Notes under the pieces: model-generated
What the model was told of the DNA's origin: nothing
Seen by the model: the letters and a program-made list of their open reading frames with translations, nothing else
Database searches by the model: none
Part shown: one piece after another, positions 1-64,000 of the stretch
Numbering within the stretch: the first letter of the stretch is position 1
How the letters are laid out: every line of letters begins with the position of its first letter
Origin: Ramazzottius varieornatus
Taxonomy: Eukaryota > Animalia > Tardigrada
Direction of reading: 5' to 3'
Assembly (NCBI GenBank): GCA_001949185.1
Contig: BDGG01000011.1
Span: forward strand, 326,123-390,122
Length of the DNA stretch: 64,000 bases
Made by a program: the position numbers and the translations under genes

Positions 1-10
1 CGTTGTGTAG

Positions 11-1147
11 GTTCGAGCGGTGGTGATCGGGACTCAGCTTGGGGATCAGCTGGTTCTTCTTACGGTGGCCGCACAACTTCCCGCTACGGATCGTACGGAT
101 CGGACACCACCAGGGGTCGCTATGGTTCAGGCTCTGATCGAGATCGAGAATGGTCCAGCGTTGGTTCCGGCTCCTCAGCTGGACTGTCTCCCTACGCTGC
201 TCGTGATCGTTTCGACCGCAATGAGGCTTACCTTCGCATTGACACCGAACTGGTCAAGCTGACCAACGAAAAGGTCTCACAAACCGACGAACTTTTCCAG
301 AAAAATATATCTATCAATAACTTATGTTGTTTTCAGGGTCTCGTTAGCACGGGAAAATCCTGCGACACTTTCGGAGCCTGTGACACGGTAAGGTATTCAC
401 CATTGCCTGAGCCACTTACAAGCATTTTTCTGCAGTTAGTACTGTACATGTATTTTGTTCAGCGATGCCAGATATTAAGGCATTTTGTGCGTGTGTAGAT
501 TTGCTTTGGTTATATTGACACCGAACGACCCAACGCCGAGTTCCCCGGATCGCGCGACAGTAAATACTGGCCTCAAGTATGGTACCTCTGTGCAGCTTCT
601 GCTTCGTCCCCCGACATTTCCCTGACGATGATTACGTCCAAGCGTTATTTTTACTTCCAGCTTTTCGAGACCGATGACAACAACAGCCCCGCTTTCACCA
701 AGGCTAACTTGACTCGCGACGTTTGCGGAGTTCCGTACCGCGTAAGCTCTTGGGCAAGACAACACGCATGAATTATAATTCTTACCTTGATTTTGGACTG
801 TAGAGCGCCGTTCTTCGAGTGTTGTGCGAGGACAAAGACGGTATCGGCGCCAACGACCTCATCAACAATTGGGACTGCAACATTCAGCGCGACCCTGAAG
901 GCGAAACCTACGCTTCGTGGCATACCGGCGAATGCCTTGCCAAATTCCAAGCTGACAAAATGAAGTAAGCTTCCTCTTCCTTCAAGTTCTTCACTTGTCA
1001 ACCGATCATCTCTTCTCCCACAAAATGCCAAATCTGACTAACTTTTACAGATTGACTTTCCGTTACAAAATTTACCAAATCCCTAAGAGCCGTTGCGACC
1101 CCAAGAAAGGAGCCTTGCAAGATACCACCACTCCAAGAAGCGGTTAA
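11..1147 (+). CDS. 5'-truncated multi-exon gene: Gly/Ser/Arg-rich linker followed by a Cys-containing C2-like domain
   Basis: Manual splicing of exons 11-273, 337-387, 499-576, 661-741, 804-964 and 1051-1147 (all GT-AG) gives one frame: GKSCDTFGACDTICFGYID...DDNNSPAF...LRVLCEDKDGIGANDLINNWDC...LTFRYKIY. The NNSP-F and LRV-xDxDxxxxxDLI motifs resemble perforin-type or Notch-ligand C2 domains. Confidence 0.65.
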
Positions 1148-4100
1148 AAAACTTCATCAACCAGTTTGATGTCAATCCATTCAACCAGATTTCGTTGTCC
1201 ATTTGTCCGTTACACTACCTACGTTCAATATCCTCTTCGAAAGAACTTTTCATGAACTGTACGCAACTTCAGCCACGGTACACGTACGTTGAAGATTAGA
1301 AGACAATCTACCCATGATATGTTTTACATAACGGAGAAAAACTCCCCACCAACGCATTGATTAGAGGAAAGGGTCGCAGAGAGCAGCGGAAGGAAATGGG
1401 CTGAAATACTGCGCGCCTGTGGCTCGAGCTGTCGAGGCGAGCAGCATGTGATCATAAGCGCCTGGAAAAAGCAATCGACATCGAGAACCAGACAAACCAG
1501 TTCCCGGATAGATCATCAGTCGGATGGCGCTCAAATGTAATCATGGTGGTACATGTTGAAGGCGGCAGCTATGGAGTGTAACTATCGGTCAATGACCAAG
1601 TGTACCCTGTGGAAAGATCTTTTAGCTTCCGCCATCAAACACCAACTTCAAACGACTTACCACATCACCAAGGAGACATCCCAACCATCTTATGGAAATA
1701 CTCCAGCACAACCCAAATTTTAGCGACAAAGAAAATACTACAGTAAAACCAAATTATAACGATAAAGATTAACCGTAGCAAATTACTGAAATTTTTAATG
1801 TCGTCCGTCCGGCCAGTTTTCCTACGAGGCAAAAGACGTATTGTGCGGCTGTGAAGCCTCGTCTCTGCGTAACAAAATGGCCAGAAGGACTCCATCATGA
1901 ATTTTGGAGTTTTGCTTCGGGAAACCCAATGTGTGTGCGGTATTTTTCTACCGCCTTTTTGCGGTGCTGAGTTCGGCAATTTTGCAGCGAATCTCCGAGT
2001 TCTCAGAACCGGACCAAGGGAAAAATTATGAACAAAAATATTGAGGTGGGGCGCCACCTCCACGAAGCGGAAACGCTAAAGCGAAGTTCTTTGTTGCGCA
2101 GACTTTCGAGCCGCTCGTTCTACATTATATACAACGGGGAGGATGGGAATCAGTGAGAGAACAGTAAGTGAAGAAGCAAGGGAGCGCCGGCGTTTTTGTT
2201 CTATCGACCGGAAAGCCAGGCATGCGTTACAGTACATGCCTGTGACATTAGGCGGTCTGCATCCTGCTTCGTGGATTCGCACAATACATAGTGTTGAACA
2301 TTGCACAGCAGCAGATAGTCCAGTCCACTCCAGACATAGCGCCCGGCACTGTCACGACTAACATGGGGCGGATATGGGTTGCGAAAGCAGTCAGCCTTGA
2401 CTGTATACACGTCCCGTAACCTGTTTCTTCCAGCACCGCGGCCTTGTTTTGCTCACACTGGCATACCTCCATCTACGTGGCTGTACAGGTTAACGTAACC
2501 CACGTCGACTGGCCAAGCAGGAATAAGCCGCCGATGTATGTAACGGGCGCACTCGAGCACACATACGTCTGTATCAGACAACGTTGCCCCGCTCGGCTGT
2601 ATTCCACAGCCAACGATTCATCCTTGTTCCTCTCAGCGCACAACCACGGCGTATGGAATGATCAACAAGTCGAGCCAGCCTTGTGATCGAATGTTGGCCT
2701 CGAGGCGCCAGCGCGTGTGATGTTAAGGCAAGGCTATAGCCAGGACTAGCCAGCTCATTCGTTCGCCTGCTCGCCAGCCCAGCTCTTGCCGCGAGAGGAT
2801 AAGCTGCTGAAGCACACTCGTTACAGGGAAAAGTTGCGTGTTTGTCAATCCACGTCCTACCTTCACTCCTACCCTGTTCTACCTGTTGCGCTCGCATGGT
2901 CGATCGACACTTTCTCCTTGAACGTTAACTTCACACAGCTCACTTTATTACTCTTTTTCAAACGTGCACTCCCACCAACCAGCTGGCTCTCCCAGCCCAA
3001 ATCGTCGCTTCAATTCCCCCACTTCCTTCCAGTCTTTATACCCATTCCGGTTGGTCTCAACAGAGGTACCACCTTCTTCCCAGTTCCGTCTTTGGCTATC
3101 AACCACTTCCGGACCTTGGGTTCTTCCATCAACCTGACGGTGAGTCTACTTTAAATTTCAGTCGAACTTATTTTAAAATAGTCCAAACTGTGAAGACAAA
3201 ATATTCATATTATCTCAGTTCGAGATAACTGATTTTTAAATCAGCGGCTGAACGTGTACTCATATGCATACTCGTATGCTGACCATGGTGTACGGTAGTC
3301 TGGCATGTTAAAGAAGGCGATGGCTGTACCAGTCAGTCCGTTACGTGACTCCAAGTACGTAGAACATCCGCCAACGCGTTCGGAGAACCATAAGCACAAC
3401 ATTGGCTGGTTAATGAGCATAAACAAACCATCGCGGTACATATTACCAGACCAAACTGGCACGTCTACATGTACTTGTTGATGATACCTGTAAACGAGAC
3501 TGTCCATGTCATATTTAGGTCTGAGGGACCAGCCCACCTGTCGTAAATCGTTTTCAGATTTTTGAAGAAAACAAAACAACACCTTCTAGCATAGGTTGGA
3601 GGTGAAGAAGATAAAGCGAGGTTGACATGAACCTGTTGCGCTGTCGTGCGCAAACATGGGCAGGTTCTCATGGGACAAACCCTTATCGATTTTCCTTCCT
3701 TCCTTCTTCCTCGATGCGCAGTATCCAGTTTGTCGGTCGGAGTTTAATCTATGCCATGATTAATGCTGACTGGCTTATAGACTGTGAGTGGGTGCGAAGG
3801 CATGTGGCTCACTGGGGTAGCGCCTTTACAGCTCACCCCGGTACAAGTGCATGCGTCCTGTAGATGTGGCATGCGCAAACATGTGCCTGGCTGGAATATG
3901 GAATAGAGTTCAAGGAGGGACAAACGCTGGTAATGGCCCTGTTGTCGATAACATGGGCCTTTATCAGTTAACACAGGATTCTCGTCGGGCTAGTTTCGCT
4001 CGACTCGACTGGGACAAACACGGCAAATGGCAAACAGGTTTAGCCCCAGCTCATACAAGGAAGCCTTGGCGGGAGCAGTCAACTGTTCATCGCACAGTAC

Positions 4101-6361
4101 ACTGCACTGATATAGCGGCAGGAAACAGCTAAAGTCCAAAGGCTCAACCACTCTGTCATTTATTCCCACATGGATAAACAGTTGTACACAGTTGTACACA
4201 TAGTGCGCGTCTCTGTACATGAGTAGTACACTTGCGCAGCCCGATACTGTCATGAATAAGTCATGGGCGTTTCCCGGGAAAATTTGCGGCACTAAAAAAT
4301 CCAAGAACATTTTCCACAATCTGTATTAGCGAATGTGACACTCAGGGAGAAGTCTTCCTAGATTGGAATGGAATATTGGACCGACAATGTGGACTCCTCC
4401 ATGTTTTCAGAAAGCTTTGTTTGGGCGACTTTGCTTTTTGATCCAACGATACAGTGTAAACAGACGTAAGACCCTGAAGTACCCGCGCGGCTGGTCAGAT
4501 ATGACGTCGGTAATATGAAAGTCAACTTTTGGGATAGTTCAGCAATGCGACCCTCGATTTCGGTCATTGACGTTGATGGTGACGGCTGTTGCCAGTACCG
4601 GTTGTGGGAGCGTCGACGGAAGCTTGGTCTTAATCTCACTGGAGGCACACACACATATTCTATCTGACATATTCTCGATGGAGTTGCGCAGTTGCCTATA
4701 CGGCAACAAAGAGGCAGATCATGATGATCCACACATTCAATCTACCATCATAATATCCGGGTGAACGACCTGGCTGGCTGAGCTGCCATTCTGCACAGCG
4801 CTGCTGTAGTCTACATGTCCGCGCAACAGGTTACAGGTTTCATCTGTGTCTTCTCTCCATTACGAGCTACAATGCATGCGCCAGCAAGAAAATGTTCAGG
4901 CGGTATCTCCATCCTGATTTCAATGTAGCTAGGCTTGACTGTTCAATGAGTGTCTTGAGAAGTAATAGGCTGGGATGGATGGGCATGATTGAGGTCAGGT
5001 AGAGAAGGTAACGCTTTGGTGGCACTGTACTGACACAGCGCTCGAGCGAGCTGACACTCCGCAATGCATCGACCTGGCCTCACTATACCTGCATAGCATC
5101 ACACATGCAACAGGCTTTTCTTGCGGGCCAGATCGGAATATACGCTATAGCCTGCAGCCGGTGCGTTCACCATCCATGATCATTTTTGCTGGACCAGATG
5201 TACCCGCTCAGAAAGGCACCTCACCTTACAGTCGACTACCACGTTCACAGCAACGCTTCGCTTACTGAGTTGGATAGTGACAAGATTGGGTAGACATGGC
5301 TGCATTTCGGACAGGGTAACGACTGGGCTTTACGAAAAAGGGTGGTACGTACATGGGCTGCATGTAATGTGTACGGAACAACAGCAAGCCTTCTTTTACC
5401 ATCATCATCCGACGCAATCATCCATCCGAATGTCCAAGACAGCTAGCGAGACGCCACATCGCCTATTGAGCTAGCGCGCACAGATCCTAAATCGGCTAAT
5501 GGACGCCGTAACGAACGGCACAGAGGTACGCGTAGGCTGGCTCCTCTGTACCTCCACCTGTAGCTGCACACGAAACAGGACGGAGAGATCAGGTACAGAT
5601 GAAGCAAGAGACCTGTTGCCCGTACGTACAGTCTTCCGACCTTGGGCGATGTAGCCTGTGTAGTCTCAACATCAGCCTTTCCGAATCTCTCGCGTAACGA
5701 CGCACAGGCAACATCTAACGTGGCACACCATGCCTCCATCCATCCATCTAGCCAGGCCATGTCAAGCACCCCTTCATGGAGCCCTTATTGTGTTACCTGT
5801 CGCTGTAACCCCATGATCACGGTGACTGTAGCTGGTCTTTTAGTGCCGCGGGTCCAACACTTGAACCTCTCCGCCGCATGTCCTTCGTCGTCCTTATACA
5901 CCCCACTAGCGGCCTCCGTCCTCCTTCGCTCTGATCCGCGCTACTCTATACCACCATCACAACCTTCCTCTGTGTTATCCATCGATCTGTCCCCCATCCA
6001 CTGTCCTTGTCCCCCTTTTTTCTCTTGTGTCAACCTGCTGCCTCTCTTGTCTCCCACTGCGCGATCGATAAGGTCCTTCTTTCCCTAGTTTGTCGCCAAG
6101 ATCGATTTACATGTACCTGTCGTCCCACTAACAGCCTGTAAGTACTGCGAAAAGTCCATTGTGTATCGTTTTGAGCGTTACCAAATATCCCTCTAAATTT
6201 CGAGCGATGACCCAAAACTTACTTCTTGGCTACGATGATTTTTTCTAAAAATTAGCGAACTCGAAACGCGACTTACGTATTTTGTAATGCTTTTTAAATT
6301 GTGGCGACTGAGTAGTGTGCAACGACAGAATTGGTGGTACGATGATTACGCCATATGCTCT

Positions 6362-6594
6362 TGTCAGGCCGAGCGAAGCGAGGCCCTTTTAAGTCTGTCG
6401 ATATTTCAATGGACGATCAGATTCTTCGAGCTTTCACACATCGCAAACTCTGTACCGAAAACAAATGCGTGACTTGATCCGGGTCACAGAAATTTTTTAC
6501 TCGCAAGTGCACCGTAACGCAGTAGAAATGTGTGGCCTATAATCTTTTGCCTCCTTTGCTCGGCCTTCCCCGTGGTCAGAACCACTAGATAAGT
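6362..6594 (+). mobile_element. Short non-autonomous Helitron/Helentron-like element, copy 1
   Basis: 5' GGCCGAGCGAAGCGAGGC is inverted at 6549-6566 (GCCTCCTTTGCTCGGCC) and followed by the hairpin GTGGT-CAGA-ACCAC. The body is similar to 56229-56429 and the 3' end to 60489-60566. Confidence 0.6.
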
Positions 6595-8435
6595 TATGAA
6601 ATGCATGCAGATCATTGGGTTGGTTTCTCGTTTGGTCGTCGCTTTAATTGCACGATGGTCAGCATGCAGTGTAGTACGTAAAATTAATGTACAGACAGTT
6701 TATGGCAGCGCGACTGTACCTTTGACTATACGGTCCCAGGTGGCATTTGCGCTGCAGTACCTGGTGGGTACTCCGCCTTGCAAGTGAAGTACACTGAACT
6801 GCATTCCGCCATTTCCGCCTTCATGGCATGCCTGTCTTACGAGACGGTGCAGATTAGACTGACAGATATAGAGGTAGCCAAGAGAAGAGAGTTCAAGACT
6901 TTTTCTTGTTATTCGTCCTCAATAGATGTGCATGAGCAATCCGAGATGGTAAGCATGAGAGCCTACCTGTCGTATATTCTGCAACTTTGAGGTATTTCTC
7001 TGCTGTCAGGGTCCAAAACTTCTTCTCCAAAAAAAGGAGGAGCATTTCCGCGTTCTAGTTCAAACCTTTATGGTACTTCATGTAGCATAAGGTAGCATAT
7101 TCTTAAAGAAATTCCCATAAAAGCTAATCCACTGTCTGGCGACTCGCATTTACGCCACTTTCCCACGGTACACCGCCCTCATGGATAATTTCGCTTCATG
7201 CGATTTTTCTACGATAATTCAACAGGTGAATTTGAGCTGTCTGCCACAAATCTTTAGCCCCTCTTTACTCATCCCATTTTTACCTAGTCTGGACGAGAAA
7301 GTCATCAGAGTTAGACTCTGGGGGTATCACTGCATGCCCGTAAAAGGAACTGAGCTCAGGACACGTAAAACATACTGTTGGGAAAGAAGGCGCAGTCGGT
7401 TGAAGGGAAAGGAGGAAGTGAGTCAAGTGACAAAACTTCCTTGTGCAGGGTATCGTCGGCCATCTAACTTTAGCCCATCCAGACACGATCAAAATTTCCT
7501 AACGGACATGTTGCCAGTGCCAGTAGGGTAAAGCGTGCAGGAGGATAAAGAGTCCATACTCCAAGGAGTAAGGTTGCACATACCAGAATGACATTCTGGC
7601 TGAGCCTTCCTTCCTTGTGCCTGTTTGCCAAGAAAAGGCATGCAGTCAAACCAGTCTCTTTTATATTTAGCCCGGACAGAATTAAGCTCAAGCACAAGGC
7701 TGAGCAACGACAAGACACAGAGAAAGATCGGGAATGAGCCCAAGTGGATGGAAGAAAGGGGAGCACGTGCTTGCCTTTCCCATAACATGGCCTCTGTGGG
7801 ATCTGTACTTACAGGCTGACTTGTCGGGCAAGTCATGATCATACAGGCACACAGCAGTGATTTCAGCATTTTCCCCAACCAGCGCCACAGGGCTAAAGAT
7901 AGACAAACACACACACAGGCTGACAGGACAGGATACAGCTTAAACAGGCACAACCCACCCCAGCCGGTTATTCCTGTCGGCTGTCACCATCGCGCTGCGT
8001 GAACGCCCAACGCTGACGCTCAGCCCGAGCCTGTCACAGTCAGCAACAAGTCCTGTCTTCCTTTTTCCCCCACAGTCTTACTCTCACAGCCTTTCGCAAG
8101 AAGTCTACGCTCTACCATTTTCTCCTTTTGTAGAAACTTGCAGATCTTTCTAGCCCTTCCTTTCTCTGAGTTCCAGCGCTTCAATAACTTTCGACAGCCT
8201 ATTTCTCGTGAGTGCGGGAGAAGGGAAGAGATCCGTGAGAAGATTTTTATGGGAGAAGGGAAATGCTTTTCTGAATTCCGGTGTAGATTGATTGACTGAT
8301 ACTTGATTTTGTATTTGTTCATCTAATCAATACCGGATTTTTTAGGTGGCGATGACGCCATGGACTGAATTGTGTTTGCTCGTGTAAGTTATCGACTGAT
8401 TGGTGATTTTGTTTTAGGTTTTTTAACGTGAAACG

Positions 8436-11253
8436 ATGACGTCAGCCACCTTAGCACGCGGTCCGCCGGTGGACGTGCGGCAAGAGGACGACGATGACGA
8501 GGACGCCTTGATGGACGAGGAAGAGCTGGCCAGCCTGAATAGTCCTGGAGGACAAGGGAACGGCCGGGAGCAGGAAATGGAACGGGGAGGCGGACGAGGC
8601 CTGATGATCGACGAGAATGACGGCGACAGCAACAGCGAAGAGGGAATCAACTCGGTCGATGATGTCGTCGACTATTCCGGTCGCCAGAAGGCAAACAAGA
8701 GAAAGCAGCATCAGCCTGCTCCCTCCTCGGGATCCCTGTCGGATACCGAAGGCGACAACGAGATGGGAAACGGTAACCCGGAGGCTGGATATCTCCAGGT
8801 AAGACGTTCTCCAGGAAGAATTTCGAAGATAAAACGCGAAGACAATTAATTTAAATTATTTAATCTATAATGCTCGATAGACCAATCAATGATTTACCCG
8901 TTATCAAAATCAATCAAAAGAATCCGACTTCCCGGTTTCACGTCAAATGTGGCACAGAATTCACGTGGCAATCAGATGTAGTCATGATGCGAATGATCAC
9001 GTGGTCATTCTGTTGGTTTTGAAAAGGGAATTTGGCTCCTCCCTTTGTCTGACTTTTCGATAACAGGTGGCGCACCAATTCACTTCCGGTTGCGCTTACC
9101 GCCATACATTTCTCCTGGTTTCAACCAAGTTTCTTTCCGTTTTGCAGGATTACGGATACGGAAGAAACGGAGGGGACAACAACGGGACGTATCCATCAGC
9201 TGGCAGTCCAGCAGGTAGTCTGTCCGGAGCGAAAGGCGGCTCAAAGAGCGGCAAGAGTTTCATCTGCGACATCTGCATGAAGACCTTCTCCAACGCGGCC
9301 AACATGCGCCGTCACCGTGTTCGTCATTCCGGCATCAAGCCTTTCGAGTGTCGCTTCTGTCAGAAACGCTTCTTCCGAAAGGATCACATGCGGGAACACA
9401 TGAACCACAAACACAACAACACGCAGGTACGAAACATTTCTCAACCGGTCGTCTGGAGTTAATTCAGGCGCTGAGTAACTTTGTCTTTTACCTACGAAAA
9501 CCTGTCAGGTTCGTGCCGGGCACGAACCTGGCCGTTGCTCCATAGGGGAACAGAAACATACATACCCCGACAAGCTGGTTCTTCCATATGGCGTACTCCC
9601 CCAGCCAATAACACTGCAGTCGTGCGTCACTTTGGAAAACGGTCTTGACGAGTTGGTTTACAGACTACTCGTATAAATCCCAGCAACTGATCACCAGTTT
9701 TACTATCTACTTATCTGATGGGTATGATTTTCTATAGATGGAATGCTACTTTTGCCAGCAAGTTTTCGATAAAGAAAAGGACCTCTTCCAGCACGTTACA
9801 CGAGACCACGATGTCAACCCTCGCGAGCTGCACTGTCAGTACTGTTCGTTCAGCGCCACGACCATCGGACGCTTCCTCTGGCACATGACAACGTCTCATC
9901 CTCGCAAGAACTCCCACTATAGCTTGAACGACTCGCCCACCGACCACTCAGCCATCTCCATGGCTCCTTCCGTCCATTCCATGGCACCACCCAGCCCCGA
10001 CTCGCCACCCTCGCCTTCTCCCAAAGCAAGACCATCCTTCAGCGATCCTTACCAACACCTCTCACAGGCTTCACACTCTCAAACCTCCAGCCCTTCCAGT
10101 AAGACTTTGTCCACAAAAATATATCCATCTTTTACGCACCCGCATACAGCGAACCGTACATTTCATGAAGCTAAAGCTATGCGGGTTCATGTCGAAGAAT
10201 GTTTTTCGACTGCTGCCAGAATAAAAACTGGGAAGCCTACGTACAAACCTACGTACATTAGTGCAATGGTAATCACACAATGTATTGGTATGCAGGTTGA
10301 GGAAATCGGTAGGTTCATGTGCTTAGTTTTCTCGTTTCCATCTGTTTGTTTTCTTTGCAGAACGGCGCAAAGTGGCCGAGGATCTGTCTGCACATTCCAC
10401 CCTCAACGGCCTCGCCGCCTCTCTCAACCGTTCATTCTTCGGTGGGTCCACATCCACGCCCTCCTCGGACCTCCACTCGTTGGCACGTTCCCGCAGCAGC
10501 AACGCCCTCAACGGCAATGACCCCGTTCGCTACGTCTCCATCTTGCCCAACAAATTCTCTTCTTCCATAGGCGACACGAGTGCCGAAGATCTCAGTAACT
10601 ACTCTCGTAACAACAACCTCAACAATGGCAGCAGTCACAATGCCGAAGACTATAGCGAAGTCCACAAGATGCTGGCCCGCACACAAACCCACAAAATGAA
10701 CGGCAACACCAACTCCGCACTCGTCGCTGCGGCATTCGCCGCCGCTTCCGCCGCCCAGAAAGCCACACAAAATAATAACAACCCCAATTCAAGCAGTAAC
10801 ACTTCCAGCTCCAGACGAAAGTCTAAAGCGCCAGTTCGGATGGTCGAAGCCGAAGCGCCAGTGAACGGTACCGGTAACGGTAGCGGCTGTTACGAGCGAG
10901 TAGACACCAACGGTGGTTCGTCGGTAGGTTTCACGCAAAATAACCACCCCGAAGATTACTCGGGCGGGTCGAGGATGACCGCCATGCTGCAGCAGAGACC
11001 GATCAAGCAAGAGAAGGAAGCTTTGTTGAGGTCGCCGGTTGATAGTGCCGATAGTGAGGCCCAGAAGTGTCCGCATTGCTTGATCACGTACCCCGACAAT
11101 GTTCTGTATATGCTGCATAAAATGTTGCATGGAAAGGATCATCCCTACAAGTGCGCGCAGTGCTCGATACCTTTTCCCAATCGTTATGAGTTCTACGCGC
11201 ATATCGTCAATCACGGCAGCCCGGCGCCTCTCAACGGAACAGCCACGCGATGA
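8436..11253 (+). CDS. Ikaros/Hunchback-family C2H2 zinc-finger transcription factor (4 N-terminal fingers + 2 C-terminal dimerisation-type fingers)
   Basis: Exons 8436-8798, 9148-9426, 9738-10098 and 10361-11253 join in frame. N-terminal fingers include CDICMKTF..HRVRH-SGIKPF-ECRFC..HMNHKH. The C-terminal pair CPHCLITYPDNVLYMLHKMLHGKDHPYKCAQC..NRYEFYAH matches the Ikaros/Hb dimerisation fingers. Confidence 0.85.
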
Positions 11254-11923
11254 CGAACATGAAGTGAAGAATATTCCGTCAAGTTTTTGTTTTGCTGTAC
11301 TCTTTCTCAACTTTCGGTGTTTAATTTGTAATAATATGATTATTGGCAATAAGGTACACAGAGCGGCAAAGTATTGTGTCATATTTATGTCTTAGTTCTC
11401 GTACGTAGCGCTCATTCTTCCGTGGTTTTCCGTTGTTAATTTATACAAACCATACTAAGTCTAAGCTTCAGCTCTGAATAATGTTTTGGTGATACTCGAC
11501 AAAGACGTTTCCGCCGCTGTTTTTCGTGACACTTTTCTGCTTTTCTCACAGTCCGTTTTCTACCGAATTTCATAAATTTTGTACACATTAGAAAGTCCGT
11601 CGTTTTCAACCTCACAATCCTGGGCAAAAACAGTCACCGGTATTTTATCCTAGAATTTCTGACATGAGCAATTGTGTCATTCAAGTGTAAACAGAACTAG
11701 TTCCATCATTATGGGAAAAAAGACTGTTGTGAAATAAGGAGGAAACAAACACATGATGAAAACAAGGCTACACATGGTATGTAAAACATGAAAGAATGGA
11801 CAATAAAGACATAGGTGCATGCACTGTACGGACAGAGCGCTTCCAAATACTGCTACAGAACCAACTGCATTGACCTTTTTCTAGTAAATTTTTCCAAATC
11901 AGATACAAATTTCATGAACTGTG

Positions 11924-14900
11924 CTAAAGTGAGCCATCAGGGTTGTGCTGTCTCTGCTTACTGATATTCATGGTCAAAAATGAGTTCAGGGCATCGGCGG
12001 GGTTGACGTTACGGTTAGGATTCGTTCCTCCACCTGCCGCGGCCAGGTAGCCTTCCTGCTGCATCAGTGCCATCATCTCACTCATGTCCGAATCCGGACC
12101 CAGGATCTCCTTTAGCAGCTCGTCAAACAGGTCTTCGTCCCTCGGTCCAACTGCCGACGGATTAACGTTGCTGGTTTCAGGCCTCATCATGGAGGAAGAA
12201 GCCACCACCGTGTCCAGAAGCTCCACCTGAAAACCGAAATAAAGTTCCAGTTTCCGCGTAATACTTTAAACTTGTTTTCCAAAGCAGCGCACCCCGACAG
12301 CCAATCAAACTGGGAAAGTGCGCCACTTGGGAAAGTAACCTGGTCGGAATTGTCTGCCAAGTTACCAGTATGGTTAGTTATCTACCTTATTGGGTGGATA
12401 CTGTTGGGCAGTCTGGTATGGTTGGACGTCCTGCGGGTTGCCCATGAGAGGAAGCTGTTGCTGGTTGTAGGCAGCCTGGTTGGAGACAGGGAGAGTATTG
12501 TAGGCCGGTGGGGGCATGACGGACTGAACACCGATCGTGGGCTGTCCCACGACGCTTTGCTCTTGCAGCGGACTCTGGGGAATCGTTATGATGATGGGCT
12601 GAACGATGCCGGGTAGTTGGATGCAGTACTGCATCTGCCCGCCCTCCACAGCCTGCGAAGTCATGGACGATGGCGTGGTCACGATCAGTGGCTCTTGCAG
12701 CGAGTAGACTGCTTGCTCAGACTGCGGACGAGGCTGGATAGGAACCGGCTGGAAGCACAAAGCATAAAATTATTCTACTATGTTTCAAAACATATCTCAA
12801 AAGAATCAACAAATTCAAATGGGCGCTCTGCAGACCAAGTTGACAAGATCGCTTCCCAAGCGGCGCACGCATCCTGACAATAATACTGGAAGTGTGTGCC
12901 GCTTGGGAAAACAATCTTGTCGAGTAAGTATGCTACCGAGAGCTAGTCAGGTATTTAACAATTTTTCAAAAGTCATGAAAATAATTAACAATCCAGTTCT
13001 TTTTCAGCATACAGGAATAAGGAGAAACTTTACTGTTGTTTGGAAAACTTTAAAGTCAGAAAATATATTCGGTATTATTATCGTCGATTTCTGTTTTCCG
13101 ATTTCACAATCACCTGACTGACGGCAGTGACGGCCGGGAGAGCATCCCCGTCCGCTGCGACGTTCATCGGTTCCTCGGAGGAATGTGGCTCGACAAGCTC
13201 CAGCAGAGCTGAAGGTGCCGTAGAGACAGATGGACGGCTTTTGGTCGTTGAAGGCGAACGCGATTGTCGAGCTTCCTCGCCGCGTTCCACTGCACACAGA
13301 AGCACAAACTGAACGTTAAATTTCAGAATGAATAGTGAACAGAAAGCAGATCTTACCTGGTGTATAACGGAACGGAAAACCTTCGCTAGTCTTGCCGCCC
13401 TTATTGCGGACGAAGACTAGCACTTCCACGGGTTCGGTGATTTCCTTGTCGCAGTACGGCGGAATGGTACCGACGAGATGAACGGGACTGAAGTGCTCTT
13501 GAAGCAGGTTCAGCTCTTGCTCCCATGCACTGGGTGTGTTCACGTTCTCGCCTTCCCCGCTATCTACAATATCAAACATTCCAGGTTACTTCACTGACAA
13601 GAATTTTGATAAAGAATTAGTTACCGCTGTGATTAAGTCCAGCGTTGTTCTTCTCAGCAATGAAGAGTCGGCTGTCATCTTTGACAAAATTCCTTCCGAT
13701 GACGACGACATCCATGTCGCCCGAGGCAGGACAGCTGTTGTGCGAGATGAAGTGAATTTCGGGCACTCCAGGAGAGGGCGCTAAAAGACCGAAAGAACGG
13801 AATATCGGCAAAATTCCAGTCATTTCAACAACTTGTGTACACGTCTGCCCCACTCAGTATACGGGACCATGTACGCAGGTGCACAAACAGGTGCCAATCT
13901 TCCCCTAAAACTGCAACAAAAATCCTCAATGAACTTACTGCAGCTGATGGGACTGGATATAACTTGCAGAGTCTTAGTACTGCCATCCGCCAACTGGACA
14001 TCGGGGCAGCGCATGACCAGGCGGACCTTAGGACTCCGTTTTCGTCTTTTGGTCATTTCTTCAGAATCGACGACCGTTGGGTCGAAGTCGGCATTTCGTA
14101 ACTTTAGTATCCCCAGGCAATCGATGCTAGAACAAACAAAAAATCTCATCATCATTAATTTATGCAATAAATTACTAATGTAGTGTCGTTACGACCATAA
14201 CATTAGGGCCTGATGGCTGACGTTTATGCACACTTCAGAGTATAGTCTTTCTCGCGAGTCATATCCATCTCCAAACATGTTATTCCATCGTCCAGGACCT
14301 TCTCCCGACATGGCGTACTGTGCTTTCCACCGACTTTACATACCCTGTAAACCAAAAGGAAAAGAGAACATGAATTCCAACCAAGCAGAAAATCTCAGCA
14401 ACCTGCATACGGTTGGCCGCATCTGTTGCGAGCCGGAAGTATGCAGGTTGTTACAACCTAGCGTTTTTCCTCACTTCAGTCTTCAAAGATTCCGCAAAAT
14501 TTACTGACACGAGGTACAATAAAATCTTGATAGAAGCAAACATTTTGCAGTGTCGGAGGATAAAGATTGTACCGGTAGAGTGGATGTGGGCGAATGGGAT
14601 CCGTCTCCGTTCCGATGTAAGCGTGAAGCAGCAGATTCTTACCGTTGTAGCCTTTCAGCTGAATCGAAGGACACGAACTTCCCGTCCGATCTTTGATGCA
14701 TCCACGACTACCTTCCTTCTGATATCTCGCTACAATATAACATTCATTCAAATGGACGTATGAAGACATCAAAAGCGCAATTTCGTACCTCGGTGGTGAC
14801 TTTCCGGTTGTCGAACGATAGCCAACTCCACACCGCCCACTTTACAGCTATGAGTGTCAACGGAGGGGTGGCTGGTTGACGGATGACTGGCAGCGTTCTG

Positions 14901-16816
14901 AGCTCTATTCCGCGGAACGGAAGGTCCACTAGTCCTTTTGGAGGATTTATCTACCTGCATTTCCGAGTCTTGGTCGCCAGCCACGCTGGACGATGTGTTG
15001 GACGGACCACCCTCGTTACCGTAGTCGCTTACGTCCGATTCGACGTCTTCAATCTTGGGAAATTGTCTCTTTACGATAGTCAATGGTGGCTTCCCCTTCG
15101 AAGTGACGCTGACGGAGTTTTGACGGTTGGAAGCGAGCTGGTTGACCTGACCGTCTAACGTGTCGTCTTCTAAGGATCGTTGGTAGGCTCGTAACGAGTC
15201 TGGAAGCGTGTATCGTCGTTTCTTGTGCTCTGGAGGGCCAGGCGGTGGCTTTACTTGCTTATTTTCTTCTGAACTGCGAGACGAGGAAGTGGAAGCAAGC
15301 TGCAAAGCATAGCAAGATGAAACTTGAGCCGCTGACAAACTTCCGCGATGTAACAGTTTATCCATGTTCCCGCCGAGAACACGCATGCGGAATACTGACG
15401 TCAGAAAACCTCGGACAAAGTCGGTAACTTCGTGACGTAACAAATCTGACACTTAAGCTTCCGGCTACAAACACGCTCCGCAGCCGCCAGCAGCCCGTTC
15501 AGCCGCTACGAAATGTTATTGCAGAAGCTGTCGGAAATTAAAATTTAATTGCCAACGCGCTGCGCAGTTCGCATCGATCCCGTTGCATGTTTCCCTCTTC
15601 ACCTTGTTCCAACTGACACGATAATTTGGGAAAAAACCAAAGACCAACCTGAGGTTTACGGGAAGTAGTGGGCAGAGGTGAAACAGTACCAGCCGTCAAG
15701 CCACCCGTAGTAAAGTGGCGACTGCGTGGTGTGGGACGGGTACTACTTGTTGTTGATGGGGTCATCAACGGAGAAGTCGGCAGGCTGATACTCCCATCGT
15801 TGATAGCTTGCAATAAACTTCGGAGTTGGTCGGGACTGAAAGCTTCTTGATCCAGTCGTTCAATATTGGGGAATGGTGAAGCATTTCCCGAAGTGTGGCT
15901 GGTGCTATCTTTGCCATTCATGTCAGCCCAGTTGAAGACGCGCGCTTGCTGGAACGATGTGGGCGACAGGTGGTCCGAATCCTGGAAGTGGTAGTAGTGC
16001 TCCTCTTGCTTGATACTTTTACTGCAACCAAGTAACAAGGTAATTGTACAGTACTTGAAGGGGTTCCCAAAACCAAAAGAAAAAATAATTGACTCCACAG
16101 AAAAATGATTTTCAGACTGATCCTCTGTCTCAATGTCAAAGCGACCATAGGGCGGCGTTCGGATATGTGCATCGTGTGCGCACCCATCGCATATCACTTC
16201 TGCACCATGCATAACGAAAATTTGATCGACCAATGGCGCTAAACAACATCGAGCAGCTGATCACCCGCAGAACAAACCCGTGTCTAACACCCTAGAGTGC
16301 TAGAGGGTTCCTAATAAGGCGGTGCTCAGCAGCCTCAGCTATCCTAACGTCTGAGGGTACTCTTCCGCACTTCGGACTACTTGTCTACTTCCAGTCATAG
16401 TTTGCTCGAGATTACCTGGAAGCTACTTGCGGTAGAGGATAAGGGTAATTTGGCGACGAATGCGGTAAGGACATGCGTTGTTTGAGAGGTGTATTGTGGG
16501 CAAAATCCAGGAAGGCAGGGTGAGGTGGATATTCCGAAGGGACGAAGGGTGTGGTCGAGCTCGATGGAATGGGAAACGAAGGTGCATTCGGTGTGCTTGG
16601 ACTTATATTATCGTAAAAGTACGGCGGACTGGTGCTGGACAGGTTGGACGGGAAAGATGAGCTTCTTGGGGATAGTTTGAGGGATAAATGGGACGGAGCG
16701 AGTGCAGGATGGTGGGACCCTCCATGACCGTTTTGTTGATGACTGCGTACCATGACTTGTGCAGAGGGATTTTCCGCGTTGTTTAACGAACTCATCAAGT
16801 CGTCCCACATGCTCAT
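11924..16816 (-). CDS. NFAT: NFAT (NFAT5-like) Rel-homology-domain transcription factor; further 5' exons possible up to about 17285
   Basis: RHD motif QPESHHR|ARYQKEGSRGCIKDRTG, then IDCLGILKLRNAD, the IPT domain PGVPEI...IGRNF...IPPY...GGKTSEGFPFRYTP, a Ser/Pro-rich N-terminus and a Gln/Pro-rich C-terminus, spread over many exons. Confidence 0.9.
12842..12921. repeat. Dispersed palindromic repeat (CCAAGTGGCGCAC...GTGCGCCACTTGG family), representative copy
   Basis: Arms GACAAGATCGCTTCCCAAGCGGCGCAC and GTGTGCCGCTTGGGAAAACAATCTTGTC. Related copies at about 12273-12335, 20421-20492, 37645-37718, 40852-40930, 45593-45655 and 48260-48322. Confidence 0.75.
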
Positions 16817-19205
16817 CTGCAAAAAACACACCAAATCTAGTAAACGTTCTTCTCCGAATCTCCGCACTAGAAAAGGAATGTGAACATGACAGCGTTTTTT
16901 CGAAGAGATGAACAAAACTACTGCCGACGGGATAGTTCAGGAAATGAAATTTTTCTACGATCGTATGATTCGCATCTGCTATCAGCTGTTGATGTGTCGG
17001 TTTCAATTATCAGCTGATTGACTGGGGTCGGATCGTTCATCGAACATCGCTCCGCTGATTGCCTGCGCGAAACTCCGCCCCAACCTCCACCAAGTGCCGC
17101 GAAATCGCGGTTCGCGAGAGCAGGTGGGAGGAACCCGGAAGTGACCACGGGATGATGGACATGCAATTGTTAACCTGATTCCCCTTTTCTTAGCTGCTGC
17201 AGGTATAGGGTGCACCTCCGGATCGAGTCCCAGGTGCAGCAATATTGATAGCACCTCTTACCTTTTGACAAGGGAAAGAGCTCATGGACAACAAAGCGGA
17301 GAAGCGGATAAAATTCTATATCTCCTTTAGGTCTTTATACCTTAAGAAAAGAAATCATCCTTCGTCAGTTCAATAGGCGAATGCCAAACTCGAGAAGTAT
17401 AGGTATTGGGTCAGAGACTTTCATGTGCATGATTTGCTACAGACAAAGATGACTGGTAGCTCGTGTCAAAGTCAATAAGAGACTAATTACGTGAAAGTCA
17501 AATAAGCTGAATTTCTTCATGTCTCTTTCCCGAGCCTGGCAAGCTGAGACTTCGGTTACCTGTTGCAACAATTCCGCTCGAAGCGTCGAGGACTTGAGGA
17601 CCGACCGAGCTAAGCTTCGGCCTTGGGCTTTCCGCGGTCCAGATTCCCTCCTTTCTTCTGTCTCTCTGGATTACTAACCAAGAGCATGCGCTGATTGGTG
17701 GATCTGGTACAACGGCGAGATCAACAGTCCACTGGTGATGACGTGACTCAACCCATCAATCAATGACAAAGTCAGTTCCGCTATTTTTTGTCACCAGCAG
17801 GCGGCTGATCTCGACACTGTAGAGCAAGTACTGTCCGCATCCCGCCGGCTTATCTTCTACCCGCAAGTTTCAAGGAACGAGATTTCCCGAAGGATGACTT
17901 TTGGCACGTTTCCGGAGTGCGCTTGAATCTAGTACCTGATGGCTTTACGATCATTCTTTTGCGGTTTGGTAATTGTCCTAATGATGACTGTTTTTTGGGT
18001 TTTCCCCAGTGTCGATTTTCATGAAATCGAACACAAATTACGAAGTTCGCTGTTCCACTGTGTGGAAGCTCAAAGGACGAACTTGATCGGAGATGTCAAG
18101 CAAATATTTTCGAGAACCTGAAGTACAGTGAATAATACCGGTGATCAATAATAAGCTAATAACTCTCCAGCAACTAGTCAACAGCACTCATATCAATCCT
18201 ATAATTTGATTTCATTGCTCTACGGGACGCCACTCATTATTCTGCATCTATTGTCACGTATGGTCGTGGAAACTGGTCAAACAAGTTGCGCTCTTTTGTC
18301 GAGAACTGCGGAGTGCTATCGATGTACAAGTCGCTCTGAGTCTTACACTTCGGTAGAACATGGCGGGACAATCAGGTCTGCCTTCGTCTGAATGTTCCGG
18401 CCGTTATAAATCGTCTTTTTTTACGACATTACCGTTAGACAACGTAAGCTAACTGGTGCGAGTGCGGTACAAGGCACTTGTCACTTCCGGATAAGACGCT
18501 GCACAAACAGCAGCCAGCCGCAGGAAAAACATGGCCGCAATGATCGGACAAGGCTTTTGATCAAGATTGTCTGGCAGACATCCTTAATGCGTTTCTAATC
18601 CATTGCGACGGTTTAATCATTAGAAATCTATTTCCTCCATGAATCTAGGCAGTCAGAGTCAGAGCAAGCGCTAAGTTAGCTATAGTCTGGTCCTCCTTCG
18701 AACTGGCACACGACGTCACTGCGGCCGAGCCTATGGTACACAAAGCTTCAGTTTGCCTTATGACATCACCCCTTGACACTGTGACATAATATTAATATCA
18801 TGTTAAGAAAGCAGGTCCACACTCGATAAGAGCGCTCTTCCGAGCGCCGCACGCTCCCAGCCAGTAAAACCATATGGGCGCGCCACTTACGAGAACAGGC
18901 TTGCCGAGCTCTGGTTTTATGTTCCGTACAGAAATGCAGAGACCTCCAGATGCCTTACACTTGAAAACAACAACGAAAACGTCCATGAAGCATAAAAAAA
19001 ATCCAAAAACGAAATATGCATTGCTTAGTTCAGAAGAATTCGAGCGCGTACGTCGACAGAAAACAAAACCGAAATTCATCTGTAAAATAATACTAAAAAA
19101 TGTCACAATTGATAAAACGTAATATGATACTGCCATAGAGGTAAAACAAAAACCCAAACACTGAAGGAAATCAGACCTTTGAACCAGAATGGCCACAGAG
19201 GATGA

Positions 19206-19526
19206 CTAGGGAGAGTAGCGAGCAGACAGACCAGAGCGACGTCGTCCAAACTGCTGCCTGATGAGCATGGCTTCCAAGGGTTGTCTCCATTCATCCAGCA
19301 GCTGTGCTGTCCGTCCTTCTTCGTCGATAAAGGCTTCCAGACGTTTGCCGACAATCTTCACATTCTGCCGTTGTAACAAGGTCTTCCAGTGAGCTTCTCG
19401 GATGAAATTCAGACTGTGGAATATACCGTAAGTCAGAAAGACAAGTATCAGAACGAAACAGCACGTCACGAAGAGACGCAGGCATTGTGGCGAAAGACGG
19501 GCCAGGATCGTCAACGAGATCCACTT
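19206..19526 (-). CDS. Possible terminal exon of a small single-pass membrane protein
   Basis: Hydrophobic stretch LRLFVTCCFVLILVFLTYGIF followed by a charged helical tail, with an AG acceptor upstream. I could not assign upstream exons. Confidence 0.3.
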   Translation of the reverse strand, partial: KWISLTILARLSPQCLRLFVTCCFVLILVFLTYGIFHSLNFIREAHWKTLLQRQNVKIVGKRLEAFIDEEGRTAQLLDEWRQPLEAMLIRQQFGRRRSGLSARYSP

Positions 19527-21292
19527 GTTCTACCCTCCGCTGTGAAAAGAAAGATGAAACACGGCAACACAACAGTTAGTACGGTCGGAGAAAAGTTTTA
19601 CCGCGATGTGCGATCTCGTCAGTCTTCAGCGTCCGATTTCGTCAAAGTCCTCATCGAGTGCGACTGGCAACCTTGTCCCTCAGAGCCTCTCTTCCATCGG
19701 CCTCGATGTCCTGAAATGGAGCATGCTGAAACAACAAGCAAGCTTGATTTATGATCGATCTCTGAAGAACAGAAGGAGGGATTTATTTTTGCTGGCATAG
19801 ATTTCCTGAACCCGAACAACAGAGAGAAAAATCTGGTTTGAGTTAATCAAACACGAAAGTGCTCGCCACGAATTGGCTTTGCTGAATCATGGTATGGCAC
19901 ATTCGTCCTGTGATACAGAGCTCGCGGAATCGAACCTTGGGCAGTCGCGCTTTTCTCGAATCATGTAGTACTGTAGTGGTCCCGTAACCCGTGTGCAATA
20001 TCGCAGTCGGTGTCGGGCTATGATCCCCTTGCTTCAACATTACCGTCTAACACATATCCGAAAAGTTTTTTCACTTTTTTGTACCTTCGAGGCTTCGACT
20101 CGAATAGCAACTCCGAATGCATCAGTACGTATCGTGACTGTCTTCCATTTTCTCACCCCGCCCAACCGATCCATACGGAACTCAGACCGAATATCTCCGA
20201 GCCCAACACATCGTGACTCGTCGACCAACCTCTTCCTGCGTTCCCGCCACAGCCAGCTGATCTGGGTTTACCGCCAGAAGGCGACCGAGAAAGTGGGCAA
20301 AGCTTCAACCGTTCTGATTTCTGCGAGAAATAATGGTAGGAGCCAATATGCACCCACCGCATTCACAACCTGTTTCTACTTTCGTTGTCACATACGACTA
20401 CCTAAACCGATGCTGCAACTGATTGTCTACCCAAGTGGGAGCACGTTTCTAGCTTTGTTAGCTAGAAGCGTGCGCCACTTTGAAAAATAATCCTGACGAG
20501 TGGGTTATTTACCCCAATTGGCGCATTTTCGCTGTTGATTCGTGACAGCGTCGTATGTCGTTCGCTATCTCGGCAGCCACGTGCTGACCCGTCTTTCTGG
20601 GTATCCTTGGTGAGTGAGGTTTTCATCTCTCGCTGTCTGTTGCGCTTAACTCAACCGTCTCGATATTTCGCTTTCTCAGACCTTTAGCTTTTTTTTTCCA
20701 TCGCCGCTTTTTTCGTGTTGATGGAAGTAGTATCAGTAAGGATTCTTCCGTTAGAAACATCCAAACGCGAACGTTTTTCCCGACGTTTGTTTTGAAGAGC
20801 ACTGCCGAGCAAGTTCTTGCGGAGCTCCCAAGCAACGACCGAAACCACCGACCCGCATGTCATTATATTTGTGATTTCTAGCCAGCTGCTGGTACGAGGT
20901 AAAGGACATGGAGTCTTCCAGTGAGAATTTCAGACATGAAATTTTCCAGGTTGTTTTAACGTAGCTGCTGGTCAGATTGCGTCGTACGGTAAGTCAGTCA
21001 ATAGAGAAAGTCTTTCTGATCATAGCCAAGCCGTTTTCCGAGTCATTTGACGGTGCAAAGGTGACAAAGGAAGGTTTGTAGGAGACAGGATAAAATCCAA
21101 TGTTAAGGAGCCTGGAAAAGAAATAAAACGTAGGCCTGAAGAGGCGCTTGCGTAGTCTTTTACGGAGACATACGCCAAGACGTCGCACCTCATATTCCAG
21201 TCTGTAAAACGTCACGTGACAAACAGTCAGATATTGTGATGCCACCCCACACCGCAGTTTGGAAATTTTAATTAATCAGCCGGACATTTAAA

Positions 21293-21573
21293 TTAATCAG
21301 CCGGACATCGATTGTTAGCGCATTTTATGTTCAAGATAACCCCAATCGTGGAAAAACTGACGAGTATTTCGGAGATTTCCGACTCTTCTTCCAGCGTGAA
21401 GGTGTTTGAACGTCCGACCGTCCTCCCGTGTTTCCTGTTCACTCTGTTCGCGAGGGTCCTGTAAGGTATATGATACTTCTCGGCAGCCATCCCTATGAAC
21501 ATTCTACCATTACAGCAGTTACTGCAGCTTCCATGCTAGGATGAGCCTGTACATATCGCCGTTTCCTAGGCAT
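21293..21573 (-). pseudogene. pogo/Tigger-type transposase N-terminus (psq/CENP-B HTH), truncated and frameshifted
   Basis: MPRKRR...MEAAVTAV / AAEKYHIPYRTLANRV...GRSNTFTLEEESEI. The frame breaks at an 18-bp duplication (21270-21287 / 21291-21308). Confidence 0.7.
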
Positions 21574-21744
21574 CTCAGAGGGTCGCAGGTAAGCAGGGAC
21601 AGAAGGGTCGCCTTCGGAAGTCGCAGCTCTTGTTATAGAACGGCATGGATCTGTCATACAACGTAAACATTGACGGTGAAAGAACGAGAAGAAGGAAAGC
21701 CTTCCAGCAAGGAATAACGCAAAGAAGGATTGCGTAAACAATGC

Positions 21745-22090
21745 ATTTTCGCTCTGAAGTGGTGCAAAGTTTTAGCCGTTCAGATTTTGAACAAAGGAGG
21801 TTGTGTTACGTCATTGTAAACCTTGGGCACACCTTCAGAGACATGTGATTGCTACTCGGTTGGCCCATAAGTGGTTTACTTGGTCCGGAATGGTGTGCCC
21901 TCTGCAGAAGCGGGTTCCTTGATATCGAACGAAATTCCTAAACGACTTCCACTGGTGAATTCCTCCCGTCATCGTCTTCCAATTGCTCCCCTTCTTACCA
22001 GATGAAAAAGGAAGCTAGATGTTCATAGATACTTGTAACTAATTTCAGGTTTTTAGGTTATTGCGGAAACCGTCAATGGGTCAAGTATTC
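21745..22090 (+). repeat. Diverged dispersed repeat (probably the 5' non-coding arm of the pogo-like element); second copy at 51266-51618
   Basis: Co-linear shared blocks with 51266-51618: TTTTCGCT..GAAGTGG..AAAGTTTTAGC, GTGTTACGTCAT, GGCACAC, CCCTCTGCAGAA, CGACTTCC, TGGGT(C/A)AAGTATTC. Confidence 0.7.
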
Positions 22091-22874
22091 GCCCGTCTAT
22101 ATATACTGGAAAAAAGTGGTATGTTGGTTCCATCAAAGTATTCCACCACGGAAACCGTGAAAGCCTTCCTGAACCTCGGAACTTTTTTACCGTGTCCCCT
22201 AATGATTTCGGGTTGTTGTTTGGTCTTCCTGATGTTCATCGAGATTCCCGAGTCAGTTCGAGCAAGTACCCCACAGTGGGCTAGAGCCCCTGAAAATTCC
22301 CCACTCACATGACCTATGGCACCTAACAAAGCCTCTGCTATGGCTTGTCCCATTGACCAACGTCGAGCTCTTCAGCCGCCTGCAAATATGAATTGAGTCT
22401 ACAGTACATAAGTATTTCGTTTGATGGTTTGATGGGAGTACGGAATACGGTTGTGCAGTTTCCAAGATGCTGCTACTTTGAGTTACCGTACTATTCCCGG
22501 TGGTGGACCAGCATTCCCTCTGGTATGCTCAGTACGGGATACAAGTACGGAACAGTATAGGTGACCATGTTTCCCTGGTTGCAGCTCGGTCTGGACCAGT
22601 GATGACTGTTGAGTGTAATAGCTGGTCAGCTCGAATTCGATCCGCTAACCAGCAGTCCTTTTTGTGCGCTACGTTGCATGGCACAGACATGGATCGTTTG
22701 AATGCACGGTCAACGAAACTTGTTCAACAACAGTACGTTGCCAAGAAAAATTCGGAGTAGCTTCAAAAGCAAAAGTAGACTTGACAAAGTTTAGTTGACT
22801 GGCCTCCGATCTTGAGGAAAACAACTTTTACTGACGGGCGCTTTTTATCCTTAGCATTCACATCAGGTTTTAGC

Positions 22875-23839
22875 ATGGATGATTTCGATATCGTGGACTT
22901 TGGTAACACGTGGGACTTACCCCTAACGGAAAGTTTTTTCGACTCACTTATTGACACCTATCAGCATACAGAACTTACTGAGGTCTATCATGACGAGGTC
23001 CATAGATTACTGGATGCTCCCTTTTTTGATCCGGGTGCAACCTATTTGGACATCAGCAGCAGTTATCTTGACGCCAACAGTATGCACTTCGAGCAGTCAG
23101 GAGTTACTACGAACCCTCAACAGAATGTGACTGGGATGGACCTTGAGCTTTCGGTCAATGAGCTCGGCCTGATGATCGGCACTATTGGAGTCTTAAACGC
23201 TCACGAGGAGTACGACGAAGGAGTCCTGATTCAAACACCGCCATCTCAGTTATCCGAGACCATGTGCCGACCATTCAGCAGCAGCTCAAAGACTTACCAC
23301 CATTTCCCGTGCCGTCCAATATTGCCTCGCTTCAGGGTTCGATACCCTTTATAATACAAAGTGAAACTCAGCAAGAGCCGCAGTCTAACCAATCAGTTCG
23401 AACAAGACACTTGAAGAACGAAGCAAAGAAGCCACGAGCCAAATCCCTCAACACGCCGTATCATGATCTCCCCATTACCACTGTCACTACTGTACCAATG
23501 GGATGGGAAATTGTTTCTGCTATGAATACCTTAGCTGAGTTCCTGCTACCAAATACCCAGATGTGCACTGTGGGTTCCGCCCACTTTACACCGTTGGCGG
23601 GTGCGAGTATTCGAGTCAAAGGTGCTCCAAAGACAAAAGTCACCGTTCTCCTTACCTACCAGGAACTTCTCATGATCGTCAACCTGATCTTGTCCAGAGA
23701 AGTTGATTCAGGAATTTTTCGTACTGGATCTGGAATAATCAGAAAGAAGTCCGTACCAAGCATGGATGATGAGCGACACTACGTCATTAATTCCACCCTT
23801 TGCTGCCATTGGATGTTAAATACTAACAATCACCCTTAG
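22875..23839 (+). pseudogene. Element-borne ORF with an acidic/aromatic N-terminus and a basic C-terminal domain (two overlapping frames, probably one frameshifted gene)
   Basis: ORFs 22812-23354 and 23264-23839 overlap. The N-terminus MDDFDIVDFGNTWDLPLTESFFDSL is rich in D/E and F/W/L. Confidence 0.45.
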
Positions 23840-23942
23840 CAAGTTGGTAAGAGCATGAAAACTGATGGAAAACTGAGTTTAGTGCACCGCCTTCGATACG
23901 TGTCGGTTTGCCGCAGTAAGCACAGTGAACATGGTTGACTTC

Positions 23943-24562
23943 TTATGAGGAAAAGATGAGTCCATCTTGAGCCAAATCTAGTGCTGTGTGCCTCTTTGGT
24001 AACTGACACAGTGGATTCTGAAGTGTGCGGAGTCGCTTTTCCACAGTTTCAGAACCGAGGGCCAAAATGTTTGCCGTCACTTTGTGGTCAGCTTTCTTTG
24101 CTCTGCGCCACCTCAAGAAATCATTAGGATCGTATGCTTCGAAAACCACTCCCAAACGTTTCATGAAGTTCAACCATGATAGGTACTGATTGAACGTTGG
24201 TCGGCCGTCGATGTTTAGGAAATCGTCTTCTTTTGTCAGTTCAACTCCGTACTCCGTTGCAGATTGATCGACCATCTTCTGCCCGCACTTGAATTTTACA
24301 AATTCGAATCCTGGCCGGTGGCGAATGTGTTCAATCATCGGTGTGTCAGTTGTCTGCCAGTAACTAAGAGCAAGTCCGCAATGAAAGCACTCCACCAGTC
24401 CCGTGCTATGCTCCTTGCAGAAAAATCCCGCGCTGGCTAATTCATAAGGCTGCTGGACGTCAAACTTACCCAGTTGTAGAAGGTTACGAACCGAGTTTCG
24501 TGGTTAGTCATTGGTTTGTAAACGATTGCATCACTCCAGAACCCTTCGTCGTTAGGTCTCAT
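23943..24562 (-). pseudogene. BIR-domain (IAP-like) protein with one near-complete BIR and a second degenerate BIR
   Basis: ETRFVTFYNW (frameshift) ELASAGFF...VECFHCGLALSYWQTTDTPMIEHIRHRPGFEFV, where the last Zn-ligand Cys reads Phe. A second repeat reads EKRLRTL...LDLAQDGL. Confidence 0.8.
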
Positions 24563-24781
24563 GTTCGGAACAAAACACAAGCGAAAAATTCAAGACTGGC
24601 TCACTTTCGTCCGACGGGTAGAACTGATCAATTCGTGCTGATGGGTACTAGAAAACTGTTGTCGCTTGTGATGGACTGCAAGTGCCACTTACGGTCCTGT
24701 ATCTGTTTTACGGTTCACTAGATTACTGTCACGCCCAATACAGTCATTTTGCTTCTTAGCAGCCATGTTACAGTCGCAATT

Positions 24782-25820
24782 ATGGGAACTACCGTAGTTC
24801 TTGATTGTGATTGGTTTATAATTGGGAAGCAAGCTTCGCTCAAAGTTTTGTCTTATGCAGTAGTTAGCGGTACCCTGCACGGCGACATAACGTTCAAGCT
24901 GCCGCAAACTGCCGCTCGATTTGGCGCAGACCTCGCCAGACAACCGCTGCATTCACACGGTCTAGTCTGGTCATCAGAAGGGCAGTTTCAGCAGCACCCA
25001 CTTCCAGAAATCTTCGTGTATCTGTTCAATCAAGTCATAAAGAAACGACCAATCGAGATCGAGTTCTACGCTAAAGGCTAGTGCTGGGATAAATACGATA
25101 TGATATTCTCTGATAAATATCTTTCAATATTTATATCTCGTTTTAGATATCAACCACGTATCGATATTTCGATATGATACGTTTCTGATACATTTTATTT
25201 TTGATTTATCGAATTTTATTACAGTGATTTATCGATATATCAAGCCAGTACCATGTTGAAAACTATCGAAATCAAGAAAGTTCCAAAGTGAAACCAAACG
25301 GTTGTCGCTCACTACGTTCGAGTCAGAACAAAGTCAAATGTCTTCGTGTACGCGTGTGTTCGTTGCTCATTCTATCAAGATCTGTCGTTACGCACCTAGG
25401 TACGCTGACTGTTCACTTCTCCGAAGTCAGCTTGGAAGCATGTGCGCGATACATTACGGGCGAGGCTGCGCTGCCTGCGCGGTACCGAACCGGAGTATTG
25501 ACTTCCGAAGTTCCGATTCTCAAGTGCGGGTTTGCGATTTATCTATATCAGAAATATATCGATATACCGCGATATGATATTTTCATTTATCATATTCCGC
25601 TCAGCGATATTCCGTCCATACCGACATGTCAATATGATATTTTTGTCATATCGAATCACTGTGATGTGATATATTTCGATAAGATACGATATATCATATT
25701 TATCTTAGCACCACTAAAGGCATACAAAAGTGCCGCTTGCTAGAGTCGTGGTTACATACTGTATATAATCTGGAAGATCTAGGCTGTCCTCGTTTTGACC
25801 AGCTGACAGACAAACCGTAG
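24782..25820 (+). pseudogene. DEDD/DnaQ-like nuclease of the kind found in Polintons, interrupted by a hAT MITE
   Basis: VVLDCDWF...LKVLSY...HGLVWSSEG...FYAKG continues in frame, once 25079-25713 and one TSD copy are removed, as IQKCRLLESWLHTVYNLEDLGCPRFDQL. Confidence 0.65.
25079..25713. mobile_element. hAT-type MITE, 635 bp
   Basis: 8-bp TSD CTAAAGGC at 25071-25078 and 25714-25721. TIRs are TAGTGCTGGGATAAATA and TATTTATCTTAGCACCA. Dense GATAT/ATATC subterminal repeats lie at both ends. Confidence 0.9.
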
Positions 25821-25852
25821 ACCACTTTGAACAAAGCTGTGGTCTTTGGGTC

Positions 25853-26368
25853 ATCGTTAACTACCCACAGATCCGGAACATCGGCGCGACCTGCCAGCTA
25901 GGATGCAAGTTAGATCTGGATAAAATTGAAGTCAGATTGCCTATGGCTCTTTATACTCCTAAGCGATTTTCTGGGATATCAGTCCGTATCCTGCAGCCAT
26001 ATAAAGCACACTGTCAACTCTATACTGACGGAAAGATGACAGTCAACGGAGCACGAACGCTGCGCTCTGCGAAACGACTGGCTCGACGATTCTGCTCGCT
26101 TTTGAGAACACTGGACTACGACGTCTCGGTTTCCGACTTTCGAGTGGTCAATATAATTACATTTTTTGACACAGGTCGAAGACCACGTTTGGAAGAACTC
26201 TCCCAGAGAACGAACGCCATGTATTTTCCTGAAATTTTCCCAGGTTTACGGGTTAGACTGAGTGGGTGCAGTGCAATATTATTTCACAGCGGCAAAGTTA
26301 AATTTTTGGGCGCCAGAAACAAACTGGATGTTGACGCTGCGTATTTGGAGCTGTTACTTCATTTATGA
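25853..26368 (+). CDS. Intronless TATA-box-binding protein (TBP)-like core domain inside the Polinton-like block; start codon apparently lost
   Basis: PQIRNIGATCQLGCKLDL...YTPKRFSG...QLYTDGKMTVNGA...DFRVVNII...YFPEIFPGL...ILFHSGKVKFLGA follows both TBP repeats. The frame is open from 25799, with no ATG before the homology begins. Confidence 0.85.
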   Translation: MVNYPQIRNIGATCQLGCKLDLDKIEVRLPMALYTPKRFSGISVRILQPYKAHCQLYTDGKMTVNGARTLRSAKRLARRFCSLLRTLDYDVSVSDFRVVNIITFFDTGRRPRLEELSQRTNAMYFPEIFPGLRVRLSGCSAILFHSGKVKFLGARNKLDVDAAYLELLLHL

Positions 26369-29300
26369 ACAGTAGCTGTACGGCTTTGTATTATATTCTT
26401 CATCTACGATAACACGCTTGTCATAAGTAAATTGACACCGTTTGTTCTGAACAGAAACTTGATGCAACTCCAGATGTTTCTTATTCCGTCGTATAAGATC
26501 CGTATACGGAACAACTACAACGTCTTTTTCCTTCAGCATTCGTAGCACTGAATCGAGGTTGACCAGTTGTGATGCTTCTCCTTTCAGTGCGAAGCCCTTC
26601 ATCTTGACCAAGGATTTATCAACGTTCGTCACGTAGGCGTATGACTTGGGTCCCACGGTGGCAAAACGTGTAATATGCTGCTCCGGTTTAATTCACTGGA
26701 TAAGTCACCTAAAAAGTTTTACACCGGTGAATCAGTGTCCCCTTCCCGACTGACAAATATTATGGAATCCGTATTTAAACACCGAAATAGCTTACTGCTG
26801 TACGTAATATTCGGACGACACACAGAAATTTGTATCTGGTTAATTACCGATATACGGTACGCGGTTTGCGCGTGAACCTTCCACTTAATCCATATACTTA
26901 AGTGGCAGTAATCGAGCGTAGCAAGTAGTGAACGCAGCTACAACTACGTTAACGGTGGCGTTAGGTTCCGCAAACCCGTCGGCAGACTTGTACGACAACT
27001 GTACAGTATTGTCGTTGATGAGGCCCCGTGACGTGACCGTACTTTCGCCCGACAACATTCTCTGCCAAAACTTTCCGGGTTCCGTGAAGAACTCGGTGTT
27101 CGCGCGATTTTCTTGCATACCGAATCGCCCCCAGAAACTGTTGAGGTGCAACTTCGCCAGTGTGCGGAGACCGGGATTGGAGACAATGTTGTCTGCCTTA
27201 AGCGTGATACCCTTGTGTTCTTCAAAGTCTCGTACGTACTGCACTTTCTTTTCATCGGTGTCACCGTCGTCAGGGTATCCGCTAGCCTCCGTTTTGATTT
27301 TATAAAACAGATCAATGTATGGTCGGAATAGCCTTTCTTTGACTTCCTCCCAGTGGTATACCTCACGCACTTTGAAGACCGTGTAGCCATGATCGACTGC
27401 TGCACGAAGCTCTGGTGTACACCATGTGCCCCGTAACGCGCGCTGGTCGTCACAATGCAAACAAGGATCTTTCTTTTGGGATTCGGCTCAAGATCGACAC
27501 AGCGGGACATCTCTTTTTCCTTTACATCTCACGGGTACTACAGGAATGTGCAACTGTTTTGGGGTGAGCATCTCGCACTTAACGAGACCGAAGTAATTGG
27601 ACAAACCGTGAAAGTTTTTGGTAACACTTTGATGGTGGCCAAACGGATAGCGACATGTTTTGTTTACCCAGGGGTACTCAGAAATGACATCCAAATTGCG
27701 GATTTTTTCGTCAGGTGTAACGGAGTGGTACAGTTTCAGTCGATTATTCCGCCCGCCGTAGAACGCATCTCGCGGCACTAGCGGTTCTGTCGGCTGATAT
27801 GACTTGACAAAAGCTCGCAAGTCACCATCTTACGGTTTATCTTCGGTAAACTGACACTCCCAGCAAGTAACGACTCCATATCCCTCTTGTTCCAAAAACC
27901 GCTCGCGTGCCTTCGTGTCTTCAAAAACTTCTTTCATGGTTTGCTTCCGGTACGGATGAGTAGCTCCCGGGTAATAGCATTTATGACATCCATGATAAAA
28001 GCATCTGGTCAGTGGCTTCGCAGAACCCGTCCACGTAGAACGATCCGATCTTTCTTTCCTGGCCGTTGAAACGATGTTCGATATCGATGTTGCGCGTTCG
28101 GGCCACCGACTCCATCCATTGAACAGCTACGACAGACTGCAGGCGGTTCAAGCCGTGATGCGACATCACGCCGATCTGTTTTTCTTCCACAAACTTTGTA
28201 CGCCAGAAAACGTTACACACCCCAGCAATGGTAGCAGCGGAAACAAACGGACATGAACCATCAGTAATGTCCATCTATAACTGACGGAATTGTTGGCAAC
28301 ACAACCGCAGCACTGTGACGTCCATTCGACAACACGCGTACATTTCTTGCTCAACATGATACCGTCCGTTCTTCTCACCTGATCTTTATTGTACCATTCT
28401 AGGAACGATGCCCTCTCTCGTTCGCGTATCTTCGAATAGTCAAAGTCGGCTAGTCCAGGATAGTCAATGCCGTCGGGAAGATTCCAGTTTCGCGAACAAT
28501 TTAGCTTGTGAGGAAAAGATCCTTTACTAATTCATTGCAGTCTAAAAGTGGCTGGCCATTTGGCTAGAGACTGTGGGTCATAGTAGTGAGTCTCTAAAAC
28601 AAATACGATACTTTTCGATATCCATTCGAATGATCTTGTTTCCATTCATGATGAGTTTAAGCATGATTCCGTTATCGATAAGCCACTTCAGAACAAAATA
28701 TCCATCAAAGGCCCGAAAGTTGTGGGCTATGACGTAAAACCCCTTATGTTTTGGCTGAAATATGTAGTTGCAGAGGTCGTCTGATGTCTCTTCCAAACGG
28801 CTCGCCTTCTTCAGGGAACACCGTTTCCTTTCCTTAATCATCCTGGATTGCGGCCATATTAGGGACCAGTACACCCGACTCACTCACATACGTTCCAAAA
28901 TCCAAGAACAAAAGGCGAGCGCTTTTGTGGCGCTGTCTGTCCTTATCCGAAAAACGTAACTTTTTCATGTAGCACTTGTGATCCGGCAATTGGTACGATC
29001 CGCAGTATGACAATATGGATCGTTTCATCCGTGTTCATTTCCCGGTGTACGATTCCGATCGTTGATCGTCTTGTAACATTCCTTACATCGATGGATATAG
29101 CTGCACGGGGCATGCCAATTGTTTGGTCCTGCTTTGCCTTCTGACTTGTGGTGGTCGTAGCAGTCTTGTCCGAGGAATACTCTGTTGCAATCGGGACACG
29201 GTATTTCAGGGTCTTCGTCACATGGGCATTGGTGACGTAGGCACAACGGACAGCGATATTCGCACCGATGGTCATGTAGACCGTTGTAACCCTTGTCACA

Positions 29301-30277
29301 TTTGTGGAACCCTGAAACATCAGACTACAGATGGTTGTATACAGTAGGCCACGCTGAGTGCATACTCACAGTAGCTTTTCTGAAAAAAACCAGTGAGTGA
29401 CATAGCACGTCATAATGGTTACCGTGATGGTAGAGTGGAATTCGGTTCTCGGCTTCAGGACCTTTCTCGACAAAGCTGTCTAAATGATTGGCACTGCACA
29501 CGTTAATTTGGGTGCCGGCAGCACCTAAGGAGGAGTAACTGTTCTAACTGTAGGTGTAGTGCATACGATCCAACACTCCGAAAAATTTCGTACCGCTTCG
29601 AAGGCAGGAATGTCGGCGATCGAGTAGACTCTGACAGCTAGACCAGCTTCTTCAATGAGTTGTAAAGCCTTGGACTTTTGATGCACAGTGCGCTTGTCGC
29701 AGAGCTTTTTGTATTCTGTGCGGTTTCCTTCGGAATGTGCTATCCCAACGACGATTGCACGAGCCATACAGATTTCGTTGCAGTTATCAATAGTCACAAT
29801 GCTCATACTGCGTTTTAAACGCTTTTTCAAGCGACGTGGTATTTTGCCAGAGCCTGCTTCGAATAGCGGTGTTGCGTAGCTGACAATAATATTGAAAGAA
29901 TCATCGAACTTGGATTCTTCTTGAGAGTTTAGAACCGTCTGTACCTCGAGCATCCATCGGTCCACGGTCAAGTCGAACTTGAGTACAGGAGGTGTCCAGA
30001 TTGGTATCTCCAAAGAACGAGTTTCAATACGTAACCCAACCAAATCCTGATCCGAAACGTTCGCTTGCACAACGTCTAGTATGTGTTGCAGTATAGAAAG
30101 CATAGTTGCAACGGCATCTTCAAAGCTCACTTCTTGCATATTCCGTATACTGACTTTGTACCGATCGAATGTGAGTCCATAGCGTTTACAAAACGATCAT
30201 CATCCAAAGTTATCGGTATGCTCGCAAGGCCCACTGCAGCCAAATTCTGGCGACTTGGTTACATCAGTTGAAAGCAT
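26363..30277 (-). pseudogene. Protein-primed family-B DNA polymerase (Polinton/Maverick type) with many stops and frameshifts
   Basis: Exonuclease motif AHNFRAFDGYF, FRDS, a VSR-like insert (FYVDGF), PRDAFYGGR, motif A DVISEYP, GTWCTPEL, KTEASGYP, motif B KLHLNSFWGRFG, a damaged (D)TDS near 26765, GPKSY, KMKGF and YDKR. The N-terminus has CMARAIVV, HYDV and a Cys-rich region. Confidence 0.92.
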
Positions 30278-30495
30278 GGTGTAATGTATGTGTTATATAA
30301 TTTTGGCCTGTAGCTTAGCATTCTGTGCCGTGAATGTCTATCAGGTCTTTATTTGAAACCAGAAAATCTGGAGTACATTTCGAGTGAGCGGGCTTGAATA
30401 GTCAACACTCAACAGGACTACGAGGACTGAAAAGTGAACTTCTTCGCCAGTGAATTCATACCGAACCTCTGACAGTCAATAGCTGTCTTCGATAA

Positions 30496-33048
30496 TTAGC
30501 AGTGCATTCGGTCCGCTGTGTAGGTCTTTGCGGGATACGCCCCTCCGTATGACTGAAAAGATGGATCATCATTAACCTGACATCAAAGCCCAAACTTGGG
30601 GCAGTAATCGAACGCTCACATCGAAGCTGGAGCCGAGCGACAGTCCGTCTCCCGCAACAATCACGTGTGATCCACTTGCGTCTTCTCCAAAGAGCAGCAA
30701 AAGAGGACTGTCGGGATCGTTGACGCTCTGGATAGCCGTCACTTTGACCATGGGATCAAGTTCTTTGGTCAGTGTGGAGCACAACGGTTGGTTGGCCTGT
30801 GTGGGTTGACCGGTGTAGCTGATACAAAGTTGCTTGGACGCTTCAAACACAACACCAGATTCGAGGTTAACAATGCTAAGACTCATAAAATAAGTGATGT
30901 TTTGTTTTTTATTTATTACAGTTATGGTAGACTATAAACTGGTCCTTGGTCAGCACTGTAGTTGTTGAGTCGGGCGGGAAAGAAGTTGATAAGGTTCCTG
31001 CCAAAGGAGGTGTTGACCAGGTGGCCTGGTAACAGGGCGTGGCTGGCTGGTTTGGTGGATAGCTGCAGGCAGCGGCTTTCGTCGGCTGAAATTATCTGGT
31101 GTGTGAACACTCAGTGAACCCTCACAAAACAATTCTGGTTTACAAAAAGGGCACGTACGTCGGCCGAGTTGGAGAGGAAGGTCGGGCCATTGTTACTGGC
31201 GACGAAAGCAAAATTAATTGGCAAGGTCTGACCTAGGGAGTCGTATCTCGGGAAGAGTACCGAGAGATCAACGGGGTTGGCTGTTTGACCTGTGGCCAGA
31301 GCGGGGTCGACGGTCGCCACCGTTTGACCCGGGTCATCTGGAGCTGCTTTCTTACCCATGGTGTATGTCATTGCACAGTTTCCTGCGGTAGAAAAATCCT
31401 GAATTTCTGTAAATTCCTTCCCAGTGCTACTGCTCAAGTATTGAAGTTTGATTGAAGGTTTCGGTGCGCATTGTCGATTGTATGCTTCAGTTTTCGGTAC
31501 CGTTTATCAGGACGTAAACATCTTGTTCCCTTGTCGCACCAGCTTCGTACAACAAGGAAGCCGTGGGAGCCTTCTTGCAAAAAGTGGAAAAGTCACCATC
31601 GGTACAAGTGCTCTTGACGAAGGGAGGAGCGGTCGTACCAGCGGTCGTTGTGGCCGTCGCTGCTGTTATACCGCTTGGACATGCCGTTGGGGTATTGCCT
31701 TGAGTATTGGCGGTTACTCCCGTCGTGGAAGCCGCTGTGGTCGACCCGAGAGTTGGGGTGGCAGTCGCAGGTGTGACCGTTGTAGTTGTGTTCACTTGCG
31801 CGGCGCAGTCCACTGGGAACAATCGATGGCACCGTACACCACTTCGTCTGGATGACAGAACGGAGAAAAGCGCTTACGTGGGTCACATTTCTTTCGATCA
31901 CAGCTGGTGGGGTACATCAGACTAATCAACTGGCAGTCACTGTTGCTGAGTCTGTCAAGCGCTGGTACGAAGAAGGGAGCTTTCTTGACCGTGAAAGCCT
32001 GCTGACCAGGTTTGGCCATGTCGGTGGAACGACTGTGGGTGATGGAGCAGTAGTCATACGGAAAGGCAGCCCAATAGGCTTCTTGGGCTGAATAAATCCT
32101 GTACGCTGTTCCACTGTAGGCATCTTCAGAGCAATTCATCAGATAAATATTCACCAGACAATCAAAATCAATTTTTGCAACAGACCATTTCTAGAGTTTC
32201 ACGTGACGGTCGATCTTACTTGCAGCTAAGGCGTCCTGCTTGACGTCAATGTAATCACCGCGATCGCCGCGTTGATGCTCGTTGCGTTTCCCAATAGTGA
32301 CAACAACGAACCTGCAAAACGAATACAGGCATTACTCCATCAAAACACCTACCTCTTGTTCCTTCCAATAGCGTGAGCTACAACTCACTTCATCAAGTCA
32401 CGCAATTTGCCGGTAAAACAGCCGGTTGGACCGCGAGCGAGAACCACACGTTGTTCTGTCTTGCCTGAGACTTGCAGGTCTTTGTAGAAGCCTGGGTAGG
32501 AGTAGCAGTATGGCTCGGCTGTTGTTCTAGGAACAAAAAGAACAGCATCCGGCACTCTTGGACGTGATTGCGACTTGCAAGAACATCGTCCTCCTACCCG
32601 TCATCCGCAAAGGGTGTGATCTTTACTTTATAAGACGGATCCGTGGGAAAAACTTCGGCAAACCCAATGCATGACTTCATATCGGCCACCACCTTGGCAA
32701 TAGCAGCTTTGATCTGCGTCCTCTCGTCGGCAGCTACAGTGGAAAGAAGTGTACAGACTCAAACCAGGCAGTTTGGATGAATTGACGATTGGTGTTCTCA
32801 GTTGAGGAACGGGCACATACTGTAAGCAGCGTCGAGATAGTAAGGAATGGCGGTTGGATAAGGCCATCGAAGAAATTGGGCTTGGATGTTGATGGTGGCA
32901 TCTAATCGAACAGAGTAGCATAATGGCGCTGAGAGATCTCTGTCGTGAGAACAGCATACGACCAGTAACAATTGTTTACAGGATGTATCTTACAGGTACA
33001 AGAGACGGCCAGAAGAAGCAAGGAGAGGGAGAGTAATCCCGCAATCAT
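30496..33048 (-). CDS. Secreted astacin-like pseudo-metalloprotease with a Thr-rich linker and an unknown C-terminal domain (multi-exon)
   Basis: Signal peptide MIAGLLSLSLLLLAVSC, then RWPYPTAIPYYLD, SCIGF and CYSYPG. The zinc-motif region reads MKFVVVTIGKRNEHQRGDRGDYI, followed by PYDYCSITH and LSNSDCQLISLMY. The 3' end is approximate. Confidence 0.75.
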
Positions 33049-33818
33049 CCTGACGGCGTTTTTTTGCTGGAATAACCACTTGACCGAAAAAAGGTGCAAC
33101 ACTGACGTCCCACGGATTGTCGACTGACTATTCGAGGTTTGTACGAGTTAGCATGTAAACGGGAGAACCGATCTCATTCGGTGGCGTGCCTTGTGAGCAA
33201 GGTCAGCGAAATTAGCAGGGTCTTTACCGTATGGCTGATTTTGCTTTGCCGCAAAGTTTATCTGTTCGAATCAAAACGACAATCTGTTCTTCTTAGGCTA
33301 CGTGAGCCCGAAACAGTTCTTTGCATTTCAGGAAGAATGATGCTTCAAATTAAATGTAAACGGTCTTGCATAAGCCTTGGCCGGCTGTACATCCTCGGAT
33401 AGCAATCAAAGTAGATTTTTGTTCGCGCCTGCATGTGATAAGCTGTTATGATACTTTTAGGCGAAGACTGCTCTCTTCGGGTTCCTTCAAGTGATCGATG
33501 GTAACTACAGTAGAGCTACGCACATCGTTGCATGGTTCATGCTGCGGAATGCGGATCCCTGCACAGATGAATGGGCTACTTCAACATGCGCATTACAGCC
33601 AATCTTCTTCACTCAACGTACGAAATTATTATGGGTCCTAAAGAAATCTCTCCGTTCCTAGTTTCGGAGCCCGTCTGTAGCCGTCAACTCTGTTGCATGC
33701 GGGCAACAGCTTTAGGCAACACTTCTGCCGGCCGCTGCAGCGCATGGGAGTTCTAACTTCCTAATCCCGCAGTAGCATCCAGGATTTGTCTTCTGACAAG
33801 TTATACAGCTCAAACTGT

Positions 33819-34018
33819 ACACGCAGGACGAGAAATTATGGTACAGTAAATATTATGGGACAGGCCTTTTCGCTACGGCGGTACGGGAGCACGTACGTAC
33901 GCGACAGATTTTACAGTAATACATTTTGCGACGCTTTTCTACGGCCGAATTTCCATGTTGTCGTCCTTTCCGCCTGTACCATAATTTTTACTGTACCGTA
34001 ATTTCTCGTCCTGCGTGT
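33819..34018. mobile_element. MITE / foldback element, about 200 bp
   Basis: About 47-bp near-perfect TIRs: ACACGCAGGACGAGAAATTATGGTACAGTAAATATTATGGGACAGGC versus the reverse complement of 33972-34018. Confidence 0.8.
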
Positions 34019-34376
34019 CGAGAAAACCCGCCTATCTTCCTGCAATATCGGTTTAAGCATCATGATGTAACGGTTGGCGCAATCCCCTTGTGAGCATATT
34101 CTCAGTTACAGGCTCGTCTGTGACCATGACACAGCAGCAAATCTCGGTTTGGTTTTTCCAGAATAGAATCCAGAATTTTGATACGACACTGTGCGTACTG
34201 ACAGAGAAACTATTGTGAAGTAAGCCTGGATATCGTAGTTACAATAGGTTAGTTGCAGTCGGTACCAATTACCAAACTGCAGATGGGGTGCATAACCTAT
34301 GTGCCCATAAACTAGTCAAAAAACTGCAACTGCAGGAATGCATTCCTACGTTGTATTCCCACGTACTGACAGTGCC

Positions 34377-37300
34377 TTAATGCCCAGACGCCATGTTGTA
34401 GTTGCCGAAAATGTCCTCGTGATAGCGGTCCGTGCTCTACAGAACAAAGGATACGATGATTGCTGTGAAGAGTTTACGGCAGAATTGCGCCCACATTTCA
34501 TTACCCGCAAGTGGTTCATGAGGTGCTGCGTTTGGACGGCGGTGAAGCCTCCAGCCTCAAAAGCTTGCCGAATGGCATTATACACACCAGCTGCCATTCC
34601 CACATCTCCACAGACGTAGATATGCGCTTCCCGCACACGCACATCCGGCAACAGCGTTGCCGCAATTTTCGGTATGATATCCTGCACGTACGTCTAGAAA
34701 CGAGAACAACCGATGCCCAGAAGATTTTCCCAACAGGAATCTTCAACGTACCTTTGGGACGTTCGCTTGTCGAGACAGAGCCAAGTGAAAACTTGTCAAA
34801 ACGCCGTCTCGCTGCAGCTGGTCGATTTCCGCTTGGTAGATATGGTCTAGCTCAGAGTTGCGACAGCCGAAAATGAGGTGGGCTTCCACATTGTCAGCCC
34901 GGTGGCTGGCACGCAGCTTTTCAAAGTGCTGCCAGAAGGAGCGGAAAGGCGCGATACCCGTACCCGCGCCGATCATATAGATGGGCACGGTCATTTTTTC
35001 CGGCAACCGAAACGTCGACGCCCTGCAATATTCTATCTTTAAAGATGTGAGCGTGAAAATCAAAAAACACCTCTGTGTTACGTACGTTCGAATGTAGTAG
35101 TGGACAGGGCTGTCCAGTTTGCGCTGGCTCAAGAAGGCGGTACAGACGCCATTGTGGACAGGTCCGGTGCCGTTCTGGGTTCGGTAGGAGATTAACCCGA
35201 CAGTGGCGTCGATGACTTTGGGGTTGGTCAATGGTGAGGAACTGATGGAGTAGAAGCGCGGCTGCAGCTGAGGCAGCTCGATCAACAATAACGTCGCATC
35301 CACTTCCACCGATTGGAATTCCTCCAGGACTTCTAACAGTGTCGGCCACTTGAACGTTTTCCATGCTTCGTACTCCTCGGTGTTCTATATTAGTCCGACG
35401 GTACAACTACTCATCGGGCAAGGTTAGCTTGACAATTTTCCTATAGGCGCACCTTGGAAAGTTGAAGAAGCCTGTCGTGCTCTTCGGAGCTTCTAGCTAG
35501 TGAAGCCAAGCTTTCCAGTAGCATTTGCGAGGGTGGAGTGGTGATGTCCAAGAAGGAGGCGAAGAGGACTTCCATGGGCGCCACTGGTAAACGCACCAGT
35601 GCTTTCCAGGACTTGGTCACCGCTACAAAAAACCAGCGCTGACTGACACGAACGCCACATTGTTATTGAACCGTGAAGGAAATTACCCACCCATTCCGGA
35701 GGCTTTCTCGACCAGCACTTCCACCTGGATCGGTGCCTGGTTGGGTCGCATACCCAGACGGTCCAGCAATGCCGCCACCTGCTGTGGATCATTTTCGGCA
35801 AAGATGGCCACGTGGTCGCCGGGCTGGTACGAAATGTCCTCCTCGCTCTCCAGCTGCACCAAGATGGTCTGTCGCGTCGACTGCTTGCTTTGCAAGTTGC
35901 GCCGACTGAGCAACTTGCACTGCTGCACGTTTTTATTGTATGTCCCACTCAAGGCTACAGCAACAGTATGCCAATTGATCAAGCGATACTGTTACTGTTG
36001 AGCTTTTTTTTATATTGAGTACCTGTCTGCAGATCTTCGCTGACGGCGGCAGCGTTGGCCCGCAAGCGGTAACGACCCTTGGACCACGAGCTGTCACCAT
36101 TGGACAGCGCAGCTTGGGCGTCGACCATGTTGACGTCATCGCCGAGACAGAAGACGTCGCAGGCTACTTTGAAGACCTCGTGGGCCCACAGCTTGAAGGA
36201 CTGATCTTGCCCGCGAAGCTCGTCGCCAGTGTGTATGGGCAGGATACACTCGCCACCCAGAGCGCTGAGCGACTGGTCGACGTAGTGAGCGAACGCGCAA
36301 AAGTGGGGATACGAACTGGAGCCCAGGCCAAAGACGGCGTAGCGCACGTTACTCAACGGACCACCTAAAAATAACCGGACGAATGTCTGTACAAACTCGG
36401 TGCCTTTCGGTATGGAAAATCGGTTTGACGGACACTACACTGACCTGTGTCCATAAAGTTATCTTGGTCAGCAAAGGTGGTCTGCCGGGAGAAACTGCCT
36501 TCAACACTGCGCGTGTCCATCCGAATATACGATTGGGATTTCTTCCTGTGGAAATACACTCCCAACGTGACTGGGAAGTTCACCAAGTATTACTCGCGAA
36601 TTTGTTTGTTAGTCTTACCCTGAGATGTCATCCGGACAGGAGAGCTGGTGCAAGTAGGCCGCGATCTCCTTGCCATTGTCCGGCGGGTCGCCGTTGCCGA
36701 AGGTACTGGTAACGACCAGCAGCAGTGCTTCGTGCTCGAGGTGGGCCAAGTCGTAGTGTTCCGCACAGACCACGTTGACGTCGAAGCCGTACTTGAAGAC
36801 GTCAAAGAGCGTTTTGGCGTACCGCTCCGACTTACCCGTTTCTGTCGCGTAGATGATGGTGGCACGAATGCGACGAGCCAGCGCCTTTGCCATCAACTTG
36901 GCCGAGAACTTCACCGCTCTAAAGACTCCCACAAATTAATGTAACTTCTTGGGAAAATTCAAACCAACTTATGCGAAGTTTCCATTTTCTTCGTTGGTTT
37001 TACCGCGCGATTTCTCGAAAGCCAAATTTCCGCTTTGGGTTAGATTTTTGCGCCGTCAACTTGACCTTGTCCTTTTTCCACACGTGCGCTTTCCATGCTT
37101 CGTCCTATAGGGAATATCACGTAATACAGAGATTGACAACAGTCTACTGTCCAGATGAGCATTTACCGGGTGCCCAGTCGCAATTTTCATAAACTTTCGC
37201 ACTCGATATCGGTTGTCCCTGCTAACGAAATGCTCCGCTATCATGGGTTATTAATAAACCTTTCTCCCTCCACTGTACCAATAACAGATGGACACTTGAT

Positions 37301-40300
37301 CAATGCGAAGAGTACCTCGCCACGAAAAAGTGATTCTTTAAGGGAAGGCAAACTCGCTCATTTTTCAACGGCCATCTTTCCTTTACTGTACCTCGCAATG
37401 GAAAACCTTTTACTCGTGTCCTTGACTGGGTATAGCTAATCAAAAATTGCAACAGTTGTTTTTTCGAGACAAACTTCAATTAAGGATGCCCATTCCGCCT
37501 GACTTGCTTACTGGAACGGAATTCGGATCCGAATTCCGTTCCGTTCCTATCTTCCGTTGTCCAGAACGGCTAGACAAAAAATCGGAATCCCAATACGGCA
37601 GTTCAAAAACCAGTCGCAAGCTCGGTTTAGCCCCGTCTCTCAGTAAGATCGTGTCCAAGTGGCGCACGAAGCTGACCAGTTATACTGACAATGTGCGCCA
37701 CTTAGAGATCAATTTTGTCGAGGTTGTTTGCCGTGCTTCTATGTAGTGAGCAAAGATGACACCAGAACTCGACACTTGGCGCAAAAAGTGGGACTTTCGC
37801 CGTGGAAAACCGGATTCTGACAAGAGGAATTCTTTGTCCTTGAATTTCGATTCGGAATTCCAGCGTTCCAAGTCGTCCTCAGCCCGAACGCTGCGGAATT
37901 CCGATTGTCCAGGCGGAATTAGGAATGGAACGGAAAAAGGAACGGGCATATTTAACTTCGACAACATTGTGAGTTACTCATGTGACGGCGACCTCACTGA
38001 ATGCTTGCCGGCGAACTAGACCTCAAAGGAAGGCACAATTCTCTCTTCCGCCTTTGCAATTGTTTTTGCCACATCTTTGACTGGCGTTTACGATTAGTCG
38101 GCTTTTCGTAGGAGGAAGCATTTTGTGAAAATTACGAATAACCACCCGGTAATCTTTTCCTCGAATGCCAACCAGTGTCTCACAATAAAACACCAGAAAA
38201 GCCTTCCGTCAATTCAATGACTACACGTTACCTTTGATTACAAAACTCTAGACTAGTGTCGCAAAAATGTCACTTTACGCGTCGTACCTTCGTTATCGAA
38301 GGTTGATCAGTTCAGACTTAATGGTGTCTTTTGAGTTTAGATTATAGTTGTACTCTTAGTGGAAATGTTTTTCTGTGTGGGGGAAAAAGTACCTGATAAT
38401 CGTAGCAGGGGGATAGTCTATAGTCCAGCATTTCCTGGTGGTAAACCGAGACTAAACTGCCCCCCATCGGCGGCACAATCCACACCTGCAAGGTTGAAGA
38501 TGAGTACATAGGCAAATGCCTTCCGTTGTTTACACTTTTCCGTGAAAGTTGTTCGACCTACCCAATCAGCCGGACATCCGCCGCGCGCTTTCTGATAAAG
38601 GAAAGCAATAGTTATCAATACAACTAATCATTCACTCCTTAGTCTGGAAAACTGCCGCTTACCTGTTCGTTCTCCAGGTGCTTCATGAAGGACTCCGAAG
38701 CGGAGTGATGGTCGACAATTGTGACGTTGACAGACTGAAAGCTACTGAGGATAGCCTTGTTTAGCTCTAAGAAGGTCTGGTCTTTCCATAAGGAGGAGGC
38801 GCGACTTGTGTCGAACTCAAAAACGTTGGCTATGTCCTACCGACAGGCAACATCATTCGCTCTCAGCCCTCCTTCCAAATCCAAAAATTCAAAGCTTTGA
38901 AAAATCACACTGACTTCTAACAAGTTGTAACGAGTCGGATCGACGAAATCCCTCGCAATTTCCGTTTGCATGTACCAGCCTACGAGTAACCACGCTACAG
39001 CTTCAAATCTGTTCTCGTCTCTTGACTGCATATCATGCTGTGAAATTTATTTCGTTTACCGCTAAAAGCGACAGCGGGGAAGAATACTCCGCCGACGTCG
39101 AAGACCATATTGGCCACAGCGGGTAGTGCGTACCATTTCAATCCCATTTCGGCCAAGCCCGGGTACCTGAAATTTCAGGTTTTAATAACTGTCGCAAATT
39201 TTGAAAGATATAAGACCTGCTTTGACTTACTCTGCATGATGTATGGCCACTTGAAGAACAATATCCCGAGGGATGTCAAAGTATTCAGGATCTTGCCCAG
39301 CGGCTGACAGAACTAGTGGAAGCACGTCAAAGCGACCACCGGAACCCTTCCATCCCAACTTGTGACACACCTTGATATCGAAGAAGAGGTGGAAGTTTTG
39401 TTGGATTGTCAGCTTGATGTTCTATACAATGGAGGGAAATTACTTCGGTAAGCTCGACGGAAGCAGGGTCGCCAATGACGCTGCCGTCTTCCTGTTTGTA
39501 TCCCGCATAGCGGACCAGCTGGGCGTTCCAAATGCGAAAGTCCTGCTCAGGTGTAGTCCGTTGCTTGAAAATGGTAATTGCTGAACGGAGGTTACCGCGG
39601 TTGGTGGAGTACTTGATGTGGTTTAGCAGAGCCTCAAACATGGTGCGGGGCGTATTGATAAACCGAGCGTCAAAGACCTTCGAATCGATCATTGCTAGTT
39701 ACTCCCATCAAAAGCGTTGTAAACTCAGAGAAAAAATAGTAGTAAAATTAACCCGGCTTGGTACTGTAACAGAAAAATACCTGTAGTTTTGACCATTGAA
39801 TTCGACCGATACATCGTTGTGAATTGCGCCATGCTGATTTTGCGGCAAAGGTCAGTTCCTGCTCCTTGAATTCGTAGTTACCCGTGGCGTGGATCTGGGC
39901 TTCCACTTCGGCCCAGCGCGCATCGTGAGCCGGTGTGTTCAACCTACAAACACAATTTGTCAGTCTACCCTAGTAACCCCACAGGGTGGCACTACTCGAA
40001 GAACTGTACCGTTTAGCGGACTCAAAATATTGCCGAATGAAATCCTTGGCCAACAGCAACACTTCCTCAGTCGATCGCGCAAGCGAATTCTGTGGTCGCG
40101 ACAAGTTTAACAGCGACGCGGTGCAACGATTTGCGGTACAACCAACACTCTGTACAGAAACCATATGACAAGAAAGAATCAAACTATCAATACGACAATC
40201 ATTTATGATAATCTAATGACTAATTTCGAACAAGTTTTCAGTAATTGTTAAAGTGGTTATTATGGAAGTTTAATGTACAAGTGAAAACGGTAGGCCTTAC

Positions 40301-41706
40301 TTGGGCTGTGGATCGATGAAGAGTATCGACGAAGGTTTTGCCATCGAGCAAGTTCTTCAGCTTGATGTACTTCTTGATATGGCTGGGACTGGGTTGAGGT
40401 GACAGATGATGATGGGCTTCAGCGTCCAGTGCGGCACTGGAGCGGGGTCCCAAGCGCGTGTGTTGGCTGTTGACCATCGATCCGTCCTTGACGGGTCGCT
40501 CTTCTGACAGGTCACCCGTTTTTGATGGGATAGCATGTGACGACAGAATACCGTTAGGAGCTGTCATGAAGCTTCGACGTCTCGCAGCAGTTCGTGCGTT
40601 ACCTGGAATATCAAGGCACAAATTGTCGTCCCAGAAAACACGACGCATTCTCTATCGTTTAAACCCGGATACCATCGTCCAAATTTTCAAACACGCATGC
40701 CAATCTTTTCTCGTCGAAAATTTTTGTTCGAAAATTTTGTGCAAAACTAGCGAAAAAGTATTGTAGATGACACTGCAAAAACAAAAAAAAGACTGATGAA
40801 TAAGATCAGCCAATCCAATTGGAAGTATTTGGGAGCTGGATGGATACTTTTGACAAAACTGATCCACCAAGTGGCGCACAGTGTCAATCGAAAACACTGA
40901 AAAAGTGCGCCACGTGGAAAACGATCTTGCCGATTTAAGTTCTTCCATGCTCCCGTTTGACAAACAACTAAACAAAATTTGAACTGCAACTTGTAAGTCC
41001 TACCCGAAAAGCCACCGTCCAGAATGGCCGAGCTCAATCTTCGGTCTCTCGCATGAAGTTGTTGCTGAACTTGCCGTTCTCGATCACCACCAAAGCTGCT
41101 TGGTGGCGAAGGTCGCGGCGCTTCGAAAACGTCGTCGTCCATCACTTTCCCATGTTCTTTTTTCGCACTCGCATTCAGGTTTAGAAGTCCCTGCATCATC
41201 TCCTCGATCTTCCCCAGCCTTTCCTGCAAGTCCCGATTGAACTTAGCCAGTTGTTCCGCCGAGACCTCGACGCCGTTTCGGTGTTCGCCATTTTGTTCAA
41301 CAACGGGACAACTTGCGATCGGATGTCCATTCTGCGCCGCCGTCAACGTTAACGGTTCAGTAATTCTTCGAGTCCTCGGTGTTCCATTCGAATCGTAGTA
41401 CGTCACGACCTGTATGCGACAGTTGAGCGGTCCTTTCAGCAAAATGACCGCGGGTCTTTCGACCGGCAACGCGTCCAGCACGGCCAAGACCTGCTGAAAG
41501 TTCAAAGTTTCCACGTTGACGCCATTGACGGCGCTGAGGCGATCGCCGATCGTCACTAACTGACTTCTCTCGGCATCACAACCCGGTACGAGGCCAGAGA
41601 TGACACAAGCATGATTGACCTCGTCGTTGTGCAAAAGGAAACCCAGTCCGTAGGATGTGCGTTTGATAACGCGCAGCTTGATACTATTTCCAGTAGAACC
41701 GTCCAT
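34377..41706 (-). CDS. NOS: Nitric oxide synthase with an N-terminal PDZ domain (nNOS-like architecture)
   Basis: PDZ (GLGFL) with a beta-finger, Zn site CTANRC, heme motif [35 protein letters not shown], CaM-binding helix [21 protein letters not shown] motifs YATETGKSE and [12 protein letters not shown] motif [15 protein letters not shown] motif [13 protein letters not shown], and C-terminal YHEDIFG. Confidence 0.96.
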
Positions 41707-43543
41707 TTCCGTCAACAACGAGGAAGGAAAAACATGAATGTGGAAATGATACAGGATACAGAAAGGTTTATGGAATGAGAAGTTGTGTATGGAATAAAGA
41801 TGTTTATGGCATGGCACCGGGGTGCTATGGAGGGGATTACATTCAAGATCTGCTGGTGTATTGTAGAAGAGAAGACTTAAGGCTTGTTGTCTGCTCAATG
41901 CACTACAGTATCATAATACTCGGGTTCCCGCAGGCTGCCAGCTTTAAAGGAAACATGTCGGGAAGGATGTGAAGAGCGAGCGGGTGATCTGAGCTAATCA
42001 CCATACGCGCACAGGGAGAGCGTTCGTTGTCAGGATGAAGATGATTGAAAGGTGATGGAAGATGACAAGTGGGGAAAGCAAGAAACCATCGATGTGAAAA
42101 TCTCAGTCCAATAACAGACACTCGATATCAAATTAGAATTTCAGGATGATTTCCACGATTACGTAAACGACACACTAGTAATTTGTATTTAATGTTGCGA
42201 TGATTAGTCGTGACTTCACGTTCGTAATCTCGTCAGAACGCAGACAGGAACTCACACCAGATGAAAACTCTTTCAAATAGACATACGACACGCGGGATAA
42301 GAAACCCTCAGCCACGGTCTGCATCAGGTTTGTTAACTGCAGCAACTTAGTCATTATGAAAGATTCCCATCAATGTGAAAAGCCAGAAGATCAACCTGAA
42401 ATTTGCCACAATATTTGTTAAGCTCCGACAAGTAGGCAACTTTCAAGCTGAAATGCACTTCTAGAGACTGTATTATGTTGTGAACGCTGATGTTGTGAAG
42501 AATACGAAGAAAGAGAATGATCGTAGGAAGAAGAAGAAAAAGAAACATGGCGTAATTATAACGGATGTTGGACATGCCACTATATTCCTTCTTGAAGTGA
42601 ATACGCAATTACCACTGCGACGTCGACAGGCGACAACTCAGTATATCCGTATGCTTTTCCCTTATGCTTGTCTTTCTGAACTGGTACACCTGTACGGTTT
42701 CTCTCTAGCGACCCACGTAGAATGTTTAGTCTATCAAGCCAGGTGAATTTCCGTCATCGGGGATATTTCCTCCCAACACGCACTCAGATGGATATGGCCC
42801 CGGTTCAGCCTTCATGTTTATTCATGCATGATTATGGCTTGTAAGATCAATTACGAGCGTCAAAATGTTTTCTCAAGGGAATCATGAGAAAACCCACGCA
42901 TTCGATACAATTCCGTATGTGTGCGTACGGAAGATGCTGTTAGTCTCTCTCACAGCCAGCGGCGATGAAAAATTGTTCGAGGAAGACCTTCCTGGCTTTT
43001 GATAATTCCTTTTGAATTGGGCTTATTAACCCTATCTCGTATGACATACCTGGGGCTGAGGGAATTCCATCCGCAAGCAGACCAGCCGTCCATGTAACGA
43101 AGGTACACGAGTTTCTTCTCTGCAAAGCGAAATCGTAACGTTAACATGTTCAGTCGGGCTAGCTAGAAGAAAATTGCCAATGCTCCATTCGTCTCAACCG
43201 TCCCCGGGTCCTCTGAAGAAGGTCCCGTCACCAGCCTGCATCCTTCTTACATGAAAAGGTTTCGCCAAGCCTTTCTTGCTTGACGGTCGTTGAGGATGTG
43301 GTTCGAATACCTATAAAAAAATCTGGCGTAAACAAACCTGTCATATCTGGGATAACAAAGTGGCGCAATATCCAGCCAATTCCACAAATCCACAAACCCA
43401 TTTCAGACTTGGCACTCCACTGTTGATTGTTGATTAAAGGTTTCAGAAATTGAAATTTTCAATTTTCAAAAAGTTATCCACACAATCTAACTTTTTCTTC
43501 TTCTCAGAAATCTTTTCACAACCGTTTTCCTCCTGACTTACCC

Positions 43544-46534
43544 ATGGCTGATCGCAGCTGTCAGCCTCCATTATGGGGAGATGGTATGCCTTCGACTTCC
43601 AGCGGGATCCGATATGGCGTTTTCGATGCAGGCTTGGCGGGTGTGCAACCGAATACGGAGATGGTTGTCGACGACAGCCAGCCTGAGCCAGAACCGGAAC
43701 CCACTTCATGGCAGCTTGGAGGACTTGCTTCGGCCTTTCTTGTTCCACCGATACCTAAAGACAAAGAGGAACCATCACTCGTCACTGCAGTGAAGTCAGA
43801 AGAAGGAAAGCCAGCCACTTCTGCATCAGGTGAGTTGGGAAATGCTGGAAAATGAAATTCGATGGAAATAAATACAATCCTGAAATTTAGCACGCCACGC
43901 TGTGTTAAACCAGCTCGGTCAGCTGTAAGACGTCATGAGCTTGTCACGTGTATTTAGACGTTATCGTTGCGGGTTTGATCACGTGGACATTAATGTTCTA
44001 GGTTATGAAACCACCTTATGGTCTGCTATGTGTATGGTTGTTCCTTTTTATAACAGATGGCCCACCAGTGGTCCGGAAGCGAGGAAGACCACCGTACGCC
44101 AGCCTTTCTCGAGGTGATTCTCCCGCCATGGCGTCGAACTCTGGTACATGTACACCAAAGAAGCTGCTCCGCAAGCTCAAGTCAAAAAAGAAGCGCCTAA
44201 CGATGCCCAAAGGCGGCGGCGTGTACCAGCTGAAACGGGTGGTGTCCAACAAGACCTCTCCCAACGCCATCCATCCCTCGGTCCCGAAAGACGGACTGAC
44301 TGACGGTGAACGAACAGATCGAATGACGCAGCTCATTCAAAACTGTCCAGAAGAAGTGAGCAAAGGTTTGAAAGACGCAACGGTGGTGGTGGAGTCCATG
44401 ATACGCGAAGCGGAAGCCTATCGCAACGAAGTGAAGAAGAATGGGAAGAATATGAAGGCTCTCGACGAGATGACGGTTGCCCTCGCCGAAGAAACCAAAG
44501 CTAGACAGATCAAACAAGATACGTTGGATCTAAAGATAACGCAGGCTATCTGTCAAAAGTTCCTAACGTTGGAAACCAGTAAGGAGAACGGCGAAGAGGC
44601 CGTCAGAACCTTCTTCACAGACGGGCCTTCGGACAGTCGAATTCACCATCGTAGGAATTTACTTTCCTTACCTCCTCTCGTTGACATGCTGACGTTGGAT
44701 CCTGCTGTCATCCAGAAAGATCCTTTCGAAGATGAAGGTGATTTGGTGGGAAGAGTAAAAAAGCCTCAGCGGCCGCGTAATTTTGAAAAGAAACACGATT
44801 TGAACCAGTATTCAGCTCTGAAATTCAACTGACTCATGACGTAAACGAAATACTGTGGCTAGTGAGATTGAGGCATCTTCGTAGAGTCGACGTCATCGGT
44901 CAGAGGTTAGTTTGACGATGAGTCGTACGACGGGGATGTTCGTGTGTCGGCTGGCCATCACTTGACAAGTTCTGTACTTGGCATCCGATTGATTGGTTGA
45001 ATGTCTTGCAGGTGCGAAGGTGGTTCCATCCAACGAGCAGAAAGACGGCACAGACACACGCGAGCTGACCAACAAGTTGTACGCTATGCTGGGTCGACCT
45101 TCCCTCTCCACCCATAAACGTCATCTCCAGCGCGCCAAACGCGCGAAGGAAACGGAGAACTTGACAGAGGAACAGGTCAATAAGTCTATCGACGAGTACT
45201 TTGCCATGTGTCGATCCCTAACACCGAGAGAAACCATCCAACCGGAAAAGACTCCCTACCATTCCTTTAAAGACTACAAGACGATGCACTGTACCGAGGC
45301 GGATGAGATTGCCGACTGTGCTTCGGCCATCGAAGGGTTTCTGCACAACTTTGTCCATCCTTGCTCATGTAGAGGCAACAAGAAGTGCAGTCGATGCTTG
45401 GACGTGGAAGTGAACGACTCGACGTGCAGACTTCCGCTGGCCAGCAACGTGACGGTACCTTCGCATGCCGTGGTGTACGACTTTTGCCCGCAGTGTCAGC
45501 AAGCTTTTCCTATGAGCGGTAAGTCAAAGAGTTACCCTACAAAAAAGAAAATTGCTGCTGTGCAATGTCGAAAGAAATAAACTTATCGAGACTGTTTTCT
45601 CAAGTGGCGCACCCTTTTAGCCAGAACAATGGAAACATGCGCCACGACTGGGATGAACTATTGGCAGACGTCCAATTACGGATTTTTTTTACAGGCAAGC
45701 CAGTTACAGATGACCACTCGAAGCATGCTAGGATGAAGGCGGAAAACACGGGTGTGAGTTTCGAGTTGGCTGAGGTGAAAGTACATCCGGATAGGTGTTC
45801 AGCGGAAGAAGAGAATGCCTTGATAAGACTGCTGAATAAGAGGGCATGGATGGAAGGACAAGGGGGGTGCTTCAGACAAGACTATGGACCTGTTGTCGAC
45901 TATCAAACAAAAGAGGTATGTGTATTGGTCACCGAAATCACTAAACCAGAATGTTTGAATTTGGGTGATTGTTCGCAGGTGGATCTGGACTCTTCGACCG
46001 GTCTGCCGCAATTCCTGCAGCACGAAATCATCAAGATTAGCCGGATGTACGACAGCGCGCACCCCTTCCCGTGTGCGTCGGTATCTGTTATGGATCTGAC
46101 GTCCGAACGAGCTTCGGCCATCCAGCCGCGGGAAGAGGACGAGTGGATCTGGGGCGAACGCGTCATCTTGATGGCTCTTACTTCGGACGTTGTCATCACG
46201 CTGTCACCTCAAGCTTGGGACGGCGTCAGCGAATACCGCATTGTCCGGCTGAGAATCCCACGCCGTGGCCAGGTAATTTTCCATCGAAACGTCCCAACGT
46301 GTTCTGTGACATCTTATTTTGTGGGTTTTACAGATCGTTCTTCAAGACGATGTAAGACACGAATGGAGTTGGTCCGTCCTATCGGCTGATATCCGTGAAA
46401 AGCAGGTTCTGGTGGTTTTCAGAGAAATCAACGAGGAGTTCGTGAACGGAGCAAGTGCCGAGATCGGCAAGAAGCTGATGGAAATAAATGAAAAGTTCAG
46501 TGGCGAAGTGATAAAGATGGGGGACGGCTACTGA
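43544..46534 (+). CDS. AT-hook-containing protein with a C-terminal ALKBH4-like domain lacking the Fe(II) ligands
   Basis: Exons 43544-43829, 44057-44737, 45012-45518, 45695-45915, 45979-46272 and 46334-46534 join in frame. Motifs: RKRGRPP; CSCRG..KC..C; EEE..LIRLL...W.....G..RQDYGP; GLPQF; ERASAIQPREEDEWIWGERV; RHEWSWSV; VVFRE. Confidence 0.8.
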
Positions 46535-47209
46535 TCTTTAGGAATTTACAATATACTGATAATTGTTTCTTGATTCCCTTTCCGACTTATATACTTCGCA
46601 AGACTTATATTTCATATTTGTTGTTTTAATATAGAGCTTTGGTGGAGGTCCTGGAGGAAGGCTGTTTCACTCGTAATCTCTCACAGTGTAAACCATTTTA
46701 CGATATTGTCATTCGCTAATTGTGTCAAGTTGTGTAGTGTTTCAACTGGGTTTCGTAATGAGTTAATGATTGAAAGTTTAGGGGTGGATAAGATGAATAT
46801 TTTGACGGATAGTAGTCTAGGACTACTGTAGCAGTAGCCAGAGCTGATTTGAAGCGAAACTGGGATTATGACACCGGAAGTACGTGGCGGCCTCAAGTGA
46901 TTGAGTGTGACGTAACGTGGCCGGCTCGGCGCTGATCACAGGCACCGAACAAGGCCGTGCTCTCAGTTCTTCATTCAGGTTTTCAGAATCAAGTGTTATA
47001 TAACTCGTCTTCTCGTTCGATATGTCGTCTTCAGTCTCTAAGTTGTCGTTTGCGGTTACAGAAAGATCTAGAATTCTAATTTGTTGGGTTGTAAACTGAT
47101 CGTACAGCGCGACACGTCGGGAAAGTCGTTTGCGCTTGTCTACCAGATTGGTTATTGCACCTTTGATTGCTGATTGGTCTGATTTAACCGGTGCGAAGTT
47201 GTGTGTATC

Positions 47210-48793
47210 ATGGCCCTTCGGCAAATCGGCTCGGACCCTACCGGACGCAATGCTCTTCTGACGCGGGACAAGAACCAAACTGTACAACAGGAAACTGCCA
47301 AAAGATCTGCAAGCGAGCATGCCGTCAACGCTATCCTCGTTGGACCCCCCGGCTCCGGGAAAGGCACACAGGTACGCACTTCAGTTTACTTTTGACGTCA
47401 CACTTTCATGAGGAGCGGTTGCGGCCGTTTGTGAAGCAAAAAGTCCGTCTGTAAAATGACTCTACGACTTATCATGGCTGTGACGTCATGTGCCAGTGGA
47501 GATGGTTTTGCTAGTGTTTGTTGGTGGTTTCTTGCTTTTCGAACCGCGGTAGACGTTTCACGTATGTAAGATTTTCGTTTTTCCGATTACAGGCGCCGAG
47601 GATAGCAGAAAGATATGGGGTGTGTCATTTGGCCACCGGTGAGCAATATAGGAAGCGCAATAGAAGTCTATTGGATGACCGGAAGTTGTCGACGACGCGA
47701 GATTCTACTGTGGTTGATTGAGACTCCGTTACGGTGACTGATTGATGAGACGCTGAAAGATCTGGCTAATTTCTTTTGTTTTACAGGTGATCTCCTTCGC
47801 GCAGAAATCGCTTCCGGGACAGAACGCTCACAAAAGCTGAAGAAAACGATGGACGAAGGAAAGCTCGTGAGCGATGAGACCGTTGTGGAGTTGATCGACC
47901 ACCGGCTGGACCAGCCAGATTGCAGTCGTGGCTTCCTCCTCGACGGCTTTCCTCGAACGCTCAATCAGGCTCAAATGGTATGAAACTGTTACCTCTACTT
48001 CGTCGAGAGGTTTAGTTAGTTTGTTCTTTTGCAGTTGGATAGTCTTTTAGAGGAGAAGAAGCGCGCACTGGACACTGTGATTGAATTCGGCATTGACGAT
48101 TCAATGCTGGTCAAACGCATCACCGGCCGTTGGGTTCACCCTCCCTCTGGACGCTCATATCACGAAGTCTTCAACCCTCCCATAGTTCCTGGAATCGACG
48201 ATGTACGTATAATGTTGTTGTACATTTGGGACGTTGGCAAACGATTTCACACAGACTTATCCCAAACGGCGCACTTTCTCGTTGCTGCTAGCTGAAAGTG
48301 TGCGCCACTTGAGAAGCGATCTGGTTCAGGTCATTTTCTGAATTTCCATTTGTTTCGCGGTTTGTCAGGACGCTCACTACCTGACGGGTAGCGACGCTTT
48401 TCATTTCTGTGAATTGGACCGAGTGTGAATCTAGCATTTGCAAATCGCACTAGGGTGACAGATGCGGAATGCACATTATAAATGCGGACATATTCGCATG
48501 TAGGTAACAGGGGAACCTTTGACCAGGAGAACTGACGACAACGTTCCGACGTTGACGAAGCGTCTCACAGCATACCACGCGCAAACGCAACCTCTCATCA
48601 ATTACTACCAGAAGAGACACATACACCACGCCATCGATGCTTCGAGAGAACCCGACACTGTGGAGAAGGAAATCGAAAAAATCATCGCTACAACAAAATC
48701 CAAAGATAAGGTAAGAATATTAGAATATCTGTTTGCATGTTTCGAAACTTTCACCTGGTTTTCTTCCAGGTTTCCTTCTGCTCGCTTCAGTAA
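47210..48793 (+). CDS. AK2: Adenylate kinase 2 (mitochondrial intermembrane-space type)
   Basis: [54 protein letters not shown] and YHAQTQPL across six exons. Confidence 0.93.
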
Positions 48794-49400
48794 AGCAGTG
48801 GGAAGAAGAGCGACAGTTCTACCTGGTCCGAGAATGCCGGTTTCGCTTTCGCGAAGTTTGATGGTAGCGTATTTGTTACTTTCTTCCTTTTTCTTCGAGC
48901 AGATTAAATGTTGATTGTTGGCGGCACTTTTTATGTTAAGCTTTGGACGCTTAGAATGTTCTTTTGAGAATGTTCTTTGGAAATCTTAGATGTCGCATTT
49001 GAATTTTTACCGGTTGTTCTGTCCAAGAAAGGAATTTATTTCCGTGCTGCCCCGTCAGACTTACTACCATGAAACGAACACCGTCATGACTGTTTAGAAA
49101 TTCTTATCGTCCTGGCAGAATTAGCCAGAGTTTGAATTGTCAATGCTTTTAGAAAGAAAGCGTCCTGCTGTGCTTGACGTCTTGAAAGATCGTCAAGGTC
49201 TGGGCGTCTTTTTTGGGAAGTTTGGCGTCATCCAAATCACAGCGAAAATTGTTCGACAATCGATAGTCAACTCTGCTCCTGTGCAAAGTACGGCTAATCA
49301 GGATCTGTCACAGTAATCACAGGAATCAAATTCATCCAAGGTGTGCCCTTGCCTTTGACAGATTTCGGAGCCCTGACTAATGTCCTCTCGAGTAACCGTG

Positions 49401-49408
49401 TATATAAA
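49401..49408 (+). promoter_or_regulatory. TATA box of the secreted-peptide gene
   Basis: TATATAAA about 130 nt upstream of the ATG at 49535. Confidence 0.5.
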
Positions 49409-49534
49409 CGCCCGAAAACCATTTAGAGAGCCATGTAACTTTCAACACTCCAATCTCGTTCAAGTTACTTTCTTCCCAACTTTGCACTGCCAGCTGCCAG
49501 TCTCTTCATTTCTTTACCATTTTTTAACTCTGCC

Positions 49535-49915
49535 ATGTTGAACAGGCTGGTTTTCCTCACCTTGCTGTTGGCCGGAGTGTTAGTGGCCAAAGAGATGGCC
49601 GATGGATGTGGCATGAACCCTTTGATGGCTCTTGTGGCGGTTGCTGATAAGACAAGTAAGCAAAGTAACTACTGGCGATTTCGATATTCGACCGAAACCC
49701 CGAAACTTAATGCGCCTTTGCTTCTAAAGTCAGTCTCCTTTGTAGATCAATCGGTGGAGAACCTGATGGGTAAATTTTCGGCGGACAAGATGGCTTTCCG
49801 AGAGTTCGTGATGCTACTGGGTCGCTACGAAAGCTGTATCCGCGTAGGGTCCGGGACGAGATACCGGAAGCGCTCACCAGAGCAACAAGTCGCAGACTTG
49901 ATCGGCCTCCTTTAA
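49535..49915 (+). CDS. Putative neuropeptide/hormone precursor (about 96 aa after splicing)
   Basis: Signal peptide MLNRLVFLTLLLAGVLVA, probable intron 49656-49745, two Cys, a multibasic site RYRKR and an upstream TATA box. Confidence 0.6.
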   Translation: MLNRLVFLTLLLAGVLVAKEMADGCGMNPLMALVAVADKTSKQSNYWRFRYSTETPKLNAPLLLKSVSFVDQSVENLMGKFSADKMAFREFVMLLGRYESCIRVGSGTRYRKRSPEQQVADLIGLL

Positions 49916-51265
49916 CCTCGCCAGATACACCTCTTACCCTACGGCTTGAGTGTCACCCTGCACACCCCATGCTTCGCCTGTTCCTGTCCGCAGACACCGA
50001 CTCTATGGAATTTCGTTCCCGCTAAGCGGCTGACGAAATTATCAAAGTATCGAATCCCTTCTATCACCGTGTCCCGTTATGTACTGTATGGCATAAGGTA
50101 GTAAACTAGCAATTGTCCAAACGCAATGAAGTTGGTCGCAGAAGGTTACTTCTATTGTGGTATGCTGGTCCACCGTAATAATCTGCCAGAGCGCGAGACG
50201 CTCCCGCGTATGCAGGGCATTTCGTGATACCAGCTGTTACCAGATACTCGTTACTCCTTAGCTCTATAGTTGGAGACTTTCCAGTCCGCTATATCATACT
50301 GTCAAATATTATAGTGGTCTTTAAGTGTTGGTTTCCAAACTCAGAGCTTCCTGATTTTAAACGTATCACGCATCCCGAGTAAAGCCCTGCCAGCCCGCCT
50401 ACATAACCTTTGGGTATACTTAATACCTTGAGCACCGGGTGGGAAACTCACTTTCCCGGCGCACACTACCGGTAATATGTACGAGAAGCGAGGTCCAAGT
50501 CTCACTGGTAAACTTTACCCAGTCAAGTTCTGAAGGCGGCGCTGCCATGCGAAATTAGCTGGCGTTTATCAGGCGGACTCGGGAAAAGTGGGTAAAGTTT
50601 TAATCGTTCCGCAGTCGAAATGCAGTGCAGGCCTTGATCCGATGATTGCCCAGACGGGCTGCGCCGAAGTACAGCACGGTGCTACGTTTTGAAGACAGTA
50701 TTTCATGTGGCCATATCTCTCTGAAACTTGGACAGATTTCGCTGATTCTGCTTCCAGAACGCAACCAAAGGCTTACTCCCGATGTCACAGCCAAGGAGGG
50801 GGAAAGAAAACTAACTGTAACTGACGCATACCCCTCAAAACAACTATTTTTCAGTCGGAAATTTTGACTTCCGCTGACGTGATGCGCCATTAGAATACGA
50901 AAAAACGGCACTTGGTTAAACCAGCGCAACTCCTTCCTTTCGCATCTCTTCCCTCCCACTCAACTCTCAGAACTAAGAATTAGTTTTAAGCAACAATCCA
51001 GTACCTGGAGTGTTTTGATCCGACCATTGTGGGCTGGGATATGAGGATGAGAAGGTTCTCAAAATAATATGGCGTCTCTCCCTGGTTTATCAAGGGATAT
51101 CAGGTGTATTGCAACAAAAAGGACAGCCTACAAAATTCGCAGAGCTCGTTGAAGATCATCCCGTAAAGAACAGCCACAAGCCAGGTAAATTTTGGAAGAT
51201 GAAAAGGGAGCAAAGCAAGGATAGGCTTCACTGGTGCAGTTGGCTAAATCTTGCAAAAGCAAACG

Positions 51266-51618
51266 TTTTCGCTTGAAGTGGGTAAAGTTTTAGCTGTTCT
51301 GATATCGAATAAAAAGGGTAGTGTTACGTCATCACTAGCCTAAGGCACACGTTTCAGAAGAGTGTGATTTTGCTCGGTCGGGCACATAGGCGTTCTACTT
51401 GGCCCGGCTTGCTGTTCCCTCTGCAGAAAGCGTGCTCCCTAATATCGGAAGAGATTTTCGATCGACTTCCGTTCTCGAATCCCATCACTCATGATCTTCC
51501 ACGAACTCTCACTCTAGTCAGGCTCAGCACGAGGCAGGTTATTGGGAGATGGTTGAGAATCAATTTGAAAGGTTGGGAGCGGCAGGTTTTTGAGAAATCT
51601 TCAGTGGGTAAAGTATTC
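51266..51618 (+). repeat. Second copy of the 21745-22090 repeat; GTGGGTAAAGT motifs also at 50588 and inverted near 50512
   Basis: Direct visual alignment to 21745-22090. Confidence 0.7.
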
Positions 51619-52218
51619 ATGAGTCCGGCAAACGGGTAAAGTAACTTTACTAAAGTTGGATCTCGCTCGTACGTGGCGAGATTTCAGATTAACTTTTGCT
51701 GCTTCCTTTTTGCCCTTTGCGATGAATCAACTTCCCTCCGATCTATCAGATACAACCAGCAGCCACTCGACAGTCTATCTGCAAAACTGTCTGGAGCTTT
51801 TCCCGTTTTCGATGGAAATTTCGTCCTAGCCAGCAAATTATTCTTCAGTCAGGCTCTCGGTTGGGCCAGAGTGTCCAAAAACTTCCAGCTCTAGTCCAAA
51901 CATCTCTGCACCTAGCGCGTGTTTCAGATTCGAGAAATGGTTTTTCCGGTGGTCGAGAAAAAAAACATGAAGGTTGGCCGTTTCAAGTTTATAGATGGCG
52001 CACTGTACACCATATTCTCAAATTTCGGCCAGTCGAGAAGGTGGACCTGTTTGACGACGCCCTTCAGTTTCTACCAGTCAAAAAGGGCGAAAGTGACCTT
52101 CCCACCCGGTATTCTGAAAGCCCAAAATCGCGTGGTGCTCAAGGTGTTAAAAGCCTCGTCTCTTCACAGAATCCAAATTAATTACCCCGATGAGTGTATG
52201 TTATGTCATGTGCGTGTA

Positions 52219-52421
52219 CAGTATAGGCAAATAAGGTACTTTAAAAGGGGGAGGGCCAAAATCGAGTTTTCGACAAGTGACGTGGAAACTCCGGCTCGAA
52301 GTAATCAGCAGATCAAGCGGCAGTTCACGTCTCTGGATTGCAGCTTGATCAGCTGTTTGCTTTCTGCGTCACGTCGATTTTGGCCTTGCCCCCTTTTAGA
52401 GTACCTTATTTACCTACACTC
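52219..52421. mobile_element. Tc1/mariner-type MITE
   Basis: About 46-bp TIRs starting CAGTATAGGCAAATAAGGTACTTTAAAAGGGGG, flanked by TA at 52217-52218 and 52422-52423. Confidence 0.8.
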
Positions 52422-52423
52422 TA

Positions 52424-52601
52424 CCAGTCCTGCGGAGCTATTTAACTCGTTTAGCTCATTTCGCTATTCTTCTACGAGGTTTTTACAAAGAGTGCATCCA
52501 GGTTCGTTTGCTGCATAACCCTGTTTTGCGTTTTCGTAGAAAAAAAGGCAGATTTAGCTCGCGAGCTGAAACGAGCTAAATAGCTCCGCAGCTCGGCCGT
52601 G
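52424..52601. mobile_element. MITE / foldback element
   Basis: Inverted arms TGCGGAGCTATTTAACTCGTTTAGCTC (52431-52457) and GAGCTGAAACGAGCTAAATAGCTCCGCA (52563-52590), with TA on both sides. Confidence 0.65.
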
Positions 52602-52606
52602 TACTA

Positions 52607-52710
52607 CAGTGCTGAAAATGCATCCCTTCCGGTGGTCACGGGACGTCATCTACCATTGATTAATGTTATAAGACCACATGACCGCCGGAAGGGATGCATT
52701 TTTAACACTG
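52607..52710. mobile_element. Tc1/mariner-type MITE, 104 bp
   Basis: 32-bp TIRs CAGTG(C/T)T(G/A)AAAATGCATCCCTTCCGG(T/C)GGTCA, flanked by TA at 52605-52606 and 52711-52712. Confidence 0.85.
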
Positions 52711-53206
52711 TACAATCTGATGACTGGTGGAAAGAGACCGGTTTCATCACGCAGGTAAACTAATGAGGAAACCGCTTCCGAATTTCTGAACGTGGTGAAT
52801 CGATGCATTTGCCGATGGTTAACCGGTATAACTTTGCGGTAAGGTACGGTTATCGGTTTATCGAAGACTCGAACAAGTTGCTTTTTGTGTTAAAACAGCA
52901 TTGATATTGCATAAAACATGCAAGAACATTCGCTCACAGAGCATACGATAAATTAAAGGCACTTCAACACTGCGCGTTACACCGATCACAGATTTTTATA
53001 CAAATGAAAGAGATGACACTGTCCATCGACCTCTACACAGTAGGGGGAACACGAAAAGTATGCATCAGCTGACAAAGCGACGTGTCATGGTAGGTGGTGT
53101 GTTCGATTCATTCCGTCAACAAGGTAGCAATATACAGCGGAGTGATTTCGAGGCACTATGGGTAAGCGAAGGAACTTTGGCGAAGAGTGTCATCGTGGCG
53201 AAAAAC

Positions 53207-53730
53207 TCAAACGTTCCTTATCTGCAAGAAAAAGAGCCAGAATTAACAACTGAGCAAATACTTTGCTGTAGTTGAAAAAATTTGAAGAGACTGTTGCTTA
53301 CCGATGAGCTTTTCCTTCTGAGTTCAAGTAATATGTTGCGGTCAAAGACTGGCAAATCTGGTACCACTTCGACGTTACCCAGCTGAGCGAACTGTTGATC
53401 GGTTGATTGTTCGGTCGCAGGCAGCGGACTGGGCGTACTCGGAGTTTGGGTCGCTTCTTCTCCGGTAGGCTTGAACGGCTTAGGGTCTTTGGGAATCTCG
53501 TTCAGACTGTCGAAGTTGGCACTTTGAGGAAAAAAGTCATCTTCCGAGTTATCCTCCACGACGTCGTCTCCGAGTTCCACCACTTGAACCGACGAGACAG
53601 TTGTGCTTTCGGCTGTCGCTTGAAGAGCCAGCGACCACAAGGGTGAGCTATCCAGCGGTCGTCCGTTGACCGAAAGGAGATCGCTGAGGAAAACGAGGGC
53701 CGAACTGAACAGAAACACGGAAGGATTCAT
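53207..53730 (-). CDS. Small secreted acidic, probably disordered protein
   Basis: Signal peptide MNPSVFLFSSALVFLSDLLSVNG-RP, a D/E/T/P-rich body, a GTAAGC donor near 53302 with a short last exon, and TATATAA on the minus strand near 53871-53877. Confidence 0.6.
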
Positions 53731-56228
53731 TGTGACTAGCAAGGAGAGTATTGGAGTCTTCGAAATAAAGAGAACAGACGAGAACTAAGAGAAGAATAGT
53801 TGAGATTTGCAAGGGGAAGGAAACTTCGGAAAGTTGTGAGAATGATTGGATTGTATGAACTGTGCCGTACTTATATACGACCCGTCCCTTGTTATTGTTG
53901 TTGAGAAGCCGTAGCTGTCAATCTTGGTCATGAGTCAGATATTCAAAAAAACATCAATGACGACAAATAAAGCTGGTGGTTTTTTTGTGAGCTGCGATAG
54001 CCAGCGGCTGGAGAAAATACGGTATGCACAGCAGGTAGCGTTTTTGCCGTCATGCATGTCTCTGCGCTCTTGTGGCATCTACCGGGATTTGAGTAACGGT
54101 CATACCCCCATAGTACTCTACGTACGCTGTTTTGTGCGTCACAAGTCATAAATCACCACCGAAGGCCATCGTTTTGTCTGTTTCATTGCTACAACAAATG
54201 AATGGCGCCAGACTGCATCGGCGTCATACCAAAATGTTGTCGCCGCATTCCGCGCCGACTATGCAAGCCCGAGCAAAACAATAAGCGGTCCGAATAACAT
54301 ACCTGTCAATCTGCATTACCACAGAACAATAAGCAAACATGTTGTTTAGAACTCTTCCCACTGGGAAAGAGACGTGCGTTTCCACGTCCACAATCCATAT
54401 ACAGCTTCTCGCCTGGAAGCTCTACAGAGTTCTCCATCCGGGACAGAAAAGTTTTCGTGGCAGCAAATAACTTTTGCGACAGTCACCGGGAATTTATTTC
54501 AGCTTCAAGTTGGAGCAGTACTCTGATAACCCAGTAGATAACCTTCTTGAAATTCAAGGGCGAGTCGCGTTTGAGTCAGCCGACAAGGTGTTAGACATCA
54601 GATTCGAGAAACCTGTCCAGCACTGTGATGTCAGCAGTGAAATTCGCTTCCGCAAGATGTACAAAGGCGACATCGTGCTTGTTTTCGTGATTGATGCACT
54701 TCAGCCTGATAATGAAAGCCAGTTTTCGCTTGCTCCGGCAGCCAGAGGTATGCACCGTGCAAAACCATTTTATTATTTCTGGTTCAGGTTGTGAAAACCA
54801 TTAAAAAAAACCCTTACAAAAACTGTGAAAATCTTTGATATATGTCCTGCGCCAAAAATGAACATACTGTACGTGAGTATTACTGTACTTTGGTAATCAG
54901 AATGTTTCGAGGCTGCCTAATCGTCGTGTGAATGCGTACAATCGAAGGGTAAATTGCAGGTCAGTTTTAGTTCCATTTCAACTAAGAATATTTCAGGACT
55001 GGTGGCTGTTCCAGCATACATGTCGCTCGTCAGTACTGCTCGTTATTATGAAAAGAAAGCCATTTTTTCGCCATATTTCGCCACTTTCATATTGTCAAGT
55101 AAAGCGCTTCCACATATCTTGTCAGACGTCACACGTGTGACATTGACGTGTCTGATTGTACTCGAGAGTCTCAAGTCCCTTCTTTTATTTTTGGTGCACA
55201 TCGACTTGTACGAAGTAGTTCTGTTTTGCTTCATTTAGAATTAGTGATGCGTCTTTTTCTGACTACATCCGCACCGATGTTGCAGCACGAGACTTTTCAT
55301 ACCTGCTTGTCGAGGTGAACGTTCGGTAGAGTAGCTGTATCTTCTCGCAACTATCTACATCTTGCGCCCGCTCAAGCGTAGAGTAACAAAGCCATTTGAG
55401 CTAATGGTATGCGACAACATCGAAGGCGCAATCGACTTGTTTTCCCATACGGATGATAGCGTACTGTTCGGAAGTGAAAACAACAACAACAGCTTCCGGC
55501 TGTCATTAACGTTGTTATCGGAAGCATGGCGCCCATTCTGTCCCGTGGCAGTCGTCGCTGTTGTTCCACGCCGAATTAGTACACTCTTAGTGTTTTGCGT
55601 GAGAGTTCTTCATTGGAGCATTTAAGGCAACCGGTCAACGACAAAGGACTGTAGTTTCGCACCGAAAAGCGCTATTGCTCAGCAAACCTACCTAAAAAAA
55701 TCGAATAATTAAAATATTTCTCATTCTCAAAAGGGAGAGGTTTCTGAGCTCACCAGGGACCTTTGAGTTTTGCTCCTTCTTATGACAGAACACAGCCTTG
55801 GGCAACTTTCACCAAGTACAAGATACCCGCCGGAATACCAGTCTCAAAACTCCGAGAAATTTTGAAGTGTACGGGTTCACTGTGACCATTGCAATGTCCT
55901 ACTTTTCAATCACAGTGATCAGACTTGCGTGATCACCAGATCTGATCACAGATGTCACCGTCGACGATGGAACTGCTCTAGATCTTTTTAGTAGCTATCT
56001 GCTGTTTCGTTTCAACGAAACAAACGTTCTGTCATTTTGCTGAACTTTCGTGGTAAGGTCTCCACTCTGCACCACTCGACAATGGCTGCACTGGCAGTTC
56101 TTCGAAAAGTTCAAAATACTGGTTCCGTTAATCTTACAGTGAACCTTTCATTTGGAGATTTCTCCAAGTTCAAAGTGGTATTCCGCCGGGTCTGCTGCTT
56201 CATGAAAGTTTCCAAGAACCTTGTCTAT

Positions 56229-56429
56229 CATCAGGACGAGCGAAGCGAGGAGTTTATAAGTCTGTCACGATTTCAATGGATGTCGCAAATGCCGAAGCTT
56301 TCTGAAATCGCAACCTCTGCAGTGTAAAATAATGCTTCAGTTGATCCGGGTGCAGAAAAGCTCTACTCGTGAACCCTGTGCGTCTACGCATTCGCTCGTT
56401 CTCTCCAGTGGTCAGAATCACCGGCTAGT
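56229..56429 (+). mobile_element. Short non-autonomous Helitron/Helentron-like element, copy 2
   Basis: 5' GACGAGCGAAGCGAGG, a body similar to 6370-6520, and the 3' hairpin CCAGTGGT-CAGA-ATCACCGG followed by CTAG-T. Confidence 0.6.
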
Positions 56430-57126
56430 GTTAAAAAGTAGAAGTCGAAGATTTCGGGTGAGCTAAGTAACCGTTCTCTTGTCAGTACAGTCCGGTCGCT
56501 CGAAATTTGGTACCTACAGGTTGATCCTAATTGACTGAATGGATTTTGCAAAGTTTTTGTACAACTATTCTTCTTCGGCAGATATCGTCAAGCTTCTGCT
56601 CGTTCGATACATCTCTTAAGATCCTGCTATTTATGTTGAACAAGCTGTTCGCTCGCCTTCGGCTCGCTCGCAGCTTGCTGTGTCGTAGGAAAAGATACCG
56701 TTGAAGTGCGTTAGCCCAACACCAAAACCGAGTCAGAATGGGACACAATTGTATAGGCGTGGACCCCTTGGAAAGGGACTAACTGGAAACTAAAATCACC
56801 CCATGTTAGGTCATGACCAGAACTCAAGGTGAAACCGGAAACAAAGTACTCTCCGACAACGGGATAAACTGCCTTAACACCTGCAGCACCACGTGTTTTA
56901 TGTCAAAATTGAACCATGGGGTGCGAAACGATCCCAGAGTTTCTGACTGGTTTAGAAACGAGCGCCACCGTCCCTTGACCAATAGCAACGTCCCCATTCT
57001 AACCGGCGCATGACACCATGTGTAGTAATCATTTAATCCACCACTTCATCGGGGAAACACAGGACAGAAGAACAAACAGCCTCCCCAAGTTTACTAATAC
57101 GAGTGAAACTATTCTTCTCACACTCA

Positions 57127-59473
57127 CGAGGGGATTATGCCTGTCCCCACCTCTTTTTGGTCAAACTGTCCTGGCGGACCGAGAGAGGAGAGTCTCTTCT
57201 AGGATCTGAGCCAGTGAGCTAAATCCCGCGTCGATCCTGGAACAAACTACAGGGACTCGGGAGTGACGTCAAAAGTAGGGCGGTATATAAGCAGAGTAAT
57301 GAACAATCAAGACTTGATTGTTCGATGGTTGATTTGGTTGTTGATTGAGCATGCGCTTCCTGCTCATCAAGTTTTCTGTTGTTTTTCAACCTTCTCTAAT
57401 TTGCTCATTCACTCCCGCGCTTCTCTGAAATGGAATCCATCAACTTGCTGAATGTTATCAAGCTGCTGGAATGGGACTAAAAACTGCACTGCCGTATCGA
57501 CGTCTTTCCAAGCGAAGCTGACAGGCAGTTCAAGGACATAGTTAAAGGTAATCCTGCTGTGCACTGGAGCTCAAAAACAAAAAAGATACTGATTTGATTC
57601 GTAATATTTCCTAGATTTCATCGACCGAAGATCACCCAAAGTGTTACTCCTGTGTATGCCGTTGAAGAAGACCTCCAGTATGATCTGCAGGTCCGCGTCG
57701 AGTCATTTGAAGATTACGAAGCATCTGTTGTCCAGTGCAACCTGCTGAATGGCCGGAGTGAAGCTGACTTCGACGTTACGGAATCTGATAGACTGCTTGA
57801 GCCTGTTTTCAGCGGAACTGTACCTTCTTCCTATGAGCTATACATCCCACGACTTCCTAACCTCAAGCTTCCAGTGGATCAGTTAGTCAACTTGGAGTAC
57901 AAGAAACGTGCGGTTACATACTGGAGAAACGCCGTGAAGAAGAAGCGTCTCACGTTGGCCACTGTTCAGAGAAGTTTTAGTAAAGTAACCAGCATACGAC
58001 AGCTGTACGACTGAGAAAAGCAGGTAGTGGAAGGCGGTTCCAGGCTGGACAAGTTGAAGGCTATACGTTTGGATGTCGGTAAACAGTTCTTCCTCGCTAA
58101 AAGGAAAAAGCAAGTGGTCAAGGATTTGGACTTACGTCGATGGGCTCTCACTGCGAACGAAACGGTGGACTTGGCCGGTTTCACTGCTTCCCCAGACTGG
58201 ATCGGAAAACTCAAACGGTACCAACAGTTTTTTGTGCTTCGATTTCCTTCAAAAACGAAATTAGTATTTTCTAGATATTATGGGATCGTTGACCGGAAAA
58301 TAACCAAGTTCGTCACCAAGAAATCGTACAAGAAGCGCCTCACGTCAAGGAAAATGCTGAAGCCTGCGTTGCGCTTGTCAGATCAAGGATCACAGAGTAC
58401 GGGTTAGACTGTCTGTGGAATGCGGATCAGTGAGGCTTTGAGTATGAGGTCAGACCAAGAAGAAATTTCGAACTTGCTGGAGTAAAACACGTGGAAGCGA
58501 TCACCCAGTTGGAGAATTCCATGACACATAGCTACACTGTGATGATGGCGGTCTCCCCGGGCAGGCGTAAGTTTCTTCCTGTTCTTTTCCTAACGCTGAA
58601 AGAAGAGAAAGGAGTGTTTGGTCCAATCGTGTCGAGAACGATGTTCAAGGCTGATAATCTGTATGTCACTGCTCCGACATCCGGGAAGATGACCAAGAAG
58701 CTCTACTTAGAGTGGTCAGAAAAAGTTCTTTTCCCTCATATGGAAGAGCGGTGCGTTTTCTTGGCCGACTCGTGGAAGACCTTCACAGATCAAGATTCTG
58801 TGATTGAACTGAAGCTGGAAGAGCTGGAGTACGAAATGCTGACCATCCCTCCGAAAGTTACCGATCAAATTCAACCGCTGGATGTGTTATGCTTTAGGAT
58901 GTACAAAGGCTGCTTCAAGAAGATATCCGACTTTGTCTTTTTGCACGATTTACCAGTTCAAGTGCATCATCGCGATGTGATTCTGAGATTGCACTCTTTG
59001 CTGTATCAACAGTTTCAGTCGCCCAGGTTCGAAAATTTGATAGCTGAAGCTTGGCATAAGTCGGGATATACCGACGAACGTTTCATGTATGTTAATCCAG
59101 CCAAGTTTGTTTTTGATAAGCTGAAAGCCAGTTGTCTTCACGAGAACTGCAGAGACATTGTTCTTCTGGTTTGCGGGTGGTGCAAGGCCCGTCTTTGCTT
59201 CCATCACTTGTATGACGCTCATCTACTTGCCGTAACAAGTTTGTTTACTGATGGGTTTCAGGGTTCGTTTGTTAGGTCTAACGTGGACCTACAAGACATC
59301 ACGTTTCTACGTTATTGGCATAAATTTCTGATGTCAATTCCGAGTCCCTGTAGTTTGTTCCAGGATCGACGCGGGATTTAGCTCACTGGCTCAGATCCTA
59401 GAAGAGACTCTCCTCTTTCGTTCCGCCAGGACAGTTTGACCAAAAAGAGGTGGGGACAGGCATAATCCCCTCG
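57127..59473 (+). mobile_element. Tc4/Tc5-like (pogo superfamily) DNA transposon, 2347 bp, full length but defective
   Basis: About 145-bp near-identical TIRs (57127-57270 / 59330-59473) and a 3-bp TSD TCA (57124-57126, 59474-59476) that reconstructs the target CTCAG. Confidence 0.93.
57430..59235 (+). pseudogene. Tc5-like DDE transposase with two probable introns and several stops
   Basis: CENP-B-like HTH (DLRRWAL...FTASPDWI..LK) and DDE motifs NADQ*GFEYE, FLADSW and IQPLDV, plus a C-terminal Cys/His cluster. Stops at 57478, 58012 and 58431. Confidence 0.88.
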
Positions 59474-59660
59474 TCAGAACAGATTACTTGTGGTGCAATT
59501 CACAGACAGGGATATCGAATGTACTGCAGTAAAGCAGGAGGATAAACCAGGACAGATTTTAAACGGGATGGGGCGTGAATGACGCTTTCAACGTACTAGA
59601 AAAAACACGATCTGAAGGCCAGTTAGATTCCGAGCATTGTGAAATACAGCTCTGAAGTTT

Positions 59661-59664
<4 letters not shown>

Positions 59665-59706
<42 letters not shown>

Positions 59707-59768
59707 TACGGTATATATACATATATACGGTATATATGTATATACCACATATATGTATATACCATATA
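59665..59768. repeat. (TA)n microsatellite with a degenerate tail
   Basis: Directly visible. Confidence 0.95.
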
Positions 59769-60488
59769 ACCACTTTCTCAATTCCACTTTACCTTTAACT
59801 GTGACTATTCTCAGAGGATAGAAGTTGATGACTGATCCGGTTCAGCTTTCAGAACCACAACCGACAATCTCTCATACCCGTATGCCAATTTGAATTCGAA
59901 GTGTTGTTCAGTTTGATATCTCGATCTGAACTAATCTTCAAAAAATATTTTTGTAAATGCTCCTGGAAAACTTACGCTAATCGCGGGCTTCGATTAGCGA
60001 GTCTCAACCTCTCGTGATTAGAGCAAAGAGTGGGCGGATTAAATCATCAGGACTAATCAAATATCCTACGCTAGTCAAGTTTGATATCAACCTCCCCAGT
60101 GACTCGGTTGAATCGACTGAAGATCATGATTTTACGGGACCTTCGTTCAGTCCCATCGTACCTAGGATCGCTCCTATCGATCCATTCAAAAGGACATGGT
60201 TCAGCCCTTCGGGAAAGCCGCCATCACGGAATCAAATTCCCTTTCACTCGCACATACGGCTACGGTGGACAAGGCGCAAGGGACAACCCTGCCAAGATTG
60301 GTTCTTGATTTATGAAAGAACGAGTTTGCGATAGGGCTATCATTTATTGGCTGTTCTCGAGTACGGTCGTTGTCCGACCTAGCGTTTCTGCTATATTTTG
60401 ATTTTGACCGCCTTGCTAAGCTGGCAAATTCTCCTTTAATACAAGAGAAAGTTGCCGAGGAAAAACGATTACTTGCATTAGGCAACAC

Positions 60489-60566
60489 AACGCAGTAAAA
60501 GTGCTCGCTCTACAATGGTTTGCCTCCTTTGCTCGGCCTTTCTAGTGGTCACAACCACTAGCTAGT
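60489..60566 (+). mobile_element. 3' end of the Helitron/Helentron-like repeat, copy 3
   Basis: TTTGCCTCCTTTGCTCGGCCTT identical to copy 1, and a perfect 8-bp hairpin CTAGTGGT-CACA-ACCACTAG followed by CTAG-T. Confidence 0.65.
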
Positions 60567-60651
60567 AGTTTAGATAAGTTTCTCCGGTGTGAGGTGGTCG
60601 TTTGATTATTACAATCCACGGAGAACCACCCATCTGGTCGGTCTGGCTACG

Positions 60652-60964
60652 CTATTGAGCGGGTCGCGGGGGTCGACGGTTCACGTTGACGTTTCGGTAG
60701 TTGTTCATCATATTAATGTTACGGTATGGACCGTTCATGTTCATCTGACGAGCCGGTACTGGTCCAGTAAAAGGGTTCATCGGTCCGTTTCCGGCACCGG
60801 GCATTGGCAGTGGTACGGGGCCGCCCATCTGCCCATGAACTACGGCTCCTGTCACAGACAAAAATCCTTTCGAGATGCAATTCCGGTAAATTTGAGGAGA
60901 AAGCAAGGTTGAGCTTGAACTTACCGCAGCACAAGGCAACAGCCAATAAAATGAGGTGTTCCAT
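60652..60964 (-). CDS. Two-exon 78-aa secreted Pro/Gly/Asn/Met/Arg-rich peptide
   Basis: Exons 60964-60925 and 60848-60652 (GTAAGT...GACAG) give MEHLILLAVALCCGAVVHG-QMGGPVPLPMPG...NRRPPRPAQ. Confidence 0.65.
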
Positions 60965-62697
60965 CTTTTCTGGATAAATTTATGTTTTTTCTTTATCAGC
61001 TCAAACCAACGTTGACGACGACTGAAATGGTTCCTTATTCTGTTCGTGTTCAGCGGTTCATAAGAAGAGAGACCAAGGTAACGTCGGTCGGCTTTGTCCG
61101 CCGAAAAGCCACCGGCGGGACAAACCGGTTAAAAATCGGGGTAAGAGCTAATAATTTTGCCATATTACCATGGAGAGCCGCACGAAGACTCCTCGCAGAT
61201 GAGGTCTCTCGTCGTCGTTCTCGCAGGTGACTTTATTGGCAATCAGCCAACCGAAGACTAAACACCAGGGCAGGCGTGTTGATTCTTTGGTCGATTCTCC
61301 TCGCTGTTCACTGCGTCCACCGTAAGTACAGTCATTTAACCGTTAACCGAAAAGTGGAACGTTGGCAAAATGCAGCGGTGGGAACGGCGGTTAGCAACAC
61401 TTACTGAACCCCACCTACTGTATGCGATGAGTTTTAGGGTTTATTTTCCTCTTCATACTTGTATCGCTAGCGGGTTCTTGTGTACTTGGTAAAGGCACGG
61501 GTGTTAGCAGACAGGATCCATTGTAAAATGCGCATTTTTTGGGGCGGGCGCACTCGCACTGTGTTTCAAACTTGTACCGCTGCGGTGGGTAGCGGGCAGT
61601 TCTGACTTTGCACATTACTCAGGCTCACAATCAATCGATACAGCATTGTGCACGCCATGCGCGACCGCGGAACTGCCTGCCGCTTCGTAACTGACTGTAA
61701 AAGGTGCCAGTAGTGTAACCGCAACCCATTTGTCCAGTTTCCATGCGTAACGTCGTCTCCACGCAGTTTTACAGCATTTTGTTCGACTGGGATTAAGACA
61801 CTGAGGAAACCAACGCCTGATACATATGCAAGCTCTAAACATGCGTGTGGTTCGCAGTGGATGGAAATGTTCGACGACTCGCTAGCTGACGAGCGGGTCT
61901 TGTGGACTTAGGACGAGCGGGTATGTCAGGCCATTGGTTTGAATGTTGGAACATTTCAGAACAGTAACCTTTCACATCACGACTATTGCAACAGTCCACA
62001 TGATCGTTCCAGAAGCAGTCTTTCAGAAGTCTAAACCGGTACAGTCCCCACGCTCGAAATGTGTAGTTACGAACAGCCATCAGCGTAGAGGTTCAATATG
62101 TGATTAAGCAGTTTCAATTGCACGTTTCGAGCGTGGGACTTCAGTTCTAAACGACCTTTGACTGACCTCGAACGGTTTGCTTACATTTCGTTTTCAGGCT
62201 ATGGATGAGCTCCAATTAGCTTAACTGAAAGTAATGAAACCTAAACTAATATAAGAACAAGCACGTTCAGTTTTTCTTCCCTAAAATATAAACTAGCGTT
62301 ATTCGGAAGAGCTGCAAATATGCTTGTGTAGTTTTCGTTGAGAAATTTCTTCCGTAAAGGTCCACGTGCTCGTCACAAGGTTTTTTGGGTTACAATAGTA
62401 TAGGGGTAGGATACTGCTGTTAAGTTAGAGCAGACTTCATGAACGTCAGAATTACTGTCTGAAATACGCACAGTTTTTCTGCTCGGTATATCCTTCGTTT
62501 TAGCACGCCATACTCGGTTTAGAACATAGGATCGCACGTCAGAACGTTGCGAAGTGCCGTAACATTTTTGTCTTAGTTTTGACATATCTCTGAACACGTC
62601 GCCACACTGCTTGCGACAAATGAAAGTAAAACGCTATGAATTGCAGTCAAAAAGTTGGGCCATCGGCAGGGTCAAAAGAGATAAAATTGCATTGACT

Positions 62698-63640
62698 CTA
62701 AACTACATCAGATTTTGTACCTTGAATACGGGCATGCGGAAAGATCTTGCCTGCGGTGTTGATCATAGCTCGCTTAAAGTCGACCACATTGTCCTTTGGC
62801 TTCGGTCCTTCATCAAGGCGGGATGGCGTAGCTTCCAGCTCGTCGCGAATTCCGCGAAAGAGCCTTACGTTTGTGGCTCCGCTCTTTTTTGGCAATTGCG
62901 CTTTCAACAGAAGAATTCGATAAACGAAAGTTTAGACGAAACGACTACATTCAGAAATGTTTTCAACATGCTCAAACCATCTGTAAATGTAGTCGTTTCG
63001 TTTAAACGTTCGTTCATCGAATCCCTCTGCCGAAAGTGCTACTTCCCTAACAAGAGCGGAACAATACCGGAGAACCTAGATCGTATACAGCTGGGGAAAC
63101 AGCTTGGGAACAGTTTGAATCGTCTCATCCAATTATCCATAATCCAAATTGTAGGGGAACGCAGGTAATGGAAGTCTTCCCCTTGAGGACGATCATGCGC
63201 TGCGGATCAGTCTCGTGTCGAACAAAACACTACCCCACCCGAGGTCGCTCTTTTCCATATACGTGTTGACATCGATGTCTTCCAGCTTCTCTGGGACTGG
63301 CATTTGCATCCTTATTTGCTGCCGCGCGATTCGATGTGTGCGGACGGAAGATGGCCGTTTACTTCTATCGGGATATTCTGAACCAGGTCGCTGAACAATC
63401 GTCGAGGTTTGATCAAGCTCTGTCTGACGCGTTCTCTTAAGGCCGCTTTGGCATTTCCCGCTTCCGTTTCGTTCGCGTTGGCCACATGGGTATGTTCGGC
63501 AGAAGACAGGACATTTTTCTGACGAACCAGAGTAATTATCCCCTTGAAGCCTTAACTCTTTTCTCCTGCGATTCTAGTAGGTGCGGTCATGAAGCGAATT
63601 CCGGTCTTGGTGCAGGTGTAGCCTCCATACACAATCCAGT
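62698..63640 (-). pseudogene. Mutator-like (FLYWCH-MULE) transposase relic
   Basis: FLYWCH-like region IVYGGY...AEHTH...KAALRERV...LPS and MULE core LPKK...RLF...VVDFKRAMINTAGKIFPHARIQG. Confidence 0.65.
62908..63029. mobile_element. MITE (122 bp) inside the MULE relic
   Basis: About 44-bp TIRs CAGA(A/G)GA..TTCGAT.AACGAA.GTTTA.ACGAAACGACTACATT; no TSD recognised. Confidence 0.7.
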
Positions 63641-64000
63641 CGCTCGAGATGGGGACAAAAATTTTCCGATTTCAAAACACGAAATCATTCGAGGTAAAGA
63701 CAACGTCTCGCTAAGTCCACTACAGCCGAATACGTGCCATTTGATACTAGATTACATCGGTTAAGGCATTGTGTCCTACCCCTGTCTTAATATAACGTGG
63801 ATTCTTTCCCATTCTGAGCTCCCAGAGTGTCAACCTTAGTTTCCGGCCATCTTCATCTTCAGGAATGGATCTTCTTCGGCCTTAGCCACCGCAGTTTGCG
63901 CTGAAACGTCCGATGGCTGCTCAGGTCCGTTGCTGGCTGCCGCGGTGGTGGTAGACATGTCGCGTAATGGCAGGGAGCAGTTGCTCCACAAACAATGCGT

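Follow-up and report, generated by a model that had tools for sequence, protein, structure and literature searches.

A conserved, apparently non-catalytic paralogue of ALKBH4 in tardigrades

A 64,000-nucleotide window of the Ramazzottius varieornatus genome (contig BDGG01000011.1) carries on its plus strand a gene whose product ends in an ALKBH4-type domain with most of its catalytic ligands replaced. The replacements recur in other tardigrades, where an intact ALKBH4 is also encoded, and by comparison of these sequences the protein reads as an old, conserved pseudo-enzyme paralogue of ALKBH4 that has very probably lost catalytic activity. The true substrate and role of ALKBH4 itself are disputed, with 6mA DNA, actin, and chromatin partners all under discussion. 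For the dead copy, a role as a non-catalytic nuclear adaptor, with the basic arm directed to chromatin and the dead fold holding partners, is a reading whose chances we consider evenly balanced.

Gene structure and the ALKBH4 fold

The gene has six exons and five introns, each bounded by GT..AG, and splicing yields a reading frame (43544-46534) of 729 aa, stop-free and open across every joint (Table 1). Contigs from four public runs, which represent at most four studies and whose RNA label is a guess although the contigs are spliced, contain four of the joints in all four runs and the first joint in three, and a single 2440-base contig (run X3, 43487-46726) crosses all six exons. The clean six-exon gene proposed in the first-pass annotation from the DNA letters was thus recovered joint by joint in spliced contigs. 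Although one contig alone would be no proof, the frame is open through all joints and the Paramacrobiotus orthologue (LOC129580667) is annotated as a single 740-aa protein, which together support that the AT-hook exons and the ALKBH exons form one gene. Its product is identical to a Ramazzottius varieornatus database entry named only "hypothetical protein" (RvY_14859, P0001). A pseudogene or artefact was rejected on account of the open frame, splicing, and conservation. Runs X23 and X24 contained no divergent allele. Within intron 3, contigs match a short stretch at 45587-45624 and then diverge (X24, with a loose end at 45616 in X1), probably reflecting a small repeat.

Table 1. Coordinates of the exons and main sequence features of the gene within the window
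Feature	Residues	Position	Strand	Remarks
Exon 1 (coding part)		43544-43829	+	predicted disordered; carries the DSQPEP...WQL motif
DSQPEP...WQL	44-58	43673-43717	+	3/3 species; 11/16 and 10/18 identical
Exon 2		44057-44737	+	AT-hook, basic patch, first helical region
AT-hook-like RKRGRPP	102-108	44074-44094	+	in 2/3 species models
Basic patch ending KKRLTM, NLS-like	130-145	44158-44205	+	3/3 species; 10/20 and 15/20 identical
Helical region 1	173-305	44287-44685	+	long predicted helices; 46/133 and 51/133 identical (35-38%)
Exon 3		45012-45518	+	helical region 2, ALKBH4 Cys cluster, NVTVP stretch
ALKBH4 Cys cluster	440-484	45362-45496	+	within exon 3
Exon 4		45695-45915	+	N-terminal extension and Flip1/Flip2 lid; basic substrate-binding residues replaced
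Exon 5		45979-46272	+	double-stranded beta-helix core: L605, R616-x-E618, L629
R616-x-E618	616-618	46129-46137	+	equivalent to NMAD-1 H184-x-D186
Exon 6		46334-46534	+	W676, Q687, R693, C-terminal domain, stop
W676	676	46370-46372	+	equivalent to NMAD-1 H239

The C-terminal part, described from its motifs as ALKBH4-like in the first-pass annotation, belongs to the ALKBH4/NMAD-1 clade by descent and fold. Residues 431-724 match Caenorhabditis elegans NMAD-1 (8HB2) with an E-value of 6e-24 (phmmer), and the AlphaFold model, built on a 75-row alignment and with pLDDT mostly above 90 across residues 511-720, has NMAD-1 as its best structural match (Foldseek E 1e-23). In VIA, 243 residues align with NMAD-1 at Z 27.9 and an rmsd of 2.5 A, compared to Z 17.1 for the next AlkB structure. 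Pfam gave neither an AT_hook nor a 2OG-FeII match to the whole protein at E-values up to 10, and no relevant match to individual exons; single short AT-hooks are frequently missed by Pfam. The Cys cluster noted earlier is indeed retained, with six cysteines at 440/442/448/451/481/484 that are all kept in the 4/4 orthologues with full coverage. According to PMC4738411, an N-terminal Zn-binding Cys cluster is a defining trait of the ALKBH4 clade. The Cys cluster, N-terminal extension, lid, beta-helix, and C-terminal domain follow in the same order as in NMAD-1 (PDB 8H68, 8HB2), from which the dead copy differs by its ligand replacements, a lower lid charge, and 430 extra N-terminal residues.

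Loss of the active site and duplication history

The metal and 2-oxoglutarate ligands of NMAD-1 are H184, D186, H239, Y173, S197, R250, and R256 (PMC10278977, PMC10815869). In the phmmer alignment, six of these seven are replaced (Y173 by L605, H184 by R616, D186 by E618, S197 by L629, H239 by W676, and R250 by Q687), and R256 alone is kept, as R693. The HxD/E...H metal triad is absent, with R-x-E...W in its place here and R-x-E...W/Y in 4/4 orthologues, the 2-oxoglutarate set is reduced to R693, and the core contains no histidine common to the four orthologues. The first-pass annotation had pointed to the replaced triad and to a changed Arg region, and its motifs lie where it placed them (RKRGRPP 102-108, PREED 615-619, WSWSV 674-678, and KQVLVVFR 686-693). 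Among the ligand sites, R256A is the only single Ala change that does not abolish DNA demethylation by NMAD-1 (PMC10815869), and for activity on actin every ligand Ala change, R256 included, inactivates the enzyme (PMC10278977). Since single Ala changes at these ligand sites inactivate NMAD-1, the loss of catalytic activity in the tardigrade protein is strongly indicated, and the dead enzyme that had been proposed is further supported by the conservation of this loss in orthologues.

A search of 1.84 billion representatives using exons 4-5 as the query yielded 145 matches. The best of these are orthologues, namely LOC129580667 (P0004), the Hypsibius models BV898_15389 and BV898_15391 (P0025 and P0003), and two fragments (P0002 and P0007). 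The two Hypsibius models, both on a contig of equal length, are divided at the intron 4 site, and one further locus number falls in the gap; they are probably one mis-split gene. All core-covering orthologues (4/4) have R-x-E, W/Y, and Q, while the other matches retain Y, H, and D throughout (139/139), and the corresponding R, E, and Q replacements occur in 0/139, 0/139, and about 0/118 other ALKBH4s. The distal His (108/126), the first Arg (104/118), and the second Arg (103/118) are also kept by most other ALKBH4s, and most exceptions at these sites are truncated or misaligned models. Residues R616, E618, Q614, Q687, and V691 are fixed in the dead copies and each is present in at most 3% of other ALKBH4s; outside the pocket, T470-V471-P472, W645, Y651, and R652 are fixed as well, and the stretch NVTVP (468-472) is paralogue-specific. 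Over residues 566-722, the Ramazzottius and Hypsibius dead copies are identical at 79/156 positions (51%), compared to 93/153 (61%) for the intact copies, suggesting that the dead domain is strongly constrained. In addition, a transcript of Acutuncus antarcticus (PMC11233135 supplement) has three dead copies as its best matches. Two more homologue searches returned only close Ramazzottius-like fragments (P0147-P0149), and as one of them missed P0004, their sensitivity is limited.

An intact ALKBH4 is encoded in 3/3 annotated species, as RvY_03236 in Ramazzottius (P0010), BV898_01679 in Hypsibius (P0005), and LOC129582264 in Paramacrobiotus (P0011), and the canonical gene that the first-pass annotation expected elsewhere in the genome therefore exists in the same species. 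RvY_03236 is hidden from name searches because it is joined with pyridoxal kinase in one 663-aa model, probably a run-together gene model. Unlike the dead copies, to which they are 31-39% identical, the intact proteins keep HxD..H and both Arg and are without the long N-terminal arm.

These intact tardigrade ALKBH4s are the nearest relatives of the dead copies in an IQ-TREE phylogeny of 40 rows (13 chosen and 27 drawn at random from 98 well-covered rows, other matches being omitted), which comprised ALKBH4-like sequences only, without any other AlkB clade. All four dead copies are monophyletic (100/100), with a long stem, and cluster next with the intact proteins of Hypsibius and Ramazzottius (98/95, with the bootstrap incompletely settled); FastTree on all 98 rows agrees. 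The intact Paramacrobiotus protein falls outside this group in the literal tree, but the data do not reject a topology that unites all intact copies of the three species (p-AU 0.35, 20 rows). The simplest reading of these sequence relationships would be a single duplication within tardigrades, before the split of Hypsibioidea and Macrobiotoidea.

The N-terminal arm and possible functions

The 430 residues ahead of the ALKBH4 domain set the dead copies apart, as only 1/92 of the other ALKBH4 matches with the Cys motif has more than 100 residues in front of it, and RGRP occurs in 0/140. Residues 11-173 are predicted to be disordered (pLDDT <50 in the AlphaFold model). The AT-hook consensus is an R-G-R-P core with basic flanks that contacts AT-rich DNA, and RKRGRPP fits this pattern. 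Of the features highlighted in the first-pass annotation, the AT-hook is present here and, as KRRGRPP, in Paramacrobiotus, but it is not a defining part of the protein because the Hypsibius model is without any GRP; RGRP also appears in 124/20,000 shuffles of residues 1-175. The basic NLS-like patch is conserved in 3/3 species, and the 75 residues around KRLTM carry net charges of +16, +20, and +15. A conserved SQ and the KRLT sequence presumably fit kinase sites of the ATM/ATR and Aurora/PKA types, respectively.

The helical segments noted earlier were also recovered, with a second region (residues 339-437, exon 3) predicted helical and conserved in addition to the one at 173-305. For residues 171-438, Atlas features gave no family and the structure rows all had TM <0.5, and a separate model of this part was poor (pLDDT 56, pTM 0.21). 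Foldseek returned 0 matches for the helical region at E 0.001, the best VIA match (Z 5.8) was to generic long helices, and a profile of the region run against the sequences of solved structures matched NMAD-1 only. A new fold is thus not supported by the sequence, feature, and structure searches, and as no relative was found, the role of this region is only a guess. A homodimer prediction of residues 171-305 scored 0.00 with its alignment unused, and counts neither for nor against a dimer.

The basic arm would fit nuclear or chromatin tethering, and the partner-binding behaviour of related proteins bears on the adaptor reading. An inactive mutant of human ALKBH4 recovered a largely unchanged set of chromatin partners by two-hybrid screening, keeping p300, ENL, HSF4, and ATBF1 (PMC3493508), although these partners were apparently unconfirmed by pull-down. 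ALKBH4 binds WDR5 (PMC7240015), and NMAD-1 contacts nucleosomes via its C-terminal and Cys domains (PMC10815869) and binds TOP-2 on chromatin (PMC6638966). The germline role of NMAD-1 requires the catalytic Asp (PMC6638966), and the nematode function is therefore not simply transferable. Also counting against the adaptor reading, the Hypsibius model has no AT-hook, and basic disordered arms fit nucleolar or RNA binding as well.

Under the adaptor reading, ALKBH4 would have been duplicated before Hypsibioidea and Macrobiotoidea parted, after which the active site of one copy may have been closed by Arg and Glu at the first two metal ligands and an aromatic residue at the third, with apolar residues in the cofactor pocket. 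This copy would have lost lid charge, retained the Cys cluster and core, and gained the surface motifs NVTVP 468-472, W645, Y651, and R652. The basic disordered arm could provide nuclear import and contact DNA or nucleosomes, with the AT-hook as an optional extra, while partners might be bound via the helical region and the dead, zinc-cluster-bearing domain, possibly subject to regulation by kinases acting on the conserved SQ and KRLT sites. A more specific form, in which the protein would be a kinase-controlled, eutardigrade-wide adaptor in genome maintenance or the germline that inherited the partner-binding side of ALKBH4/NMAD-1 (nucleosome, topoisomerase, or replication-factor contact), can be put forward only tentatively.

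The substrate lid bears on the function suggested in the first-pass annotation, a reader or protector of methylated DNA or protein. The NMAD-1 lid requires R117/R118, F128/K129/H130, and K131/K132, whose mutation cuts activity (PMC10815869). The equivalent residues here are C550, F551, Y561, Q562, T563, K564, and E565. The Flip1 Arg is replaced by C or V in 5/5 sequences covering the position, compared to R in 125/128 other ALKBH4s, and in Flip2 the Phe is replaced by Tyr (5/5) and the Lys by Gln or Ala (5/5 covering sequences). In the stretch 547-568, the dead copies have 2-4 K/R, whereas there are 7 in the intact Hypsibius protein, 8 in the intact Ramazzottius protein, and 7-9 in 115/128 others. 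The lid of the parent enzyme is thus not conserved in any covering orthologue, which argues against a methyl-mark reader, although a changed ligand would still be compatible.

A protein that recognizes 6mA DNA or methyl-lysine (e.g. actin K84me1) and shields the mark from the intact ALKBH4 is accordingly the weaker reading and, in our view, unlikely. It would draw on the retained fold, the WxWG wall of the pocket, and the QDYGP of the lid, and the acidic PREEDE, together with the fixed aromatic residue 676, might accommodate the cationic methyl-lysine. Moreover, the hydrophobic contacts between the C-terminal domain and Flip2, which NMAD-1 needs for actin binding (PMC10278977), are partly kept (P557, V566). 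Besides the eroded lid, it is countered by the lack of detectable DNA binding by NMAD-1 in one study (PMC10278977), and searches of the accessible literature text turned up no 6mA measurement from tardigrades.

A nucleolar, RNA-associated, or cytoskeletal structural protein, whose basic arm would serve import or RNA contact rather than chromatin, is quite unlikely, although what is conserved is a basic patch of general type rather than an AT-hook, and the long helices look like generic coiled coils. Human ALKBH4 is located in nucleoli and cytoplasm (PMC3493508), and actin is a substrate of both ALKBH4 and NMAD-1 (PMC10278977). The RGRP core in two superfamilies, however, favours contact with AT-rich DNA.

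We also doubt that the dead copy regulates the intact ALKBH4, either as a METTL14-like partner that recruits the enzyme to chromatin or as a competitor for its partners, although both copies are retained together in 3/3 annotated species and pairs of dead and active enzymes exist among N6-adenine methyltransferases (PMC4738411). NMAD-1 is monomeric in solution by SAXS (PMC10815869), the two copies have diverged to the low identity given above, and bleomycin raises the intact Hypsibius gene (log2 0.99, padj 2.8e-4), whereas the 6,656 rows listed for this treatment do not include the dead copy.

That the protein still works as an enzyme, using a rearranged metal site rich in carboxylates (E617, E618, D619, E620), is highly improbable, as the conservation of E618 and D619 in 4/4 orthologues and the retained R693 are set against the lack of a core histidine shared by the orthologues, the Arg and Trp/Tyr at both His ligand sites, and the replacement of the 2-oxoglutarate-holding Y173, S197, and R250, where Ala changes inactivate NMAD-1, and D619 needs no new role because it is conserved in 135/139 active ALKBH4s.

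Relation to known systems, stress response, and genomic neighbourhood

Dead paralogues of methyl-handling enzymes are already known, and among chromatin pseudo-enzymes JARID2 is likewise a dead paralogue. METTL14 stands beside an active paralogue (PMC4738411), as does the protein described here. Both METTL14 and JARID2 belong to different folds or families and differ in having known partners. Fusions of an AlkB domain to an AT-hook or PHD finger in the AlkBH3 and AlkBH5 clades use the AT-hook for chromatin targeting, but they belong to other clades and are proposed to be active demethylases, and the sections of PMC4738411 covered here contain no ALKBH4-clade or dead version. In the open full-text literature, with most subscription papers outside this scope, we found no description of ALKBH4 in tardigrades, of the five gene ids, or of AlkB pseudo-enzymes; the excerpt of one Ramazzottius paper covering AlkB lists just ALKBH2 and ALKBH3, and genomic CpG methylation in tardigrades is described as scarce or absent (PMC13012060).

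Within this scope, the protein has no earlier description and represents a pseudo-enzyme form of ALKBH4 particular to one lineage. If this is true, the literature searched would contain no earlier AlkB-family pseudo-enzyme, and the protein would be a case in which catalysis and scaffolding have been split in nature. Conservation across tardigrade superfamilies despite the loss of catalysis would imply that selection maintains the fold for a non-catalytic purpose, and comparing the partners of the dead and intact copies within the same animal would offer a direct route to it. The gene is also a candidate for a tardigrade-specific nuclear protein masked by automatic annotation as "hypothetical" or plain "ALKBH4". 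It represents one lineage-specific paralogue and not a new type of system, with no strong tie to extreme tolerance.

Strong induction by radiation or stress as the main feature was rejected on the basis of expression tables, and the stress link of the dead copy is weak. Neither BV898_15389 nor BV898_15391 is in the Hypsibius radiation table of PMC11233135, which is sorted by p-value and has rows past padj 0.05, and the Acutuncus orthologue is up by only log2 0.55 (padj 0.019; PMC11233135). Other expression tables contained no match among the rows listed, and the supplements of PMC9145152, PMC11413396, and PMC6925440 contained no match to the gene.

The upstream neighbour (34349-41910, minus strand) encodes a nitric oxide synthase with an N-terminal PDZ domain followed by NO_synthase, flavodoxin, FAD, and NAD domains. 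Its leader exons lie at about 43050-43119, 43251-43310, and 43543-43872 (minus strand, with CT..AC joints in runs X1 and X10). The start of this spliced minus-strand leader lies within exon 1/intron 1 of the gene for the dead ALKBH4, and the two genes thus overlap head to head. At the end of a contig from run X10, 43050 is joined to 41493 within the PDZ frame over a canonical intron, and one synthase isoform would therefore lack the PDZ start. Farther upstream, several short frames at about 23900-30200 (minus strand) encode a protein-primed B-type DNA polymerase (PF03175, E 1e-13) and a BIR domain, and look like a decayed Polinton/Maverick-like element. Downstream, a spliced adenylate kinase gene is located at 47209-49086 (plus strand), and remnants of a Tc5/pogo-type DDE transposase are found at 57598-59378 (plus strand).
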